A DNA stretch of 63,795 nt, filler included, from Choristocarpus tenellus KU-1152 (Eukaryota; Protista; Phaeophyceae): NCBI GenBank assembly GCA_964200185.2. It is 4 parts of 4 records of this genome, joined end to end, with 100 filler letters (N's around TTAATTAATTAA, not from the genome) between each part and the next. Parts side by side here need not be neighbours in the genome. Positions count along the whole stretch, not along the records: positions 1 to 25,994 come from CAXNAD020000173.1; 3 more parts are not named here. One strand, given 5' to 3'. The position numbers and the translations under genes are program-made. Shown here in pieces: positions 1-63,795 of the stretch (its first letter is position 1; each line of letters opens with the position of its first letter). The notes below the pieces were generated by a model that made no database searches, had not been told where the DNA came from, and was given only the letters and a program-made list of their open reading frames with translations.

Positions 1-325
1 CTGAGTATGTTGCATTGTGTGAGTTGGGGAAAGAGGTTATGTTCCTAAAGCAAGTGCACATGTTCATGCAACCACTTTATAAGGATTGCCCTTTTCTGTG
101 TTTGAAGACAATAGTGGGGCAATCAAGTTGGCTGAGAAGACAGCTTCAGGGGGTAGGACAAAACATGTAGATATCAGATATCATTATGTTGGAAACCTAG
201 TGAAAGAGGGGAAGGTACAGATTATGTATGTAAAGTCTGGTGAACAACATGGAGATTTGTTCACGAAGTCTTTGAGTGGTAATGTGTTTGAGTTTCACAC
301 TAGAACCATAATGCACTGTGAGTGA
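1..325 (+). mobile_element. Ty1/copia LTR retrotransposon pol C-terminus (RNase H), frameshifted and truncated by the window edge
   Basis: Frame from nt 3 reads EYVALCELGKEVMFLKQV. A different frame (ORF 86-325) continues FEDNSGAIKLAE...RTKHVDIRYHYV...EQHGDLFTKSL. These are the classic copia RNase H motifs, with a frameshift around nt 80-90. Confidence 0.92.
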
Positions 326-371
326 GGGGTAGTGTGCAGACTGAGTTCATTGGATTCATGATGAATGGAAT

Positions 372-805
372 GAGCAGGGGAGTGTGTCATGATTTTGCTT
401 ATCCAAGTGTGGGATTAAGATTTGAAGTTTACAGGATCAGTTGATTTCAAATTGGATTTCATTGTTGGACGAATTTGATTCTCACTGCATAGTCAGAGCA
501 GGGGAGTGTGTCAAGATTATGCTTGACTATTTGTGAGAATATGATTTGAAGTATTATTCTATGTACGCACAGAAGATAATGCGGGATATTCGGGATATTT
601 AGGCGGGATATTTGATCGGAAGTAATCGACGGACTATTAGAGTCGGAGTGTTTCTGACGGGTAATAGAGAACCGTTGAGTCTTTTGGTATTCTGAGCCAT
701 TCAATGTTAGGATTGCTGAGCCCCACCTAGTGAAGGTATCTCACTCTCTTCTCAACTGTGGTACAAGCTAATAAATAATAATATAACTGGTTGTGTGGGA
801 CAACA
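372..805 (+). mobile_element. Polypurine tract(s) and probable 3' LTR of the copia element
   Basis: GAGCAGGGGAGTG followed by TGTCA at 372-389 and again at 496-513. Candidate LTR 509-805 begins TGTCA and ends CAACA. The right boundary is inferred only. Confidence 0.55.
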
Positions 806-2442
806 GATCGTCAAGGACAGCTTAACAAAGTACAATGGCACCAAACAAAATTGTCAGGTGACAGATCTGTCATCAAGATTCTTGTAAGCTGAGGTGCAGA
901 AAGGATGTGATGTAGATGAGGTGACTCATAGTATGTTATCATCATCTTACAGGGGTGGAAGAGTTCGTGGTTAGGGAAGAATGTTTTTGGTGTGGATTTG
1001 TGGAGGAAGGAGAATGTTGCAAGAGGTTGTCGTATGAACATGTTGTAGTTTGTGTGTATCTGCATTCGTTAGAGTGTTTGTTGCATATGTCGGTAGTTCA
1101 ATGTTGTGTTGTGATATAGTGCCAGTACGCACACTGACACCATAACAAGGCATACCTAGAAGATGACACAGATACCTATATAGTGTGTGGAACTGTGTAT
1201 CGATGTTTGATATGCTTACAGATGTAGTGGTGCTTTATGAAGGTTGAGTGGTGGTGTTAGGAAAAGATGTACTGTGTGCACGGGAGCTAGCAATTAGTTT
1301 CAACGCTGTTGTACAGCACAAGTCCAGTGTATGCACACTTGGACTTCATACATGTATCGTAAACGAGTTGGAGTAAACGAGAGGAACCCTGAGTTTCATT
1401 TTAACGATGCTGGCAAATATGTGTGAATCTCGTCATTTTTTCAAATGTGTGTAGGATATTTTCCGAGTTGTGTCGGAAAACTTCCAAACAACATAGAAAT
1501 CAATCCTCTCAAGTCAAACTTAGCACATCATCCTTAGAAAATATGAGTGAATTGCAAAAGATGGGAAAACTGGCTCATAATCCGAAAACGACCAAAATAT
1601 CGGTACCTCTTCTTTGGTCTGACTCAACAATATTACGAATACGAGTTGCTCGCCTAAGAGAGGAACGGAATGGTGAAAAACGTTACGAAGGGCAAGCTAG
1701 GAATAGTTGCATTATTAGTGTAAGAAGGATGCACAAACAAAAGAGAGTCGACAGGTTCTGTATGCACGTATGTGGAAGGAATAATATTTCTCTATTGTAG
1801 TGTGCACATCACACGTATGTTTCGCACATTCGCATCGCGCATGCTCCTTACTAACAAATCCCATCATCTTCACATCCCCACCCCCGCCCCCCCCCAAAAA
1901 AAAGAAGAAAAGTTGTTCACCTCCCACAAGTTCGGGGTGGGCGGCACAACCAGAAAGTTTTTATTTGTGAAGTCATGGCTCGAAGTTGTGTTTTGTCATA
2001 TTCTGTTGGTGTATGTGATAGGCAACGTCGTGGGGAGTTGCTAGGACCAGCGAAGAGAACGTCAACTCACAATGAAACTGTTAATAATGCAGAATAATGA
2101 GGGGTGGTCATATGTTATTAAACTGTTCTCAAAAACTTGTGACATGTAGTGGGATATATGTATATATATACAACTGTTCCGTCTTTGTGCTACATCCACA
2201 TAAGATTACTACAAAAAACACACTTTGAGATGCCTTCTTGGTGGTTGTATGGATGATATGTAATTGTGATACAGTGTTGATGATGAACAGTTACACTAAA
2301 TTTGTATTTAGAAGAGAGTGCGTCGGAATAATAGTTGTCAGGTGTGTACACATGTGAAGTTGTAATAACAATCGCCACAGTTTATAGCTGATCACCTGAA
2401 GGCCATGGACCCAAATATTTGATGATTCCCGAGAGTCTCTCT

Positions 2443-2780
2443 GTAGCAACTAGTGTGTGTGTGTAATGGTTACGTGCTTATCTGCTGCCAGTAGTGTCCC
2501 ATGTTCCGTGTGTATCTATAACAACTAGTGAGTTTGTGGGTGTATGTGTTCGTGTATGAATGACGTGTGTGTGTATGTGTGCATCTCTGTAGCAACTAGT
2601 GCGAGTGTATATATAATGGTATGTGTGTGTGTCGCTAGGACCTAGCGTAAGTGTACATATATATATAATGGTAAGTGCGTGAGTGTTTGTTGCGACTAGT
2701 GTATCAGTTGCAATGGATGTGTGTGTCTGTGTGTGTCTGTGTGTGTTTGTGTGTGTGTGAACCATCACTAACACACACAC
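2443..2780. repeat. Imperfect GT-rich minisatellite/microsatellite
   Basis: Recurrent (GC)AACTAGTG...(TG)n...ATAATGGT units and (GT)n runs. Explains the H/T-rich spurious ORF 2478-2969. Confidence 0.75.
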
Positions 2781-4017
2781 AGTTTGTTGCGCCGACCAGC
2801 CTAGCCTACTTCCTGGTGTATCCACGTATAGGGCCACACATGTCTTGTTGACCGGTACATCTTGTCCCTCGCAGTCCAGGATAATTGGGTACAACTCAGG
2901 AACAATGATAGGGTTGGGATTGTATAATACACTGAAGCAAACTCCGTTCATTGACTTCATTAGCTTCATATTAACTTGACCTATCCCTCAAGTAGGCTCG
3001 TTTGTCATTGCGGAAGCAATTAAACGGCATGTTGAGTTGTTGCCTTCATTGATTCCTAGGAGGGAACGGAACAAATAAAGATAGGGGACTTGCGTTCACT
3101 GTTGCACTCCATATAATTCTTCTCGTGAGGATTTCCGGTCTATTTCGTTTAAGTTTAGTGGTTGAAATCGGATTCATTTCTTATCCTACCTTCCACTCAC
3201 AATCTCGTATTGGAAGAAGGGAGAACTCCGTTCCCATCTCCCTCTCAATTTTTTTGGTGATGTTTCTCGAAACTGGCACGATGATAGACAGAGATATACA
3301 ATTGTGAAATCGTCACTCCAACTCCCAAACCAACAGAAATTTGTTGGAATTTCTTTCATTTCTACAACTTTGTTTTCCGCAATCGATGTAGTTTCAAGTT
3401 TAAACTCTCCCTGTATCTTCCTTTGGCTTTTTGTGGTTCGAATAAGAAGGGTCTGGAATCTGTGACACTATTGTGAAGGAATAATAGGAAGCATACTGGG
3501 TTTGTTCATTGCTTTCCTCTCACTACCTTTAGATCCAGTCGATCTCATACTTACAATGTTACCACATATAGTAATAATCCAGTACCCTAAAATAGATAAT
3601 CTTGTCAACATGCTTAGATAATACTAGAAATAGGTAACGAACATAGAATTTTAAATATTTTGTAAACTTGGTCAAAAACATTATTATTAGAGTGAAAATC
3701 GCAACATAGTATAATGATCTCCCATACTTCGTAAACTGTAGAGCCTGTGTTGGAAAGAACAATTGTAAATGGTGTATCTCCTAATCGAAAAATAAAACTA
3801 GAAGTAGACGGATATGAGCGAGTACCTCTAAGTGTTCTCCACCAACTACCCACCCAACAAGAACCTTTCTCTTAGAAGCAGTAACAATATGGGATTGAAA
3901 AATGGTATTAAAAGAACATGTAAGAAAAAGCTATAGAGAAGAATACAAGGAAGTGCTTTAGAGGTGGGACAGTTAGTATTTGCTTGTGTAAGGAAACCTT
4001 AATTTCTTGCAAGCAAG

Positions 4018-7000
4018 ATGCCTCCCACTACCTGGGGTGCATGGTTGCCTCTCACTACCTGGGGTGCATGGTTGTTCCTTCTGCCCCTATGTATCAGGGG
4101 CCAATTTCGGGCCTATGATGGAACGGCAAACAATGAGCACTACGAATCTCAGGGATCAGTCATGACCGTGAGTGAGAACAGAAAATTAAATGTTGTCCTA
4201 CCAAATTTTTAGTGAAGAGACGCGACTGACGCTGTGGTACCTGGTATCTATCTGTCCACGCCTTCTGCAGCCCTTGATCCGCCTCCACGATGCATTTTAC
4301 GAAGATGGTGTCTCGAAGCCACCCCGCCAAGATGGTCCTAGTGCAAGAGAGGTGATGCACCACCTCTTCCTGGGTGAGTTGGTCATTTTCTGGTCCTCTG
4401 AATAGCGCGGGCATAGGTTATGTTATGCTTGAAAGTATGTAGATCGTTACATGTCCCATGTCCGCTCCAGATGCTAGCACCCAGGATGCAAATCTCCCTG
4501 AGAAAACACTGAACACACGTCTTCAGCGGTTAATGGTCCGAACTTGTAAACATGGTTATATGCAGTATGAGGAAGTGGTATATTGTTACTGGGAAGCTTG
4601 GTGACGTTATCCCTGTGAAGTGCTGGAAAGCTACAAATGCAGAACGCAAGATCAAAATATTCAACCTTGCTTCGCCGACCTCTCTCCACTTTCCAAAACT
4701 TGTACTTCAGGGCTTCCCCTCAACAAAACCCAAGGTACCTCTCAGTTCTTGCCAGCCTTTGGGCAACTAGTGGCGCATGACATCTTGGAGTTACGGGTAA
4801 ATGAGAGTGTAGAGGAAAGCTTTCCTATCCTGTGCTCTGATAATGTAGTCGACATGTGGTGTCCCCTGGCGAGCAATAGCAGCATCGACTTCCAGCGTGC
4901 AGAGTGGACGCTGGTGGGTGACATGGGGGGGGATGTTAATTGGTTCGTAAAAGAGATTCGTATACCTATGGGGCGAAATCTTCGATGACAAGGGGTATAG
5001 TTGCCATGCCACTGCATCTTTATCGCTTCTCCCGTTTCTGGACCCCCCGAAATTGCAAAATACGAGTTGTGGGAGTGGTGAAACCTGATGAACTCGTTGA
5101 AATGCTCTTCTCGATGTACGCACATCTCCAGGTGGATGGAGTTCGTTTTCCTTTAAATCATCAGACTGCGTACTTGGATGGCTCAACAATCTACGGCTTG
5201 GACGAAGAGACTGTGAAGTCCTTACGCTCTTCAGAGGGTGGAAAAATGAACCTCACTGAAGACGGGCTTCCGCATTACTCTTACAATACAGAAGATGGCA
5301 TAAAGATCCAGGTATGAGAAGATTCTCGTCGAAGCAATTTGTCACAACATCTAGAGATATTTGCCTATTGGTTGACAGAGAGTGGCAGAGGGAAGGAGCT
5401 TTTAAGAATCAATTTCTGTAGAAAACGACTTTCGGGGGACAGGTGTTAATTGTGAGAGATTGGCCACCAAGTTTGTTTCCACGTACATACGACCAAGATC
5501 AAGTTTATCATTGAATGGATATTGAGACGCCAGGGAATATGAGGTAGGTAATAACGAAGTTCAAACGTTGACCTTTGATTACTACAGGGCGTGAACCACA
5601 GAAGTCGGACCACAATGTACACGATATTCTATGTTACTGGGACATACCCTTTTACGAAGTCTCCTCTGTAGGGAGATATGATGAACGGTGACTTCATTTG
5701 TTGATAAAACGAAGCCCATCAAAGTGTGTCTTTACAGGTGACTATCTCCTTTCCCTACCATTTGTACAGACAGATGGAGGACACTGGATGCTTGGTGACG
5801 CCAGAAATGCTAACAATCTATCTCTCCTCTGGTGAGACTCCTAAGCATCCGGTACAGTATTCGGAAAAAAATACTATCTGCCTAATGGAACAATGGTTTC
5901 TCAGTATTTGATCGAAATCAGGGACTGGGAGGGAGCCTTCCAGCATAATCCGTGGCCCATCACCCCGCCAATGGCACAGCTATCTGCTCCAGTGGAATAG
6001 TGACTGGTGGTATCTCAATGTTTAACAGCTGACAGATCGTTGAAAAGAAATACACCTGGGATGAGGGGAGACATGAAAAATACGTGATGTTCCAAAGCGC
6101 AGATTTTCGTAACATTTTTTGTTGTGTTTTTATTGTCTCTCGTAGGCGTAGATATCATCACAACAACCGTTCTTAGGGCTCGGTAGCTGAGGAACCCTTT
6201 ATGCACTAGAGATCTAGAAAGGGTATGGAAGGCATATTTAAGAGCTATGGTACCATACCTCTCTAATTAAGGACTTGATGTTTCCATTTGTGCATGCAGG
6301 AAGTGAAGACGGTTTAAATTGCAAACAATTTGTAAGCTCTATTTCATAGATAAGATGCCACAACATTCTCCTCCTCCACAACCTTGTGTGTACGTTCCAT
6401 GTGCTCAACACCTGCCGAGCAGCCTTGTCATTACCTTCCTTCGTGAACACAACCGACGAGCAGAGGAGATAAAAGAAAAATACCCATCACTGGATGATGA
6501 GGTGAGATATCTAGGCCATACGCCATATCCATTTTCGTTTTTGAAAATATGTTCATCATACAATGTTCATGTCTGTGGTTGAGTAGTAATGTTTGTACTA
6601 ATACCCCAATCAGCCCCACTTCACTGTATTGCCAGGCGTATGCCCTTGTGGTGGAGTGAGGGTGGTTAGTATTACAACAACCTGTTGGATTCTACCTTAG
6701 GTACATAAAAGAGATCGTAGATTTTTCTTTTATCTATGCTATAAACCCCACGAACTGTCCAACCAGAAATGTATGGAGTTACGAAAAATGAATTTTGATG
6801 CATGTCATGCATGTGAGTATTTTGCATGTATTTCGCACATCTCTTATTCATTGGAGAAGGTTTACCCAGGTATGCAGGTGCCCAGGTTTGTAGGGCTGCC
6901 CTCACTTATAATTTGGCTTTTATTATTCTAACCCTACACTTAGTCTACATAGCGTTATGTTAAATCTGCTACAGAATTAATTTTAACCTTTCACATATTT

Positions 7001-9914
7001 CTGTGATTTCTCTTGCATCAATATATCTTTTGGTTAACGTCTGAACTTGCTTTATGATTCAGGAGCTTTTCCAGAGGGCACGGCAGTGGGTGGTGGCTTT
7101 GATTCAGACCATTTTCGAGGCCGAGTATGCCCCAAGAATTCTGGGGAAACCATTGGACGCGAGAGTTTATGATGAAGGCGTGGATTCAACCATCGATGTT
7201 TTCTTTGCTGCAGTGGTAAGAAGAGCCTTTGTGCAAATTGTAGTTCCCAATCAGCAGTTACCTTCTTTTATTTAGTCTGCTTTCATGGTTATTATACCCA
7301 TTCCTCTGGTGGATGGACAGTGGAGTCAAATCTATGTGCCTTGCTGGAAAATCCAAGTTTCTAAAGTTTGTCACGGCGTACTTTGCTCCCCCCCCCTGAC
7401 TGATGTGATGTATGAATTGAACTTTCCCCTACCTTGACCATGGTTGTGGGCAACAGGCTTTCAGGTACGGCCACAGTGCAGTTAGTAATGTCAACCGGCT
7501 CTTGGACAGGGAATTCTACCCCATTAGTGGTGACCCCATGCCTCTGCGACAGACCATGTACAACACACGGCCCACTGTGAGTATTTATGCCTTTTTAACA
7601 AACATGTTTGACAAGTGTGTGCAGGTGGTTGGGAAGCAATTCGCTCTCATTCAAGGGACAAGTTCCAAGAAAGTGAAGGGATTGGTTGAGCCATTTATGC
7701 ACAATTTATACAACTTTAAGTCAAATATAGGTGTAGGAAAATGCAGTATCCCAAAATCTGAGTTTCCACTAGGAGATATTTTGGGCATAAGGAAGCAATA
7801 GTTGGGGGAGGGGGTGTACTGGAGCTCTTGCCTGCCTAGCCTTTGTGCATGGCAGGATCTCAGCAGGTCGGAGTAAAGGCCTGATATTACAAAGATTTGG
7901 TGATATTACTGTGGAGTACAAATAACAAACTTGAGTACCGTCTTGATGGCATGTGACAATGCTAGCGCTCTAACCGCATGCATTTCGACCTTTGTCCCAA
8001 TATGGATAAGATCTTTAACGCTGGCATTGAGTCTATTCTTAGAGGACTCATGGTTGAGAACGAGCATTCAGTGGATGCGGCTTTTGTTGATGACCTGCTC
8101 TTGTTTGATGTCTCCATTCCGGTCTTCAATGTTCAAAGGGGAAGGTGAGCACAAATTTGTATGGAAACACCTCGCTAATACTGTTTCGCTTCTTTCATTT
8201 ATGTTGAGGAAATAGTGAAGCCCCCAACTCTACAGGAAAGAAGAGTGATAAACGCAGGGAGATACAGGGTGCCGTGTGGTTCGGGGGAAAGGATCCCAGG
8301 AGAAAAAAAGCTGGAATTATAGTTCCAATCATCGTCCACTTGCGTAACCATTGTGATACATGTATAATTGGCATTAGTAGGTCTACCAGCATTATTTACT
8401 TCATAATGGCTTGAGCATTAGGGGGTTAATGAACCAAAGTATCTTAGAGGGTAGGGCCGCGTCCATTTGAGGTCCAATATCCAATGTTGCGATTTGGATG
8501 TAATTTTGGCTATAGTGTTTGTTAGGAAGTATCAATATCCTTGTTCCAGACACACCTTTTCATAACGTATACATTTTACCTACTTCGACTCACTTTGGAG
8601 TAGGAAAATGTAAAACAAAAAAAACATGGGAAGCCAAGCTCCAAATGGACAGAGCAAAACTCGCACCCTCTAAGATACTTTTACTCTAATACTTCACCCA
8701 TTCACTGAAGGGAGCATAGTTACTTTGTCTTCTTACACGACACGTGTAATGGTTGTTTCGATGCTGCATCACTTGGTCACCCTGATCATCGAACAATAGA
8801 AATACACAAGCAGTGTGTTGTGCTGGAGAATTGGTCTTCTGGACATCTAGATGCTGATTTTGCAGTTACTGGTGATGGGGCTGATTTTTCTCCTGCAGAG
8901 TTGGGAGGTTCTCTATATCTCGTCGAGTTGCTTAGACTCGGAAGACAACTTCAAAGGGTCCTCACCTAGCTAGCATGATGCCCTCCTTGCTTGTCTCATT
9001 GCTATTTATGTTGTCCATTCCTATTCTCGATTCCAGGGACTTGGGAGTATGTTCTTTTAATGATTGCCGTGAGCCACTAGGGCTGCATCCCTTGGGCACG
9101 CTAGAGGACCTCACTGACGAGAAAGTGACACTGAGCATTCTGCGAAACTTATATGGGGAGTTGGAAGGTTTGGATCCATACGTAGGAGCCCTAACAGAGA
9201 GCATGGGAACAGGCTTGGTGCCACCACTCATGCTTGCTAGCATCAAGGAACAGTACCAGGTGGGGAGTTCACATCATGTTGCCGAGCTGAAGGGGCTTAG
9301 TGATAGCCTGAGAAAATAACTTGGAGCATGGAATTTGTGTTATCTTTTCCCCGCTCAAGGACAGTCTGCAATATGGTTGTGCTGCCCTCCAAATAGTCGG
9401 GAAAAGTGTAATTCATTATTCGCACACATATATATATATATACTTTTAACGCAAGAAGTGTAAGTTGGGCGCCGATTATGCACCCTTTCAAGCAAGCTAC
9501 GTCTCTGGGGTGTTGATACCAGTACCGACTTGATTGGAATCTTGTTCTCTGTAACACCACAATAACTAACTTGGGGTTCTTCTAGGCTGCGAAGTTTGGA
9601 GTGGAACAAGGTAAATGGGCACAAGATTAAATCTATACGTAGGCAATAGGATACAAGGTATGGGTTGTGTTAGCGAATCAGGTGAAACAAGATATTTTAT
9701 TGTTAGAGTGGATGAAATTTTGTTGGTACACAATTTCAATCCTCAACCTGAGCTTTTCCTTCTGATAGCGATTGCTGAATGGGGACCGACTCTGGCATAA
9801 TACTTCAAATGAATTTGAGGCCGTTGATGGTTGGTCGCTGGCTCGAGTAATCAAGGAGAATTGTGATGGAATGGACCTCTTTCCCGTCGATGCTTTTTCC
9901 ACGGCAACATGGAG
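4018..9914 (+). other. Domain: secreted-type animal heme peroxidase (An_peroxidase-like), exons 1-11
   Basis: FRAYDGTANN, PSAREV, FGQLVAHD (distal Gln/His), NHQTAYLDGSTIYG (Ca loop), GDAR (distal Arg), FLREHN, LFQRAR, EYAPRILG, AFRYGHS (proximal His), NVQRGRDLG, LDPYVGALTE, RLLNGDRLW, SLARVIKEN. Confidence 0.95.
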
Positions 9915-12900
9915 GTGAGGATTAGGTAAACATCTCCATTGGTGAGACAGCAAGGGTGTTGGCATAAGAATTAGAGAATGGTCCCACTTAGGACACTGGA
10001 CTATTTGGAATACACACAAGTACGAAGTTCTTGGGTTGCGACTTCTTCAACATCCTTTTTAATATAACATTTAATGAAAGAGAATTTAGAAGCCAGTGCA
10101 GACCCATAATTCATTGGTGGTGATTATTTGTAGTGTGAACGCTATAGACAATGTCAGATGTGCTAACGTAGCTTGAACTTATGCTGGAAGATCTGAGCTA
10201 TCCAAAGCAAGGAACACCCTGTCTCCGACCATTCGTTAAATTCTACTGCTCCTCTAAAGGAACTAACAAGAAAATGGGGCGATAGGACTTTCACCAGTGT
10301 CAATCGGAAAATTTACATTCGATTCCGAACTACAATCAATTCGACTGATACCTGATTTCCTTGCCCCTTTGGAAATTTTTGTTCCCCTTCAGGAATTTTT
10401 AGTCAAAGTATCTTAGAGGGTAGGGCCGCGTCCGTTTGGGGGACAAAATCCAGTATTACGAATTTGATGTAATTTTGGCTATCGTGTTTGTTAGGAAATG
10501 TCAGCATTCTCTAACCCTAACACCTTTCCATAAACTACACATTTTACCTACTCCGAAATTGTTTTGGAGTAGTTAAAATGTCTTAAAAATCCCTTGGAAA
10601 GCCAAGCTCCAAACGGACAAACAGGGAAAAACTCGTACCCTCTAGGATACTGTCACTCTTTATTCTAAGATAAGGAAACTTGTTCGTGTTTATATTTTAT
10701 AAGAATATGATATTTTGTCCTCACAATGGACAATTCAATTTATCTCTGCTAGAACTAACGCAGGTATTCCTTCACGCTGGTAAACAGTATGTCGTAGGAT
10801 CGCCACATTTGACATGGGTATAAGACCATTGGATTAGCATGGCTGGAGGAAACTTTACAGTACCTCTACGCAAACATGACCCTGTGCAGTTACAGAGTTT
10901 CATTGCTATGTGTATACTCCTGATCTTGTTTACACACTTTGTCACCTGAAACGTCTGCATCCATTGTGCATTTGTTCTGTGTTTTGAACTACGTGCAGTG
11001 TGTGCAGTGGCTCATGCTCTTCCACTGGAGAGAGTACGTTTGATTTGGACAGCTCCTATGACCTCAAATGGGATCTGGACGATTTCAGAGTGAACTTCAC
11101 AATTACGGTAGGTGATCATTTCGTTGGGGATACACCTGTTACCTCGCTCCTCTACATATTGTCTGAACTTTCATTGATTGTCATTCGAAGCTACTGTTGC
11201 AACAAATTACTATCACAATGCATAAGTAGAAGGAATCCTTCATTGGCTGCACAGCATACCCGTGTCTTGGGGTGTAGGCCACTAATTGCACAGCTTATTT
11301 TCCACCACCCGGTGCATATTCAACTACTGTTACGAACTTTGTTCTGGGCAGATATGTCAACTACGCTATCCCCCTCCTGTCATTTTGTTTCTCTATCGTC
11401 GCACTTGTTGTCATCACCTTGTATCTCTCCTGTGGCAGGTGGGTGAAGAAATTTCAACAGGATTTATTGGGCTTGGGTTTGGTTCCGTGGACATGGAAGG
11501 AGCTGACATAGTCTTTTGCGAGTTTGATGGTACAGGTACTGGCCCGGACTGCTACGATGGCATAAGCGTTGCCAACAGACAGCCCGATAGGGACATTGAT
11601 GTGAGTGTGTGGTGGAATATCTTGAATGTTGAAACACCAAAGCCGTTTCATTTTTATGTTGGATTGTATTTTGTAGCGATAATTGGGCGAGCTGATTTGT
11701 TCCAAAGAGCCAACGTAATTGAGAGGTAGACAGGTTTGGACCCTTTTTGTATTCTAGTCCATATTTCTTACACTGTGCAATACGTCCTATGAAGTTGCTA
11801 TTTCCTGTAATAGTGCACGCAAAGTTGATGTTTGATATTCCCCCATACCAGACACAAGGCGATACCATAATTAACCGAAGGCTCTTTCTGTAATTGCACA
11901 AAATAGCGCCTTTTGCCATTTCTCCTTGAAATGCAACCTTGCTTACCTCTCGAGTAGTTTGGCTAATACTACGCTTCGAGCTATCAGTGTAATAGGGTGC
12001 TGCTGCTGTATGCTTTGTTGGAAGTTTAGGAAATCCCTAGGCTACCTGAACGTAGTCAGGGTAATCAGGGACTACAATTCTCAGTGGGACAGGTACTACA
12101 ATGCGAAGTGTTGCGGTGTACCCAGGCGATGTGTTAGCCTTTTTCGACAAAATTGCATATAGGAAGGCGATCGAACCCTCCGTAGTAAATATTATCGTAT
12201 CTTTAGTGCACACCTGAGGCACCGATAAGGTTTTTTGGTATTATTTTGGGTCATGATCACCAATCTATGTTAATAGAACCATTTTCTGGCGCCTCGAAGA
12301 TGACGTAATGAATTTTATTTCAACCTGGAAAAAATATACTCCAGGAATACATGTTTTGACATGGAGAACATTCAGGCTGGGATGCACGATGGTGATATCT
12401 GTCTCTTGTGTGTGAATGTTTGCGTTATTCAGTGATCAGGACGCCATTGCTATCCTGCTATGTTAAAAGATTGCGTGAAATGGGCCTCGTTGCCCATCTT
12501 GTACTCCACATAAAGTATGGATTCGGCTCAACATTGAATTACAATACTATGGGGTTGTACTCCACATAAATGATGTACACTCTTGCAACCACTCATCAAC
12601 ATGCTAAGTCAGATAGCACCACTACCTCTATATGACTTATCATAATGAGTACAGTGTATGATGATATCCATGTTTTTCCGCCCGACTACACGAAATCGTA
12701 CATGAAACTGTCGCTTGGTGTCGTATGCTTGTACCAGCACTCGCAAGGGCACGGTTTACTGCCACACGCTATCCCAGGCTTGTAGATGATGATCTCCTCC
12801 AGCTATCTTGATACACCATGCACAGTGACAATTTCTCGATCTCTTGATCTCCTACGTCCTACGCTTGTGGGTTGATGAACAATCAAAGGTGGGAGGAACG

Positions 12901-15900
12901 GACGAGCTAACTAATGTAGCTTTCTCCGTGGCGAATGGTTTTACCACTGTCAGTTGGGTACGGCCACTGCTGGCAACAGAGGTCCACGACAACGCTGTTG
13001 AGACATCTGGCACTACAGACGTGAGCTAGAGAGCAGAACACCACAAGCAAGATTACTCCACGTGCTTCCCATTCTGGAGTCTCATCAAACACACTCCCTT
13101 GATATTAGGATATACAGGGGACGGCATTGTTTCTGTTCCTACTCTAGCAATTCTATATATATGTCTCGTAGAATTTTATCCCCATGGTGCAGTGGCTGTT
13201 GTCAAAAACATGGTGACCTGGAGTCAATTTTTTTTATAGTCCACCTGCAACCTTGCGAACCTTAACTGTTGAATCTTCAGTGCAATGTTAGGGTGGTGGG
13301 GGTACCCAGGATGGCTTTGTCTCTGTGGGCAAGAAGTCACCAAGAAATTTATGACACTCACTATATCCTAAACCAAGCCGGAATAGCTTAACAGCTCCAA
13401 GGATGTGTACTGTTGAATCTCCAAATGATTGGCATCCTGAGCTCAAATTTATACCCCAAATCACTCAGACATCTCCTTCTCAACTACCCTCTCATCCCTT
13501 GCGTAATACCTGTGTTGCAGGTGGTCGTGGCATACAATCCCCACAGTGTTTCTTTTCATGGCATGAATCGCATTGGTAGGGCAAAAATTGATTTTTCCAC
13601 AGGGGTATCTACTACGAACTCCTTGGACTCCGACTCCTCCTTCTTCGCCTTCCATGGTGCAGGTCTGGTACTCCAACCTCTTCCCCTTCTCCCTTGCCTG
13701 TCTTGACAGGAAAAATACCTGTTTCCGTCTTTTCTAACGCAAGGGCCATATACCTGCTGTAAAATATTTTTAATTCTGGAAGGCACTACTAATCACCATG
13801 GGCTCAGATTATTGTTGTTGCTGCACTTTGAGAATCCAAGATAGGGAAACATTTAGGATGTTACAGTTTATAGCTAAATCTGATTTTTCCCGCCTTTCAA
13901 GTTTGTTAGGAGATTGAACCAGCATTAGTCTGTCGAGGTTGTCCATGGACACCCAGTGAATCCCATCGTGGCAACCAAATCTTCAAAACGTGAATAGGGC
14001 GTGTGTCGAAGTGCAAATGTATATGCAAAGCCTACGCATGTGACTGAGCGATTCCAAGCATGCTGCCTGGATATTGGATCCACTGTTGGGGGTTTCCCAA
14101 AATTGTATTGAAATATAGTGAACTGATACATTTTGTAGGAGAATAACGAAAGTTCCAACTAACCAACTCACCCTTTCTTCATCCACCACATCTTCGACAC
14201 AGTGATGCTTCTAGCATGGTGTGTGATTGGGCCAATTGGTATTTTCGCAGCACGTTACATGAAGGTCTTGTCACTGTGGCTGGAGGTTCATCACGGCAGG
14301 TATGCAATGTGATCTCTGTTGGCAGGGTGATCACTGGGCTGGTAATAGAGACCTGTGCTTCTATATCTCATTGGTCCAATGTTGGACAATAAAGTGAAAG
14401 ACGCCAGGCAATGCAAGACAACACAGCTGTCAATTTCTTCCCTGCTGAATAAACCCACTCTTTTGACTGAGACTGTAAGTTTGAAACCCAGTCAGTGAGA
14501 GCAAAGATAATCATGCTAAATCAAGTAGTTGAAGTTGCCCCATCCACTGCATCTGGTTTGTGCTCCATGTGATCGTCTAGACCTAAGAAAGCAGCCTGGA
14601 ACCATATTTATTATTTGACATGCCAGTTTTTTTGTTGAGTTGGCAATAGTGTGAATCTTGGTGGAGGGCACTACTCTACAGTATTAGCCATGTAATGGTT
14701 AGGTGCACTATGAAATTCTGGAGCATGCAGCTACTCATTTTTTGTTTGACTACTGTGCATATCTTAACGCGGAAAACCCACAAATGTTTACTACTAACCC
14801 AACACTACTTGTTCCCATCTATCCATCTACTGTTGAAAGCATGGCGTTTGTTGCTGAAACGGTGATTCCTCTTGCAGCATCTGCCCTGGCAACCACTAAG
14901 GTCGGAGATGGAAGTGAGGGAATTAGAGGGTATAGGGGGATTGCTGACTTTTTCAATTCGCACCCTAAGAGTTTGTGTGTATCGATGAGAAAGTTAACAG
15001 AGAAATATTTAGTAACAGATACTATGGCTGGTACCCTCTCTTCCACAGCAATGAACAAAACTATTGTCATATTTTGATGATGATGCCGATGATGCTCTGA
15101 GGAGTGCCTTGTGAACAACGTTTTGCGAGGGGACTTGTGTGATGCTCGTCACGTAATAAAAACCTTGTCACCATATTTTGATGACAATAGTGACGACACT
15201 ATGAGAAGAGCCTTGGTCACCGAGTAAGAATGTATGAATGGTGCTTTGAGAAAAGCCTTGTTCCTCGAGAAGGGGTAATGAGTTACGCTCTGGGGAGAGC
15301 CTTGTTCTTTATCCGAGAACAAATTATATTGCGAGAAGCTTTCTACGTCCTTGAGAAGGACCTAGTATGATACGGTGAATGCGATTCGTTAAAAAATACG
15401 TGAGAACATATAAGGGTGACTGAAGATGAACTGAGGGAGCAACTTGCGTGTCTCAAAAACACCAGGGAAAACGAGGTTGACACAAGAGGAACAAAGAGGA
15501 CAGAGTCGGGCTTTGTTGAAACCAAGTCTGCGTTTTGTCCAATCATACCTCACTATCTGCCTGACGTATTGTGCTGGTCAGTGGGTTGAAATTGTTGGAC
15601 AGTTGTTTGTTATGTTCTATAGACTACCATACAGTGGGATGGCCTTTGTTTCAACGTTCTTTTGCTGAGCATGTTTGTCCCTTCTCTTTCTCCCGTTAAT
15701 ATATCACATTGCAACTACAACTTGACAGGAGTTCTCGCCACTGAAATACATGATAACAACCACCTGAACCTCGCAGCCAAACTCATGATTCGCTCCCACC
15801 CCCACTCAGGGACAATTTCATTCATCCCATTCCATCATGGGTACCCTCGTTATGGTCCTTGTTGCCTTTCAAGTGGCCTCAGGCTTCAAGCGCATCAGTT

Positions 15901-18900
15901 CACTTAAGAGCAGTCAATATGATATAAAAGTCAAGGTTTGTGCAGGTGTTGGTATGGCCGAGGGAACTCATGAACACTGCTTGCTTTTAGGGGTGAATAG
16001 GATTACTCCTGCTTCTACGTACATTATTGCGCCCTAGTGTTCTGAGACAAGATGCATACTGAGGATTTTCATTTTCAAGAACTATGGCTTAATGGGCTAG
16101 GTATCCCTGGGCATGTTATGTCGAGTGTATGTGAACAAAAAAGAGATATGTTGACTCTTCTTTGCACGACACATTTTTTTTGTATGGCTTCCACATAATG
16201 ATTCCTTCTGCTTTTTCCTACGCTATTTTCTTCTTTTACTTCAGATGATGGCAGTAGTGCACATGTGGGGAGGGCGCGCCCTAGCTGTGTTGGCCATTTT
16301 CACTTGCTACCATGGTTTGTGTCTCATTGCTCCAGATACTACACTTACGATTGCATCTGAGGGTGTCACAGGCGACGATGCTTTTGGACTCGAGATCAGG
16401 GGCTTTGGATCAATGCTGAAGTAGGTATCCAGAGTTGGAACATACTTGACATTCGTCTGGAAATAGTATTTAGATTGTTCAGGCTGTCTACTTGTGTTGT
16501 CGTAGAGGTGTCTGAGCAGTCTGTTCTTTGAGGGTGTGAGCTTGTAGAATCAAGAGCTTTAAGTCATGATAGACATGCCCTGTAGTCAAGTTAGTGTTTG
16601 TGTGCATATGCCATGTTTAGGTCTGCTGACGCTCTTCCCTCTCCTCATCTTGTAAAGGTACTACTGGACATATATCGGTTTCCTGGGAGTGGTATTTGCC
16701 ATTGGTGAGGTGCGACTACGATTTCAGAACAGATATGATCAGATGGACTTCGTGAAGTGCTTGGATTTACCCATCTTAGACTTGAAGGTGATTATAATAT
16801 TTCTGGCAATGGTGCTTTGTTGCCCTCTACTGCAGAACAATGGTAAATAAAAATATCTACAAGCGTTGGATGAACATCCCCTACCCTTGCTCCATCCATT
16901 TAACATGCTTCTGTGGAGTTTGTAGTATCTAACTTAATGGCAGAATTCTATACCAGAATAGAATGTGATATTCAAGAGCATTTTCTATAGTGCTTTGTTC
17001 ATCCAGCAGAAGACTGATCTCGTCTGTCATCCCAAGTACTGCATAGCCTGTATTATTCTCGCAAAGGAAGCTAGCCCTAAAAAACATTTCCACACATGTC
17101 GAGGTAAATGTGCTGCGATCTGATGCGTAGCTGTGCTTTTATTTTTGGAGCCCTTTCAAAACATACTAAGTAACTACTAGTGTGTCAGAAAACTCGTTGT
17201 GCTCACATCACTCGCTTCAAACAGGAGTTTCGTGCACATGTGGACAATGGCTCCAAGTGGGTACTGGTAGATGACGCAATTGTGGATCTAGACATCAACA
17301 ACTTGCGTGAGTACAATTCGCGTGAAATGGTGGGAATTTGTTGATCACAAGAGACCTTGGAGAGTCGTCTAGAAGCTGAGCTTTGACCTTTCATCATGGC
17401 TGTTCGGGAATAGTTGCAAGACAGTTTTTCGTTCAAGCTCAAAATGGTTATCAAACCTGTTTCTAAAGTTGAGTTAGTCAAATAGTTTATGTGAAGAAGA
17501 TATCAACATTGTTGTCCTTCTGGTGCCGCCTTAGTTGAGAATCATCCTGGAGGAGCCCGAGTCCTGCGAGGGTCAATTGGGACAGATATCAAGAAAGAGT
17601 TGGCTGGGGACGAGGCTGCTGACACTGGCCATTCCCATCGCCACTCAGCACAGGTGAATATCTATGTTTGAAAACTCGCGGAGCTTCAGGTGGACGTCAT
17701 TGCATGTGGTATTAGAGTAGAGATAAATTGTAGTGCGGGTGTGTCCTCATGCCCTGAATTTGGGAGGAAGAGGTATTGACTTGAGGTTCTTACACAGTTG
17801 TGATTGATTACAGAGTTCTGAGTGAAGTATCTTAGAGGGTATGAGTTTTTCCCTGTTTGTCCATTTGGTGCTTGGCTTCCCACGTTTTTTTAAATGGCAT
17901 TTTACCTACTCTGAAATGTTTTGGAGTAGGTAAAACGTGTACGTTATGAAAAGGTGTGTCTGCAACAAGGATCTTGGCACTTCCTAACAAACACGATAGC
18001 CAAAATCACATCCAAATCGCGATATTGAGTCTTGGTTCCCAAACGGACACAGCTCTATCCTCTAAGATACTTTCACTCTTCTGTGAAATTGCTTTCCCTT
18101 ACTATCTCTTGATACCTGACCCTGCTGCGTAGGCAATGAGTGCTGTGGCCAAGATGGTTGTGGGCTACATAGGTGGTTCACGTAACAGATCAGGGTTAAG
18201 TAAGAGGGCTGGTGATGCAGGAGAAAAAACACCTGTTGCCTACCAGAAGTACACCCTTAGCTCTGCTACCCAGGTAAGTCATCTATTCTATTCTCCCTTG
18301 GACCTCAACTAGCAAGTGTTGATGCTCCTTGAAAATGAAAGTAATGGTTTTTGAGCTTGGAGTATGCATATTGAAGTTGAACGGCTGACTATTGTGTGGG
18401 GAATTGTCCAGTTGATCGTGAGGAGTGTTATGATTTCATACCTATACATGACGCATATGCTCTCGCTGTGTTGTTTTTTCATTTTTCTGTGCCTATTAGA
18501 GTTTGGGTTGGGAGACATTGATGTATACTGCACTTGCTATACTCGTCACCTCAGGTGTGTAAAGGTGATGACCGACCTGTTTTTCTGTACACATTCATGG
18601 CATACAAAGATGAGAAACAGCAGCCAAGGGAAATCAAGGCAGGTGAATACATGCGATTCCAAGCCTCTCTTCCTGATGGAACGGTTGTGCAACGGTAAGC
18701 CAGAGTCTGCACCAGATTTTGATTGACTTGCAACTGCAGAAGCCAAGAGGGGTGGGGTGGGTGGATCATTAGTGAGGGGGATCATTGTATGTTCCCAATG
18801 TGGAGTTTCCCCCGAAAACACTAGAAGCCTAAATATTATCTCTGATGTAGACACCTGACTTTAATTATATAGACTTGTTCTTCCTGTCCTTGGCAGAAGA

Positions 18901-21900
18901 TCTTGAATCTCTTCGAAGCACACACTTATCTTCTACCTTTTCCATTTCTTACGCAGATCTTATCACATGGTTGAAATGATTCAATATGGAGAGAGGAGGG
19001 GCTACCGCTTTGTCATCCGTCTCTATCCGTTCGGTCTCATGTCTGGTGTCCTCAGGGACCTCAAACATGGGTCGAAGATGCGAATGATTGTGGGTATAGT
19101 TAGTGATTGCATATATCTGTGCCTCATTTCAGCCCATGGATGTTTTTCACCAGTTTTGGAGATGTGAACCTTGTATTGCAATGTATGAGCTTCTACCTAA
19201 GTACTAGAATGAGGTTCTATAGTTTGTGCCACCGCTCTATTTTATGTTGTGGTTTCGCTTGGCTGGTGGAAGTCCCTAGCCGACCAAGCTTCTGCTTTTG
19301 GCACCTCATTTGACCAATAAATATTGCCGGTAAATTATTGAAATATCTGCAGGGGCCCTTCAACTTGGCACAGGTACGACTCCCTCCTTTTGATGACTAC
19401 GTTTACATGTTTGCTGGAGGCACTGGGGTATCTCCAATGCTGCAGATAATATACCAATACCTGGGAAGTCCGAGGAAAGGGACAGATTTGCAGCCCCTAC
19501 CACGTAGTGAACACGGGGAAGGAATGCAACCCGCTCCTGTGAAGGCTGCTAGGCAATCAGCTGGCGATCATGATCTTACGGACAAGGAAATACCTCTGGT
19601 GCCACATTACTACAGAGATGAACCTTCCTCATGGCCCCCCAACGGAACAGGGAATGGAAAGCTGTGAGTTGAATTAGATGAGCTATGTTGTATTTTGTGC
19701 TGGTTTGTCGCACTGGATCGATGACACGCTGCTTAATCAGCTACAATACTTGGTAATAGCATCAAGGAATGGATTCTTTGCCTACAGAAGCACATCCAGC
19801 CACTACTTCCTTGTGGTAAGTGCATGGCATACAATGACCTATGAAGCTAATTCTAAGGTGATGACTGTCACTTCCCCTGCATTACTGTATCAGGCTCCTG
19901 GTATGGCAGGCGAAATCTGAGTCAGAGCTCTACCTCAGGGACTGGTTAGAAAGCTGGCGGGATCACAGTGGTGGTCGGTTTTCATTTATCTGTATTGTAC
20001 AGGTTTGATACGATTTTTTCCAGTTATGCCTTTTTGCAGACTGGGAAATATATAATTCTTATGATGGTGTAGGTGGGCATTAGACATCAATGGGTCCTGA
20101 ATGTGGGGGGATGAAATATTATCATGTAGGAACTGCTGTCATGGCAACTCTTGCAACATTGACTTCAATGTTGCGTTCTTTGAAGGTTATGTTCCAGTAA
20201 TACCGTTTTGCACGACAATGTCAACACCAGCAAGCAGCACGCAGATTTGTTTCTCAAACCTGTGCACGTCCCTTCCTGAGCCCTAGTGTTGAATCTAGGT
20301 GCTGCTACCTACTGTGGCTCTGTAATAAAGCTTTCAAAATCTACCTAGAAAACAGTTGGAAGTTTTAGTCCTAAACCCCACTAGGCTGCGCACACTTAGT
20401 AGTGTTTTTATATCATGTCCTCCAGTAATATGGGGTCATGGAATTTGAGCGATGGTTACTTCTCATACATTTGCATTTTTAGCGTTGTAAATGTAGAGCT
20501 TCTATTAATAGCGATTGAAGTTAAATTGATCTCGTAGAGATATATATCCTTCGTAGCATTATGCAATAGAGATGTCATATTTTGCTTTTTGTAGCAAGCA
20601 GGTAAAAATATGTAGTAAATTATGGCAATTGTAGAGCTATGATGGTTGAAGTTGTTTTGATCATCTGGAAGTACCATTTGTCGCAATCGCCAAATTGAGA
20701 TCCATTTTCACATTCTGACGTTTCCCCCTTTTTTCACTTTAACCTATTTTTTAATATTTTGCAATTCGTTTATATTTCTATGGATGAAATAGCAAGTTTG
20801 AAAAAAGCTTTGGAAATTTCTTACACACACATTGTACATAACCCGAATGTTTACACATACTTGTCATCCTTAAAATGCCACTCTGGGTACCTCTCGTTTA
20901 CTTTGGTTCTAACCAGATGGCAGCGTACTGTCCTGGGTGAGGAGACTGAAAAAACTGTAGTTCATTCCATGTTGTACAGCAGGGTCGCAATGGAGCTACT
21001 CAGTTTCAACCCTCTAACCCTATTCTGATCTTTCAAATACATTGCACGCTCATCCTCATTGATTCTGCAGCAATCGAAGAAAGAGGATAACTTCCGTGGA
21101 CGGCGTTCAATTCCTCGTTCGAGTGGGTTACCTCGTGGTAGTTCTCGTTCGCTCCCAATAGGTCCTTTACGCCAATCGAAAAAGTGGAGGAAAGTTACAC
21201 GCCCAGAGGACCAGGCGATGCAAAGTGCTGTTGGTGATGTACCACTTGTCGACAATCAGGTAAATAGAAGCAAGAGTTTATCACAAGCGATTTGGCTGCG
21301 TGTGTTGTAGGTCCCTAGAACCTCTTTTCAATAGCTGACCGTATCATAAGTGGCTTGCTGTCTGCCAATTTTCCCTCCTGAAATGCACCTTAGCTTTAGA
21401 CCAACTACTAGAGAGGGGTGATGACATCATTATTGGTACCAGGTTACTTTCTCGTTTTACTGCTTGTCACAGTCGCTAAGCAAACCCTAGGCACGTTTCC
21501 GACCTAATTTTTTCTTGATCACATTTTTGTAACTATTTGCCCTGAATTGGTTTTCCTCGCAAGTTAGAGGACCTCCTGCGGGCAACCTATTATTGTATCT
21601 CTCAGTATTATCTGGAAGACTAGGGCTAACCTGTTTGTGTGCTTTTGTATACTTAATTTTGTGTTCTGTCCGGAACCGCTTTCTAAATTTGTTCGGAAGA
21701 ACAAGAGTCCCCTCAAAATGCTGTAGGTCCGGATGGGTATTGATCTATTGCGCAAATTTTTCAGTATGGAAAGGAAGTAAGCCAGGTGTAGGTTTGACTT
21801 CAAAACATCATATCGGTAACAATCAGTGGCCAACAAACCTGCCCAAGCATAATATACCCAATACTTGTTTTATCTTTGTGCTGTTAAGAGTAATATGTAG

Positions 21901-24900
21901 TATACATTTTTTTGCTATTTGTCAAAACGAGTGCTTGGCCGAACACAGATGGGTGCCTAACTGTGCTTGATTGACCCGTCTGTTTCGAGTGGTATTGCTC
22001 AGTTCAACTCCGCCATCAAGTCAAATATTTGGCTGGGACGAGCAAAACATACACTACCAAGCAAGATTTTTCTGGGTTGTCAATACAATCAAGGAAAATC
22101 CTAGTTTCTGTTGCTGCAACATAAGTAATTGAACAATAACCCAACATCAAGAAGGAAGGGATACCAATTTTTACCCTATTTTGATCCCTCTTTTGATGTT
22201 TCCATGATAACTATTGAAATAATAGTAATTATTGTCAATATTCACACGAGTCTACAGGGTCATTGACCTGTGGTTGAAAGAAGGGCTTTCACCAGACAGG
22301 GTAAATTTGACAGGATCGGACCGAGGGTCGTTCTGGGTGAAACATGTTTTAATCGACTTGGTCGAGGGCTATCAGAGAGTACAACCAGACCACACTGCGT
22401 AATGAACTGTGTGCAATATTTCTTAACGAGGTCGGATTAGTGCCATAAGACTTTAAACTGGACCAGGCCATGGGTCAGCCTTGGCGATACATGTCTTAAC
22501 TGGGTTGGGATGTGGATCTGGTAAGGCCTATTGGTCTGGTGCAAAGCCTTCCCTATAGCAAGGGACTTCAGCGGTTCTCACTAGATATGAATGTTCATCA
22601 GAAAACCTGCCATTCAAAGTATAATTCGTTGCTCTTCAACTGCACTCTACCTTCTATTTAGGATGATAATGAAGAGAATCCAAGTGTATTGGACTAACAC
22701 CCAGATACTTAGTGTATTATTGACACGTTGCCAGGTCGTATGGGAAAGAAGGGGATAACGGAATTAAGAGGCGAATGAGTCGATGTAACCTGAACCTGAC
22801 TTATCACATGTTATGCAAGGGGAAAGGAAAGAGTAGAGGGATGTAACAATAATCAACCCAAAAAGAGAACGACAATGAGAAAGCAGGTTCAGTAGACATT
22901 GGGGAGTGTGCATGTGCTCTCATCTGCTTGGGTTGCCATAGTTGCTGCATTGGCATAACGTACATCAGTTCATGAAACTTGCTGTGCCATCAATTACACT
23001 ATCTTGTCATCTGTATTTGATTGGTTGCTCTTGTGCTCAATTCCTCCACACTGATCCCAAAGTTGTCAAGGACGTCTTTCAGGCACATCCACCGGTTCTT
23101 CTTCTGTGTCCAACTTGTTTACGTTTTCATCTGCAAGCTTCCCAAATATTAACGGCTTGTGGAGTTGCTCATCCCCCATACATGCAAATCACCTGCAGAT
23201 AGGAGTCTCCATCTTCACACAGTCAGCTCGATACTCTACACCCAGTCTTTGTAGGACAAGGCGTGATTGGTGGATTTCCGTTGTATATAGAATGCAGCAT
23301 GGACGAATTTGTCGCAATGAGACCGAAGCTTGACATAGTTGACCGGTGGAGCGTCCATGTTACACAATGATATATTACAACCACAAGTGCTTCAGCTTTC
23401 GAGCACTTGGATCTTAAGCTCACCTAATACGCTTGTTGTCCTGTTATGAAACACTTAACTGTACTTTCAGAAACAACCCTGGGCGTTTTGAACCTCCTTA
23501 CAAAGATCTCAGTGCTGATCTCTCATCTTCATCACTGCTGGTGCCTCAACGGTAGACAATCTTGTCAGTCTTCTTGTACCTCTGATCCAATGGACAGATG
23601 TTGATATCTGCAGCCTTATTTTGAGGTTCAAGGCACACGGTCACTGTCTTCCACTCCGACACTGTCAGCCCAAATGACCTGGCATCCTTCACAATCACTG
23701 CCATCTTGGCCAAACTTCCTTGGATCTCTGACACAATGCTCACATTGTCAGCATGAAGCATACTCCACAATACTCATGTCAAATTACTTGCTGTTGTATG
23801 TATTTTGGGAGGTAGAATGTGCGATTTTTACGGTATGAAGATTGTGTAGCTTCTTTGATGTAGGTTCATCTGTCAAGTACTCCTTACCATATGTGACAGA
23901 TGATGTCAAAGATATCAGGGAAGATAAAATGGAGGATGAAAATGAGCACAAAAAATCAGGGTTAAGTTCACGAACCATCAAAGGATAGAATGTTGTGGCA
24001 CGCCAGAAGAGAGAGACTGGAGAGGTTCACCATAACCTCCCTTCAAATATGCACGTGTAGTTCAGCTACTGGTGGTGGGGTGGTAATGTCTGGGAGATAG
24101 CCAAGGATGGCAAAAGAGTGACTACCTCAAAGATTTCTGGCTCAATTCCCTCTTGACAACTGACGCTGTTGTTAGTAGTACATTATACAATCACCCTGCC
24201 CATCAAGACCGTCATGTTATAAATATCGTATTTGTGAGAAAGGTGGTCAAAGCCTTCGAGTATGAAGCATCAGTAATTGTTGATGCCTCTTTTCCAAAGA
24301 GATCAGCATGTATTTATCTGGCATCTCACATTACATTCCCCCATTTAAGATCAAATGTTAATCTGTCATTTAAAACCTTGAACCTAACATGTTTGCTCAT
24401 CTTTGAGTCGGCATTCCATACTTCTGCATTAGGGTTTTGAAGAAGCCCGACAGTATTGCGTTCCAGTACCAATTATTCCGGAGTAGTTGATATGAAGTAT
24501 CTAGGTAGTGCTTGTTTTTATGGTACACATTCCTACGCTGACAGCACAATTTGTCGGATATATTTAATTTTAAGTGAAAATGTTGGATGAACCCCACTCT
24601 CATATTGACCGTGTTGCATCTGTCCGTGTCAATCCCCTGGCAGGATGTGACAATGAAGGTGACAGAACATGTTTCAACGGCACATGCAGCCTTGATACCT
24701 TGGGGAGGAGATGTTGAAGTTGCAGAACCTACTGGGGATGTACAGGTGAGCTACTAGGAGGCATCACACAGCAGTCTTTTCGATATTGCAGATCGCACAC
24801 ATAGTTCGGTGATATATTTGGGTGCATACCATCCAAGATGTCCAGAGGAGGAGGACTAAAAGGGTCTTGAGTTTTTGGTGCCGTGGTTGTCATTATACTG

Positions 24901-25833
24901 GCGGTGCTCTCGCTCTTTACATTCGAGTGTAACATATTCAGTAGAACGTCAAAAGCATCACAGGAGAAATAAAACTAGGAACTCTCCAAAGCTTTGAAAA
25001 TACCTACTTCACGAGTGCGCTAGATTTTTCTCCTTGCACCCATGGATTGAATGCCTTAGGTATGACTGATGTGCTCAATGATACGTGTGAGATCAACAAC
25101 TATGTTGCTTTACAATATCATGGGGAGCTTTCACGTCACTCACTCTACCCTGTCAGGAAGTCACACTGTGAACCCATTGCAAGAACGTGTGACCATCCTG
25201 CAACTAAAAGGAACATCTAAGCCGTGAGTGCGGCTTCACACCCTTTAAATTAGCTGCAACCTAATGACATCATCAACCTTTTTGTCCTTTGTCAGCCCTT
25301 CTCTCTTTGAAAATGAACAAGCTGCCATACCCGGTCCATCATCGTGTCTGCCTCACTCTTTCCTCCATCGCTCCCTCGTCAATATTTTGATTCGATTGGA
25401 AAAATGCCCATGCTCATTTAGTTGGGCCGGATTGATGAGACTAATATCCAAAAATGGCTTTCCCTGCTCCTGGAAGCACAATCAAAGAACAAAAACAAAT
25501 CTCTCCGAGCCCCACAACACAATTCAAGTGGCTCCTCTCAGCACGACTTGAAGAACATAGGGTTAGATGATCAAGTGAGGGGTGCCCATTACCGTGCAGT
25601 CAAATCAGATCACTCTGTGTTTGTTCACGAGGAGGTGGAGGAGGTGAAGCTTGTCTCTGCTGCACCACAGGTAGTCAAGGAGAAAGAACCCTTGCATTGG
25701 GTAGGTATCACAAATGGCGATAGTTGTGCACAGCAGGATGAGAAGGCTGTTGAGGATACTGGGGATGCAGAGGAGGTCTTAGTGCCTCATCTGGACAATC
25801 TCAAGCACAAGGTCTTCATATGTGGACGTGCAG
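4018..25833 (+). CDS. Multidomain membrane oxidoreductase: signal peptide + heme peroxidase + DOMON + cytochrome b561 + cytochrome b5 + FAD/NAD(P)H reductase (3' end lost at the contig break)
   Basis: Phase-consistent GT-AG exons: 4018-4167, 4271-4373, 4711-4913, 5132-5311, 5770-5831, 6423-6501, 7063-7215, 7457-7576, 8011-8144, 9037-9259, 9769-9914, 11008-11107, 11439-11600, 12889-13020, 13521-13662, 14203-14299, 14840-14900, 15810-15935, 16245-16420, 16658-16787, 17225-17306, 17535-17653, 18133-18273, 18555-18694, 18957-19089, 19353-19663 (3605 nt, no stops). Less certain exons follow at 21071-21259 and 24644-24745, then 25422-25833 (LGRIDE...VFICGR). Diagnostic motifs are present for every domain. 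Confidence 0.88.
8436..8687 (+). mobile_element. MITE copy 1 (intronic)
   Basis: Termini AAAGTATCTTAGAGGGT ... ACCCTCTAAGATACTTT. Internal sequence is shared with the other three copies. Confidence 0.85.
10401..10659 (+). mobile_element. MITE copy 2 (intronic)
   Basis: AGTCAAAGTATCTTAGAGGGTA ... TACCCTCTAGGATACTGTCACTCT, same internal sequence as copy 1. Confidence 0.85.
11008..13620 (+). other. Domain: DOMON (heme-binding type), exons 12-15
   Basis: YDLKW...GFIGLGFGSVDMEGADIVFC (Met ligand motif), VSWVRPL...D, VVVAY...SFHG (His ligand). Confidence 0.9.
13640..16787 (+). other. Domain: cytochrome b561 (DOMON-associated/ferric-reductase type), 5 predicted TM helices
   Basis: FAFHGAVMLLAWCVIGPIGIFAARY; WLEVHH; HSIMGTLVMVLVAFQVASG; VHMWGGRALAVLA; fifth helix YYWTYIGFLGVVFAIGE. 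All four heme-ligating His positions are present. Confidence 0.9.
17225..18175 (+). other. Domain: cytochrome b5 heme-binding
   Basis: WVLVDDAIVDL...ENHPGGARVLRGSIGTD...HRHSAQAMSAVAKMVVGYI: HPGG motif, second His in the HSxxA motif, terminal VG. Confidence 0.92.
17820..18079 (-). mobile_element. MITE copy 3 (intronic, opposite orientation)
   Basis: GAGTGAAGTATCTTAGAGGGTA ... ATCCTCTAAGATACTTTCACTCT. Internal sequence is the reverse complement of copies 1 and 2. Confidence 0.85.
18230..25833 (+). other. Domain: FNR-family/cytochrome b5 reductase-like FAD- and NAD(P)H-binding module
   Basis: AGEYM, VQRSY (RxY FAD motif, split across a phase-2 intron), IRLYPFGLMS, GPF, MFAGGTGVSPMLQI, GRID, VFICG. 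Confidence 0.85.
22950..23780 (-). mobile_element. Degenerate non-LTR (LINE, RTE-like) reverse transcriptase 3' fragment, antisense within an intron
   Basis: Minus-strand translations: WSMLHADNVSIVS (decayed YADD), FGLTVSEWKT, QRYKKTDKIVY, KAEALVVVIYHCVTW. These match the RT C-terminal succession of RTE-type LINEs, with multiple stops and frameshifts. Confidence 0.8.
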
Positions 25834-25994
25834 GTGTGTATCCTATCCATCTTGTATCTGCAGAGCTCCATATTTTTTTTCATAATAGCACAGTAAGAAT
25901 CTGTGATTGACCCTTTCGGTTCTGAAGGGGACATGTGTTTCTGGAAGATACACCTGAAACAAGGTCACCACCCAGTGACCCAAATTATCGGGGG

Positions 25995-26094
25995 NNNNNN
26001 NNNNNNNNNNNNNNNNNNNNNNNNNNNNNNNNNNNNNNTTAATTAATTAANNNNNNNNNNNNNNNNNNNNNNNNNNNNNNNNNNNNNNNNNNNN
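25995..26094. other. Artificial contig spacer
   Basis: 44 N + TTAATTAATTAA (stop codons in all six frames) + 44 N. Confidence 0.97.
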
Positions 26095-27403
26095 GGAGTG
26101 CACCGGTGTGTTCTTCCTCTCTGTGTAGCCCCCCCCCCCCCCCCCCAGATACTTTGGGTCTTATGGCATACTTAAGAACGAGAAACTGGCTCAACCCACA
26201 CTAGAGATGTTCGTAAAAGAAACCTGTATTCTGATACACATAGCTGAAACTACTCCTTAATAAACTGGCACTATGAAGGCAGTCTACAAACAAGGGGAAA
26301 GTCCCACAAGTTTGACAAACTTCGCCTTGCCCACTGGTCCAGTGTCTCTAGTTCGAAATGCATGGCACACCTTGAAATCGCATCTTTTGATGTGACGGAC
26401 AAGTGTGTGACAGGCATTAGTTAATATGAAATGCATAATATATTTTTTTATGTTGTGAACTAACTGGAGCGAAGGTTAACACTCTTCCTGTTATTCTTAA
26501 TACTACTGATAAGAAATTCTTAATTGTTTGCGCCTTTCTCACTATCACTATTATTATCACCTTGATCTGGGAACCATTCACTATAGCCACTACACAGCTC
26601 CAATACTAACTATTCTACTACGATTAGATACACTGCCTCCCTTTCTGCATTGATTCTCGTGCGTTGGGTTTCAGTCATCCCACTGTATGTCGCTCCGTCT
26701 CCTCCCCTGACTCTTGTGCTGGGCCTGCCTCGGAAAGGTGTTGCACAATCGAGCCTTCAAGCCTTGCCATCTCATTCTTGGTCCAGTGTTTTCATTGTAA
26801 AGCGACAAATAGGATGGTATAGGTATGCAATCCATAGTCCTTGCCATGTGGATGTTAGATGGTCGAAGATTAGATTTCCATGAAAATAAGTAAGGTACAA
26901 ATTTCTAGAATTTATGTAGGGAATAGTCTCCATCAAAATCAGAGCCATGAAGACGCTCAAGTCTGCGCCGTAGCACGATTGGGTTATTGATTGGTGCCAA
27001 TTGTTTTGATTCACGATGCTATAATGCTCGAAATATGTTACCATGATTGATGGGGAAGGAAGCAATACAGCATATGCAGGGACCTGTGGTCAAAGACAGC
27101 AAACAATATGATAATTATCAGACCAGTAAGGTAATGATGGTTCTCTGGGGAAAAAAAGTCAAAACAGCAGACATTTTATAGAAATGCAACGAAAGAATGC
27201 AGAAAAACACAGAAAACGAGGTTGAAATAGGGAGGAAACAATACAGAAAAAGCATATTCAAAGAATGAAACCTGATCAACATATAAAGGAAGGAAAAGTC
27301 AATACCAAAGTCCAACCCTGGACCTTCATTTGTTCAGAAAAGTAAACAAGTCGAAACTTCACAGTGAATAACAAGAAGAGAAAAAGGAAAGGAAAGGAGA
27401 GAA

Positions 27404-27437
27404 ATAGAAGATAGAAGATAGAAGATAGAAGATAGAA
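27404..27437. repeat. (ATAGAAG)n heptamer tandem repeat, about 5 copies
   Basis: atagaagatagaagatagaagatagaagatagaa seen directly. Confidence 0.9.
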
Positions 27438-28712
27438 AGTACACATCCACAAGACATTGAACGAAGGCAGACACCAGGACTAGCATCAGTGCCTAGGATG
27501 CGTGTCCTTGTTGACCTCCATGCGCCATTCCATTCATCTTGGATTCTGTCGACATGCAGTCGTCATTATTAGTATGTAAAAAGTTCCTTTTTTGCTTCGA
27601 GCTGGCGGTGAAGCATGGAGGGATAGATGCGCCTATCTATGACTTGTCTAATTTTTTTTCCCTTTTTTTTCTTTTGTTGCCGATCTTCTGATTTGAATTC
27701 AAGTATCCACCTTCATCGTTAGTCTACTGGAGGTGCAGCGGAGGAAATACATGGAAGTTGGAAATAATATAGGTATGGTGATGGAGGACAAGAACTCTCC
27801 TCCATAATTGGCACTACCTGAAACTTGTCACAGTCACAACTGCTTGGTACTCCTCCAGAATATGTGGTGGTGATGCTGGCGTGTACCTTAGAATAGGGGT
27901 GTGTACCTGTGTCTATGGCTTTATTCTTATATTATTTCATTTTTCCGTTTGGTGTTGTGCTTATACCTTCTTTTTTCGAGCGAATAGTAGAGGCCTCATA
28001 GATAGGCCTTTGACCTGTGCTTCTTTCCGCTAGGAATTGTACCTCGGTACTGGCGTAATTGTGGAGAACGGAGGGGTGTACACCTAACTAGTGACTGAGT
28101 CTTTATCGTTGTGTCCAAGGTACTTTCTTTTTGCATCGGTTACTTTTTCTTTTCCCACATTTCTTCCACGTATATTTTCTCTACCTTACATCCTCTGACC
28201 ACGGGTTGAGAAGATCAAACTAATGAGTAAGATAACATTAGATATAGCAACCATAGTAATAACAGTGTACGTCACCTAAGACATTGATAGAAACAAGATA
28301 CGCATAATGTCTACTACTGCATGGGAACCCCTGTGTGTGAGAAAGGAGGCAAAGGGGACCGAATATTTGGACGGACACAGGGGGCTTCAGAAGATGCCAT
28401 CCTCGGGTGAGTAATGTGCTCGGACCAGAGTGGAATTATGTGCAAATGATCTATTTGGGACGATAATATAAGTGACAGGTTGTACAATGCCTTGTTGACT
28501 AGTGTAAAAAGAGATTATGCGGAGGTCCACTATGAACGTGTAGCCATGTGTTTGGTCTGGGTGGTGGTAATCATGCACAGTTGCACCTCGATCCTTGCAG
28601 CAGTTAAGCAGATTGGGTACATCCAACTGAAGGAATATAATAGAAAACAATTGGCGCCTACAAATACAGAGATGATAGAGACAAGTTGCAGTCTCCCTAT
28701 GACGGAGACCAT

Positions 28713-28854
28713 AACCCATTCTCTCAACAATAGCAACAAAGATAATCGTGACTGAGTATGGTTCGAGCCAGCTTTCTTCTACAGAGTCCTCTCTATACTG
28801 TTTTGTCCCATCTATTCTTCCCTTCTGCAACCGTGGCTTCTCAAGGGTAGACAT
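28713..28854 (-). CDS. Possible first exon of a membrane/transporter protein
   Basis: MSTLEKPRLQ...SWLEPYSVTIIFVAIVERMGY: a hydrophilic N-terminus then a hydrophobic segment with an ERxxY-like motif. Downstream exons could not be reliably connected. Confidence 0.25.
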
Positions 28855-29730
28855 CTGGATTTCTGGCGTGGGTGTGTTTTATACTGCGCAAGGTTCGAAA
28901 AGACCTTAAACTCAAACAGACCAAAATCGATCCACCTCTTGGACGGTTTTACTCAACGCGCACAAAATGCCCTATGTGACTCCGTCAACATTTACTGAGT
29001 TGGAGGATTAGGAGTTTGTATGGTCACTTGAGAGGTGAAGTGGCGAAGAATATGAATACATTTAATTCGGTGGTGCTGTTGTCGAAAGGACTCTGTGGGC
29101 AGTACTATGTACTACATTTTGTATGCTAATCAAGTTATTCAAACATGTCACAACAAGTAATGTTTTCGGAAACCCACTCTACCCCCGCAGCCCATTCCAG
29201 GTGGTAAGTACACATTGATGATTTGACAAGCCCGGATAGATACAATAATAAATTACTCATGGTGAAGATCTGCAATATCAACAGCACCTTGAGGAAACCA
29301 CGTCTACCACATGGCTAGCCTTACTTCTTTGGTCCACCCTGTCAAGCAGTCAGCCAAAAGGATGGCTGTGAGTTGCTCAATGTAGTCTGAAACCCTGAGC
29401 GAGACGGACACAAAGAGCAATTATTGAGTGCGTGTTCCATGTGTGCACTTTGTACTTTAATAATCCTCTATCACTTCCACTACTACCATAAATTCTACAC
29501 TTTCTGTATGTGCTACTCTAGTTTTGTGTGTAATTCATTCTACTAATTTCTACACATACATATTGTCTAACTTACTACAATATACTGCGTTGAATTTTGT
29601 TTTTTCCACGCATTAATATAAAGTGATCGTTCGAAATATCTGCATCATCGTATGTCCATAATAAGCAGCCACCCCAACACACTTCACATCCTCCAGCTTT
29701 TTTGCGTCGAGAATTTATGAATAGTACTAT

Positions 29731-29987
29731 GAGTGAAAGTATCTTAGAGGGTACGAATTTCGCCCTGTTTGTCCATTTATTTGGGGCTTGGCTTCCCATG
29801 GGATTTTTATTGACATTGTCCTACTCCAAAATGTTTTGGAGAAGTGCAAATGAAAACGTTATGAAAAGGTGTGTCCAGAACAAAGATACTGAAAGCTTCC
29901 TAACAAACACGATGATAGCCAAAATTACATCAAAATCGCAAAATTGAATTTTGGTCCCCAAATGGACGCAGCTCTACCCTCCAAGAT
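29731..29987 (-). mobile_element. MITE copy 4 (different contig)
   Basis: GAGTGAAAGTATCTTAGAGGGTA ... TACCCTCCAAGAT, collinear with copy 3. Confidence 0.85.
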
Positions 29988-31699
29988 TATCTATCTGGGT
30001 CTTGTCCAAAATTGAATGAAGCACCCAAGAAGCCGGAAGCTCCTTCCACTACTACTACTACATGAAGTGATTGCACAAGTGAAGGGTTCATAAAGAAATC
30101 TTTGCACTTCACACAGATGACAGCAGTCCTGCCTTTTCACTTACCAGCAGCAGTAGTAGTAGTAGTGCTAAAATAATTAAATGGAGCCTATACTTGATCA
30201 CATCTGACCTTTTCATGCTTTAATACTAGCTAGTCACAGTTCAACATACTTTTGGTGATCCCATTCTATGTTGCACAGATGGTACATCAGTGATCTAAAT
30301 AACAAAAAAAGTAAGCCTGCATGTATGTATGCGCCTTGCCATCTCTAAATTAAGTCCATATTACGAGTACACACTACTGAACCTGGATGTATGTATTATG
30401 TATTTATTATTCACCTGCCAGTAAAAAAAATAAAAGAAACATTTCTGTGTGTACAACACGCAATCATCAACCACACCACCTACATCAACAGGTGGTACAA
30501 AACACAGGTGGCCTGCTCATCCATTACTATTTCAGTCAGCCAAGTCAGACCAATAAGAGTAGTTTAGAGGAAGTTGTGGGGGGTGGGGTAGTGTAAGGAA
30601 ATTTCCCAGAAATATAAGGAGCAGCCACGTGACACAGAAATACTAAAGGACGAAAAAATGTACAAGACAAAAATCACATGAGGGATAACCCCATTGCCAC
30701 ACCAGAAGACCACCGCTAGAGTACCAACAAGATAGACCCTCAGCCCCTGCCTGTTTCCCAGCCCCAGTGCACCATACCTCTTCTGACTGCCTTTTGTGCA
30801 CCTGTGTCAAATAACTAGTAATTTACACTAGCAGGCAAACTTTCGGTCCCTTGCCCTGGTATATATCCTCGTACGCATCACTCATATGCAACTACTACAA
30901 CATGGCGATACCAACCTTAAGGAACCCATCCCCCTATCTGCTCGGTATTCTTGTTCATTACCGTGGGTCTACCTACCACTATCCTACCCATTACCTGCCC
31001 CTCCTTCACACCACAAGGAAGGTCTGAATGGGTTTCTTGGAGGGCATGCCACACACAAGTCAATCATGGTTGCCTGATGGGAAACAAGTCGGGCAAAGTC
31101 TTGTTACCCCTTCACCCTCTTTCATAAGGAGGGGGGAGAGGACAGCATGGGCACTCTGCATTTCCAGGAGGCACACACACAAAATTCTCCCACTTGTATG
31201 TCACAAGCGCTTGCCAGCATAGCTGGGCACACAACAGGCCTTTCTTCATATACATCACACTGTGTGAGGACAACACAACCCTCCACAATCACAATGCGCA
31301 CAAAATGAACACATCAGACAGGCAGCAAGATAAGCATCAAGAGAGCAAGAACAAAAACAAACGCACAACCACAGCAAGAGCGCCATCACTATCACCAAGG
31401 ACGTCAACACTACAGCCCCTACAGCCCCTCAATCTGTTCCCTGCTTTAGTATAACAATGCATTCCACAGGAGAGAAGCGAGATGAAGACAGCAAGAATTG
31501 CAATTGCAGCCAACTCTCCATTCAAGTCATGCACACGCACACACCACAACAAATGCACCATAGGCCACCTCAATCACTCTTGAGACAACAATCGATCAAC
31601 CACCCGCTTTTGCCTCAAAGCCCACAACAAAGAGCAGAGGACAAACGATCAATTAGCAAAGCAAATGGTTCATGAATCTAATTTGTGCTGAGAAATCCA

Positions 31700-33250
31700 G
31701 CCCTCCACAACGGAGGATTGCCACTACATGAAAATCAGGAGTTACGAACCATACGGCATTCAGGTGGATGCCATCAGCATCACAGAGGCAAATTGTGATG
31801 CGTACTCTTGATTGTCACTGCTGCATCATTACCCCCTATTTCAAGCACAAAAACGTCCCGCAATGCTTGGTTTACAAGAGGTCCACACCATTACTCTCGA
31901 CAATGCCCATGGTATCAGTCCCCGTCCCCTCATAACCTCCCACAACCGCGTTCTGAGATAATGAGGAAATAAGTGAAAATACAACAAATTCCTCTCCCTT
32001 GGGGACTGTCAACCCTCAACCCTCCAGCCCCTACACCGCCGTAAGCAGGCACAAGTGTTTCATGTGCTGTGCGGTCCTCTCTCAAAGACTCTCCAAATAT
32101 ATGATCTTGGGCAGGGGGCAGACTAGGGTGGGACAGCAGTACCGATCGAATTTAAGCAAGAACGGAACCTGTTTTCCCGAGCTCACTCCCCATTCAACAA
32201 GGGCGTGGGCGAGGGTTGAAAAAACCCACAACAAAAGTCAAACATAGCTGAGCTTGAAGGACTTACAAACAAAGAGTGAGGAACAACACACTGAAAGGAC
32301 CTGCTGTTCACTCCGGCGATTTCCCCCCTCAAGTGTATAACGAATCAGCCTTCTTCAAAGACAAAAGAAGGTGTTCTGCAACCACTCAGGGTGCACCAAT
32401 ACCACTCTACAGCCTAGTAGTTGATATTGCATGTAATTGCTCATCCCCACCAAAGGCAAGGGTTGGGGTACCATATGTGTGGTAGCTGGAGGGTTGGCCA
32501 ACCAGAGGTCTTGTACTCTCCCCAAGGACTAAAGGGTGTATCTGAAAGAACAGTTAGAACCATAACTGTGAAGTTCTTGTGCCTGTACCCATCACTATCC
32601 TCCAGCCTTGATTGCCCTCCATCTTGGTTGAATGCATGGTGGACTCTCTCTCAACCCCTCCACAACAGAAATAGGCAGCTCCAGCACAGAAAAGGTCCTA
32701 TACTACACGCCTCCTCTCCTAGGCACACCAGACCCTGACAATGGTCACAGGGGACACACACACCGATGAACAGGTCACGAGCCCAAACCACACCTCCACT
32801 GTGGTTAGCTGATGAACAGATCACCCTGCCCAAGCTGCCCATCATCATACCTCCACAAGCCTATGCACCACACGCCACAGACAGGTTCTCTCCACCACTG
32901 AAGGACACTTACTATACTCATCACCAACATATTGAGAACACAACTGAGACTGTCAAATCAGCAACAGTAAAATGCCATGGTTCACACTACTGCATGTTGC
33001 CCTTCCTCTCCAAGACTCCCCCTCCCCTTCCCTTCCAATCCCTGCCCAGACCACAAAGAAGCAGTGGGCTGTAAGAACTCCAATTCATTACTCGGCATCC
33101 CCACAATTGCCTGTCCTGTGGGCACTGCACTGCAGAAGCAGGCCCCCATTTCATTGGTGCTTCATTCTGAACCTCTCTGTCCCTTGCAGTACTATGCCCC
33201 CTTTCCCCCACCCGTCTCTGACTCTCCCTCCGTTTGACACACACCAGAAG
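31700..33250 (+). mobile_element. Possible highly decayed Ty3/gypsy integrase remnant
   Basis: Faint collinear echoes of gypsy motifs: HTDEQV (~HPQTDGQ), AQTTKKQWA (~AQxxQKxxAD), PQLPVLW (~KLxPRWxGP). No long ORF. Confidence 0.3.
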
Positions 33251-35401
33251 CAGGAAATGCAGTACCTTCAGCAGTACCGGCCCTCCCAACCCCTTCCCCC
33301 CCAAATTGCTCCTCCCTCCCATCTACTCCCAATGACAAGGATGTTCCCAATCCCTACCCCCATGACCTCGATGAATTCAAATCGTGGTCCTTGCCAGCTC
33401 TTTCCCATGATAACCCTACCTGCTCCACTACCCCAGCTCCTCCTTCTACTAAAGCTTTGCTGGAGGAAAAACTACCACTTGGGTTGATCTTTTTGCCACA
33501 AGACATATTCCTACTGTTGCTAAAACTGTGCTGTGATAAGTTAGCGAGTAGGCGTCCAGGCTCCTTCTCTGCAAACTATATATATATATAGTTATATATA
33601 TTCCCATCAAGATGGTGGGAAAAGTATGTAGTGAGGCATGATGGGAACAGGAGTAACCAATAGCAAATGGAGAGGAAGGGAAATGAGGTTAGAGGAGGTA
33701 AGGGAAGAAAAACTATGCAAACAAATGAGAAGCTCACATGCTTCTCTTTTCAACACAATCAACAACATATCAGCATTAATACTATACATAATACTGATGA
33801 CAAGAGGTACAGTACTTCGTTGAAGATCATAAAAATAATGCCTTCAAAAATCGAGATCTCAAAATCAACCTGCCAGCAAAGTTTTCAAGATGAAAAGCAC
33901 AAAAAAGTATCCCGTACTACTTAGCAAAAATTGCATGTTAAAAACACCACCACAACACCAAATGATACACTTCTCCCTTCCATGACAACATCTGCAAAGC
34001 TTCAACAGACAACCGCCCCCCTGGCAAGACTAGGCCCGGCACCCTTGCTGCCCCCCTCAGATTATCTCTTGCCCACACTCATGCACAAGACAACCATTAC
34101 TCACATCAAGCTGTAGCTGGTGGAACAACCCTGTGGACCAGGACTCATATTTAACACGTAGAAAATCCAGAAGGTGGTTGCCCTCTACCATATACGGGCT
34201 GTCCATCTTCCGAACTCGATTTCCAGACTGCACAAAAGAGACAGTGAAAATAAAATCATTAAGAAATTAGAGGGAAAAGAGTCCTTAAAGTTTTAACCAG
34301 TGAAACAAAAGATGGGAAATAAATGCTTCCGTGCATTAGATTGATGGATCAACTGCATACACACATATATATACAGACAGAGAGATTCGTTTCTTGATAG
34401 TAAGCACTTCACCAAATTTGTGCCATCTAAATATGGGACACAACCATACAAAGGGATCTGTTTTGTGGTGAGGCTGGGCTGTGAATCGATTGCTCAATAC
34501 CCTAACCCTAACCCTAACATACACTAAACTCAAACTAAACATGTTGTCATAAAAACTAAGCATCGCATACTCTCGCCCCAGGGATTTATTTGTAATTTTT
34601 TTGAGGGGAAGGAGATCCAACAAACAAAATTAACTATTTCGAGCCACTAGCTTAATCAAAGAATGCCTGTTTACTGTAATTCAGATGGGCGGAACTACAT
34701 AGCAGCAATGCTGATTCACCAAGGTTTTTAACAAAGCGATTTTCTTTTTCAGGCAAGCCTCTCAACTAACTCAATTCGGAACCTCCCACCCTGCCCCCTT
34801 TCCCCCAATTTCGAAATATGCAGTTATTGGAGCACTGTGCCATTACGTACCTTGACTAACTCTTTCTTAGCCATATTGTACTGCCAACTAAACCCTAATC
34901 TTAGGTAATACACAGTGGTTTACACCACGTAAATGCCTGGTTAAAAAACATCTGCTGTAAAGTATTCGAACTCACATCCAAATCATTTGTACTTTGTTTA
35001 GGTTGGGGTTAGGGATACCCCCTGCAGCTGAGTTCCTCCATGGACACTACTACATGAGCCCCTCCTCACACAAGGTTAACATAATGCGAACCCAAGTCTC
35101 CTTCAACCGTGGATCAAAGCGTCATTCTTGTTTGCTGTGTTCGAATGCATTATCGACATCCACAAATCTGGTGTAGAGCCTGTGCGCAAAACTATCTTGA
35201 TATAAGATCATTTTTCACACATTACTTTCTCCAGTGGTCAAACAAAGAACAGAACCTTTTCACACCTAATTCCTCGAGACTTTTTCTCAAATAAAAAATA
35301 ATTAAAACCATTTCATACCTCCTTTCTTCCAATCACTTCAAACCTACACAGCACTACCAAGACATCATCCCAAACAGGACATCTTAGATTCAGATCAAAA
35401 G

Positions 35402-35433
<32 letters not shown>

Positions 35434-35478
35434 ACCCCAACCACTCACCCCCCCCACACACCCCCCCCACATCAACGC

Positions 35479-35578
35479 NNNNNNNNNNNNNNNNNNNNNN
35501 NNNNNNNNNNNNNNNNNNNNNNTTAATTAATTAANNNNNNNNNNNNNNNNNNNNNNNNNNNNNNNNNNNNNNNNNNNN
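35479..35578. other. Artificial contig spacer
   Basis: Identical 100-bp N/TTAATTAATTAA/N linker. Confidence 0.97.
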
Positions 35579-36002
35579 CCGAAAAGGATAACGCCACCCT
35601 CTTCAAAACCCCTGACCCAGGGGCCGAGGCACCCCCCCGTCGCCCCCCCCCCCCCCCCCAGATACTTTGGGCCTTTTGCTATTACACAACAAAAACTCTG
35701 TCCACACTCTCTAGATGCCAAACTGAGGAAAAACAATGTCCCCTGTCAACTACAGGGTTGGTGGGGAGGCAAGGGGACCACGCCAAAACCGTAGGAGCAA
35801 AATACACGCATTTATGACAAGAAGTGAATAGACAGAAACCCAATATCTCACTAAATGACGACTGAAGTCCATTTCATCCATTTTTCTTGTAGAGTATGGA
35901 GTATCACAGAACGTCGGTGGAGGTACATTTTTGTGGGAAGAAAATACTGAAATCCAAATTTGTTTTGGTTCCTAAGAATTATCGTAATTTAACTGAACTG
36001 AC

Positions 36003-39000
36003 CTGAGATATGATCTGCCAGACAACTGGAGGCGAAGTTGAGAAATACGGAGACAGTTGACGTCAAACATGCAATTGCAAGGGGAACAGGGCGGAAGAGT
36101 GTCAAAAGGCCAACCTGTGGACTAGGAGACACCTAATGGCGATAGGTTCAACAGTTACAGCCTTCCGATGTTTCATACATTCTAGTTTCAACTCTAAAGG
36201 AAACAAAATAGCCTACAAGAGACCAATAGTGCATGAATGTTGTGTTGAGAAGATTTTTAGGACGAACTAATAATCAAATGTGCTCATGTGACCAACGGTG
36301 GTAATGCTACCACCTGCACTTAACGCAGAAGCACCACTTGTCAACTCCCACACAAACGAAATTTCCTGTTTGTTCATACATCATTGAAAGTACACAGTGG
36401 CTTCCTCTTCACCTATGACGATCTTGATCTTCTGAAAGGGCACACGCGATAGAATCCGTTTTCCCCAACGATTGAGCTTGCCCTTGCCCTTTTCAGGAGG
36501 ACGAGAGGGTGCTTGAGGTTCTGAAGTCTCTTTACCAGAGGAAGACACCTTGGCTTCACCTTGCTCCCATTTCTCCTCCCCTCCATCTCCATCCCTCTCC
36601 ACCCTACCCGTACTTTGATTGACTCGTACGATTTCAGAGGATCCCTTAATTCTAGCCACAGGCCTTGAAGAAGGGGGTGGTGTAGAATTAATCGTTGCTC
36701 GTCGTGTTGGTGATGATCTGGCAGAACGTGGTAGGGCAGAGGTTCCAAAATCATCTACCCCTTGTTGTGAGGGAGAAAGGGAGATCGAATATTCACTGTA
36801 GCGGATGATACTAGAGACACGTTGCCTTAGCCCAGTAGTGGAGGCTTCCCACACCTCATTTACGGCCTCCTTCCCACCAACCTGCACTTGGGCAATAGCC
36901 GATGGAGAGAATTTGTGCAGCGAAGAGCAGAGGCACGAAGTTATTATTCCTAACTCTAAGTTCAAGTACCACTAACTGTGCATGCATTAGGCAAGGTCTT
37001 CAAAATCAGTGGTCGATTTTCGCGAAGTTATGGACAAGGGACTAAACGATTTGCGATAAATCAGAGTGCAAGAGTGGGATATCATAGATCAATGCATGCT
37101 ACATTTTAGCTCTCTTCATATATTATCGTGGTACTTCCTTTTGTTTCTCCATGTGATAATTGGCACAAACGCATAGGAGAGGTCACATTCTATTGTTCTT
37201 GTGTATGAAGTGGGAAGGGACAAGATTGTACCACCTCGTTTTCCTCTGAAAAATACTGTTTAGATTCCAACAGGGGATCCACCATTCACAACTCTGGAAT
37301 AATTACTTCTCAATCTACCAATCTATGAAAAAAACGTTGAAACAAAAGTGTAGGATTCCCCGTGATGGAAGTGACTGTTATTTATAATCAGATCCCAGTC
37401 GAAAGGAAAAGGGTCTAGATAGACGAATATAACATTTCTCAATGGATATTGTACTGGCAACCATAATAGGTTGCAGTTGTAGTACCAATTCTGTAAGGAT
37501 CTGAAACTGAGATTCATGAAAATTAAGCTTCGTAGGGCGGACAAAATCTATTTTTTTCTCTCAAGGAAGAACATACACTCCTGCTTCCTATCCCTTTTCT
37601 TTCCCTGCCTTTACATGTGACAATTTATCATACAATCTTGTCCTGAAACGCTTCTGTAATACCGACTCTCTTTTCTATTTCTGATTTTCTTTGTTACTGA
37701 TGTGCCAGCCACCATAAATTATTCTTAAGTAGTTCAGGGTAGTGAATAGGACCGTTTCTGGAAGTCAGAGAATTTCTGAACTCAAGACATTCTCTTCGTA
37801 CTTTCGGCTTTGTGAATTACCAACTTTCCATGTCTCGGTACACATGATGAAGGGTGCATATAGGTCAGTGAAGAAGCCCTATTCATTGTCCAGGAGGGTT
37901 TCATTCGTGCATATCAGACCCTAGAGCCACCACTTGAATGATAAGAAATGTTTTCTCATTTTTTTTTACTAGCTGAAGTTACGATGCTACATCCATCACG
38001 CCCCTCTTGGGGAATTTCGAACTGTGATAATGAGGAATATTGTACGAGGAGGGTATAGTTTTTCTGGATATTATTAAAAGTAGAATCATTTTTAGATGGA
38101 TGCAATCGTACACAATTCCTTGGTGAAGATCAGGAGATGTGCGATACATACTCTTCTTTGGATGGTGCATGAGGCAAGTTAACGGGGGAGGTGGTGTTGT
38201 TGGACTAGGGTACAAAACAAAATCGACAATTCGTCAAAGTACTCGGCGTTTAATGTGGCAGGACGACAGAGAATTCGTCATTTATTGTATCCCCATCTGA
38301 TATTGTAGAGCACATCCACTAACCCACTATCCGAAGTTTGTATCTATGTATCGGACTCTATGATGCTACATATATTTTCCATGGACAACAGCAGTAAGTG
38401 GTGCATTAATATCTCGATAAAATGTTAATTCAGGAATAATCTTCAACAAAGAAATGTCAACAACAAATAAACAACTTCTCTCAACTCCAATTCAAGTCTG
38501 GGATGTCCAAATTCCTCCACAATCCCAAAAATGGAACACGTACCAGAAATGCAACCAGAAGAGTTATGACCACAAGGGCAAACAAGCCCAGGAGAGCAAG
38601 GAACACGAACATGCCAGCTTTAAACTTGGATGAACATAGGTGACATGTGTTGGATACGCCTTGGCCATACCCAGGCATGCAGACCGCACAAACTACAGAA
38701 AAGCAAATCACCCCAAAGGGCAGGGTCAGACCCAGAGCCAGGGTTAGACTTGGGTGAAAAGGTTTCCGTAGTGGGGTGAGAGTAGTAGTTGCGATTTAAC
38801 GTAAAGAAAATCCAGTAAATGTTCACATTAATGGAGAATGCAACTCTAGGGCCTCCATCCATCACAGTGAACATATTGCTGAAGTTTTAGATATTCTGGA
38901 TAACAGATAATGTAGAATCATGTCTACATACTATTGAGAAAATATTGCAAGGTCGACTGAGACCCTACTCGAGAGCAGAACTTTGTATGTCTGAGAGTAA

Positions 39001-40365
39001 AGTCAGACATACAATATATATACTTGGGCTTGCAAGCACATGTCGGTAGTTCATTTGAATGATCTACATCAATTGTGGAGATTCACTGTTGTGAATGAAA
39101 CTCACATGGGCCAGTGTAGCCCTCGGCACAGTAGTCTTCGATAGATGATACGTTTGATCCTCCGAGGCATGCCTCCTGGGAAGAAAGAGAATGATAAAAT
39201 AGGTTCAATTCGATCCAAAGTGGTGTGGTTATCCAATCAATCAACCCTGTGCTCCAGGTGTCAGTATAGCCCTGCAGCTCCACGTTTTGATTTTCGGAAA
39301 ACGTAGAGAATTTGTGAACACGAAGAAACAGGCAACAGAACCCCCCTGTACATCTGTATATATAGTATTGTGAATAATCAGTTTGATGAATGTAGAATAT
39401 TTAAATGACCGAAGAAATACTCGATTTGTAGAAGAAAAAAATCGAAACACATGGGTAGCGCACAAACCAATTACGCAAATTGCGGAGTGCCAAGGGGCGC
39501 TGGAAGGAAAATACATCAGCCCATGCTATCCAATGGAGTCTAAACCTCCACTTTCGTTGTCAACCATCTTCAATTTTGTTGAGGACTTGCAACATTAGCT
39601 ACGACAGTTTGTCAGTTTAGTGGTACTCTGTAGTGTTGGTTGCACAAACAACCTCACGCCACGCTGATCCAACCTCATTGTAGCACTCCCGAATAAAGTT
39701 GGAATCCAGACGAGCTCTCCAATAGCCCTCCTTCAGGGTCAGTGTTTGCAAGGTTGAATTTTGCACTGTGCAATCCACACCCTGAAAAAATAGGAGTGAC
39801 ACACAGGGAAGAAACCATCAGCCAGTTTATGGTTCTGACTCCAGCGCACAAGAACTGTAGGGGAATGGTTGGTTCAACATTGCCAATGAAGCAGTACAAA
39901 AGCGAAGTGAATTATCATGAGTGATGTGGGCGAGATGAGAAACATGGGACTTCAAACATGGGACCAGTCATGACACCAACCATTTCATCCTAGAATTTGC
40001 AAGAATAATGGCAACATATTTCTCAAACTTTCTTGATACTACATTTAAAAGATATTTTTTTCCTGACGGAAAGCTCGATATACTCTTCCCCTTAACTTCT
40101 GGTCCAGCTACAAACTCTGTTCTCGTACCCTCAACACTCATTCCATACTCTCACATCAATAGTGCTCAAGGGGAGTTCAAAACAGCTGATACATGCTTCC
40201 CCATCCCGGTAAGTTCCAGGTTCACAGCCTGCAAACTCTGTCTTCAGGACCACAACCGCCTCTGGGGTCTTGTTTGCAGAAGAGCCAAGTCCTTGGTCGA
40301 GACCAGAGACTGCAAATAAACTTGTACCATCACTCAGGGCAAGGACTGAAGGATCGCCTGTCACC
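36003..40365 (-). CDS. Cys-rich (EGF/growth-factor-receptor-like) extracellular domain + multi-TM membrane protein, partial
   Basis: Phase-compatible exons 40365-40155, 39781-39674, 39175-39106, 38692-38544, 36881-36413, 36025-36003. They read CEPGTYRDGEACISC / GVDC...TLTLKEGYWR...IRECYNEACLGG...YCAEGYTGPFCAVCMPGY...CHLC, a TM helix, a S/P-rich loop, and KIKIVIVVWQIISQ. Confidence 0.8.
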
Positions 40366-42305
40366 CTGGAAATTATGCTACATAGCCGAAGTTAGGGATA
40401 TAGGCAAGGTAGGGGTCAGAATGCTGGCCACAAGGTTGTACTGCTACACTGAAAGCAATGGACGGAAAAATAGGATGAGATGTTCTAGGGCATGCAACCC
40501 ATCTACGATACAGTCACCAACAGCAGTTGGATAGCGAAAACATCCTACAATCAGAGAAAATACTATATTCCTGTGGGTATACCTCTACAGAAAGAGGAGA
40601 TATCCTGATATTCACACTGGAGGTTACTGTATATCTGTATCTACTTCGAAACTTATGTTATACCCTACATGTAGCATTATATGGATATGTTTCATGTGTG
40701 CACTTCATAGTATTGCCTTATCTCTATGTGTGCAAGTGTACTTGTCGTCCTGCCGATATATTAATGAAGAATCTGTTTTTTTGTCCTTCTATCTGCCTGT
40801 CTTGACTGTACTATATATGCACACTATTTCCTCCTCGCTGATAACATCTACAAATTCTCTGCGGTACTAGAAATATGTATTAGTGTTTCGAAAAAAAATG
40901 TGTACGTAATAGTGTACGAAGCGTTTTTTAAGCACTCATGAACTACAACCTTATCCGTAAGCTATGACAATAGGTACAGAATCTCAGTGGGCACAATCTT
41001 GATAATGGCGCAGGAACCAACGTGTACAAGGGACCAACACATAGACCTCTGCTTGACCCCTCGAGCCACCTGAACCGATACACCCCCTTGAATTTTGACT
41101 TGTGGCAAACAGTTCTTCAGGGGTGGAGGAAGTACTCTCCAATGACTTGGCCAATTGAGAGATGTAGGAGGCAAGGGGCGATCACTGGAAATGCTTGCAT
41201 ATTCCCTCGAGTTGTTGGTGAAGTACGATAGCATTCACCCATAGTCCGGCAACTGGGCAACATATTTGAGACAAACGGGGGTTCTCTGCATCTTGAAGTA
41301 CAGTTGTCACTTCTCATTCAACACAAGTATGAACACGGTCTTCCATGCAGGAGCTCTCTCCGACTCAGCTACTACACTGCACCTGAATGTGGCCTTCGCT
41401 GAGGTACAAGCGGATTGCCACCTCCTCAGCTCATCAAACAAGAATGGTGTTGCCGTTACTGTAGCAAAGGCTCGTGGGCATAATCAATACAAGGGATCTT
41501 TTGATCCTCATTGCTTTAGCCCTCGACAAACGAGAGAGCTTCGGGTATCTTGGCACACAGGCAGACCTATTCTAGATGAGACAGCAACTCGTACCATAGA
41601 AGCTAGGCGGACAGAGGGTTTCAGAAGAAAAGGAACTATAAAATAGCGTTCAAAGACAGAACATCTCTTTTCAAGTGCACATTACCAGAGGAGTTTTTGT
41701 GCTACAAATTAGAGACTCCAAGTCTATGCGCTAGATTTGCCAATGGGGTAGGAAAAGCTTGACAGATTAATGGCATTCTTCCCTTCATTCTCGCCCGTCC
41801 TTGTAGAGCAAGTTTAGGGTGTTTTTGTTATCTCTTGTCCTTGTCTAACATACAAGTTGGTGTGTATCTGGTCCGATAGTCATTGATTTGGTTATGTTTT
41901 GTTGCCTTCTTCCCTTAATATTTCTTGTTTTTCCACTTCGAAAATCCCTGAAACACATCCATTCGGTATAACCCTTACTATTAATACATACTACACAAAA
42001 TACAATAAAATATATAATAGTATATTGGAAGTGGAGTTGATGGTCCTTTTTTAGAGGACCCGAAAGAAGTCAAATTATTTTGGCTTGGGACAAATATGTA
42101 ATAATGTTTTGAATTTCGCCCCATGACACATTACTTCACATTGGACAGATATGCATTAAATTGGACAGACATGCCGTTCAAGCATACCTGGAATCTCATC
42201 CGTTGTCACATATTCTTAGCAACCTGATCCAAAGCATCTGGGGGGGGGGAGGGGTCTACACCTGGGTATCCATTTGGGGCATAACCAGGAAACTTGCACT
42301 TAATC

Positions 42306-42405
42306 NNNNNNNNNNNNNNNNNNNNNNNNNNNNNNNNNNNNNNNNNNNNTTAATTAATTAANNNNNNNNNNNNNNNNNNNNNNNNNNNNNNNNNNNNNNN
42401 NNNNN
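42306..42405. other. Artificial contig spacer
   Basis: Identical 100-bp N/TTAATTAATTAA/N linker. Confidence 0.97.
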
Positions 42406-42710
42406 ACAAGACAACCCATACGCCAAAGCGATGGGGCGGGGGGGGGGGAGGGAGAGGTTTTACCTTTTTTTTTTTTTCACCAAGGTCAAAGAGAAGGTTA
42501 ATCAAATCCCTTGACTTACGACCAGAGCATCACTATCATTAACTACTACACACTAATACTACAGGAGGTAAGCAAGATGTATTGATAACGCTCTATGATT
42601 GGGTAGAAATTACATCAGAGATTCAAACTCGATGCGATGGAGCAAACGACTGTGTTTCAAAAGGAGAGCGAGGTGTTCAACATTTGGCAGAATCAACGGA
42701 CAAGTCTACA

Positions 42711-42740
42711 GGGTTAGGGTTAGGGTTAGGGTTAGGGTTA
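42711..42740 (+). repeat. Interstitial telomere-like (TTAGGG)n tract
   Basis: gggttagggttagggttagggttagggtta seen directly. An opposite-strand (CCCTAA)n tract lies at 42901-42929. Confidence 0.9.
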
Positions 42741-43181
42741 GCCTCAAGTATTCAGAATGAAGAAGGGCACGTAAGGGATGACAGAGGAGCTTACAGGAGA
42801 CCACACGCTCTAGGGTTAGAGTTAGGGAAGCAGGGGAAAAAAAAAACTCTTGAGAATAGGGAATGATCTACTCAACCAAAAAAATATTGTTCCGAGTATG
42901 AACCCTAACCCTAACCCTAACCCTAACCCCTGAACACCTCAGTAGACAGGAGAGCACTGAAACAAAATAGGAAAAACCCACCATGCTTCAAACACCCTTC
43001 TTATTCTTTGCCTCTCTCTCACACATGTACTTCACACCCACGACTCACTGATGCCTCAAGAGGTTCTTATCAGAACCCAAGTTAACCAATCCTGCCCCTA
43101 ACCCTAACCCTGCCCCTGACCTTCGGTCCACAACTCCGAGGGAGGATACAGCCAGGCCATTGATGCCATCAACACACGCAC

Positions 43182-45934
43182 CTGCTTAGCAAAGGCCGTG
43201 ATGCGCTGAACCGCGATGATGTCGGAGGAGTCATTAGAACCCTGTGCATAGTAGGCATTAGCCAGAAAAATAGTAGCCTTGGGAGCACAGAGAGTTGGAG
43301 GGAGAGGGGGGGAGGGACCACAACTGTTACTATTACTGTTACTATTACTATTGCTATTACTGTTACTAGTACTATTACTATTACTAGTACTGTTACTATT
43401 ACTATTACTGTTACTATTACTATTACTGTTACTATTACTGTTACTGTCACCATTACTATTACTATTACTGTTACTATTACTACTGCTACTGCTACTATTA
43501 CTACTGTTACTATTACTATTACTACGAATACTATTACTATTACTTTTACTGTTACTGTCTAAGTCACATGCGACAGGGATCTCAATCGCGGAGTCAAGGG
43601 AGAAGGCTAGAATATCGAAGGCGTCTCCCGTATCAAGTTGACTCCCAAATGAAGGAAAATCTTTGTGTGTCCCAAGGGATCAGTATCTCCTGCAGCTGTC
43701 TCTTATCTAAAAGAAAAAAAAAGAATATCAAACAGAGTGTACCCAAGAGGCAGAGATAAAAAAAAACACGAGCTGCCTCTATATTTTCGTCAACAAGGTA
43801 ACCTCAAACGAAAGTACCTGGAACAAAAAAAAAACAAACGATCAAGACCTGCTGTATCAAGTATGAATTGAAATATGACCTATCTCTATCTCAACGGATC
43901 AACTTTGTCTTCCCATCAGCACACACTGCCTGTCACAATTCCAGCACTGCTATTACGCTAACTGTCAAACAGGATGAACATTGGGATCTGATTCTATTCC
44001 CAGGACAGGTTAGAAAGGGCAACCAATTTTCACATCTATCCAACTTCAACATCGACATGGACCAACAGGCTTCCTACAGGAGAAACGCATGTGGGAAACA
44101 GTAAAGGTTCCGAAGGCATAGATTTTATTACCAAATAATACAACTCTAGGATGAGACTGACTTATCCAAAAGGCGAGAGCTGATAGTTGAAATTAGTCAT
44201 GCAGTTAAGGTTTGACAGCAGTGCTCAGGCGAACACAACGATTACACGGGGAGGGGGGATGATAGGCGCACTTGCAGACAAACCTTGATAGGGAAACCAT
44301 TAAAGGGGTGCACCTTTCTAAGAAGGGGGTTCTTTTGGGGTCTTTCAAGTTTAAAGGTCCTTATGAACCTTACACAATATAAACCATGCCAATCCCTAAA
44401 ATTCAGTTAGCCTCCCTTCAGAGGGTGTAGGTATGGTAGAAGATCAACTGTGAACACAATGCTAACCAAAAGGACTTTCCACAGTCATGCTCAAAACACA
44501 CATACAACAAGGCAAACATAGGGGCTCATGAGATTCACCGAAAGTCCCCTCTCTCAGAAGGTGTAACTCTCGGAGTAGAACTCCCTCATCTGCTGACCTT
44601 CCATGATGCAAACGACATGCCCGCTGCAAGACCAGCCCCCATGAACGCAAACAGTGGGTTGACCCCGTTCAGGTCGACCTCCTCCTTCACAATCTTCTTT
44701 CTTGCCTCGTCGGGTACTTCCTTCACCTTATCGGTCTGTATGCGGGGCGTGTTGGGACCAGAAGGCATCTGGGCTACTAAGCATTAGGTCCTATTGTATG
44801 GTTGCATCACTATATACCCATGCTATCTACCACGCACACATAGTTGAAGCATGATTTCCTTCTTCGTACCAATTTCAATCGACAAATTATATTGACATTG
44901 CGATTTCTGACATTGTCCACTGGTCCATCCCGCTGGACAACAAAGGCTCTTGTAGACATCCCAAACACAAAGTTCCACACTTTATCCTCCACAAGTAAAA
45001 CCACTGTAAAGCATTGTTAGAAAGGGTTGGACGTTCTTCCACTCTCATACACCCTTAGACAGCTCCCACAACACATCTCCATCATATAGAGTATGTCGCA
45101 CCTCCTCCGCTATTTGTGCCAGTAGGCGTTCGTTGATGGTGAGTTGCTTGGGCTTCTGTACAGCCTTCTCCTCTTCTTGGTCATCCTCCTTCAGATAGGG
45201 ATAGCGTGCGCGAAAATTGCGAAACCATCCATATATAGACACAATAGAGTCAAGGATAAGGGATCAAAGGGGGAGGCAAGCAATGTCACCCCACGGAAGA
45301 CGGGGATATTGGCAGTGCACCTTGATGGTCGTTGTCCGACAATTGAAATTCAGCATTGTACGCCAGCTATACTCTCCCTCCTACGATCGTTATCACCAAC
45401 ATCAAAACTTCAAATTAAGGAGTCGCAGGAGATTGGGCCCAAGAGAACCCTCAGTATCTTGAACCCAAACTAAGCATACCTCATTGTCATCCAGCGTGGT
45501 GAGGAGACCCACCCTCCTGTCCTCTTTCAACATCAACCCCTCATCATCTTGGGCGCTCGCTCCCAAAGTGTAACACGAGCGCATTGGCCATTTTCCAGAT
45601 CGAAGCACTGGATGGAGGGAAATATCCCTCCCGGCCCTGCCAGCTTGATGCATTGCAAGCAAAGGTGGGAGAATTTATTATTTGGTGTTGACTAATCATT
45701 GTTTGAGAATAAGGGGTAATACAAGCAAGCTTAGTTAAGCTTGGCACAAAGATCTACACATCACTACATCCCTTAGGTTCTCCAATGTAGGATTCCACAT
45801 TTACTGGAAAACGTCAGGGACCAAAGGTTGAAGACAGACAATTCGGGGGCAAGTTGAACACCTGGCATGAAGGCGAGTGTAAGGCTATGCCCCATTATGA
45901 TGGCAAGAAAGAGGTTAACTGTTGGCCTAACCAT
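43182..45934 (-). CDS. Plastid-targeted DUF3082-like membrane protein (3' end not resolved)
   Basis: Exon 45934-45862 MVRPTVNLFLAIIMGHSLTLAFMP (signal peptide + AF motif), then a transit-like exon (~45644-45480). Next come WFRNFRARYPYLKE.., VNPLFAFMGAGLAAGMSFASWK, and exon 43277-43182 ATIFLANAYYAQGSNDSSDIIAVQRITAFAKQ. This resembles the DUF3082 pattern from memory. Confidence 0.7.
43323..43556. repeat. Compound (TAC/TAT/TGT) trinucleotide microsatellite in an intron
   Basis: ~230 bp of tattac/tgttac/tactac units. Produces the poly-L and V/T/I pseudo-ORFs. Confidence 0.95.
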
Positions 45935-46312
45935 TATCAGATGCATCATCACAAGGTGGAACCTCGTGAAGTTCCAGCAAGCTCCACACTCTACGGGGTA
46001 GACGGGTATTCAGGTATTCCACTGTTTACACACTATTGTTTTGAGAGGGTTAGTCCATTTTAGGGTTAGGGAAGACATCCAAATTTCTGCCTTTTGAAAA
46101 TCAACGAAGTGTTGGTTCATCAACATAACAGTCATGCTTTGCATAATGACGAAAGCTTCTTCTTTGATAATTGATATATAACGGGAGCTATTTGAGTGCG
46201 GATAAAGCTTTTTGTGACTGTAGAGTAATTTCATTCTATCGCTGAGGCGGAAGGTCGGCCTTATTTGCGCTTGGGACCGCTGATTGGCACCAGCTGTAAC
46301 TTTGTCGAAACG

Positions 46313-47487
46313 ATGGAAGAGGCAAACGCAATTGATCTTTCCCCTGGGAAAAAGAGATGTAGGTTCGACGGAAGCATGAATGGGGATAGTAAATTTATTG
46401 CAGAGGATGGGACAGGGTTACTACCCTCTAAGGACGTGGTGGCATCGAAGGGATTGGAGGCGAAGGTAACTGAAATTGAGTGATGAGAATGACTTGGCAT
46501 GAATTTTATTACGTTTTGAATGCAAATAGGTTTAAGTGGTTCCTTGAGGAGAGAAATTTTTTTGAGAATAATGTCCGGGAAGTATATTCCGCACTAGACT
46601 CACATCGCACCAAATGGTTGTACAGACCGAAATGCCATGTTGGTGGGGTGTGTTGTTTCTAGTTTGTGTTGAAGCATATCTCCCAACGTTTCGTGGCGGT
46701 CGACATGGTAATGCTTACTCGAACCCCTTTTTTGTTGATTTTGAATTCTAACCCTCCCATTTATACTACGAGCAGCTTCGCTCCCTTGAATTGAGCTAGT
46801 ATCCACACACACCTACTGCAACAAGTCAATTGACCTTGTACAGAGAGTACATACATAGTCAATATTTATGAATGTTTCACGCATCGAAGGTGTGGCACTG
46901 CTTATGGGGTCGCAAACTGAGTAGAGGTCCAGATCACAGGCCCAACATGCCCTTTGCCGGCTTCCCCAAAACAGTTTTCATGGTATTAAAGGTACCAACT
47001 CATACACTTCCCCTCCAGAAGAAGTCAGAGTTCATGGGAGTCTTAGTCATCGAAGTCTCAGCGTACTGGTTTATAGTACTTCAGTTGATGCAAAAATGAT
47101 AATGTAGTCACGAGGAGGGCGTAGTACAGATTGTTGGTAGTGAACACCCATGAAATACCTTGGGTGACCGCTTTTCGTTTTATAACATAACCAGTCCTAT
47201 CAGTAGAGTCACACCCTTTACTGTCCATCGTCCCTTGACGTCTCTTTCTTGCTCACTACAATATTGACATTGTTGTCATCGATAGGTTGACATGGCCACC
47301 TATGGCCGACAGTCCTGGGCCTTAACAGACCTTGGGGGATGGCGAGCTCAGCACCTGGTTACACAACAGTCCCCCGAGTTTGTGGCGCAACGACAACGGG
47401 ATGCAAGGAGGGCCATGCTGCGTGGAGAGCATACCAGTGGCTCAATTGGTGCACCTACTATCTAAACCTTTTCTCAGGGGCGGGTTT
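46313..47487 (+). CDS. Hypothetical protein (uncertain structure; basic NLS-like KKRCR)
   Basis: ATG 46313 MEEANAIDLSPGKKRCRFDGS...LEAK followed by a GTAACT donor. Candidate second exon 47329-47488 is open in the same phase. No family recognised. Confidence 0.35.
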
Positions 47488-50470
47488 GGTGAGTATATCT
47501 AAGGTAAACTATTGTTATCGGTAGATGGGAATTGATCTGTCGCATTATCTGTTTCAGGCCACAAAGTGCGGGGGGCTGGAGCCAGCAGGGTCGGTCTTAA
47601 TGGTGTTGGAACCTGACTCCAACTCAACTGCACTACTGTTGAGCTCAGTTCTTGAACTCGGTGTATTGTGGTGTGCTACTACTAGTGTGGACTTCATTCA
47701 ACACCAAGGCGCCAAGTAGAACTTTGATGTGACTGGGTGAGGAATGTTGTCTGAGCTGGGTTGTACAAGGGACAGAGATCTGCCAAGCGCAAGCTGTGCC
47801 TCACTTTCTGACCCTGCACCGATGACGTGTCATGTTATGTAGTTGAAGCAAGAACTGTAATGTATCAGTGCATGAATTTATGGTTCCTTAATGGGTAGGC
47901 ACATGACCACTTGAGATATCCAGCTATCAACTATATACTGCTTATGAAGAAACTAATCGGCCCACCCATTTCAATGACAATTTGTTTCAACTCTTTGTTA
48001 CATGTAAACAGTGTATCACGTTACCGATAATAATAATGCTGTAGATTCCAACACATGAGGGATTCTCTGGAGCATTTTACCAGTTTGAGCCATGGGACTT
48101 GGATCAATGACTCACTACTACAGTCCAATCAGAAAACTCAAACGTGGAGTGCTGTTCTGGGAGACAACAACAATGTTCTTTGAAATATGGTTAATTCCTT
48201 GACCCATAAATCACCCGGTCACCTGGATCTTACCCCAACACTTTTATTTTGATTACTAGTTGAGGATGTCAGTGATGTGTTACTGACACAGTCCAACAGG
48301 TATTTAACAGGAGGAGAAATTCTCAATGGCGTATGTTGCATGCAGTGGATGAGAGGGAGTGAACTCCTCTGTTTTATCAGATAACTGGGTCCAATCAAGT
48401 ATTTTTGTCATAGTTGGCGGTCTCATGTCAGTGCAGGAAACTTGTTGACTAGTCAATGTGAAGGAAAATACAGCAAATGAAGGGGGACATGAGGTGTCCA
48501 CAATGAAAAGAGCCAGTTCACCAATAGCTACGGACAACTTGATTCTCAAGAGAAGATACAGACAAGCAAAAGGGTGAAACACAAGACCCTCAGTGTGGAA
48601 ACCTCTGTACCTTAACCTCGTACTCTGCAGAATATCTTAGGAAATATCCATGTCTTCATCTGAAACCTATCGCAGCAGCTGAGTTTTCATTGCAATAGTA
48701 ACACGTGACAGGGTGGGGACAGCAAAGCTCTTTTCAAAGACTTTAAAGGGAACTAACTAAGAGTACTGCACTTCTTCAAGCACGGTCAATACCCGCAACC
48801 TAGGTGCCTTCTCATATTTGGCCTTGAGGGGGGTGATGTGGTAACAGGTAACAATGCCGCTTGTTGTGGTTGTTTGGAGGCCATGCATGGAAAAGTGTTG
48901 GTCAAAATGTAAATAGCTTGTTTGGCAACAAGTTTTGTGTGCTCTGGACTCTCTTCCTCCCTTGGGTTTTCCCAATGTGAGCATCATACCTGTTGACATC
49001 TACTACTACTAGTCCACACTGTACCACCACTTCTTGAACTTGGTATGATATTTTCAAGTTGAGTCACCCTAAAAAGAAATTGTCAAGTATATGGAAGACA
49101 GAAGCTGAACTGAAAATTGGCCAGGTGAACTTAGATGTGCTTTGTCTGCTGTTGACTGAAGATCAGCAAATTTAAAGCTGGCTGAGCTTCTTCTGGGGGT
49201 TTGGATACAACATCCTAGTGACACCTTGCCTCAACAGTGTGCCTTCCCAAGTTCAGAATGCTTTAGAATATGCTTGAACTCTTGTATGCAAGAAAATATA
49301 CTGGGATAGAAGTCAAGGCTTGAAAGTAGTAGCACTGTTTTGCAGAATCAGAGGTCATTTGCATGGGCCCTTATTAGTATGATTTAGTAATATTACCAGT
49401 GAGTAGGAAACATGTATTGGGACTTGAGTCAGGAGTGTTCCAGTAATGCTCTTCTTGGTACTTGTTGAGTTGATGGTGGCACAGTAGACTGATAATGAGT
49501 GACAGCTGGATGAGGCCTCTATTTGACTGATGGAGCTCATTGAACATAGGGTATTAAACCAAGAAGGCTTGCAAGGTTTAAATGCTATATTATTACTGCA
49601 CACCATTGGGGTTAGGGCTGAAGGTTGAGATTGAGCAGGGGTCCATTAGCATACCCGGGAGGAGTTGTGTTTGTGCGATGTACCCTTGTACGACCAAGAA
49701 TGGCAATGTGATGGGCAAACCTTGCAGTAGGTTGAGGCAAAGTTGTAATAGTAGCTACATATTCATTGCCTGCGTCATGTTTGTCTCAGTTCTTCCTATA
49801 TATGTTGGGGCTTGAACTAAACAACCTCGTGGAAAAGAAAATACCTGAGAGTAACATTAAAGTGAATTCATTCTTCTCCTGCCACCAAAAAAAAATGCTA
49901 GGTGATTGTACATGCATGTAGCACATGTTGAAAAAGTAGCACTCTTACAATGGAGTCGGCACAGTGCGCTTGGGTTGTGTTGCTGATTCTGCTGCTTATT
50001 GTACTGCACACCACTAACTCCGCCCAGAACTTCTACCAAGAGAGGCATTTGGCACACTCTCAGTGGATGGAGGTGAAATTAGCAAGCAATGGAGGTGCAG
50101 TTTTCCACTGGAGTATTTTTTGCTAGACACTAGTGTCCATGAACTAAACACATTGCCGGGTCTTGAATGGAACCATTTTCTTTTCACGCCATGTATGTTT
50201 TACTCTGTTTCATTCTGTTCCTTTTATCCTCTGTGAGAGAGACATGTTCCCCAAAGGGGGACAGCATCCTTCATCAGCCTCTCTCCATACTAAATCTTGT
50301 ACTGCTGTGATAGGCACGGATCGATACAGTGGGCTCCCATATAATTCGACCTACACGCATTAGTGCATACATTCACAAGTGCGACCCTGAAACAAGCCAA
50401 TACAGTACTGCTGTTAATAGTTGGTGTTTGTCATTCCACCAAAAAGTTGCAAAATAGTCAACATAGGTGA

Positions 50471-50674
50471 GACATGATGTTATCAGGTTTGGCTTGTATG
50501 TATTACCAATCTCCGTCTTTACTAGAATTTCAAAGAAAGATGGAAAAGAAAGAACAATGTAATAATCTACGCAGTATGTTTACGGTTCAGAATTTACCGA
50601 CAGACCAAGGAATGCGGAATATAATAGATCAAGTTGATAGCGAAACAGCATTTCGTCCAATATTTAAGAAATGA
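50471..50674 (+). pseudogene. Fragment resembling the N-terminus of a bacterial DDE-type IS transposase
   Basis: DMMLSGLACMYYQSPSLLEFQR...NNLRSMFTVQNLPTDQGMRNIIDQVDS resembles, from memory, the SGxAxxxxQxPSLLxF...NLxxxFxVxxIPxDxxxRxxLD signature of bacterial transposases. AT-rich, intronless, truncated at both ends. Confidence 0.7.
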
Positions 50675-51295
50675 CACCAGGCAGAGCCGCAACACTTGAT
50701 ACTAATAAAAAAAAGATGGGAGAAAATACAACTCTCCCTAAGGCATCATTTATATTTTTCTGCACATATTTAATTTAACCTCCAGTCACAAAACGAAGCG
50801 GGCACCTACGCCTTCACCAGTACCGCCACAAAAATCATCAATACAAAAAAAAATCTCAAGGCTATTTTCTGAACTAGACTTGTATCTTGCATCCATCCTT
50901 GCTCAGCCTATCCGAACAACTACATTGCTAAGGCATTCTTGTCACAGCACTGCTACCCCTCACACAGAAAAATCAACAGCTGATACATGTGTATCATAAG
51001 TTGCTGTTCATGTTTCCTGCAGAGCCCTTGGAGAGGGCGCACTGACGGCTCTACGAGAGACTATTAAGATGGCAGGGATAATAGGATGGTCCTCACCAAG
51101 GAAGGCAGATAACTATGCAAGCAACATACACCCTCGATCACTCACCTTTCTCTAGTGTCTAAAAAGCAAGCTAAATCCTTAAGAAGACACACTTATCCAT
51201 CCAACGTGAAACCCTCCACCTGCATTCCTCCTCTCCTACCATCATCCACACACACCCTGATATTAGGTGTTAACCTTGTTTTCACCCATCCAAGA

Positions 51296-53900
51296 TCAGT
51301 AGTCCTTTAACAGGTCAATAATCCCATTGAATGCAACAAGCATAATGCCTCCTCCAGGCCCAAGCCTCACCAACCGCGGGCCAATGCCCCTGCGCAAGTC
51401 AAGAGCAGCGGGATGTGTAAGTGCGCAGTCGGTTCACATCCTAGTCCAAAAGATCAGTTAAATTGCAGTTTGAAATCAAATACTGCCTCGCCTTGTATCT
51501 ATTCTTGTCTTCAACTTCAAAGCACACACTGCAAACTGCACACTCTGTTACAGTTCCAAGTTCTCATTTGAGCCTATCCGCAACAAATATTCTCTGCGTG
51601 ACAAGCAGATTTCCAACAGATGGAATCGTGTTCATTAAAAAAAAAAAAAAATCGGGAAGCGCAGTACGTGGATGCGTGTTATCTCTGAGGGAATGTTCGT
51701 TCACAGCAGATGCACTAGATAGAGGCTTGACTTTTGCGCTCACTTGTAAGCTGCCTGGAGTCCCTCCTCCTTGATTACGGTGGTGAGGGATGGTAAAGTC
51801 CAGTTATACTTGAGCGGCTTACCCTCCACCCTCTCTTGCACCTGCATGCGCGACTTCACCTGTTGTTCACATGAACGTGCACAAAAAACGAAACGAAACT
51901 ACTTTGGTCGCAGTGATCTCAGTGCGCCGTAGTAGTGACGACAGACTCCATGAAGCACCATCCAAGACATTTTGTCAAAGCGGTGGTGGTTGAACAGTGT
52001 CAGTTGACTTTGAGCATTGCCTACAACAATCCTGATGGTGACCACCACCCCACACCAAAAGACTTGAGCAGACAAAGTGGACGATCTAAAAAAAAAAACT
52101 ATCATATGACCGAGGGGGTACTATGGCTCTCACAACCCGTATCCCTTAGCTTCCAGTACAAAGAAAATAAATATCAAGACTTCCTGTAGTACTTAGGATC
52201 TCCACTCCAGATTTTGGTTCAATTTTAGTTTCATGGATTGCTCACCACATCAAAAGGGGTGTTGGCCAAAGTAGCCAAGGTCCCTCCAAAAACCCCTGCA
52301 ATGAAGTCATAGCCACGCTTAGTGCCTTTGTCAGCACCAGGAGGGGCTGGCAGTAATGATCCCTTGATAGTACCAATCATGCCAAAGTAAACACCTGAAA
52401 ACGTTGGTAAGAATGGAGAATTGTTGGCACTTGCATGTAGTGGCACAACCACCACTCAGCCTATCCTGGTTGCAAATCAAATCTGACAGTTTGGGGGTTT
52501 TGCTCTGACATATCCAGGATATCTAGTTGGTTAGGGCATCCACGCAATCTGGACTAGGCTTATCTAAGCTCAGAACAGCTATGACATGGAGAAACTCAAA
52601 GATCTCCTGCACCAACAACAATGCGTAACTACATAATGAGGTCATGCAAGAACAAAGATCACTAGCAGCATCAGAAGAAACAAGAAGATGTACCCTAGGA
52701 ATACTCGTGCATGTAAAGACGACAATGTTGTTATGTACCATTCCACACAGCATTCCTCCAGAGATGTGATTCAACTCCCTTGTAGAGGCCAAATATGCCC
52801 TCGTTTTTCACTAGGTTGGTTGCACAGTGGAGTACTCCATTATAGCGCCCAACATTCTCCTTTGCCTGCATTTGCACCTTTATCACCTGACAGAAGGCAT
52901 TCATGTGGTGAAGCACCAAAGGGCAATGCAGGAGCAGATATTAGGTAAAGAAGGGTGGTGGCATGACCAACCACATTTCTTCCCATTTGATAAGGAGTGA
53001 AGGCCTACTGGTTAGCTAGCATTGCAAAAACAGAGCTACTTGACAAGCTATTCGTGTAACTATTTTCATAGTCGCTTGAACAGAAAATAACTACCCCTAT
53101 AAATTTTCTTCTTTCATTAACTCAGTTGCAACGCATTACGCACCACTGGAAAACCTGCGGCCTAACCACTCTTGGGCAAAGTCTTCTCACTAAACCTACC
53201 CTTGGGTGGCAATACAAACACGCTACACGCGGCATATTCCAACCTAACGAGCAAGGGTATGTTGTGGTCTACGTTAATATTTTCCTCACATCCTCCATAA
53301 GCTGTCCCTTCCTTGGCAACACGAGTTAACCATCACTCACCTCGAATGGGGTGTTGACTGAACACTCCGACATCCCAGCCAGCGAACCCGCAATAGCTGC
53401 TCGCAGTCCAGGAAGTGTTCCATCCTCTTTTCTTAGTGCCCCCTTGTATGTTTCATTGAGGCTAAACTTGGCGGCTCGTTTTGGTGCCTCTGCAAACACT
53501 GGGCTCATGACACCACGATAAAGGTTTTGCGGACCTTCGGTACGAACGATATCTTTCAAAATTGACATCATCGAGGATGTTTTCCCCCCAGAGAGCTGCT
53601 GTCTTGTCTTCGCCACCTGTGAAAAGGATAAAGCGGTAGAGTGGGATAGCCAGGATTCTTGGCAATTTCTTCGTGTCTTCAGGAGCTTAGCTTGTCAATC
53701 TCACCAGGAGCAAACCACAAGAGGAGGCTCGAGCGGTGCTTGCCTTCATCTTCTACCAAGAAGGGGTATCAGTAACTCACATCTGTTGGGTACATGCATA
53801 TGATCTCCATTACACCTGCTCCGCCGCCTGCCACAACACTCTTCCAGAATGGTGTGGGCACAGGTTGGGTAGAGACTTCTGGCTTCGTGGTGGTAGACAT
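51296..53900 (-). CDS. ODC: Mitochondrial carrier, 2-oxodicarboxylate carrier type (SLC25A21/ODC-like), complete, 6 exons
   Basis: Exons 53900-53781, 53616-53341, ~52886-52738, ~52394-52247, 51859-51744, 51389-51296. Three PxD/ExxK repeats (YPTDVAKTR, TPFEVIKVQ, TPFDVVKSR). ODC-type signatures AEAPKRAAKF, WRNAVWNG-VYFG and RLGPGGGIMLV; TGA at 51296. Confidence 0.93.
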
Positions 53901-54677
53901 GATGACTTGGGCCTGGATAGAGTCAAGCAGATGTTTGCACGCTGAATGGAAGGCTTGAGTGTCGAGAAAAAAAAACCAAGACTAGCGAGTGAACTCGATC
54001 TGAGGTGATGTGTCGGAAGGCGGGCAGTTTTCAAAAGTTGAGTGACTTAGGTGTGACGTTGCATTCCCTGTCCTTGAGGTGTCGCAATGTTGAAGCTTGC
54101 TCCACGAGTTAAGGATTGTAAGGCAACTCAACTCAAGCACAGGGGAAGTACGAACGATCTGACCACAAATCTGTTTCAAGGAGTGGCTGGATTGTGCATG
54201 GCAGGACAAAGGTAGTCAAGGAATAACAAAAGATGTACATGCAGTTGTGTAGAGGGATAGGGGATGGTCACTGCAAACGCCTCTCCAAGTTCCAAGACAT
54301 CCCTGCCATTACCTCGAAATGCATGCACAACATCTGAAACCTTGTTCCTCCTTATCTCTACGGAGAAGTAGTGCAGTTATCCTCGCACAAACTCTGAGAA
54401 AGGTAATTCATTATCTAGATCTCTCCAAACACGGTTCATCTTGCTCTCTGAAAGATAGTGGCGCACAGAAGACTGCATGACAAGCGTGCAACCAACAGTC
54501 CTTGATTGAACCACGATGTACCCACTTTTTCACGTCCTGACCTCGAGACTAAAGGAAAATACCCTCAAGTCATATGATATTTTTTTCCATGTACGTTTTG
54601 ACCTCACCCTTGATGCGTTTGCTGGTTGTGCATTATACACAGAAAGGGATTGGTTTCATCAGCGTCCATTATCAAGC

Positions 54678-55951
54678 ATGAGGATCTTCCTTGCGCTCTG
54701 TTGCGTACTACTGGCGCAAGGTGGGAGGGGTTTCATGGTTCCACTTCCTGTTCGAACTCCGAGTCTGGTTACTTCTCAGATGTCAGGTCGGATGGAGCCT
54801 GCCGTGAGTATGTCGACTAAGACCTCGCCCAAGTTCTCCATTCCACTGATGGACGATACACGGGTAACCATTGACTTCGATAAAGATCACTGCAAGAAAT
54901 TGGCCAGTGAGGTGAGCGAGGGATGATAATATTATAGATGTTAGACTCTCGACAACTATGTTTTCTAGTTCAGACTGGTTTCACCTCCCTGTTTCCGGTA
55001 CCAACCACTTGTCGAGGCAAATCTCTACACCTTCAACCTCGACCTGCTTGTAAACCCACCCAACTTACCACCCCGTTCCTAATCTTCATTGATACCACAT
55101 ATCTTTATTCGTGAATCGACTATGTCAGTTTTCCATCTATTTTCCCAATAATGAAGCATTTTCTTTGTACAGGTTTACACCCCACAAACTCCAGATTACA
55201 ATGGCTCTGCCTATGAATGAATGCATATCACGAATATAGTCGTGGTGAAAATGCCACTGGTCTACGACACAGTGCTTACTCTCGAAATATTCCCCTCAAA
55301 CAATCCCTTTGAAAGGTGAACAATATTCTGTCTGCTTTTAAGCGACTGAAGGAGAATGCTGCATCAGGAGGCAAGCCATACCGGGAGGAGGGTGTGGAAT
55401 ACCGAGACACAATCGGTGACCTCAACTTACTGGTAAGAGTTTCCGGATCAAAAAACATTTCTCTTTCTAATATGCTCTTGGAGGTTTCTCTGTGAAAGCC
55501 AATATATAGGGATATCTATATTTTGTTGACACCGGCCAAAAAAAGTTGCCCAAATCAGGCATCCCATTTGCCTAGTAATCTGGGACTTCCTTGTTCTAGG
55601 CTGAACCATTTGTATCCCCAACTCAGAAGACCCTGAACAGTATTCTCAGTGACTTTACCATTCTGCCTACACCAGGCCAAATGATGTTTGATATAACCTT
55701 GATAGTATGAGCTCCACAATGACGACCTTCCCTTTTCATCCTTTGCTGCATTTATGTGTTTTATTTGGAATTTGGTCCACTGCTTCTCTTGTCAGGTGGA
55801 GTGCAACCCCAACATATTCCCAGATCCTTTTAAGGCACAGGTGTTTGTAAGGGTGTGGGACGACAAAATGGAGGTTAGTAGTCAGGCAATGCTCACATCA
55901 ATCACTGATGCAATAAAGCAGTACATTGCTAAGGTTAAGGCAGAGGAGTAG
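54678..55951 (+). CDS. Plastid-targeted small conserved protein of cyanobacterial type (function unknown), 3 exons
   Basis: Exons 54678-54911, 55316-55432, 55796-55951, all phase 0. Signal peptide MRIFLALCCVLLAQGGRG-F plus a transit-like segment. C-terminal VECNPNIFPDPFKAQVFVRVWDD resembles a conserved cyanobacterial hypothetical family. Confidence 0.85.
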
Positions 55952-56507
55952 AGGTATGTACACCTTGCCAAGGAAAGAACTGGGGCATCTCAATGTTTTG
56001 TGGTATACATGGACAGAATGTGGGGAGCATACTATTGCCGTTCAGGAAGAACGGAAACTGCTTGGATACTCCTCGAATAACAAATAATATAAAAGGGAGT
56101 ACCTGTGGGGCAGAGTTTTGTAATTGTGGTTAGGTCTTGGGCATATGTTGCATGTCCTCTACTGATCTGCAAGGGTATCCAGAGTTGTAGTATTCCTTGA
56201 CTATTCTGAAGGGAAAGGTCCTTGTGACTAAGGTGGTTGTGCTAGAATACGATAGATTGTTTCACACCATAGTACAAGAGTAATTGGTTACACAACGGAC
56301 AAGTGCTTTTCTAATTTTTATTTTAGAACAAAAATAAACACACCACTTCCTACAGCCAAAAATAAAAGAGGGGAAAGCATCAATGGTGCTTGGGCATAAT
56401 TTCTGCAATTCAACAATGTCTTTCATAAAGGCTTACTACACTCCAAAGCTCTACAATATGTACAACAGGACCAGCATAACCTGGAGTTGATTAAGTGCCC
56501 TGTTTGA

Positions 56508-58115
56508 TCAGGACACCTCAGCTTCAAGCATATCCCAAATACACCCAGCAACACCAACAACTTGCAGTCGATTGTGTATGCCAACCACTTTCTCCATCAC
56601 CCCTGACACTTCTCCCTCTACGGTCTTCCATCCACTCTCAGCTGTCCCCTCAACAGAAGATGTACGGCCAATAGATCTTACGCACACTGTGGGTTCCTGA
56701 AGAACCAGCCTGGCAAGTTCCAAGGCCCTTGTAGTGTAACCTTCTGGTGACAAATTCCTCGCCTCCAACAACATTCGCTCCAAGGCAGTAATTACCCAAG
56801 CCTGCCCGCCAACAATGCCTGGGGGCAGAGCCTCATTGGTGGGGATAAAGTGAAGATGATGTAGTGAGGCATCCATTGATGTTGGTCTTGCACCACTTCC
56901 AATCCCAAGTTCCCCTCCCCCCTGGTCTTGAGACTCAGGCATGTTTCCCATGGGAGGGGTCCTTTCGTGCAAAGCCTGCACAAATCTTCTGTAAATGCTT
57001 ATATTATTCTCTTCGCCCTCCACATCTGGTGAGTCCTGGGATGCCATGCGAGAGCTTCTAGGGATGCCATTCTGTTGCTCCAAGTTCGACGGCCAGGAAG
57101 GGGAATTAACGGTTGAGGATGAGGTAGGGATAGGGCTGTTGACTAGTGGTGGCATAGGGCTATCATACTCAGACTGGGGAGTTTCTCCTTCCTTCGCTTG
57201 CACATGCTCTCCTTGGCTGATGAGCAACTGGGATGGCAGGCCAGGCAGCATGCCGGTTTGAGTTGGGGAGGTACACGATCCCCACGATCTTAGGTCCGCA
57301 TACCTCGCCGGCGTGCCGGACAGTGTAGGTTGGAGGGGAAAAATATTTTTTCGTGGCGAAGAAGTCACCGGGTCGTGTGAGTACAGATCAAGCTTACTAG
57401 GGGGAGGGAGCTTCGTTGGCGAGACTGCTCCTGGAATAGAACACTGCTGAGCTCCTAGTTCAGGGTGAAGTCGAGGCGACGACGGCTGCACCGACCGCTT
57501 GGAGTGAGCTTTCGGAGACTCGACAGCCGTTTGTATGTCGATAATATCCTTGGCACTGGGTTTTATGGGGTGCAACTTCACGTCTTCTGTCGCCGTTACC
57601 CCCGAACCTGGATAAGTGTTTGTCCTGGCATCCTCAATTGATACTCCAGTTCCAACATTGACATTCACCACAGCAGTAGATCTGTTATTATGTTCCTCAC
57701 TTCGATTATGCAGAGCACAATTAGAAACAGGGGTGTGATTTTTACCTCCATCACGAGGCGAAGAGCCTGTGTTTGTCGGCATTTCGCAGTCCATAGATGC
57801 CAAAGATCGTTGCTGGTCCAGGCGTGGCGCTTGAGTTTCAGCGTGATATCGGTCAAGATCTTCGCCAGTCATACCACTATACCACAGCATAGGTCGGGTG
57901 TATTGAGAAGGGTTTCTTGGTTGTCTTCCATCCCAGTCCCTATTTTCCTCACGGACAACCGCCTCTAGTGTGCCGTACAGTCTCTGAAAGAAGTCCATGC
58001 TATTGCAGCCCTTCTTGAACCTCTTGCTTGTGCTGAAGACATCCCATGTCATTGAAACCGCACCCGAGTCATTATCCGTATGTGGTGACAATGTACATGG
58101 CGTTTTTTTGTCCAT
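56508..58115 (-). CDS. Intronless 535-aa hypothetical protein, S/P-rich disordered centre with short putatively helical ends
   Basis: 1.6-kb uninterrupted ORF, far longer than the background ORFs. ATG lies 214 bp from the divergent APC5 start. Confidence 0.7.
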   Translation of the reverse strand: MDKKTPCTLSPHTDNDSGAVSMTWDVFSTSKRFKKGCNSMDFFQRLYGTLEAVVREENRDWDGRQPRNPSQYTRPMLWYSGMTGEDLDRYHAETQAPRLDQQRSLASMDCEMPTNTGSSPRDGGKNHTPVSNCALHNRSEEHNNRSTAVVNVNVGTGVSIEDARTNTYPGSGVTATEDVKLHPIKPSAKDIIDIQTAVESPKAHSKRSVQPSSPRLHPELGAQQCSIPGAVSPTKLPPPSKLDLYSHDPVTSSPRKNIFPLQPTLSGTPARYADLRSWGSCTSPTQTGMLPGLPSQLLISQGEHVQAKEGETPQSEYDSPMPPLVNSPIPTSSSTVNSPSWPSNLEQQNGIPRSSRMASQDSPDVEGEENNISIYRRFVQALHERTPPMGNMPESQDQGGGELGIGSGARPTSMDASLHHLHFIPTNEALPPGIVGGQAWVITALERMLLEARNLSPEGYTTRALELARLVLQEPTVCVRSIGRTSSVEGTAESGWKTVEGEVSGVMEKVVGIHNRLQVVGVAGCIWDMLEAEVS

Positions 58116-58329
58116 ACCCCGGCCATGTTACAGGACCACGACGTTCAAGACATTTGAACAGGAGGAAGTAGTTGTAAGTTTCTGATGTTGGCGGTTTCTA
58201 CATATCTGGAAGGCATGTTCATATATATGTATCATATTTGATGTATGTATAGATTTGTGTAATTGGGTACGGACTGAGACAGGTTGAGAAGGACTGCCCA
58301 ACGCTTGCCTCTAGGCAACCCTATTTGAA

Positions 58330-61300
58330 ATGGACGTGCACTTGGAGCGAGTGTCACCTTACAAGATAGCTATTGGCGTGCTCATCTATTTGTTTGTCGG
58401 GGGAGAAGTGAAAGACACCATCGATCCCTATGTTAGTCATCTCATTCAAAAATGTCCATTGACTTGATTGCTGCTTGCATGGATCAGGCTTCACCAGCAC
58501 CATCAACTCCCTTGGATACATCCATCATTCTTGCCTTGTTTCGTTCGTTTAACTCCTTCCCTCAGAATTGGCAAGTTTGGTGTATGCCACCAAATGATTA
58601 TCCCTCTATGCACCCATGTGGTCGTTAGGACGATAATCCTGGGGAGTCGCTTCAACTCAGCCCTCAGGACTTCCGATGTTTGGCATCTATAATCATAGAG
58701 GAAATGAAGAACGTGGAGCGAGCTGAGGAAAAAGATCTTGGTGAGTGCTTGATATCGAAACTCACTCTTAATCCTTGATGGGTCCGCATCGTCGCCATTT
58801 CCGTAGTACAATCAGCTATCACGCTTATAGACCCAACCTAGTAAAAAAACATAACCCTTCATCTTTCCTCCACAGGCAATGCCCATTCCTTTCACTACCA
58901 GTATTAGACAGGACACATAACTCAATCTCGGTTATATCCTTTAACGACAAGACATTGCTCCCTTCACGCATTGCCGTGCCCCTGCTTTCAACGATCGTGG
59001 CCTCGGCTTGGTGATATATCTTTCAGTGGTTCTGCTAGAGTCTATAATCGAATCTTTTAGGTCGAAAGATTCAGGGGAAGCAGTGGCAGACCTCTTATTT
59101 CGACGCCTGCACGTAGTCCAGTCTCCTGATGCATTGGTGGATCTAATGGATGAACTGTCAGCATTGCTGGATCCGGACTCTCCAGACCCACTTCTGGAGA
59201 ATGCTCCACATGGACGGGCAAGGTATTACCAGATGTTTGTCGTATTGAGCGGAGGAGGTACTCTTGTGTTGTTTACCGGATACATGCCAGTTGAGGGAGT
59301 ATGGGTTCGATAAGATTGCTTTGCTTAGGTTACGCATTGCAGACTACTCTTCAAATCACTATTAGAAGATATTATTGCCTCATATCTCGCAAGCCTTATG
59401 TTCGTCTCCTGGATGTCACCCTCTCCTCATCTAGGGCACTATCCCAAGTCTTTTTCCTCCCTCATGAGCCAGAGACAGGATGTAGTGGTAAATCAGGCAT
59501 TTATGTTGTGGATTGGTAGTGAAGCATAGGCAGCCAAGATTCGCAGGTTCCACATTAAGATGTTCTTGCCAAAACAAAGCTCTACAGTTCAGATAACACA
59601 AAAGAAATCCATATCACAATGTGTTAACCTTAACCCTGGGCTATTAATCCTGGTGCTGGCATGACCAATCCACCAGTGAATCCATGTAGACCACGACATG
59701 CGTTTGTGCTCACCAACCATTTTTTCCATCCACCTCATATCATACTTGCCCACAGCCAAAAGGTTTTGGTGCCTATGCATCCCTCTCCCCTGCCATAGCC
59801 AATGTGTTCCTCAGGACAAGTATTGTTCCTGTTTCATGTCTTGGGAAGGCGTGAATCTGACAGGCTCCCACCAACACCACTCACCCATTTTTATTACAAG
59901 GCCATCCCGACTTGAGCCAAACAGTGTGTTTGGCGCATTTCTCCGTCGGGTGCTCATCACCTGTGAAGGCGCCCCCTTTGGACGTGTTTCACTACTTTAC
60001 GACCACCTCCTACGCTACAAGGCTGGCTCTTCCTTGCCTAACCAGGAGGAAGATAGTGGTGAGAATCTAGCCATTGCCCCAGACCAAACCCGTTCCACCT
60101 ACCATGTTCAATACATCAAATAGAGGATCTCACCTATATGCGTATCAATTGAGGGAGACGTCAGAGCATGCTTGGCACGTCAAATATCTCATTGCTATGA
60201 ACTTTTATACCTCAATGAGTTGCAGATATGTACAAGTATGGTAGCTAACCTCTATATAGGGCACTCACTCTGCCTTGCCAGCATAAGTGTCCTAGTGCTG
60301 CCGCTAACCTACCAATTTACAGAGCACACATTGAAAAACACAACAGGGTCTTAGTGTGCCTAGGTAGTTGGCAATCTGTACCCTTGACAATCACAGTCAC
60401 AAATTTGACCACCGAGCAAAAAGGTCATGATTGCTGTGTTACTCAATTGTTTACTACTGCTCAGCCCTCTTTGCCCCAGTTCCACCCACATTAAACTTAA
60501 AGTAATATTTTGTATCCAGGAGGAGTCGTCTGTTGGTTTGAACCTGCGTTCAGTGTTTTCAACTCTTCCTTTTGCATGAGCCCAACCCTTTTAGTCAGAA
60601 TCTGACAGGGTTGTCTGTACGTGTCACTATATCTGCTCGCAGCCAATGTACAAAGTTTTGTAGTGAGGATGCAGGCGATGGCAATGGAAATTTTGATTGG
60701 GTGTAACTGGGATGCTATCACGTAGAAGGGTTGCGTAGTTGTATTAGTAATAAAACGTGTATCCGCAGGTCTTGACCTAGGTTTAGAGCTGATTGAGTGA
60801 GCAGGTTGACCCACTGTGCGATGTTGACTCCTCTTGATCATGGTCACACACACCATGCACTATGCTCAGAGGAGGGAGGCAGGCACACCCTCACCTGGGA
60901 TTAATTGTACTCAGGTTATGGACCAAGGGGGAAAGGGGACAATTTGGCCTTTTTTTTAACTGTTCATCCATTGCAAACCCTAACTCTAACATTTTTTTAA
61001 AGATCATCCCTCTCACCCACCCAAATGGATTGGATGTGTTAGGGTTAGGGTGATCCACTGGCTACACTTGTAGGAAGGTACTTGGGCATCAGACTGCCTA
61101 GGTGGTATACCAATACCTCTACATACATCTATATATATATATATATATATTTGACACTGGGATGTCTGCTCCGAAGACGTTTGGGTGGTATAATAGCAAC
61201 TAGACGTCAAGCGGAAATTCAAAAATCAGAACATTTGGAGCGATTCATGATTGGCAGGAGGGGGGGGGGGGCGGTGCTATTTGATCACCAACTGACATTT

Positions 61301-62015
61301 TTGCACATTTTTTGCAGATAGCTTAGAACAGTATGAAATGTGGAAGCCGTCGAGGTCATTTTGAAAAACAGTGACTGTTTTTCAAAATGTTTTAATGGAC
61401 GATTTTGTAGATGCTATCGGTATATACAAAAATAAAAATAACAACAAACACACCCTTGCCCCTTCCCATGTCCCCGCTGTTACATCTGTTACGTCTGTTC
61501 TCGTATTTTTTCTTCTGAGCACACTCTCTAATGTTTTTATTTTTGTCTAGATTCAAGCGGTTCCCTTTTTCACCTGCTTTAACAGGTGCCTTGCCCTTCT
61601 CCTTTTCTTCCCTCTTTCCCTCCTGCGTTGCTCTTCCACCTTCACCTCCCTCTGTTCTTGGGTCACCTTCACCCCGACTGCAGCAAGATCCGTACACTAC
61701 CCCATGGAAGAGATTGTCTCACCAACAATTCCACGCCATGGACCGGCTTCTGCAAACAATGGCAAGGAGGTGACCTCGTTTGTGGAACAAATGGCGCTCG
61801 AGGAAGCACTGGGGGGACTGAATCGATCGGGTACACGGCAAGCACCGGGGGGGTGGGGGAGGAAGGCGACAACCAGCATAGGGTTTGGTAATAGGCGGGA
61901 GGCATCTGCTGTGTCGGCGTGGCAGATGCAGATGCAGCTGCAGGGGCGTGTTCTGGACATGGAGAAGGGTCTCAGCAGTCAGTTACCTTACGAGTGCATT
62001 GAGAAAGAAGTGCAG
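58330..62015 (+). CDS. APC5: Anaphase-promoting complex subunit 5, N-terminal part (continues beyond the window)
   Basis: MDVHLERVSPYKIAIGVLIYLF (TPxKI-like start), exon 59061-59222 VQSPDALVDLMDEL, and exon from 59901 PNSVFGAFLRRVLITCEGAPFGRVSLLYDHLLRY (APC5 N-terminal SxxGxFxRR motif). A further exon ends at 62015. Confidence 0.75.
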
Positions 62016-63752
62016 GTGAAGATCTTTCTTGTGGATGGTGGAAATCGTGATTTTGGTGTGGCATCGGCACTCACCTTTGATTGGTCGAATTGGAAAGGAG
62101 GGGTTTGTCTATTTAGAAATGGTGGGGGGAGAAAGAGCTTCAAGTGGTAATACCCAGCATCTTTTCAAGCATCTTTTCAAAGGCATTTGAAGGGTAAGCT
62201 GTAAGTACAAGCGATGTATCTCATTATGGTGTACAATTTTTTGTTGTTTTTTGGGCGGGGTCTGGCAAAAACCTGTCATGAGGTTACCTTAAAATCTCGG
62301 CAAGATTCGACTTAATCCACCTATTCTACCCCCCTCCCCCCCCTCCCAATTGCAAGTCGTAAGAACGCCTCCCCAAGATCGTGTATAAAAAAGCTGCTCC
62401 ACAAAATTGTTTGAACTTATGCTGAAAAGAAACATAGAGTAGAAACATAGAGTACCACGTAGTATAAGAAACATATGTATGTATGTATGTATATAAATCA
62501 ATTCAGATGGGGTTTTGTTGTACACATTTTGAAGGGTCAAGCTGAAGATCTTGTTGATGTCTGTTGTACTATTGTGTAAATGTGTGCATACATGTCTGTG
62601 GATCTTTCTTCTTTTGAGAGAGAGAGAGATTTGTATTCTACTTTTGCAGTTTAGAAGAATCGCTTGGGGGGGTGGGGAGTGTGGTAGCTGATATTTCTCA
62701 CCACCGGTAAAGTGCATCAGCCCAACACAATGATGTCACTGAAGTTTTATCTGTGTTGCCTAAATCAATTCCGTTATCTGCAACATGCACTATCGCTCTG
62801 ATGAATTGTGTGCATCTACACAAGAACTTGACCAGCTAATTATTCAAATCTGCTAAATAAATTCTGGATTTCCAGTATATGTTTATTTATTTAGAGATAA
62901 ACTACGAAGAAATTTTAATTTCTAGCAAATGTGGATTTTTTTTTAGTTAAAAAAAACAAACAGAATTGTAGCAGATGAGAGCGCGCATTTAAACATGGTG
63001 AGCAAGTGTTTGATTGGTCCAGCCGTACTGGTATTGTGATGTAGTTACTGTGACAGCGCTGAAATTTTTTGGATGTACAACCAGATTTTTTTTTTAATCT
63101 GACAAAAAAAATATTACAAAAAGTCCTTCTATTTTCTTGTTTTGTTCTCTTGTTTTTATTTTTGTATGGATAGAGAGTGGAAGTGTTGTTTTAAACTGCT
63201 TGACTGGGGAGGGACTGAGCTCTGCAGCAGAGAGTCAAGCATCCTGTGTCAGACCCGTGTCAGAGACCCTCTCTGCTGTTGGGCAGAAGGGGTGATTGAT
63301 TATGATGGACAGTGGTTCCGATTTGGACAGACTTGACTCTGAAGTGTGTGGCGATATTGTCCTAAAAGGCCTGTGCTTTTGGTTGTGTTTTTTCATCTTC
63401 TATTGGGGAAAGAAAGCTACTTATCTGTACAAAGGCAGTGTGGTATGAACTATGATCAACTCTGTCTAAGGTTTGTATTGTGTTGGTGTAATTTTGTTTT
63501 CTGATGTTTTCTGATGTTTCCTGATGGCAAGTACAAGCAGGGCAGTAGACAGGTATTCTGATCTCGTGGAACTTTTCCATCTCCTTCTTTGACCCTTTAT
63601 TGGAACTTTTTCATCTCTCTGAAGCAAAGTTAGTTCTTGCCCTCAACGTTTTGGTGCTGGAACCTCTCTATTTCTATACATATCCATATAATTATATAAT
63701 TATAAAATTCCATGTATGCCACTGACTCTCGATAGCCTCAAGAGGGGTTCTT

Positions 63753-63790
63753 CATGGTGTCTGTCATGGTGTCTGTCATGGTGTCTGTCA
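63753..63790. repeat. 12-bp tandem repeat (CATGGTGTCTGT) x3
   Basis: Seen directly. Confidence 0.9.
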
Positions 63791-63795
63791 AATGG

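What the first reader, a model, noticed from the sequence alone, without database searches (positions are those of the whole stretch)
4018..25833. Single-chain transmembrane electron wire fused to an extracellular heme peroxidase: a DUOX analogue built from different parts
Seen: 26 consecutive exons join in frame with canonical splice sites and no stop. They link peroxidase, DOMON, cytochrome b561, cytochrome b5 and an FAD/NAD(P)H reductase in one ORF of >1200 aa, which the ORF track breaks into unrelated scraps. Established: DUOX couples an extracellular peroxidase-like domain to a NOX ferric-reductase TM domain, EF-hands and FAD/NADPH domains; DOMON-b561 proteins (FRRS1/CYBDOM) normally take electrons from ascorbate and have no reductase of their own. 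Inference: NAD(P)H -> FAD -> b5 heme -> two b561 hemes -> DOMON heme -> O2/Fe3+/peroxidase heme, i.e. five hemes plus FAD in one chain. Possible roles are local ROS/H2O2 generation with immediate use (wall or adhesive phenolic cross-linking, halide oxidation, defence) or reductive iron uptake. I know of no characterised enzyme with this architecture, but I could not check databases.
Basis: partly seen in the sequence, partly recalled or inferred. Interest (0 to 1): 0.95.

Follow-up and report, generated by a model that had tools for sequence, protein, structure and literature searches.

The report
Peroxidase fused to membrane electron wire
A brown seaweed gene encodes one large membrane protein that seems to carry electrons from NAD(P)H inside the cell to an attached peroxidase outside; the same design occurs in chytrid fungi and several protists, but I found no paper describing it.

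Summary
Thirty GT-AG exons (not 26; a 31st lies off the contig end) join in frame into 1475 aa: signal peptide, heme peroxidase, DOMON, cytochrome b561 plus a fifth helix, cytochrome b5, and a b5-reductase-type FAD/NAD(P)H module. The contig is Choristocarpus tenellus (public model CAM9139722.1). Two paralogues and a Discosporangium orthologue keep exon order and nearly all splice positions, with dN/dS below 1 wherever measurable. Spliced contigs confirm nine junctions. They skip exon 21 at the b561/b5 junction, which truncates the protein before b5. The architecture recurs in chytrids, Sorochytrium, Rigifila (complete transcript), Cafeteria and Tribonema, and an ESM Atlas cluster has 179 members. 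So it is an old, uncharacterised family; ten literature searches found no description. All ligands for five hemes are present. It is not a DUOX: there is no NOX ferric-reductase domain or EF-hand, and the peroxidase site is intact. b561/DOMON hemes are probably too oxidising to make superoxide. Best reading: an NAD(P)H-fed surface reductase that helps the tethered peroxidase consume H2O2 (0.4). Rivals are ferric/cupric reduction (0.33) and DUOX-like ROS supply (0.17). No activity was measured.

The parts
4018..4167 (+). Exon 1: ATG, hydrophobic signal-peptide-like stretch (with a 27-nt tandem duplication, 4019-4074), start of the peroxidase domain
   Evidence: same start as public model CAM9139722.1
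4271..9914 (+). Heme peroxidase domain, exons 2-11: 4271-4373, 4711-4913, 5132-5311, 5770-5831, 6423-6501, 7063-7215, 7457-7576, 8011-8144, 9037-9259, 9769-9914. Distal Q103 (4764), H107 (4776), R224 (5803); proximal H316 (7472), N390 (8128), R393. Heme-linking Asp and Glu positions are Ala106 and Asn227.
   Evidence: Pfam, PDB sequence match of the orthologue, motif alignments, coordinates
10999..13640 (+). DOMON domain, exons 12-15: 10999-11107, 11439-11600, 12889-13020, 5' part of 13521-13662. Heme ligands M573 (11493) and H665 (13557).
   Evidence: Pfam; orthologue model matches DBH DOMON and CDH cytochrome, Z 13-14
13641..16420 (+). Cytochrome b561 four-helix core: 3' end of exon 15 and exons 16-19 (14203-14299, 14840-14900, 15810-15935, 16245-16420). 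His ligands H697 (13653), H729 (14289), H759 (15828), H800 (16260). The DOMON/b561 boundary lies inside exon 15.
   Evidence: 4o6y Z 12.7, Dcytb Z 12.5; all these introns seen spliced
16658..16787 (+). Exon 20: fifth transmembrane helix, which returns the chain to the cytosol, and first residues of the b5 fold
   Evidence: helix 325-355 of the orthologue model; hydropathy clear in the orthologue, weaker here; intron 16420/16658 spliced
17225..17306 (+). Exon 21 (82 nt), N-terminal strands of cytochrome b5. Conserved in all copies but skipped in the spliced contig; the skip frameshifts to a stop at 18137 (937-aa product without b5 or reductase).
17535..18273 (+). Cytochrome b5 core, exons 22-23 (17535-17653, 18133-18273): H927 of HPGG (17543) and H960 (17642). 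Exon 23 also holds the start of the FAD domain.
   Evidence: introns spliced
18555..19089 (+). FAD-binding domain, exons 24-25 (18555-18694, 18957-19089). The R-x-Y-T-P motif reads R-S-Y-H-M here; G-x-M-S is intact.
   Evidence: no differing letters in the laid contigs
19353..25833 (+). NAD(P)H-binding domain with long, poorly conserved inserts, exons 26-30: 19353-19663 (GGTG at 19416), 19894-20002, 21071-21259, 24644-24745, 25422-25833 (C-G motif at 25821). The last exon is missing from the contig.
   Evidence: an 1186-nt spliced contig matches exons 22-29 in length exactly
8437..8685 (.). MITE-like element with terminal inverted repeats in intron 9; further copies at about 10406-10657 (intron 11) and 17825-18078 (intron 22). 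Not part of the protein.
   Evidence: very high summed depth at the third copy

Best explanation
A type I membrane flavocytochrome that carries its own electron source. Inside the cell, a cytochrome-b5-reductase-type module takes a hydride from NAD(P)H onto FAD and passes single electrons to the fused b5 heme. The b5 heme feeds the inner b561 heme; electrons cross the membrane through the outer b561 heme to the Met/His heme of DOMON. In the brown-algal copies, whose peroxidase site is intact, the most favourable sink is the tethered peroxidase after it has reacted with H2O2 (Compound I/II). Transfer could be direct or through a recycled small donor such as a phenol or iodide. Net reaction: cytosolic NAD(P)H removes extracellular H2O2 or re-reduces peroxidase products at the cell surface. 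Shown here: gene structure, expression of the exon 15-29 region, domain order, ligands, folds and topology of the orthologue model, and family spread. Inferred: heme and FAD binding, direction of flow, NADH versus NADPH, location at the plasma membrane, and the terminal acceptor.
For: In-frame chain and spliced joints. DOMON Met/His, four b561 His and two b5 His are conserved across brown algae, chytrids, Rigifila and Cafeteria. Five helices after a beta-sandwich. The reductase is closest to CYB5R and nitrate reductase, E 3.5e-41. Distal Gln-His-Arg and proximal His-Asn-Arg triads are kept, as defined for DdPoxA (PMC5787809). Peroxidase plus DOMON recurs as a unit with DOMON ligands kept even when followed by b561 only or by a 7TM receptor, which suggests the two domains work together. 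CYBDOM wires are shown to deliver electrons to outside acceptors (PMC10784544). The ferric/ferrous couple of related peroxidases is negative (-0.276 V for DdPoxA), so only the oxidised intermediates are easy sinks. The positive potentials of b561 and DOMON hemes are from my own knowledge; the papers were not held.
Against: No activity or cofactor was measured, and no heme-heme distance could be read from the models. To my knowledge, peroxidases of this superfamily take small substrates through a narrow channel and are not known to accept electrons from protein donors. The wire's ligands persist where the peroxidase site has decayed (Tribonema, Lobulomyces, Clydaea), and an Atlas cluster commonest in ciliates has DOMON, b5 and FAD domains with no peroxidase family listed, so the wire has a use without it. 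In this copy the one spliced form seen skips exon 21, and the FAD-motif Thr is His.
Confidence: 0.4

Rival explanations
1. A self-sufficient ferric/cupric (or quinone) reductase: a CYBDOM/FRRS1 that has swapped ascorbate for a built-in NAD(P)H reductase. The peroxidase is an independent passenger that limits Fenton chemistry or acts as a scaffold.
For: CYBDOM HYP1 reduces Fe(III) chelates and Cu(II) (PMC10784544). FRRS1 and plant CYBDOM clusters are the nearest predicted folds after the ciliate cluster. The wire is conserved where the peroxidase has decayed or is absent. DOMON-bearing FRE reductases exist in oomycetes and Naegleria (PMC3591440).
Against: It does not explain why an intact peroxidase site is kept under purifying selection (dN/dS 0.11-0.34 among paralogues) and fused in distant lineages. 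The genome already has six FAD_binding_8 (NOX/FRE-type) loci.
Confidence: 0.33
2. A DUOX-like ROS generator: the wire reduces O2, directly or through iron or quinone cycling, and the peroxidase uses the H2O2 for wall cross-linking, iodide oxidation or defence.
For: Same layout as DUOX. AIR12, a DOMON cytochrome, is associated with superoxide generation (PMC10784552). DdPoxA, the second-best PDB match (E 5e-55), oxidises iodide and thiocyanate.
Against: No NOX ferric-reductase, FAD_binding_8 or EF-hand domain. By my own knowledge, b561 and DOMON hemes are far more positive than NOX hemes, which makes O2 reduction uphill. Both heme-linking acidic residues are missing here, and halide-oxidising power tracks those links. 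NOX/FRE-type genes already exist in the genome.
Confidence: 0.17
3. This particular copy is mostly made as a truncated peroxidase-DOMON-b561 protein fed by ascorbate, or is down-regulated by nonsense-mediated decay or decaying after gene triplication. The full wire is supplied by the paralogues.
For: The only spliced b561/b5 joint skips exon 21 and no spliced contig covers that exon. The product would be 937 aa, matching the natural architecture in Edaphochlamys. The FAD-motif Thr is replaced by His. dN/dS against C171 reaches about 0.6 in the b561 and NAD modules.
Against: Exon 21 keeps its frame, splice sites and 81% identity to both paralogues. The shifted frame is closed by stops in C171 and Discosporangium. 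The b5 and reductase exons are intact, transcribed and under purifying selection (0.15-0.31 for b5 and FAD). Logan contigs drop variants, so absence of the inclusion form is not shown. The public model includes exon 21.
Confidence: 0.08
4. Adjacent separate genes (a secreted peroxidase followed by a DOMON-b561-b5-reductase gene) joined only by prediction.
For: The peroxidase/DOMON boundary falls on intron 11, which I could not test with reads; reading into that intron gives an immediate stop.
Against: Exon 12 has no start codon or signal peptide. The same phase-2 intron is kept in both paralogues. A complete Rigifila transcript ORF and an intronless ORF on a Logan contig carry the fusion. Three other boundaries lie inside single exons.
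Confidence: 0.02

Closest known systems
Dual oxidases (DUOX1/2, BLI-3)
   Same: Signal peptide, extracellular An_peroxidase domain, di-heme membrane domain and cytosolic FAD/NAD(P)H module in one chain; the peroxidase domains are homologous (E 9e-26 to DUOX1).
   Different: The membrane domain is b561, not the NOX ferric-reductase domain; no EF-hands; extra DOMON and b5 hemes; CYB5R-type reductase; the peroxidase keeps its proximal His.
CYBDOM / FRRS1 (SDR2) / Arabidopsis HYP1 and CRR
   Same: DOMON (Met/His) on a four-His b561 core, forming a three-heme path outward; predicted folds match (TM 0.55-0.67).
   Different: Those use cytosolic ascorbate and have no reductase, b5 or peroxidase domain.
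Nitrate reductase and CYB5R4 (Ncb5or)
   Same: b5 fused to a b5-reductase module as electron input.
   Different: They are soluble; the electrons go to molybdopterin or desaturases, not across a membrane.
Dictyostelium DdPoxA (6ERC) and PDB 8S6C peroxidase
   Same: Closest solved peroxidase domains (E 5e-55 and 2e-66); both catalytic triads match DdPoxA's.
   Different: DdPoxA is a stand-alone secreted enzyme with one heme-Glu ester bond; this protein has neither linking residue and is membrane-tethered.
DOMON-containing FRE reductases of oomycetes and Naegleria (PMC3591440)
   Same: Extracellular DOMON in front of an NAD(P)H-fed transmembrane wire.
   Different: They use the ferric-reductase (NOX-type) domain and have no b5 or peroxidase.
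Unnamed database family (ESM Atlas 'Heme peroxidase family protein', 179 members; UniRef A0A5A8C9K7, A0A836CAL4)
   Same: Same architecture; this gene is a member (score 0.98 for the orthologue and for the Rigifila protein).
   Different: Only automatic names; I found no description or experiment.

Membership tests
DUOX | N-terminal extracellular An_peroxidase-like domain | tested here: met
DUOX | NOX ferric-reductase transmembrane domain with FAD_binding_8 | tested here: not met
   Pfam gives Cytochrom_B561 and FAD_binding_6; fold is closer to 4o6y/Dcytb (Z 12.5-12.7) than NOX5 (10.9), a modest margin
DUOX | Cytosolic EF-hands | tested here: not met
   no EF-hand hit in any exon or in the orthologue
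DUOX | H2O2 production from NADPH and O2 | not testable with these tools
   needs an assay
CYBDOM/FRRS1 | DOMON with Met/His heme ligands | tested here: met
   M573, H665 conserved
CYBDOM/FRRS1 | b561 core with four His ligands | tested here: met
   H697, H729, H759, H800
CYBDOM/FRRS1 | No own reductase; ascorbate as donor | tested here: not met
   b5 and reductase are fused; only the exon-21-skipped product would fit; ascorbate use itself untested
Peroxidase-cyclooxygenase superfamily | Distal Gln-His-Arg and proximal His-Asn-Arg triads | tested here: met
   Q103, H107, R224; H316, N390, R393
Peroxidase-cyclooxygenase superfamily | Asp/Glu ester links to heme (LPO/MPO type) | tested here: not met
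   Ala106 and Asn227 at those positions
Cytochrome b5 reductase family | R-x-Y-(T/S)-P, G-x-M-S and G-G-T-G-x-x-P motifs | tested here: inconclusive
   Arg, Tyr, G-x-M-S and GGTG present; Thr-Pro replaced by His-Met in this copy, canonical in Discosporangium
Cytochrome b5 reductase family | Acidic residue that selects NADH over NADPH | tested here: inconclusive
   the family profile has no Asp opposite the V-D-R-A stretch of CYB5R3; the role of that Asp is from my own knowledge
Cytochrome b5 | HPGG His and second axial His | tested here: met
   H927 and H960, invariant in alignment A4

The most novel reading that the evidence does not exclude
An undescribed, ancient eukaryotic family of single-chain transmembrane NAD(P)H peroxidases: five hemes plus FAD that use cytosolic reducing power to turn over an active extracellular heme peroxidase. 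It would be the functional opposite of DUOX built on the same layout, with exon-21 skipping possibly switching the donor from NAD(P)H to ascorbate.
Probability: 0.35. Interest if true: 0.88.

Novelty: new variant of a known kind. Interest (0 to 1): 0.7.

Why it matters
It points to a conserved but apparently unstudied family of plasma-membrane-type redox enzymes in stramenopiles, zoosporic fungi and CRuMs, assembled independently of NOX/DUOX. It keeps an intact peroxidase site wired to NAD(P)H, so it offers a direct test of what a peroxidase domain tethered to a transmembrane wire can do, a question still open for DUOX (PMC4420034). It also tests whether a b561 can be driven by a fused b5/b5-reductase instead of ascorbate. 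For algae and chytrids it is a candidate for surface H2O2 control or reductive iron uptake.

Tried and rejected
The window was searched exon by exon by reference, and whole-protein searches and folds used homologues from other species returned by the tools. The joined translation was used only in local scripts (frame check, residue alignment). The public model of this gene (P0046) was looked up once by id for its name and used locally for comparison and as a tree row. Rejected: a candidate exon at 5588-5687 (phases do not fit; absent from the paralogue and the public model); the acceptor at 11008; the public model's ending inside intron 29 (exon 30 is conserved in all copies); contig C16714 as the missing last exon (it belongs to the third paralogue). 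Earlier findings were not open. Two word-based homologue searches were swamped or thin, so the family's range is a lower bound. The peroxidase tree (quick method) put all fused and peroxidase-DOMON proteins on one side of a branch with SH-aLRT 94, mixed with unannotated rows; it neither shows nor excludes a single origin. The stop-free null test (log10 P about -32) is biased by exon selection and was not relied on. Ten paper searches found no description of the architecture; the brown algal genome preprint does not mention peroxidase or DOMON in its main text. Papers giving b561 and AIR12 potentials were not held.
Full report
Gene structure. Reading the window and scoring splice sites gave a chain of 30 exons from 4018 to 25833. 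All introns are GT-AG and the translation has no stop. With the exon-12 acceptor at 10999 it is 1475 aa. Exons are 50% GC against 42% in introns. The last exon in the window ends in phase 1 inside the C-G-x-x-G motif; the final exon is beyond the contig end but present in the paralogues.

Identity. A homologue search returned a 1341-aa NCBI protein from Choristocarpus tenellus (CAM9139722.1) on a contig of 25994 bases. It matches exons 1-29 at 100%. The window is therefore from this early-branching brown alga. The public model stops in intron 29 and misses exon 30.

Domains. Exon-wise Pfam hits fall in the claimed order. The best hit of exon 10 among 1.84 billion representatives is a 1484-aa protein of Discosporangium mesarthrocarpum, which passes the cut-off for all six families. 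Its DOMON-b561 part folds (pLDDT 81) as a beta-sandwich followed by five long helices, matching DBH DOMON and CDH cytochrome (Z 13-14) and cytochrome b561/Dcytb (Z 12.5-12.7). Its C-terminal part matches cytochrome b5 and NADH-cytochrome b5 reductase. A signal peptide plus five helices puts peroxidase and DOMON outside and b5 and reductase inside. Three module boundaries lie within single exons (15, 20, 23); only peroxidase/DOMON falls on an intron.

Conservation. The genome holds a colinear paralogue on C171 with all 30 exons and a third copy spread over C19413, C18610, C2832 and C16714. Splice positions are shared with the paralogues, and mostly with Discosporangium. Rough dN/dS is 0.11-0.61 among paralogues and 0.07-0.24 against Discosporangium where dS is not saturated.

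Expression. No run was on record as RNA, but contigs of run X3 join exactly at introns 15-19 and 22-25. One 1186-nt contig has the length of exons 22 (tail) to 29 to the base; the exon 27-29 part of that is arithmetic, not alignment. At the b561/b5 junction the contig skips exon 21. That gives a frameshift and a stop at 18137, a 937-aa peroxidase-DOMON-b561 product. Exon 21 is conserved with its splice sites, and the shifted frame is closed in C171 and Discosporangium. I therefore read inclusion as the selected form and skipping as an alternative, possibly NMD-bound, form of unknown share.

Family. The fused architecture occurs in Phlyctochytrium, Quaeritorhiza, Lobulomyces, Clydaea, Sorochytrium, Rigifila (Trinity ORF marked complete), Cafeteria, Tribonema and an intronless Logan ORF; some of these miss one or two Pfam hits but keep the aligned ligands. 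An ESM Atlas cluster of 179 members has An_peroxidase 100%, Cyt-b5 97% and DOMON 88%. Variants: no DOMON (Cladochytrium), no b5/reductase (Edaphochlamys), no peroxidase family listed (Atlas cluster commonest in ciliates, TM 0.75), and peroxidase-DOMON on a 7TM receptor (amoebozoans). The wire's heme ligands are nearly invariant. The peroxidase site is intact in brown algae, Sorochytrium and Cafeteria, partly changed in Rigifila, and decayed in Tribonema, Lobulomyces and Clydaea.

Mechanism. The order of cofactors gives a downhill path from NAD(P)H through FAD, b5 and two b561 hemes to DOMON; CYBDOM proteins are shown to pass electrons this way from ascorbate (PMC10784544). What the last heme reduces is open. 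From my own knowledge, b561 and DOMON hemes sit at positive potentials, unlike NOX hemes, so O2 is a poor acceptor. The resting peroxidase heme is also unlikely to be reduced: DdPoxA sits at -0.276 V and fewer ester links lower the value (PMC5787809), and this protein has neither linking residue. Compound I/II, Fe(III)/Cu(II) chelates, quinones and peroxidase products are all favourable sinks. I put H2O2 removal through the tethered peroxidase at 0.40, metal or quinone reduction at 0.33, DUOX-like ROS supply at 0.17, a mainly truncated or fading copy at 0.08 and separate genes at 0.02. One caution is specific to this copy: the FAD motif reads R-S-Y-H-M, against R-S-Y-T-M and R-S-Y-Q-M in the paralogues and R-S-Y-T-P in Discosporangium.

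Comparison and novelty. It fails DUOX membership (no ferric-reductase domain, no EF-hands) but shares its layout. Its core is a CYBDOM with a nitrate-reductase-like input module and an active-looking peroxidase added. Reviews of the ferric-reductase superfamily and of heme peroxidase families showed no such fusion in the passages retrieved, and ten full-text searches found none. Subscription papers, including the 2007 DOMON survey, were not searchable, so a passing mention may exist. Verdict: real, expressed, conserved and apparently uncharacterised; a new variant of transmembrane flavocytochrome with a possibly new net reaction. Interest 0.7.

Noticed in passing
window 16787-17535: The spliced contig of run X3 skips exon 21, giving a product with the peroxidase-DOMON-b561 architecture that is a whole gene in Edaphochlamys.
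   Followed up: partly
P0006, P0024, P0083 (Rhizamoeba, Pyxidicula): Peroxidase-DOMON fused to a class C (7tm_3) receptor domain in amoebozoans; a possible H2O2- or redox-sensing receptor. DOMON Met/His are kept in P0006 and P0024.
   Followed up: partly
ESM Atlas cluster, 995 aa, 54 members: Proteins commonest in ciliates with DOMON, Cyt-b5 and FAD_binding_6 and the same DOMON-b561 fold, but no peroxidase family listed.
   Followed up: no
L015 (G000:C14748) 1000-3090: A divergent peroxidase gene lacking the distal Gln and His, resembling the decayed domain of the Tribonema protein; perhaps a second subfamily with a DUOX-like dead peroxidase.
   Followed up: partly
window 8437-8685, 10406-10657, 17825-18078: Three copies of a ~250-bp element with terminal inverted repeats in introns; very abundant in the genome and also present in introns of the C171 paralogue.
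   Followed up: partly
window 86-520: By eye, the 3' end of a Ty1/copia-type element (RNase H-like frame, purine tract, short repeat); no Pfam hit at E 0.01.
   Followed up: no
window 23200-23770, minus strand, intron 28: By eye, a broken LINE-like reverse transcriptase remnant; no Pfam hit at E 0.01.
   Followed up: no
window 18273 donor: Intron 23 has a GT donor here but GC in both paralogues and in Discosporangium.
   Followed up: no
G000 C166, C9469, C5948, C3222, C22905, C15256: Six FAD_binding_8 matches: the genome also has NOX/FRE-type genes.
   Followed up: no
window 4019-4074: A 27-nt tandem duplication lengthens the signal peptide.
   Followed up: no
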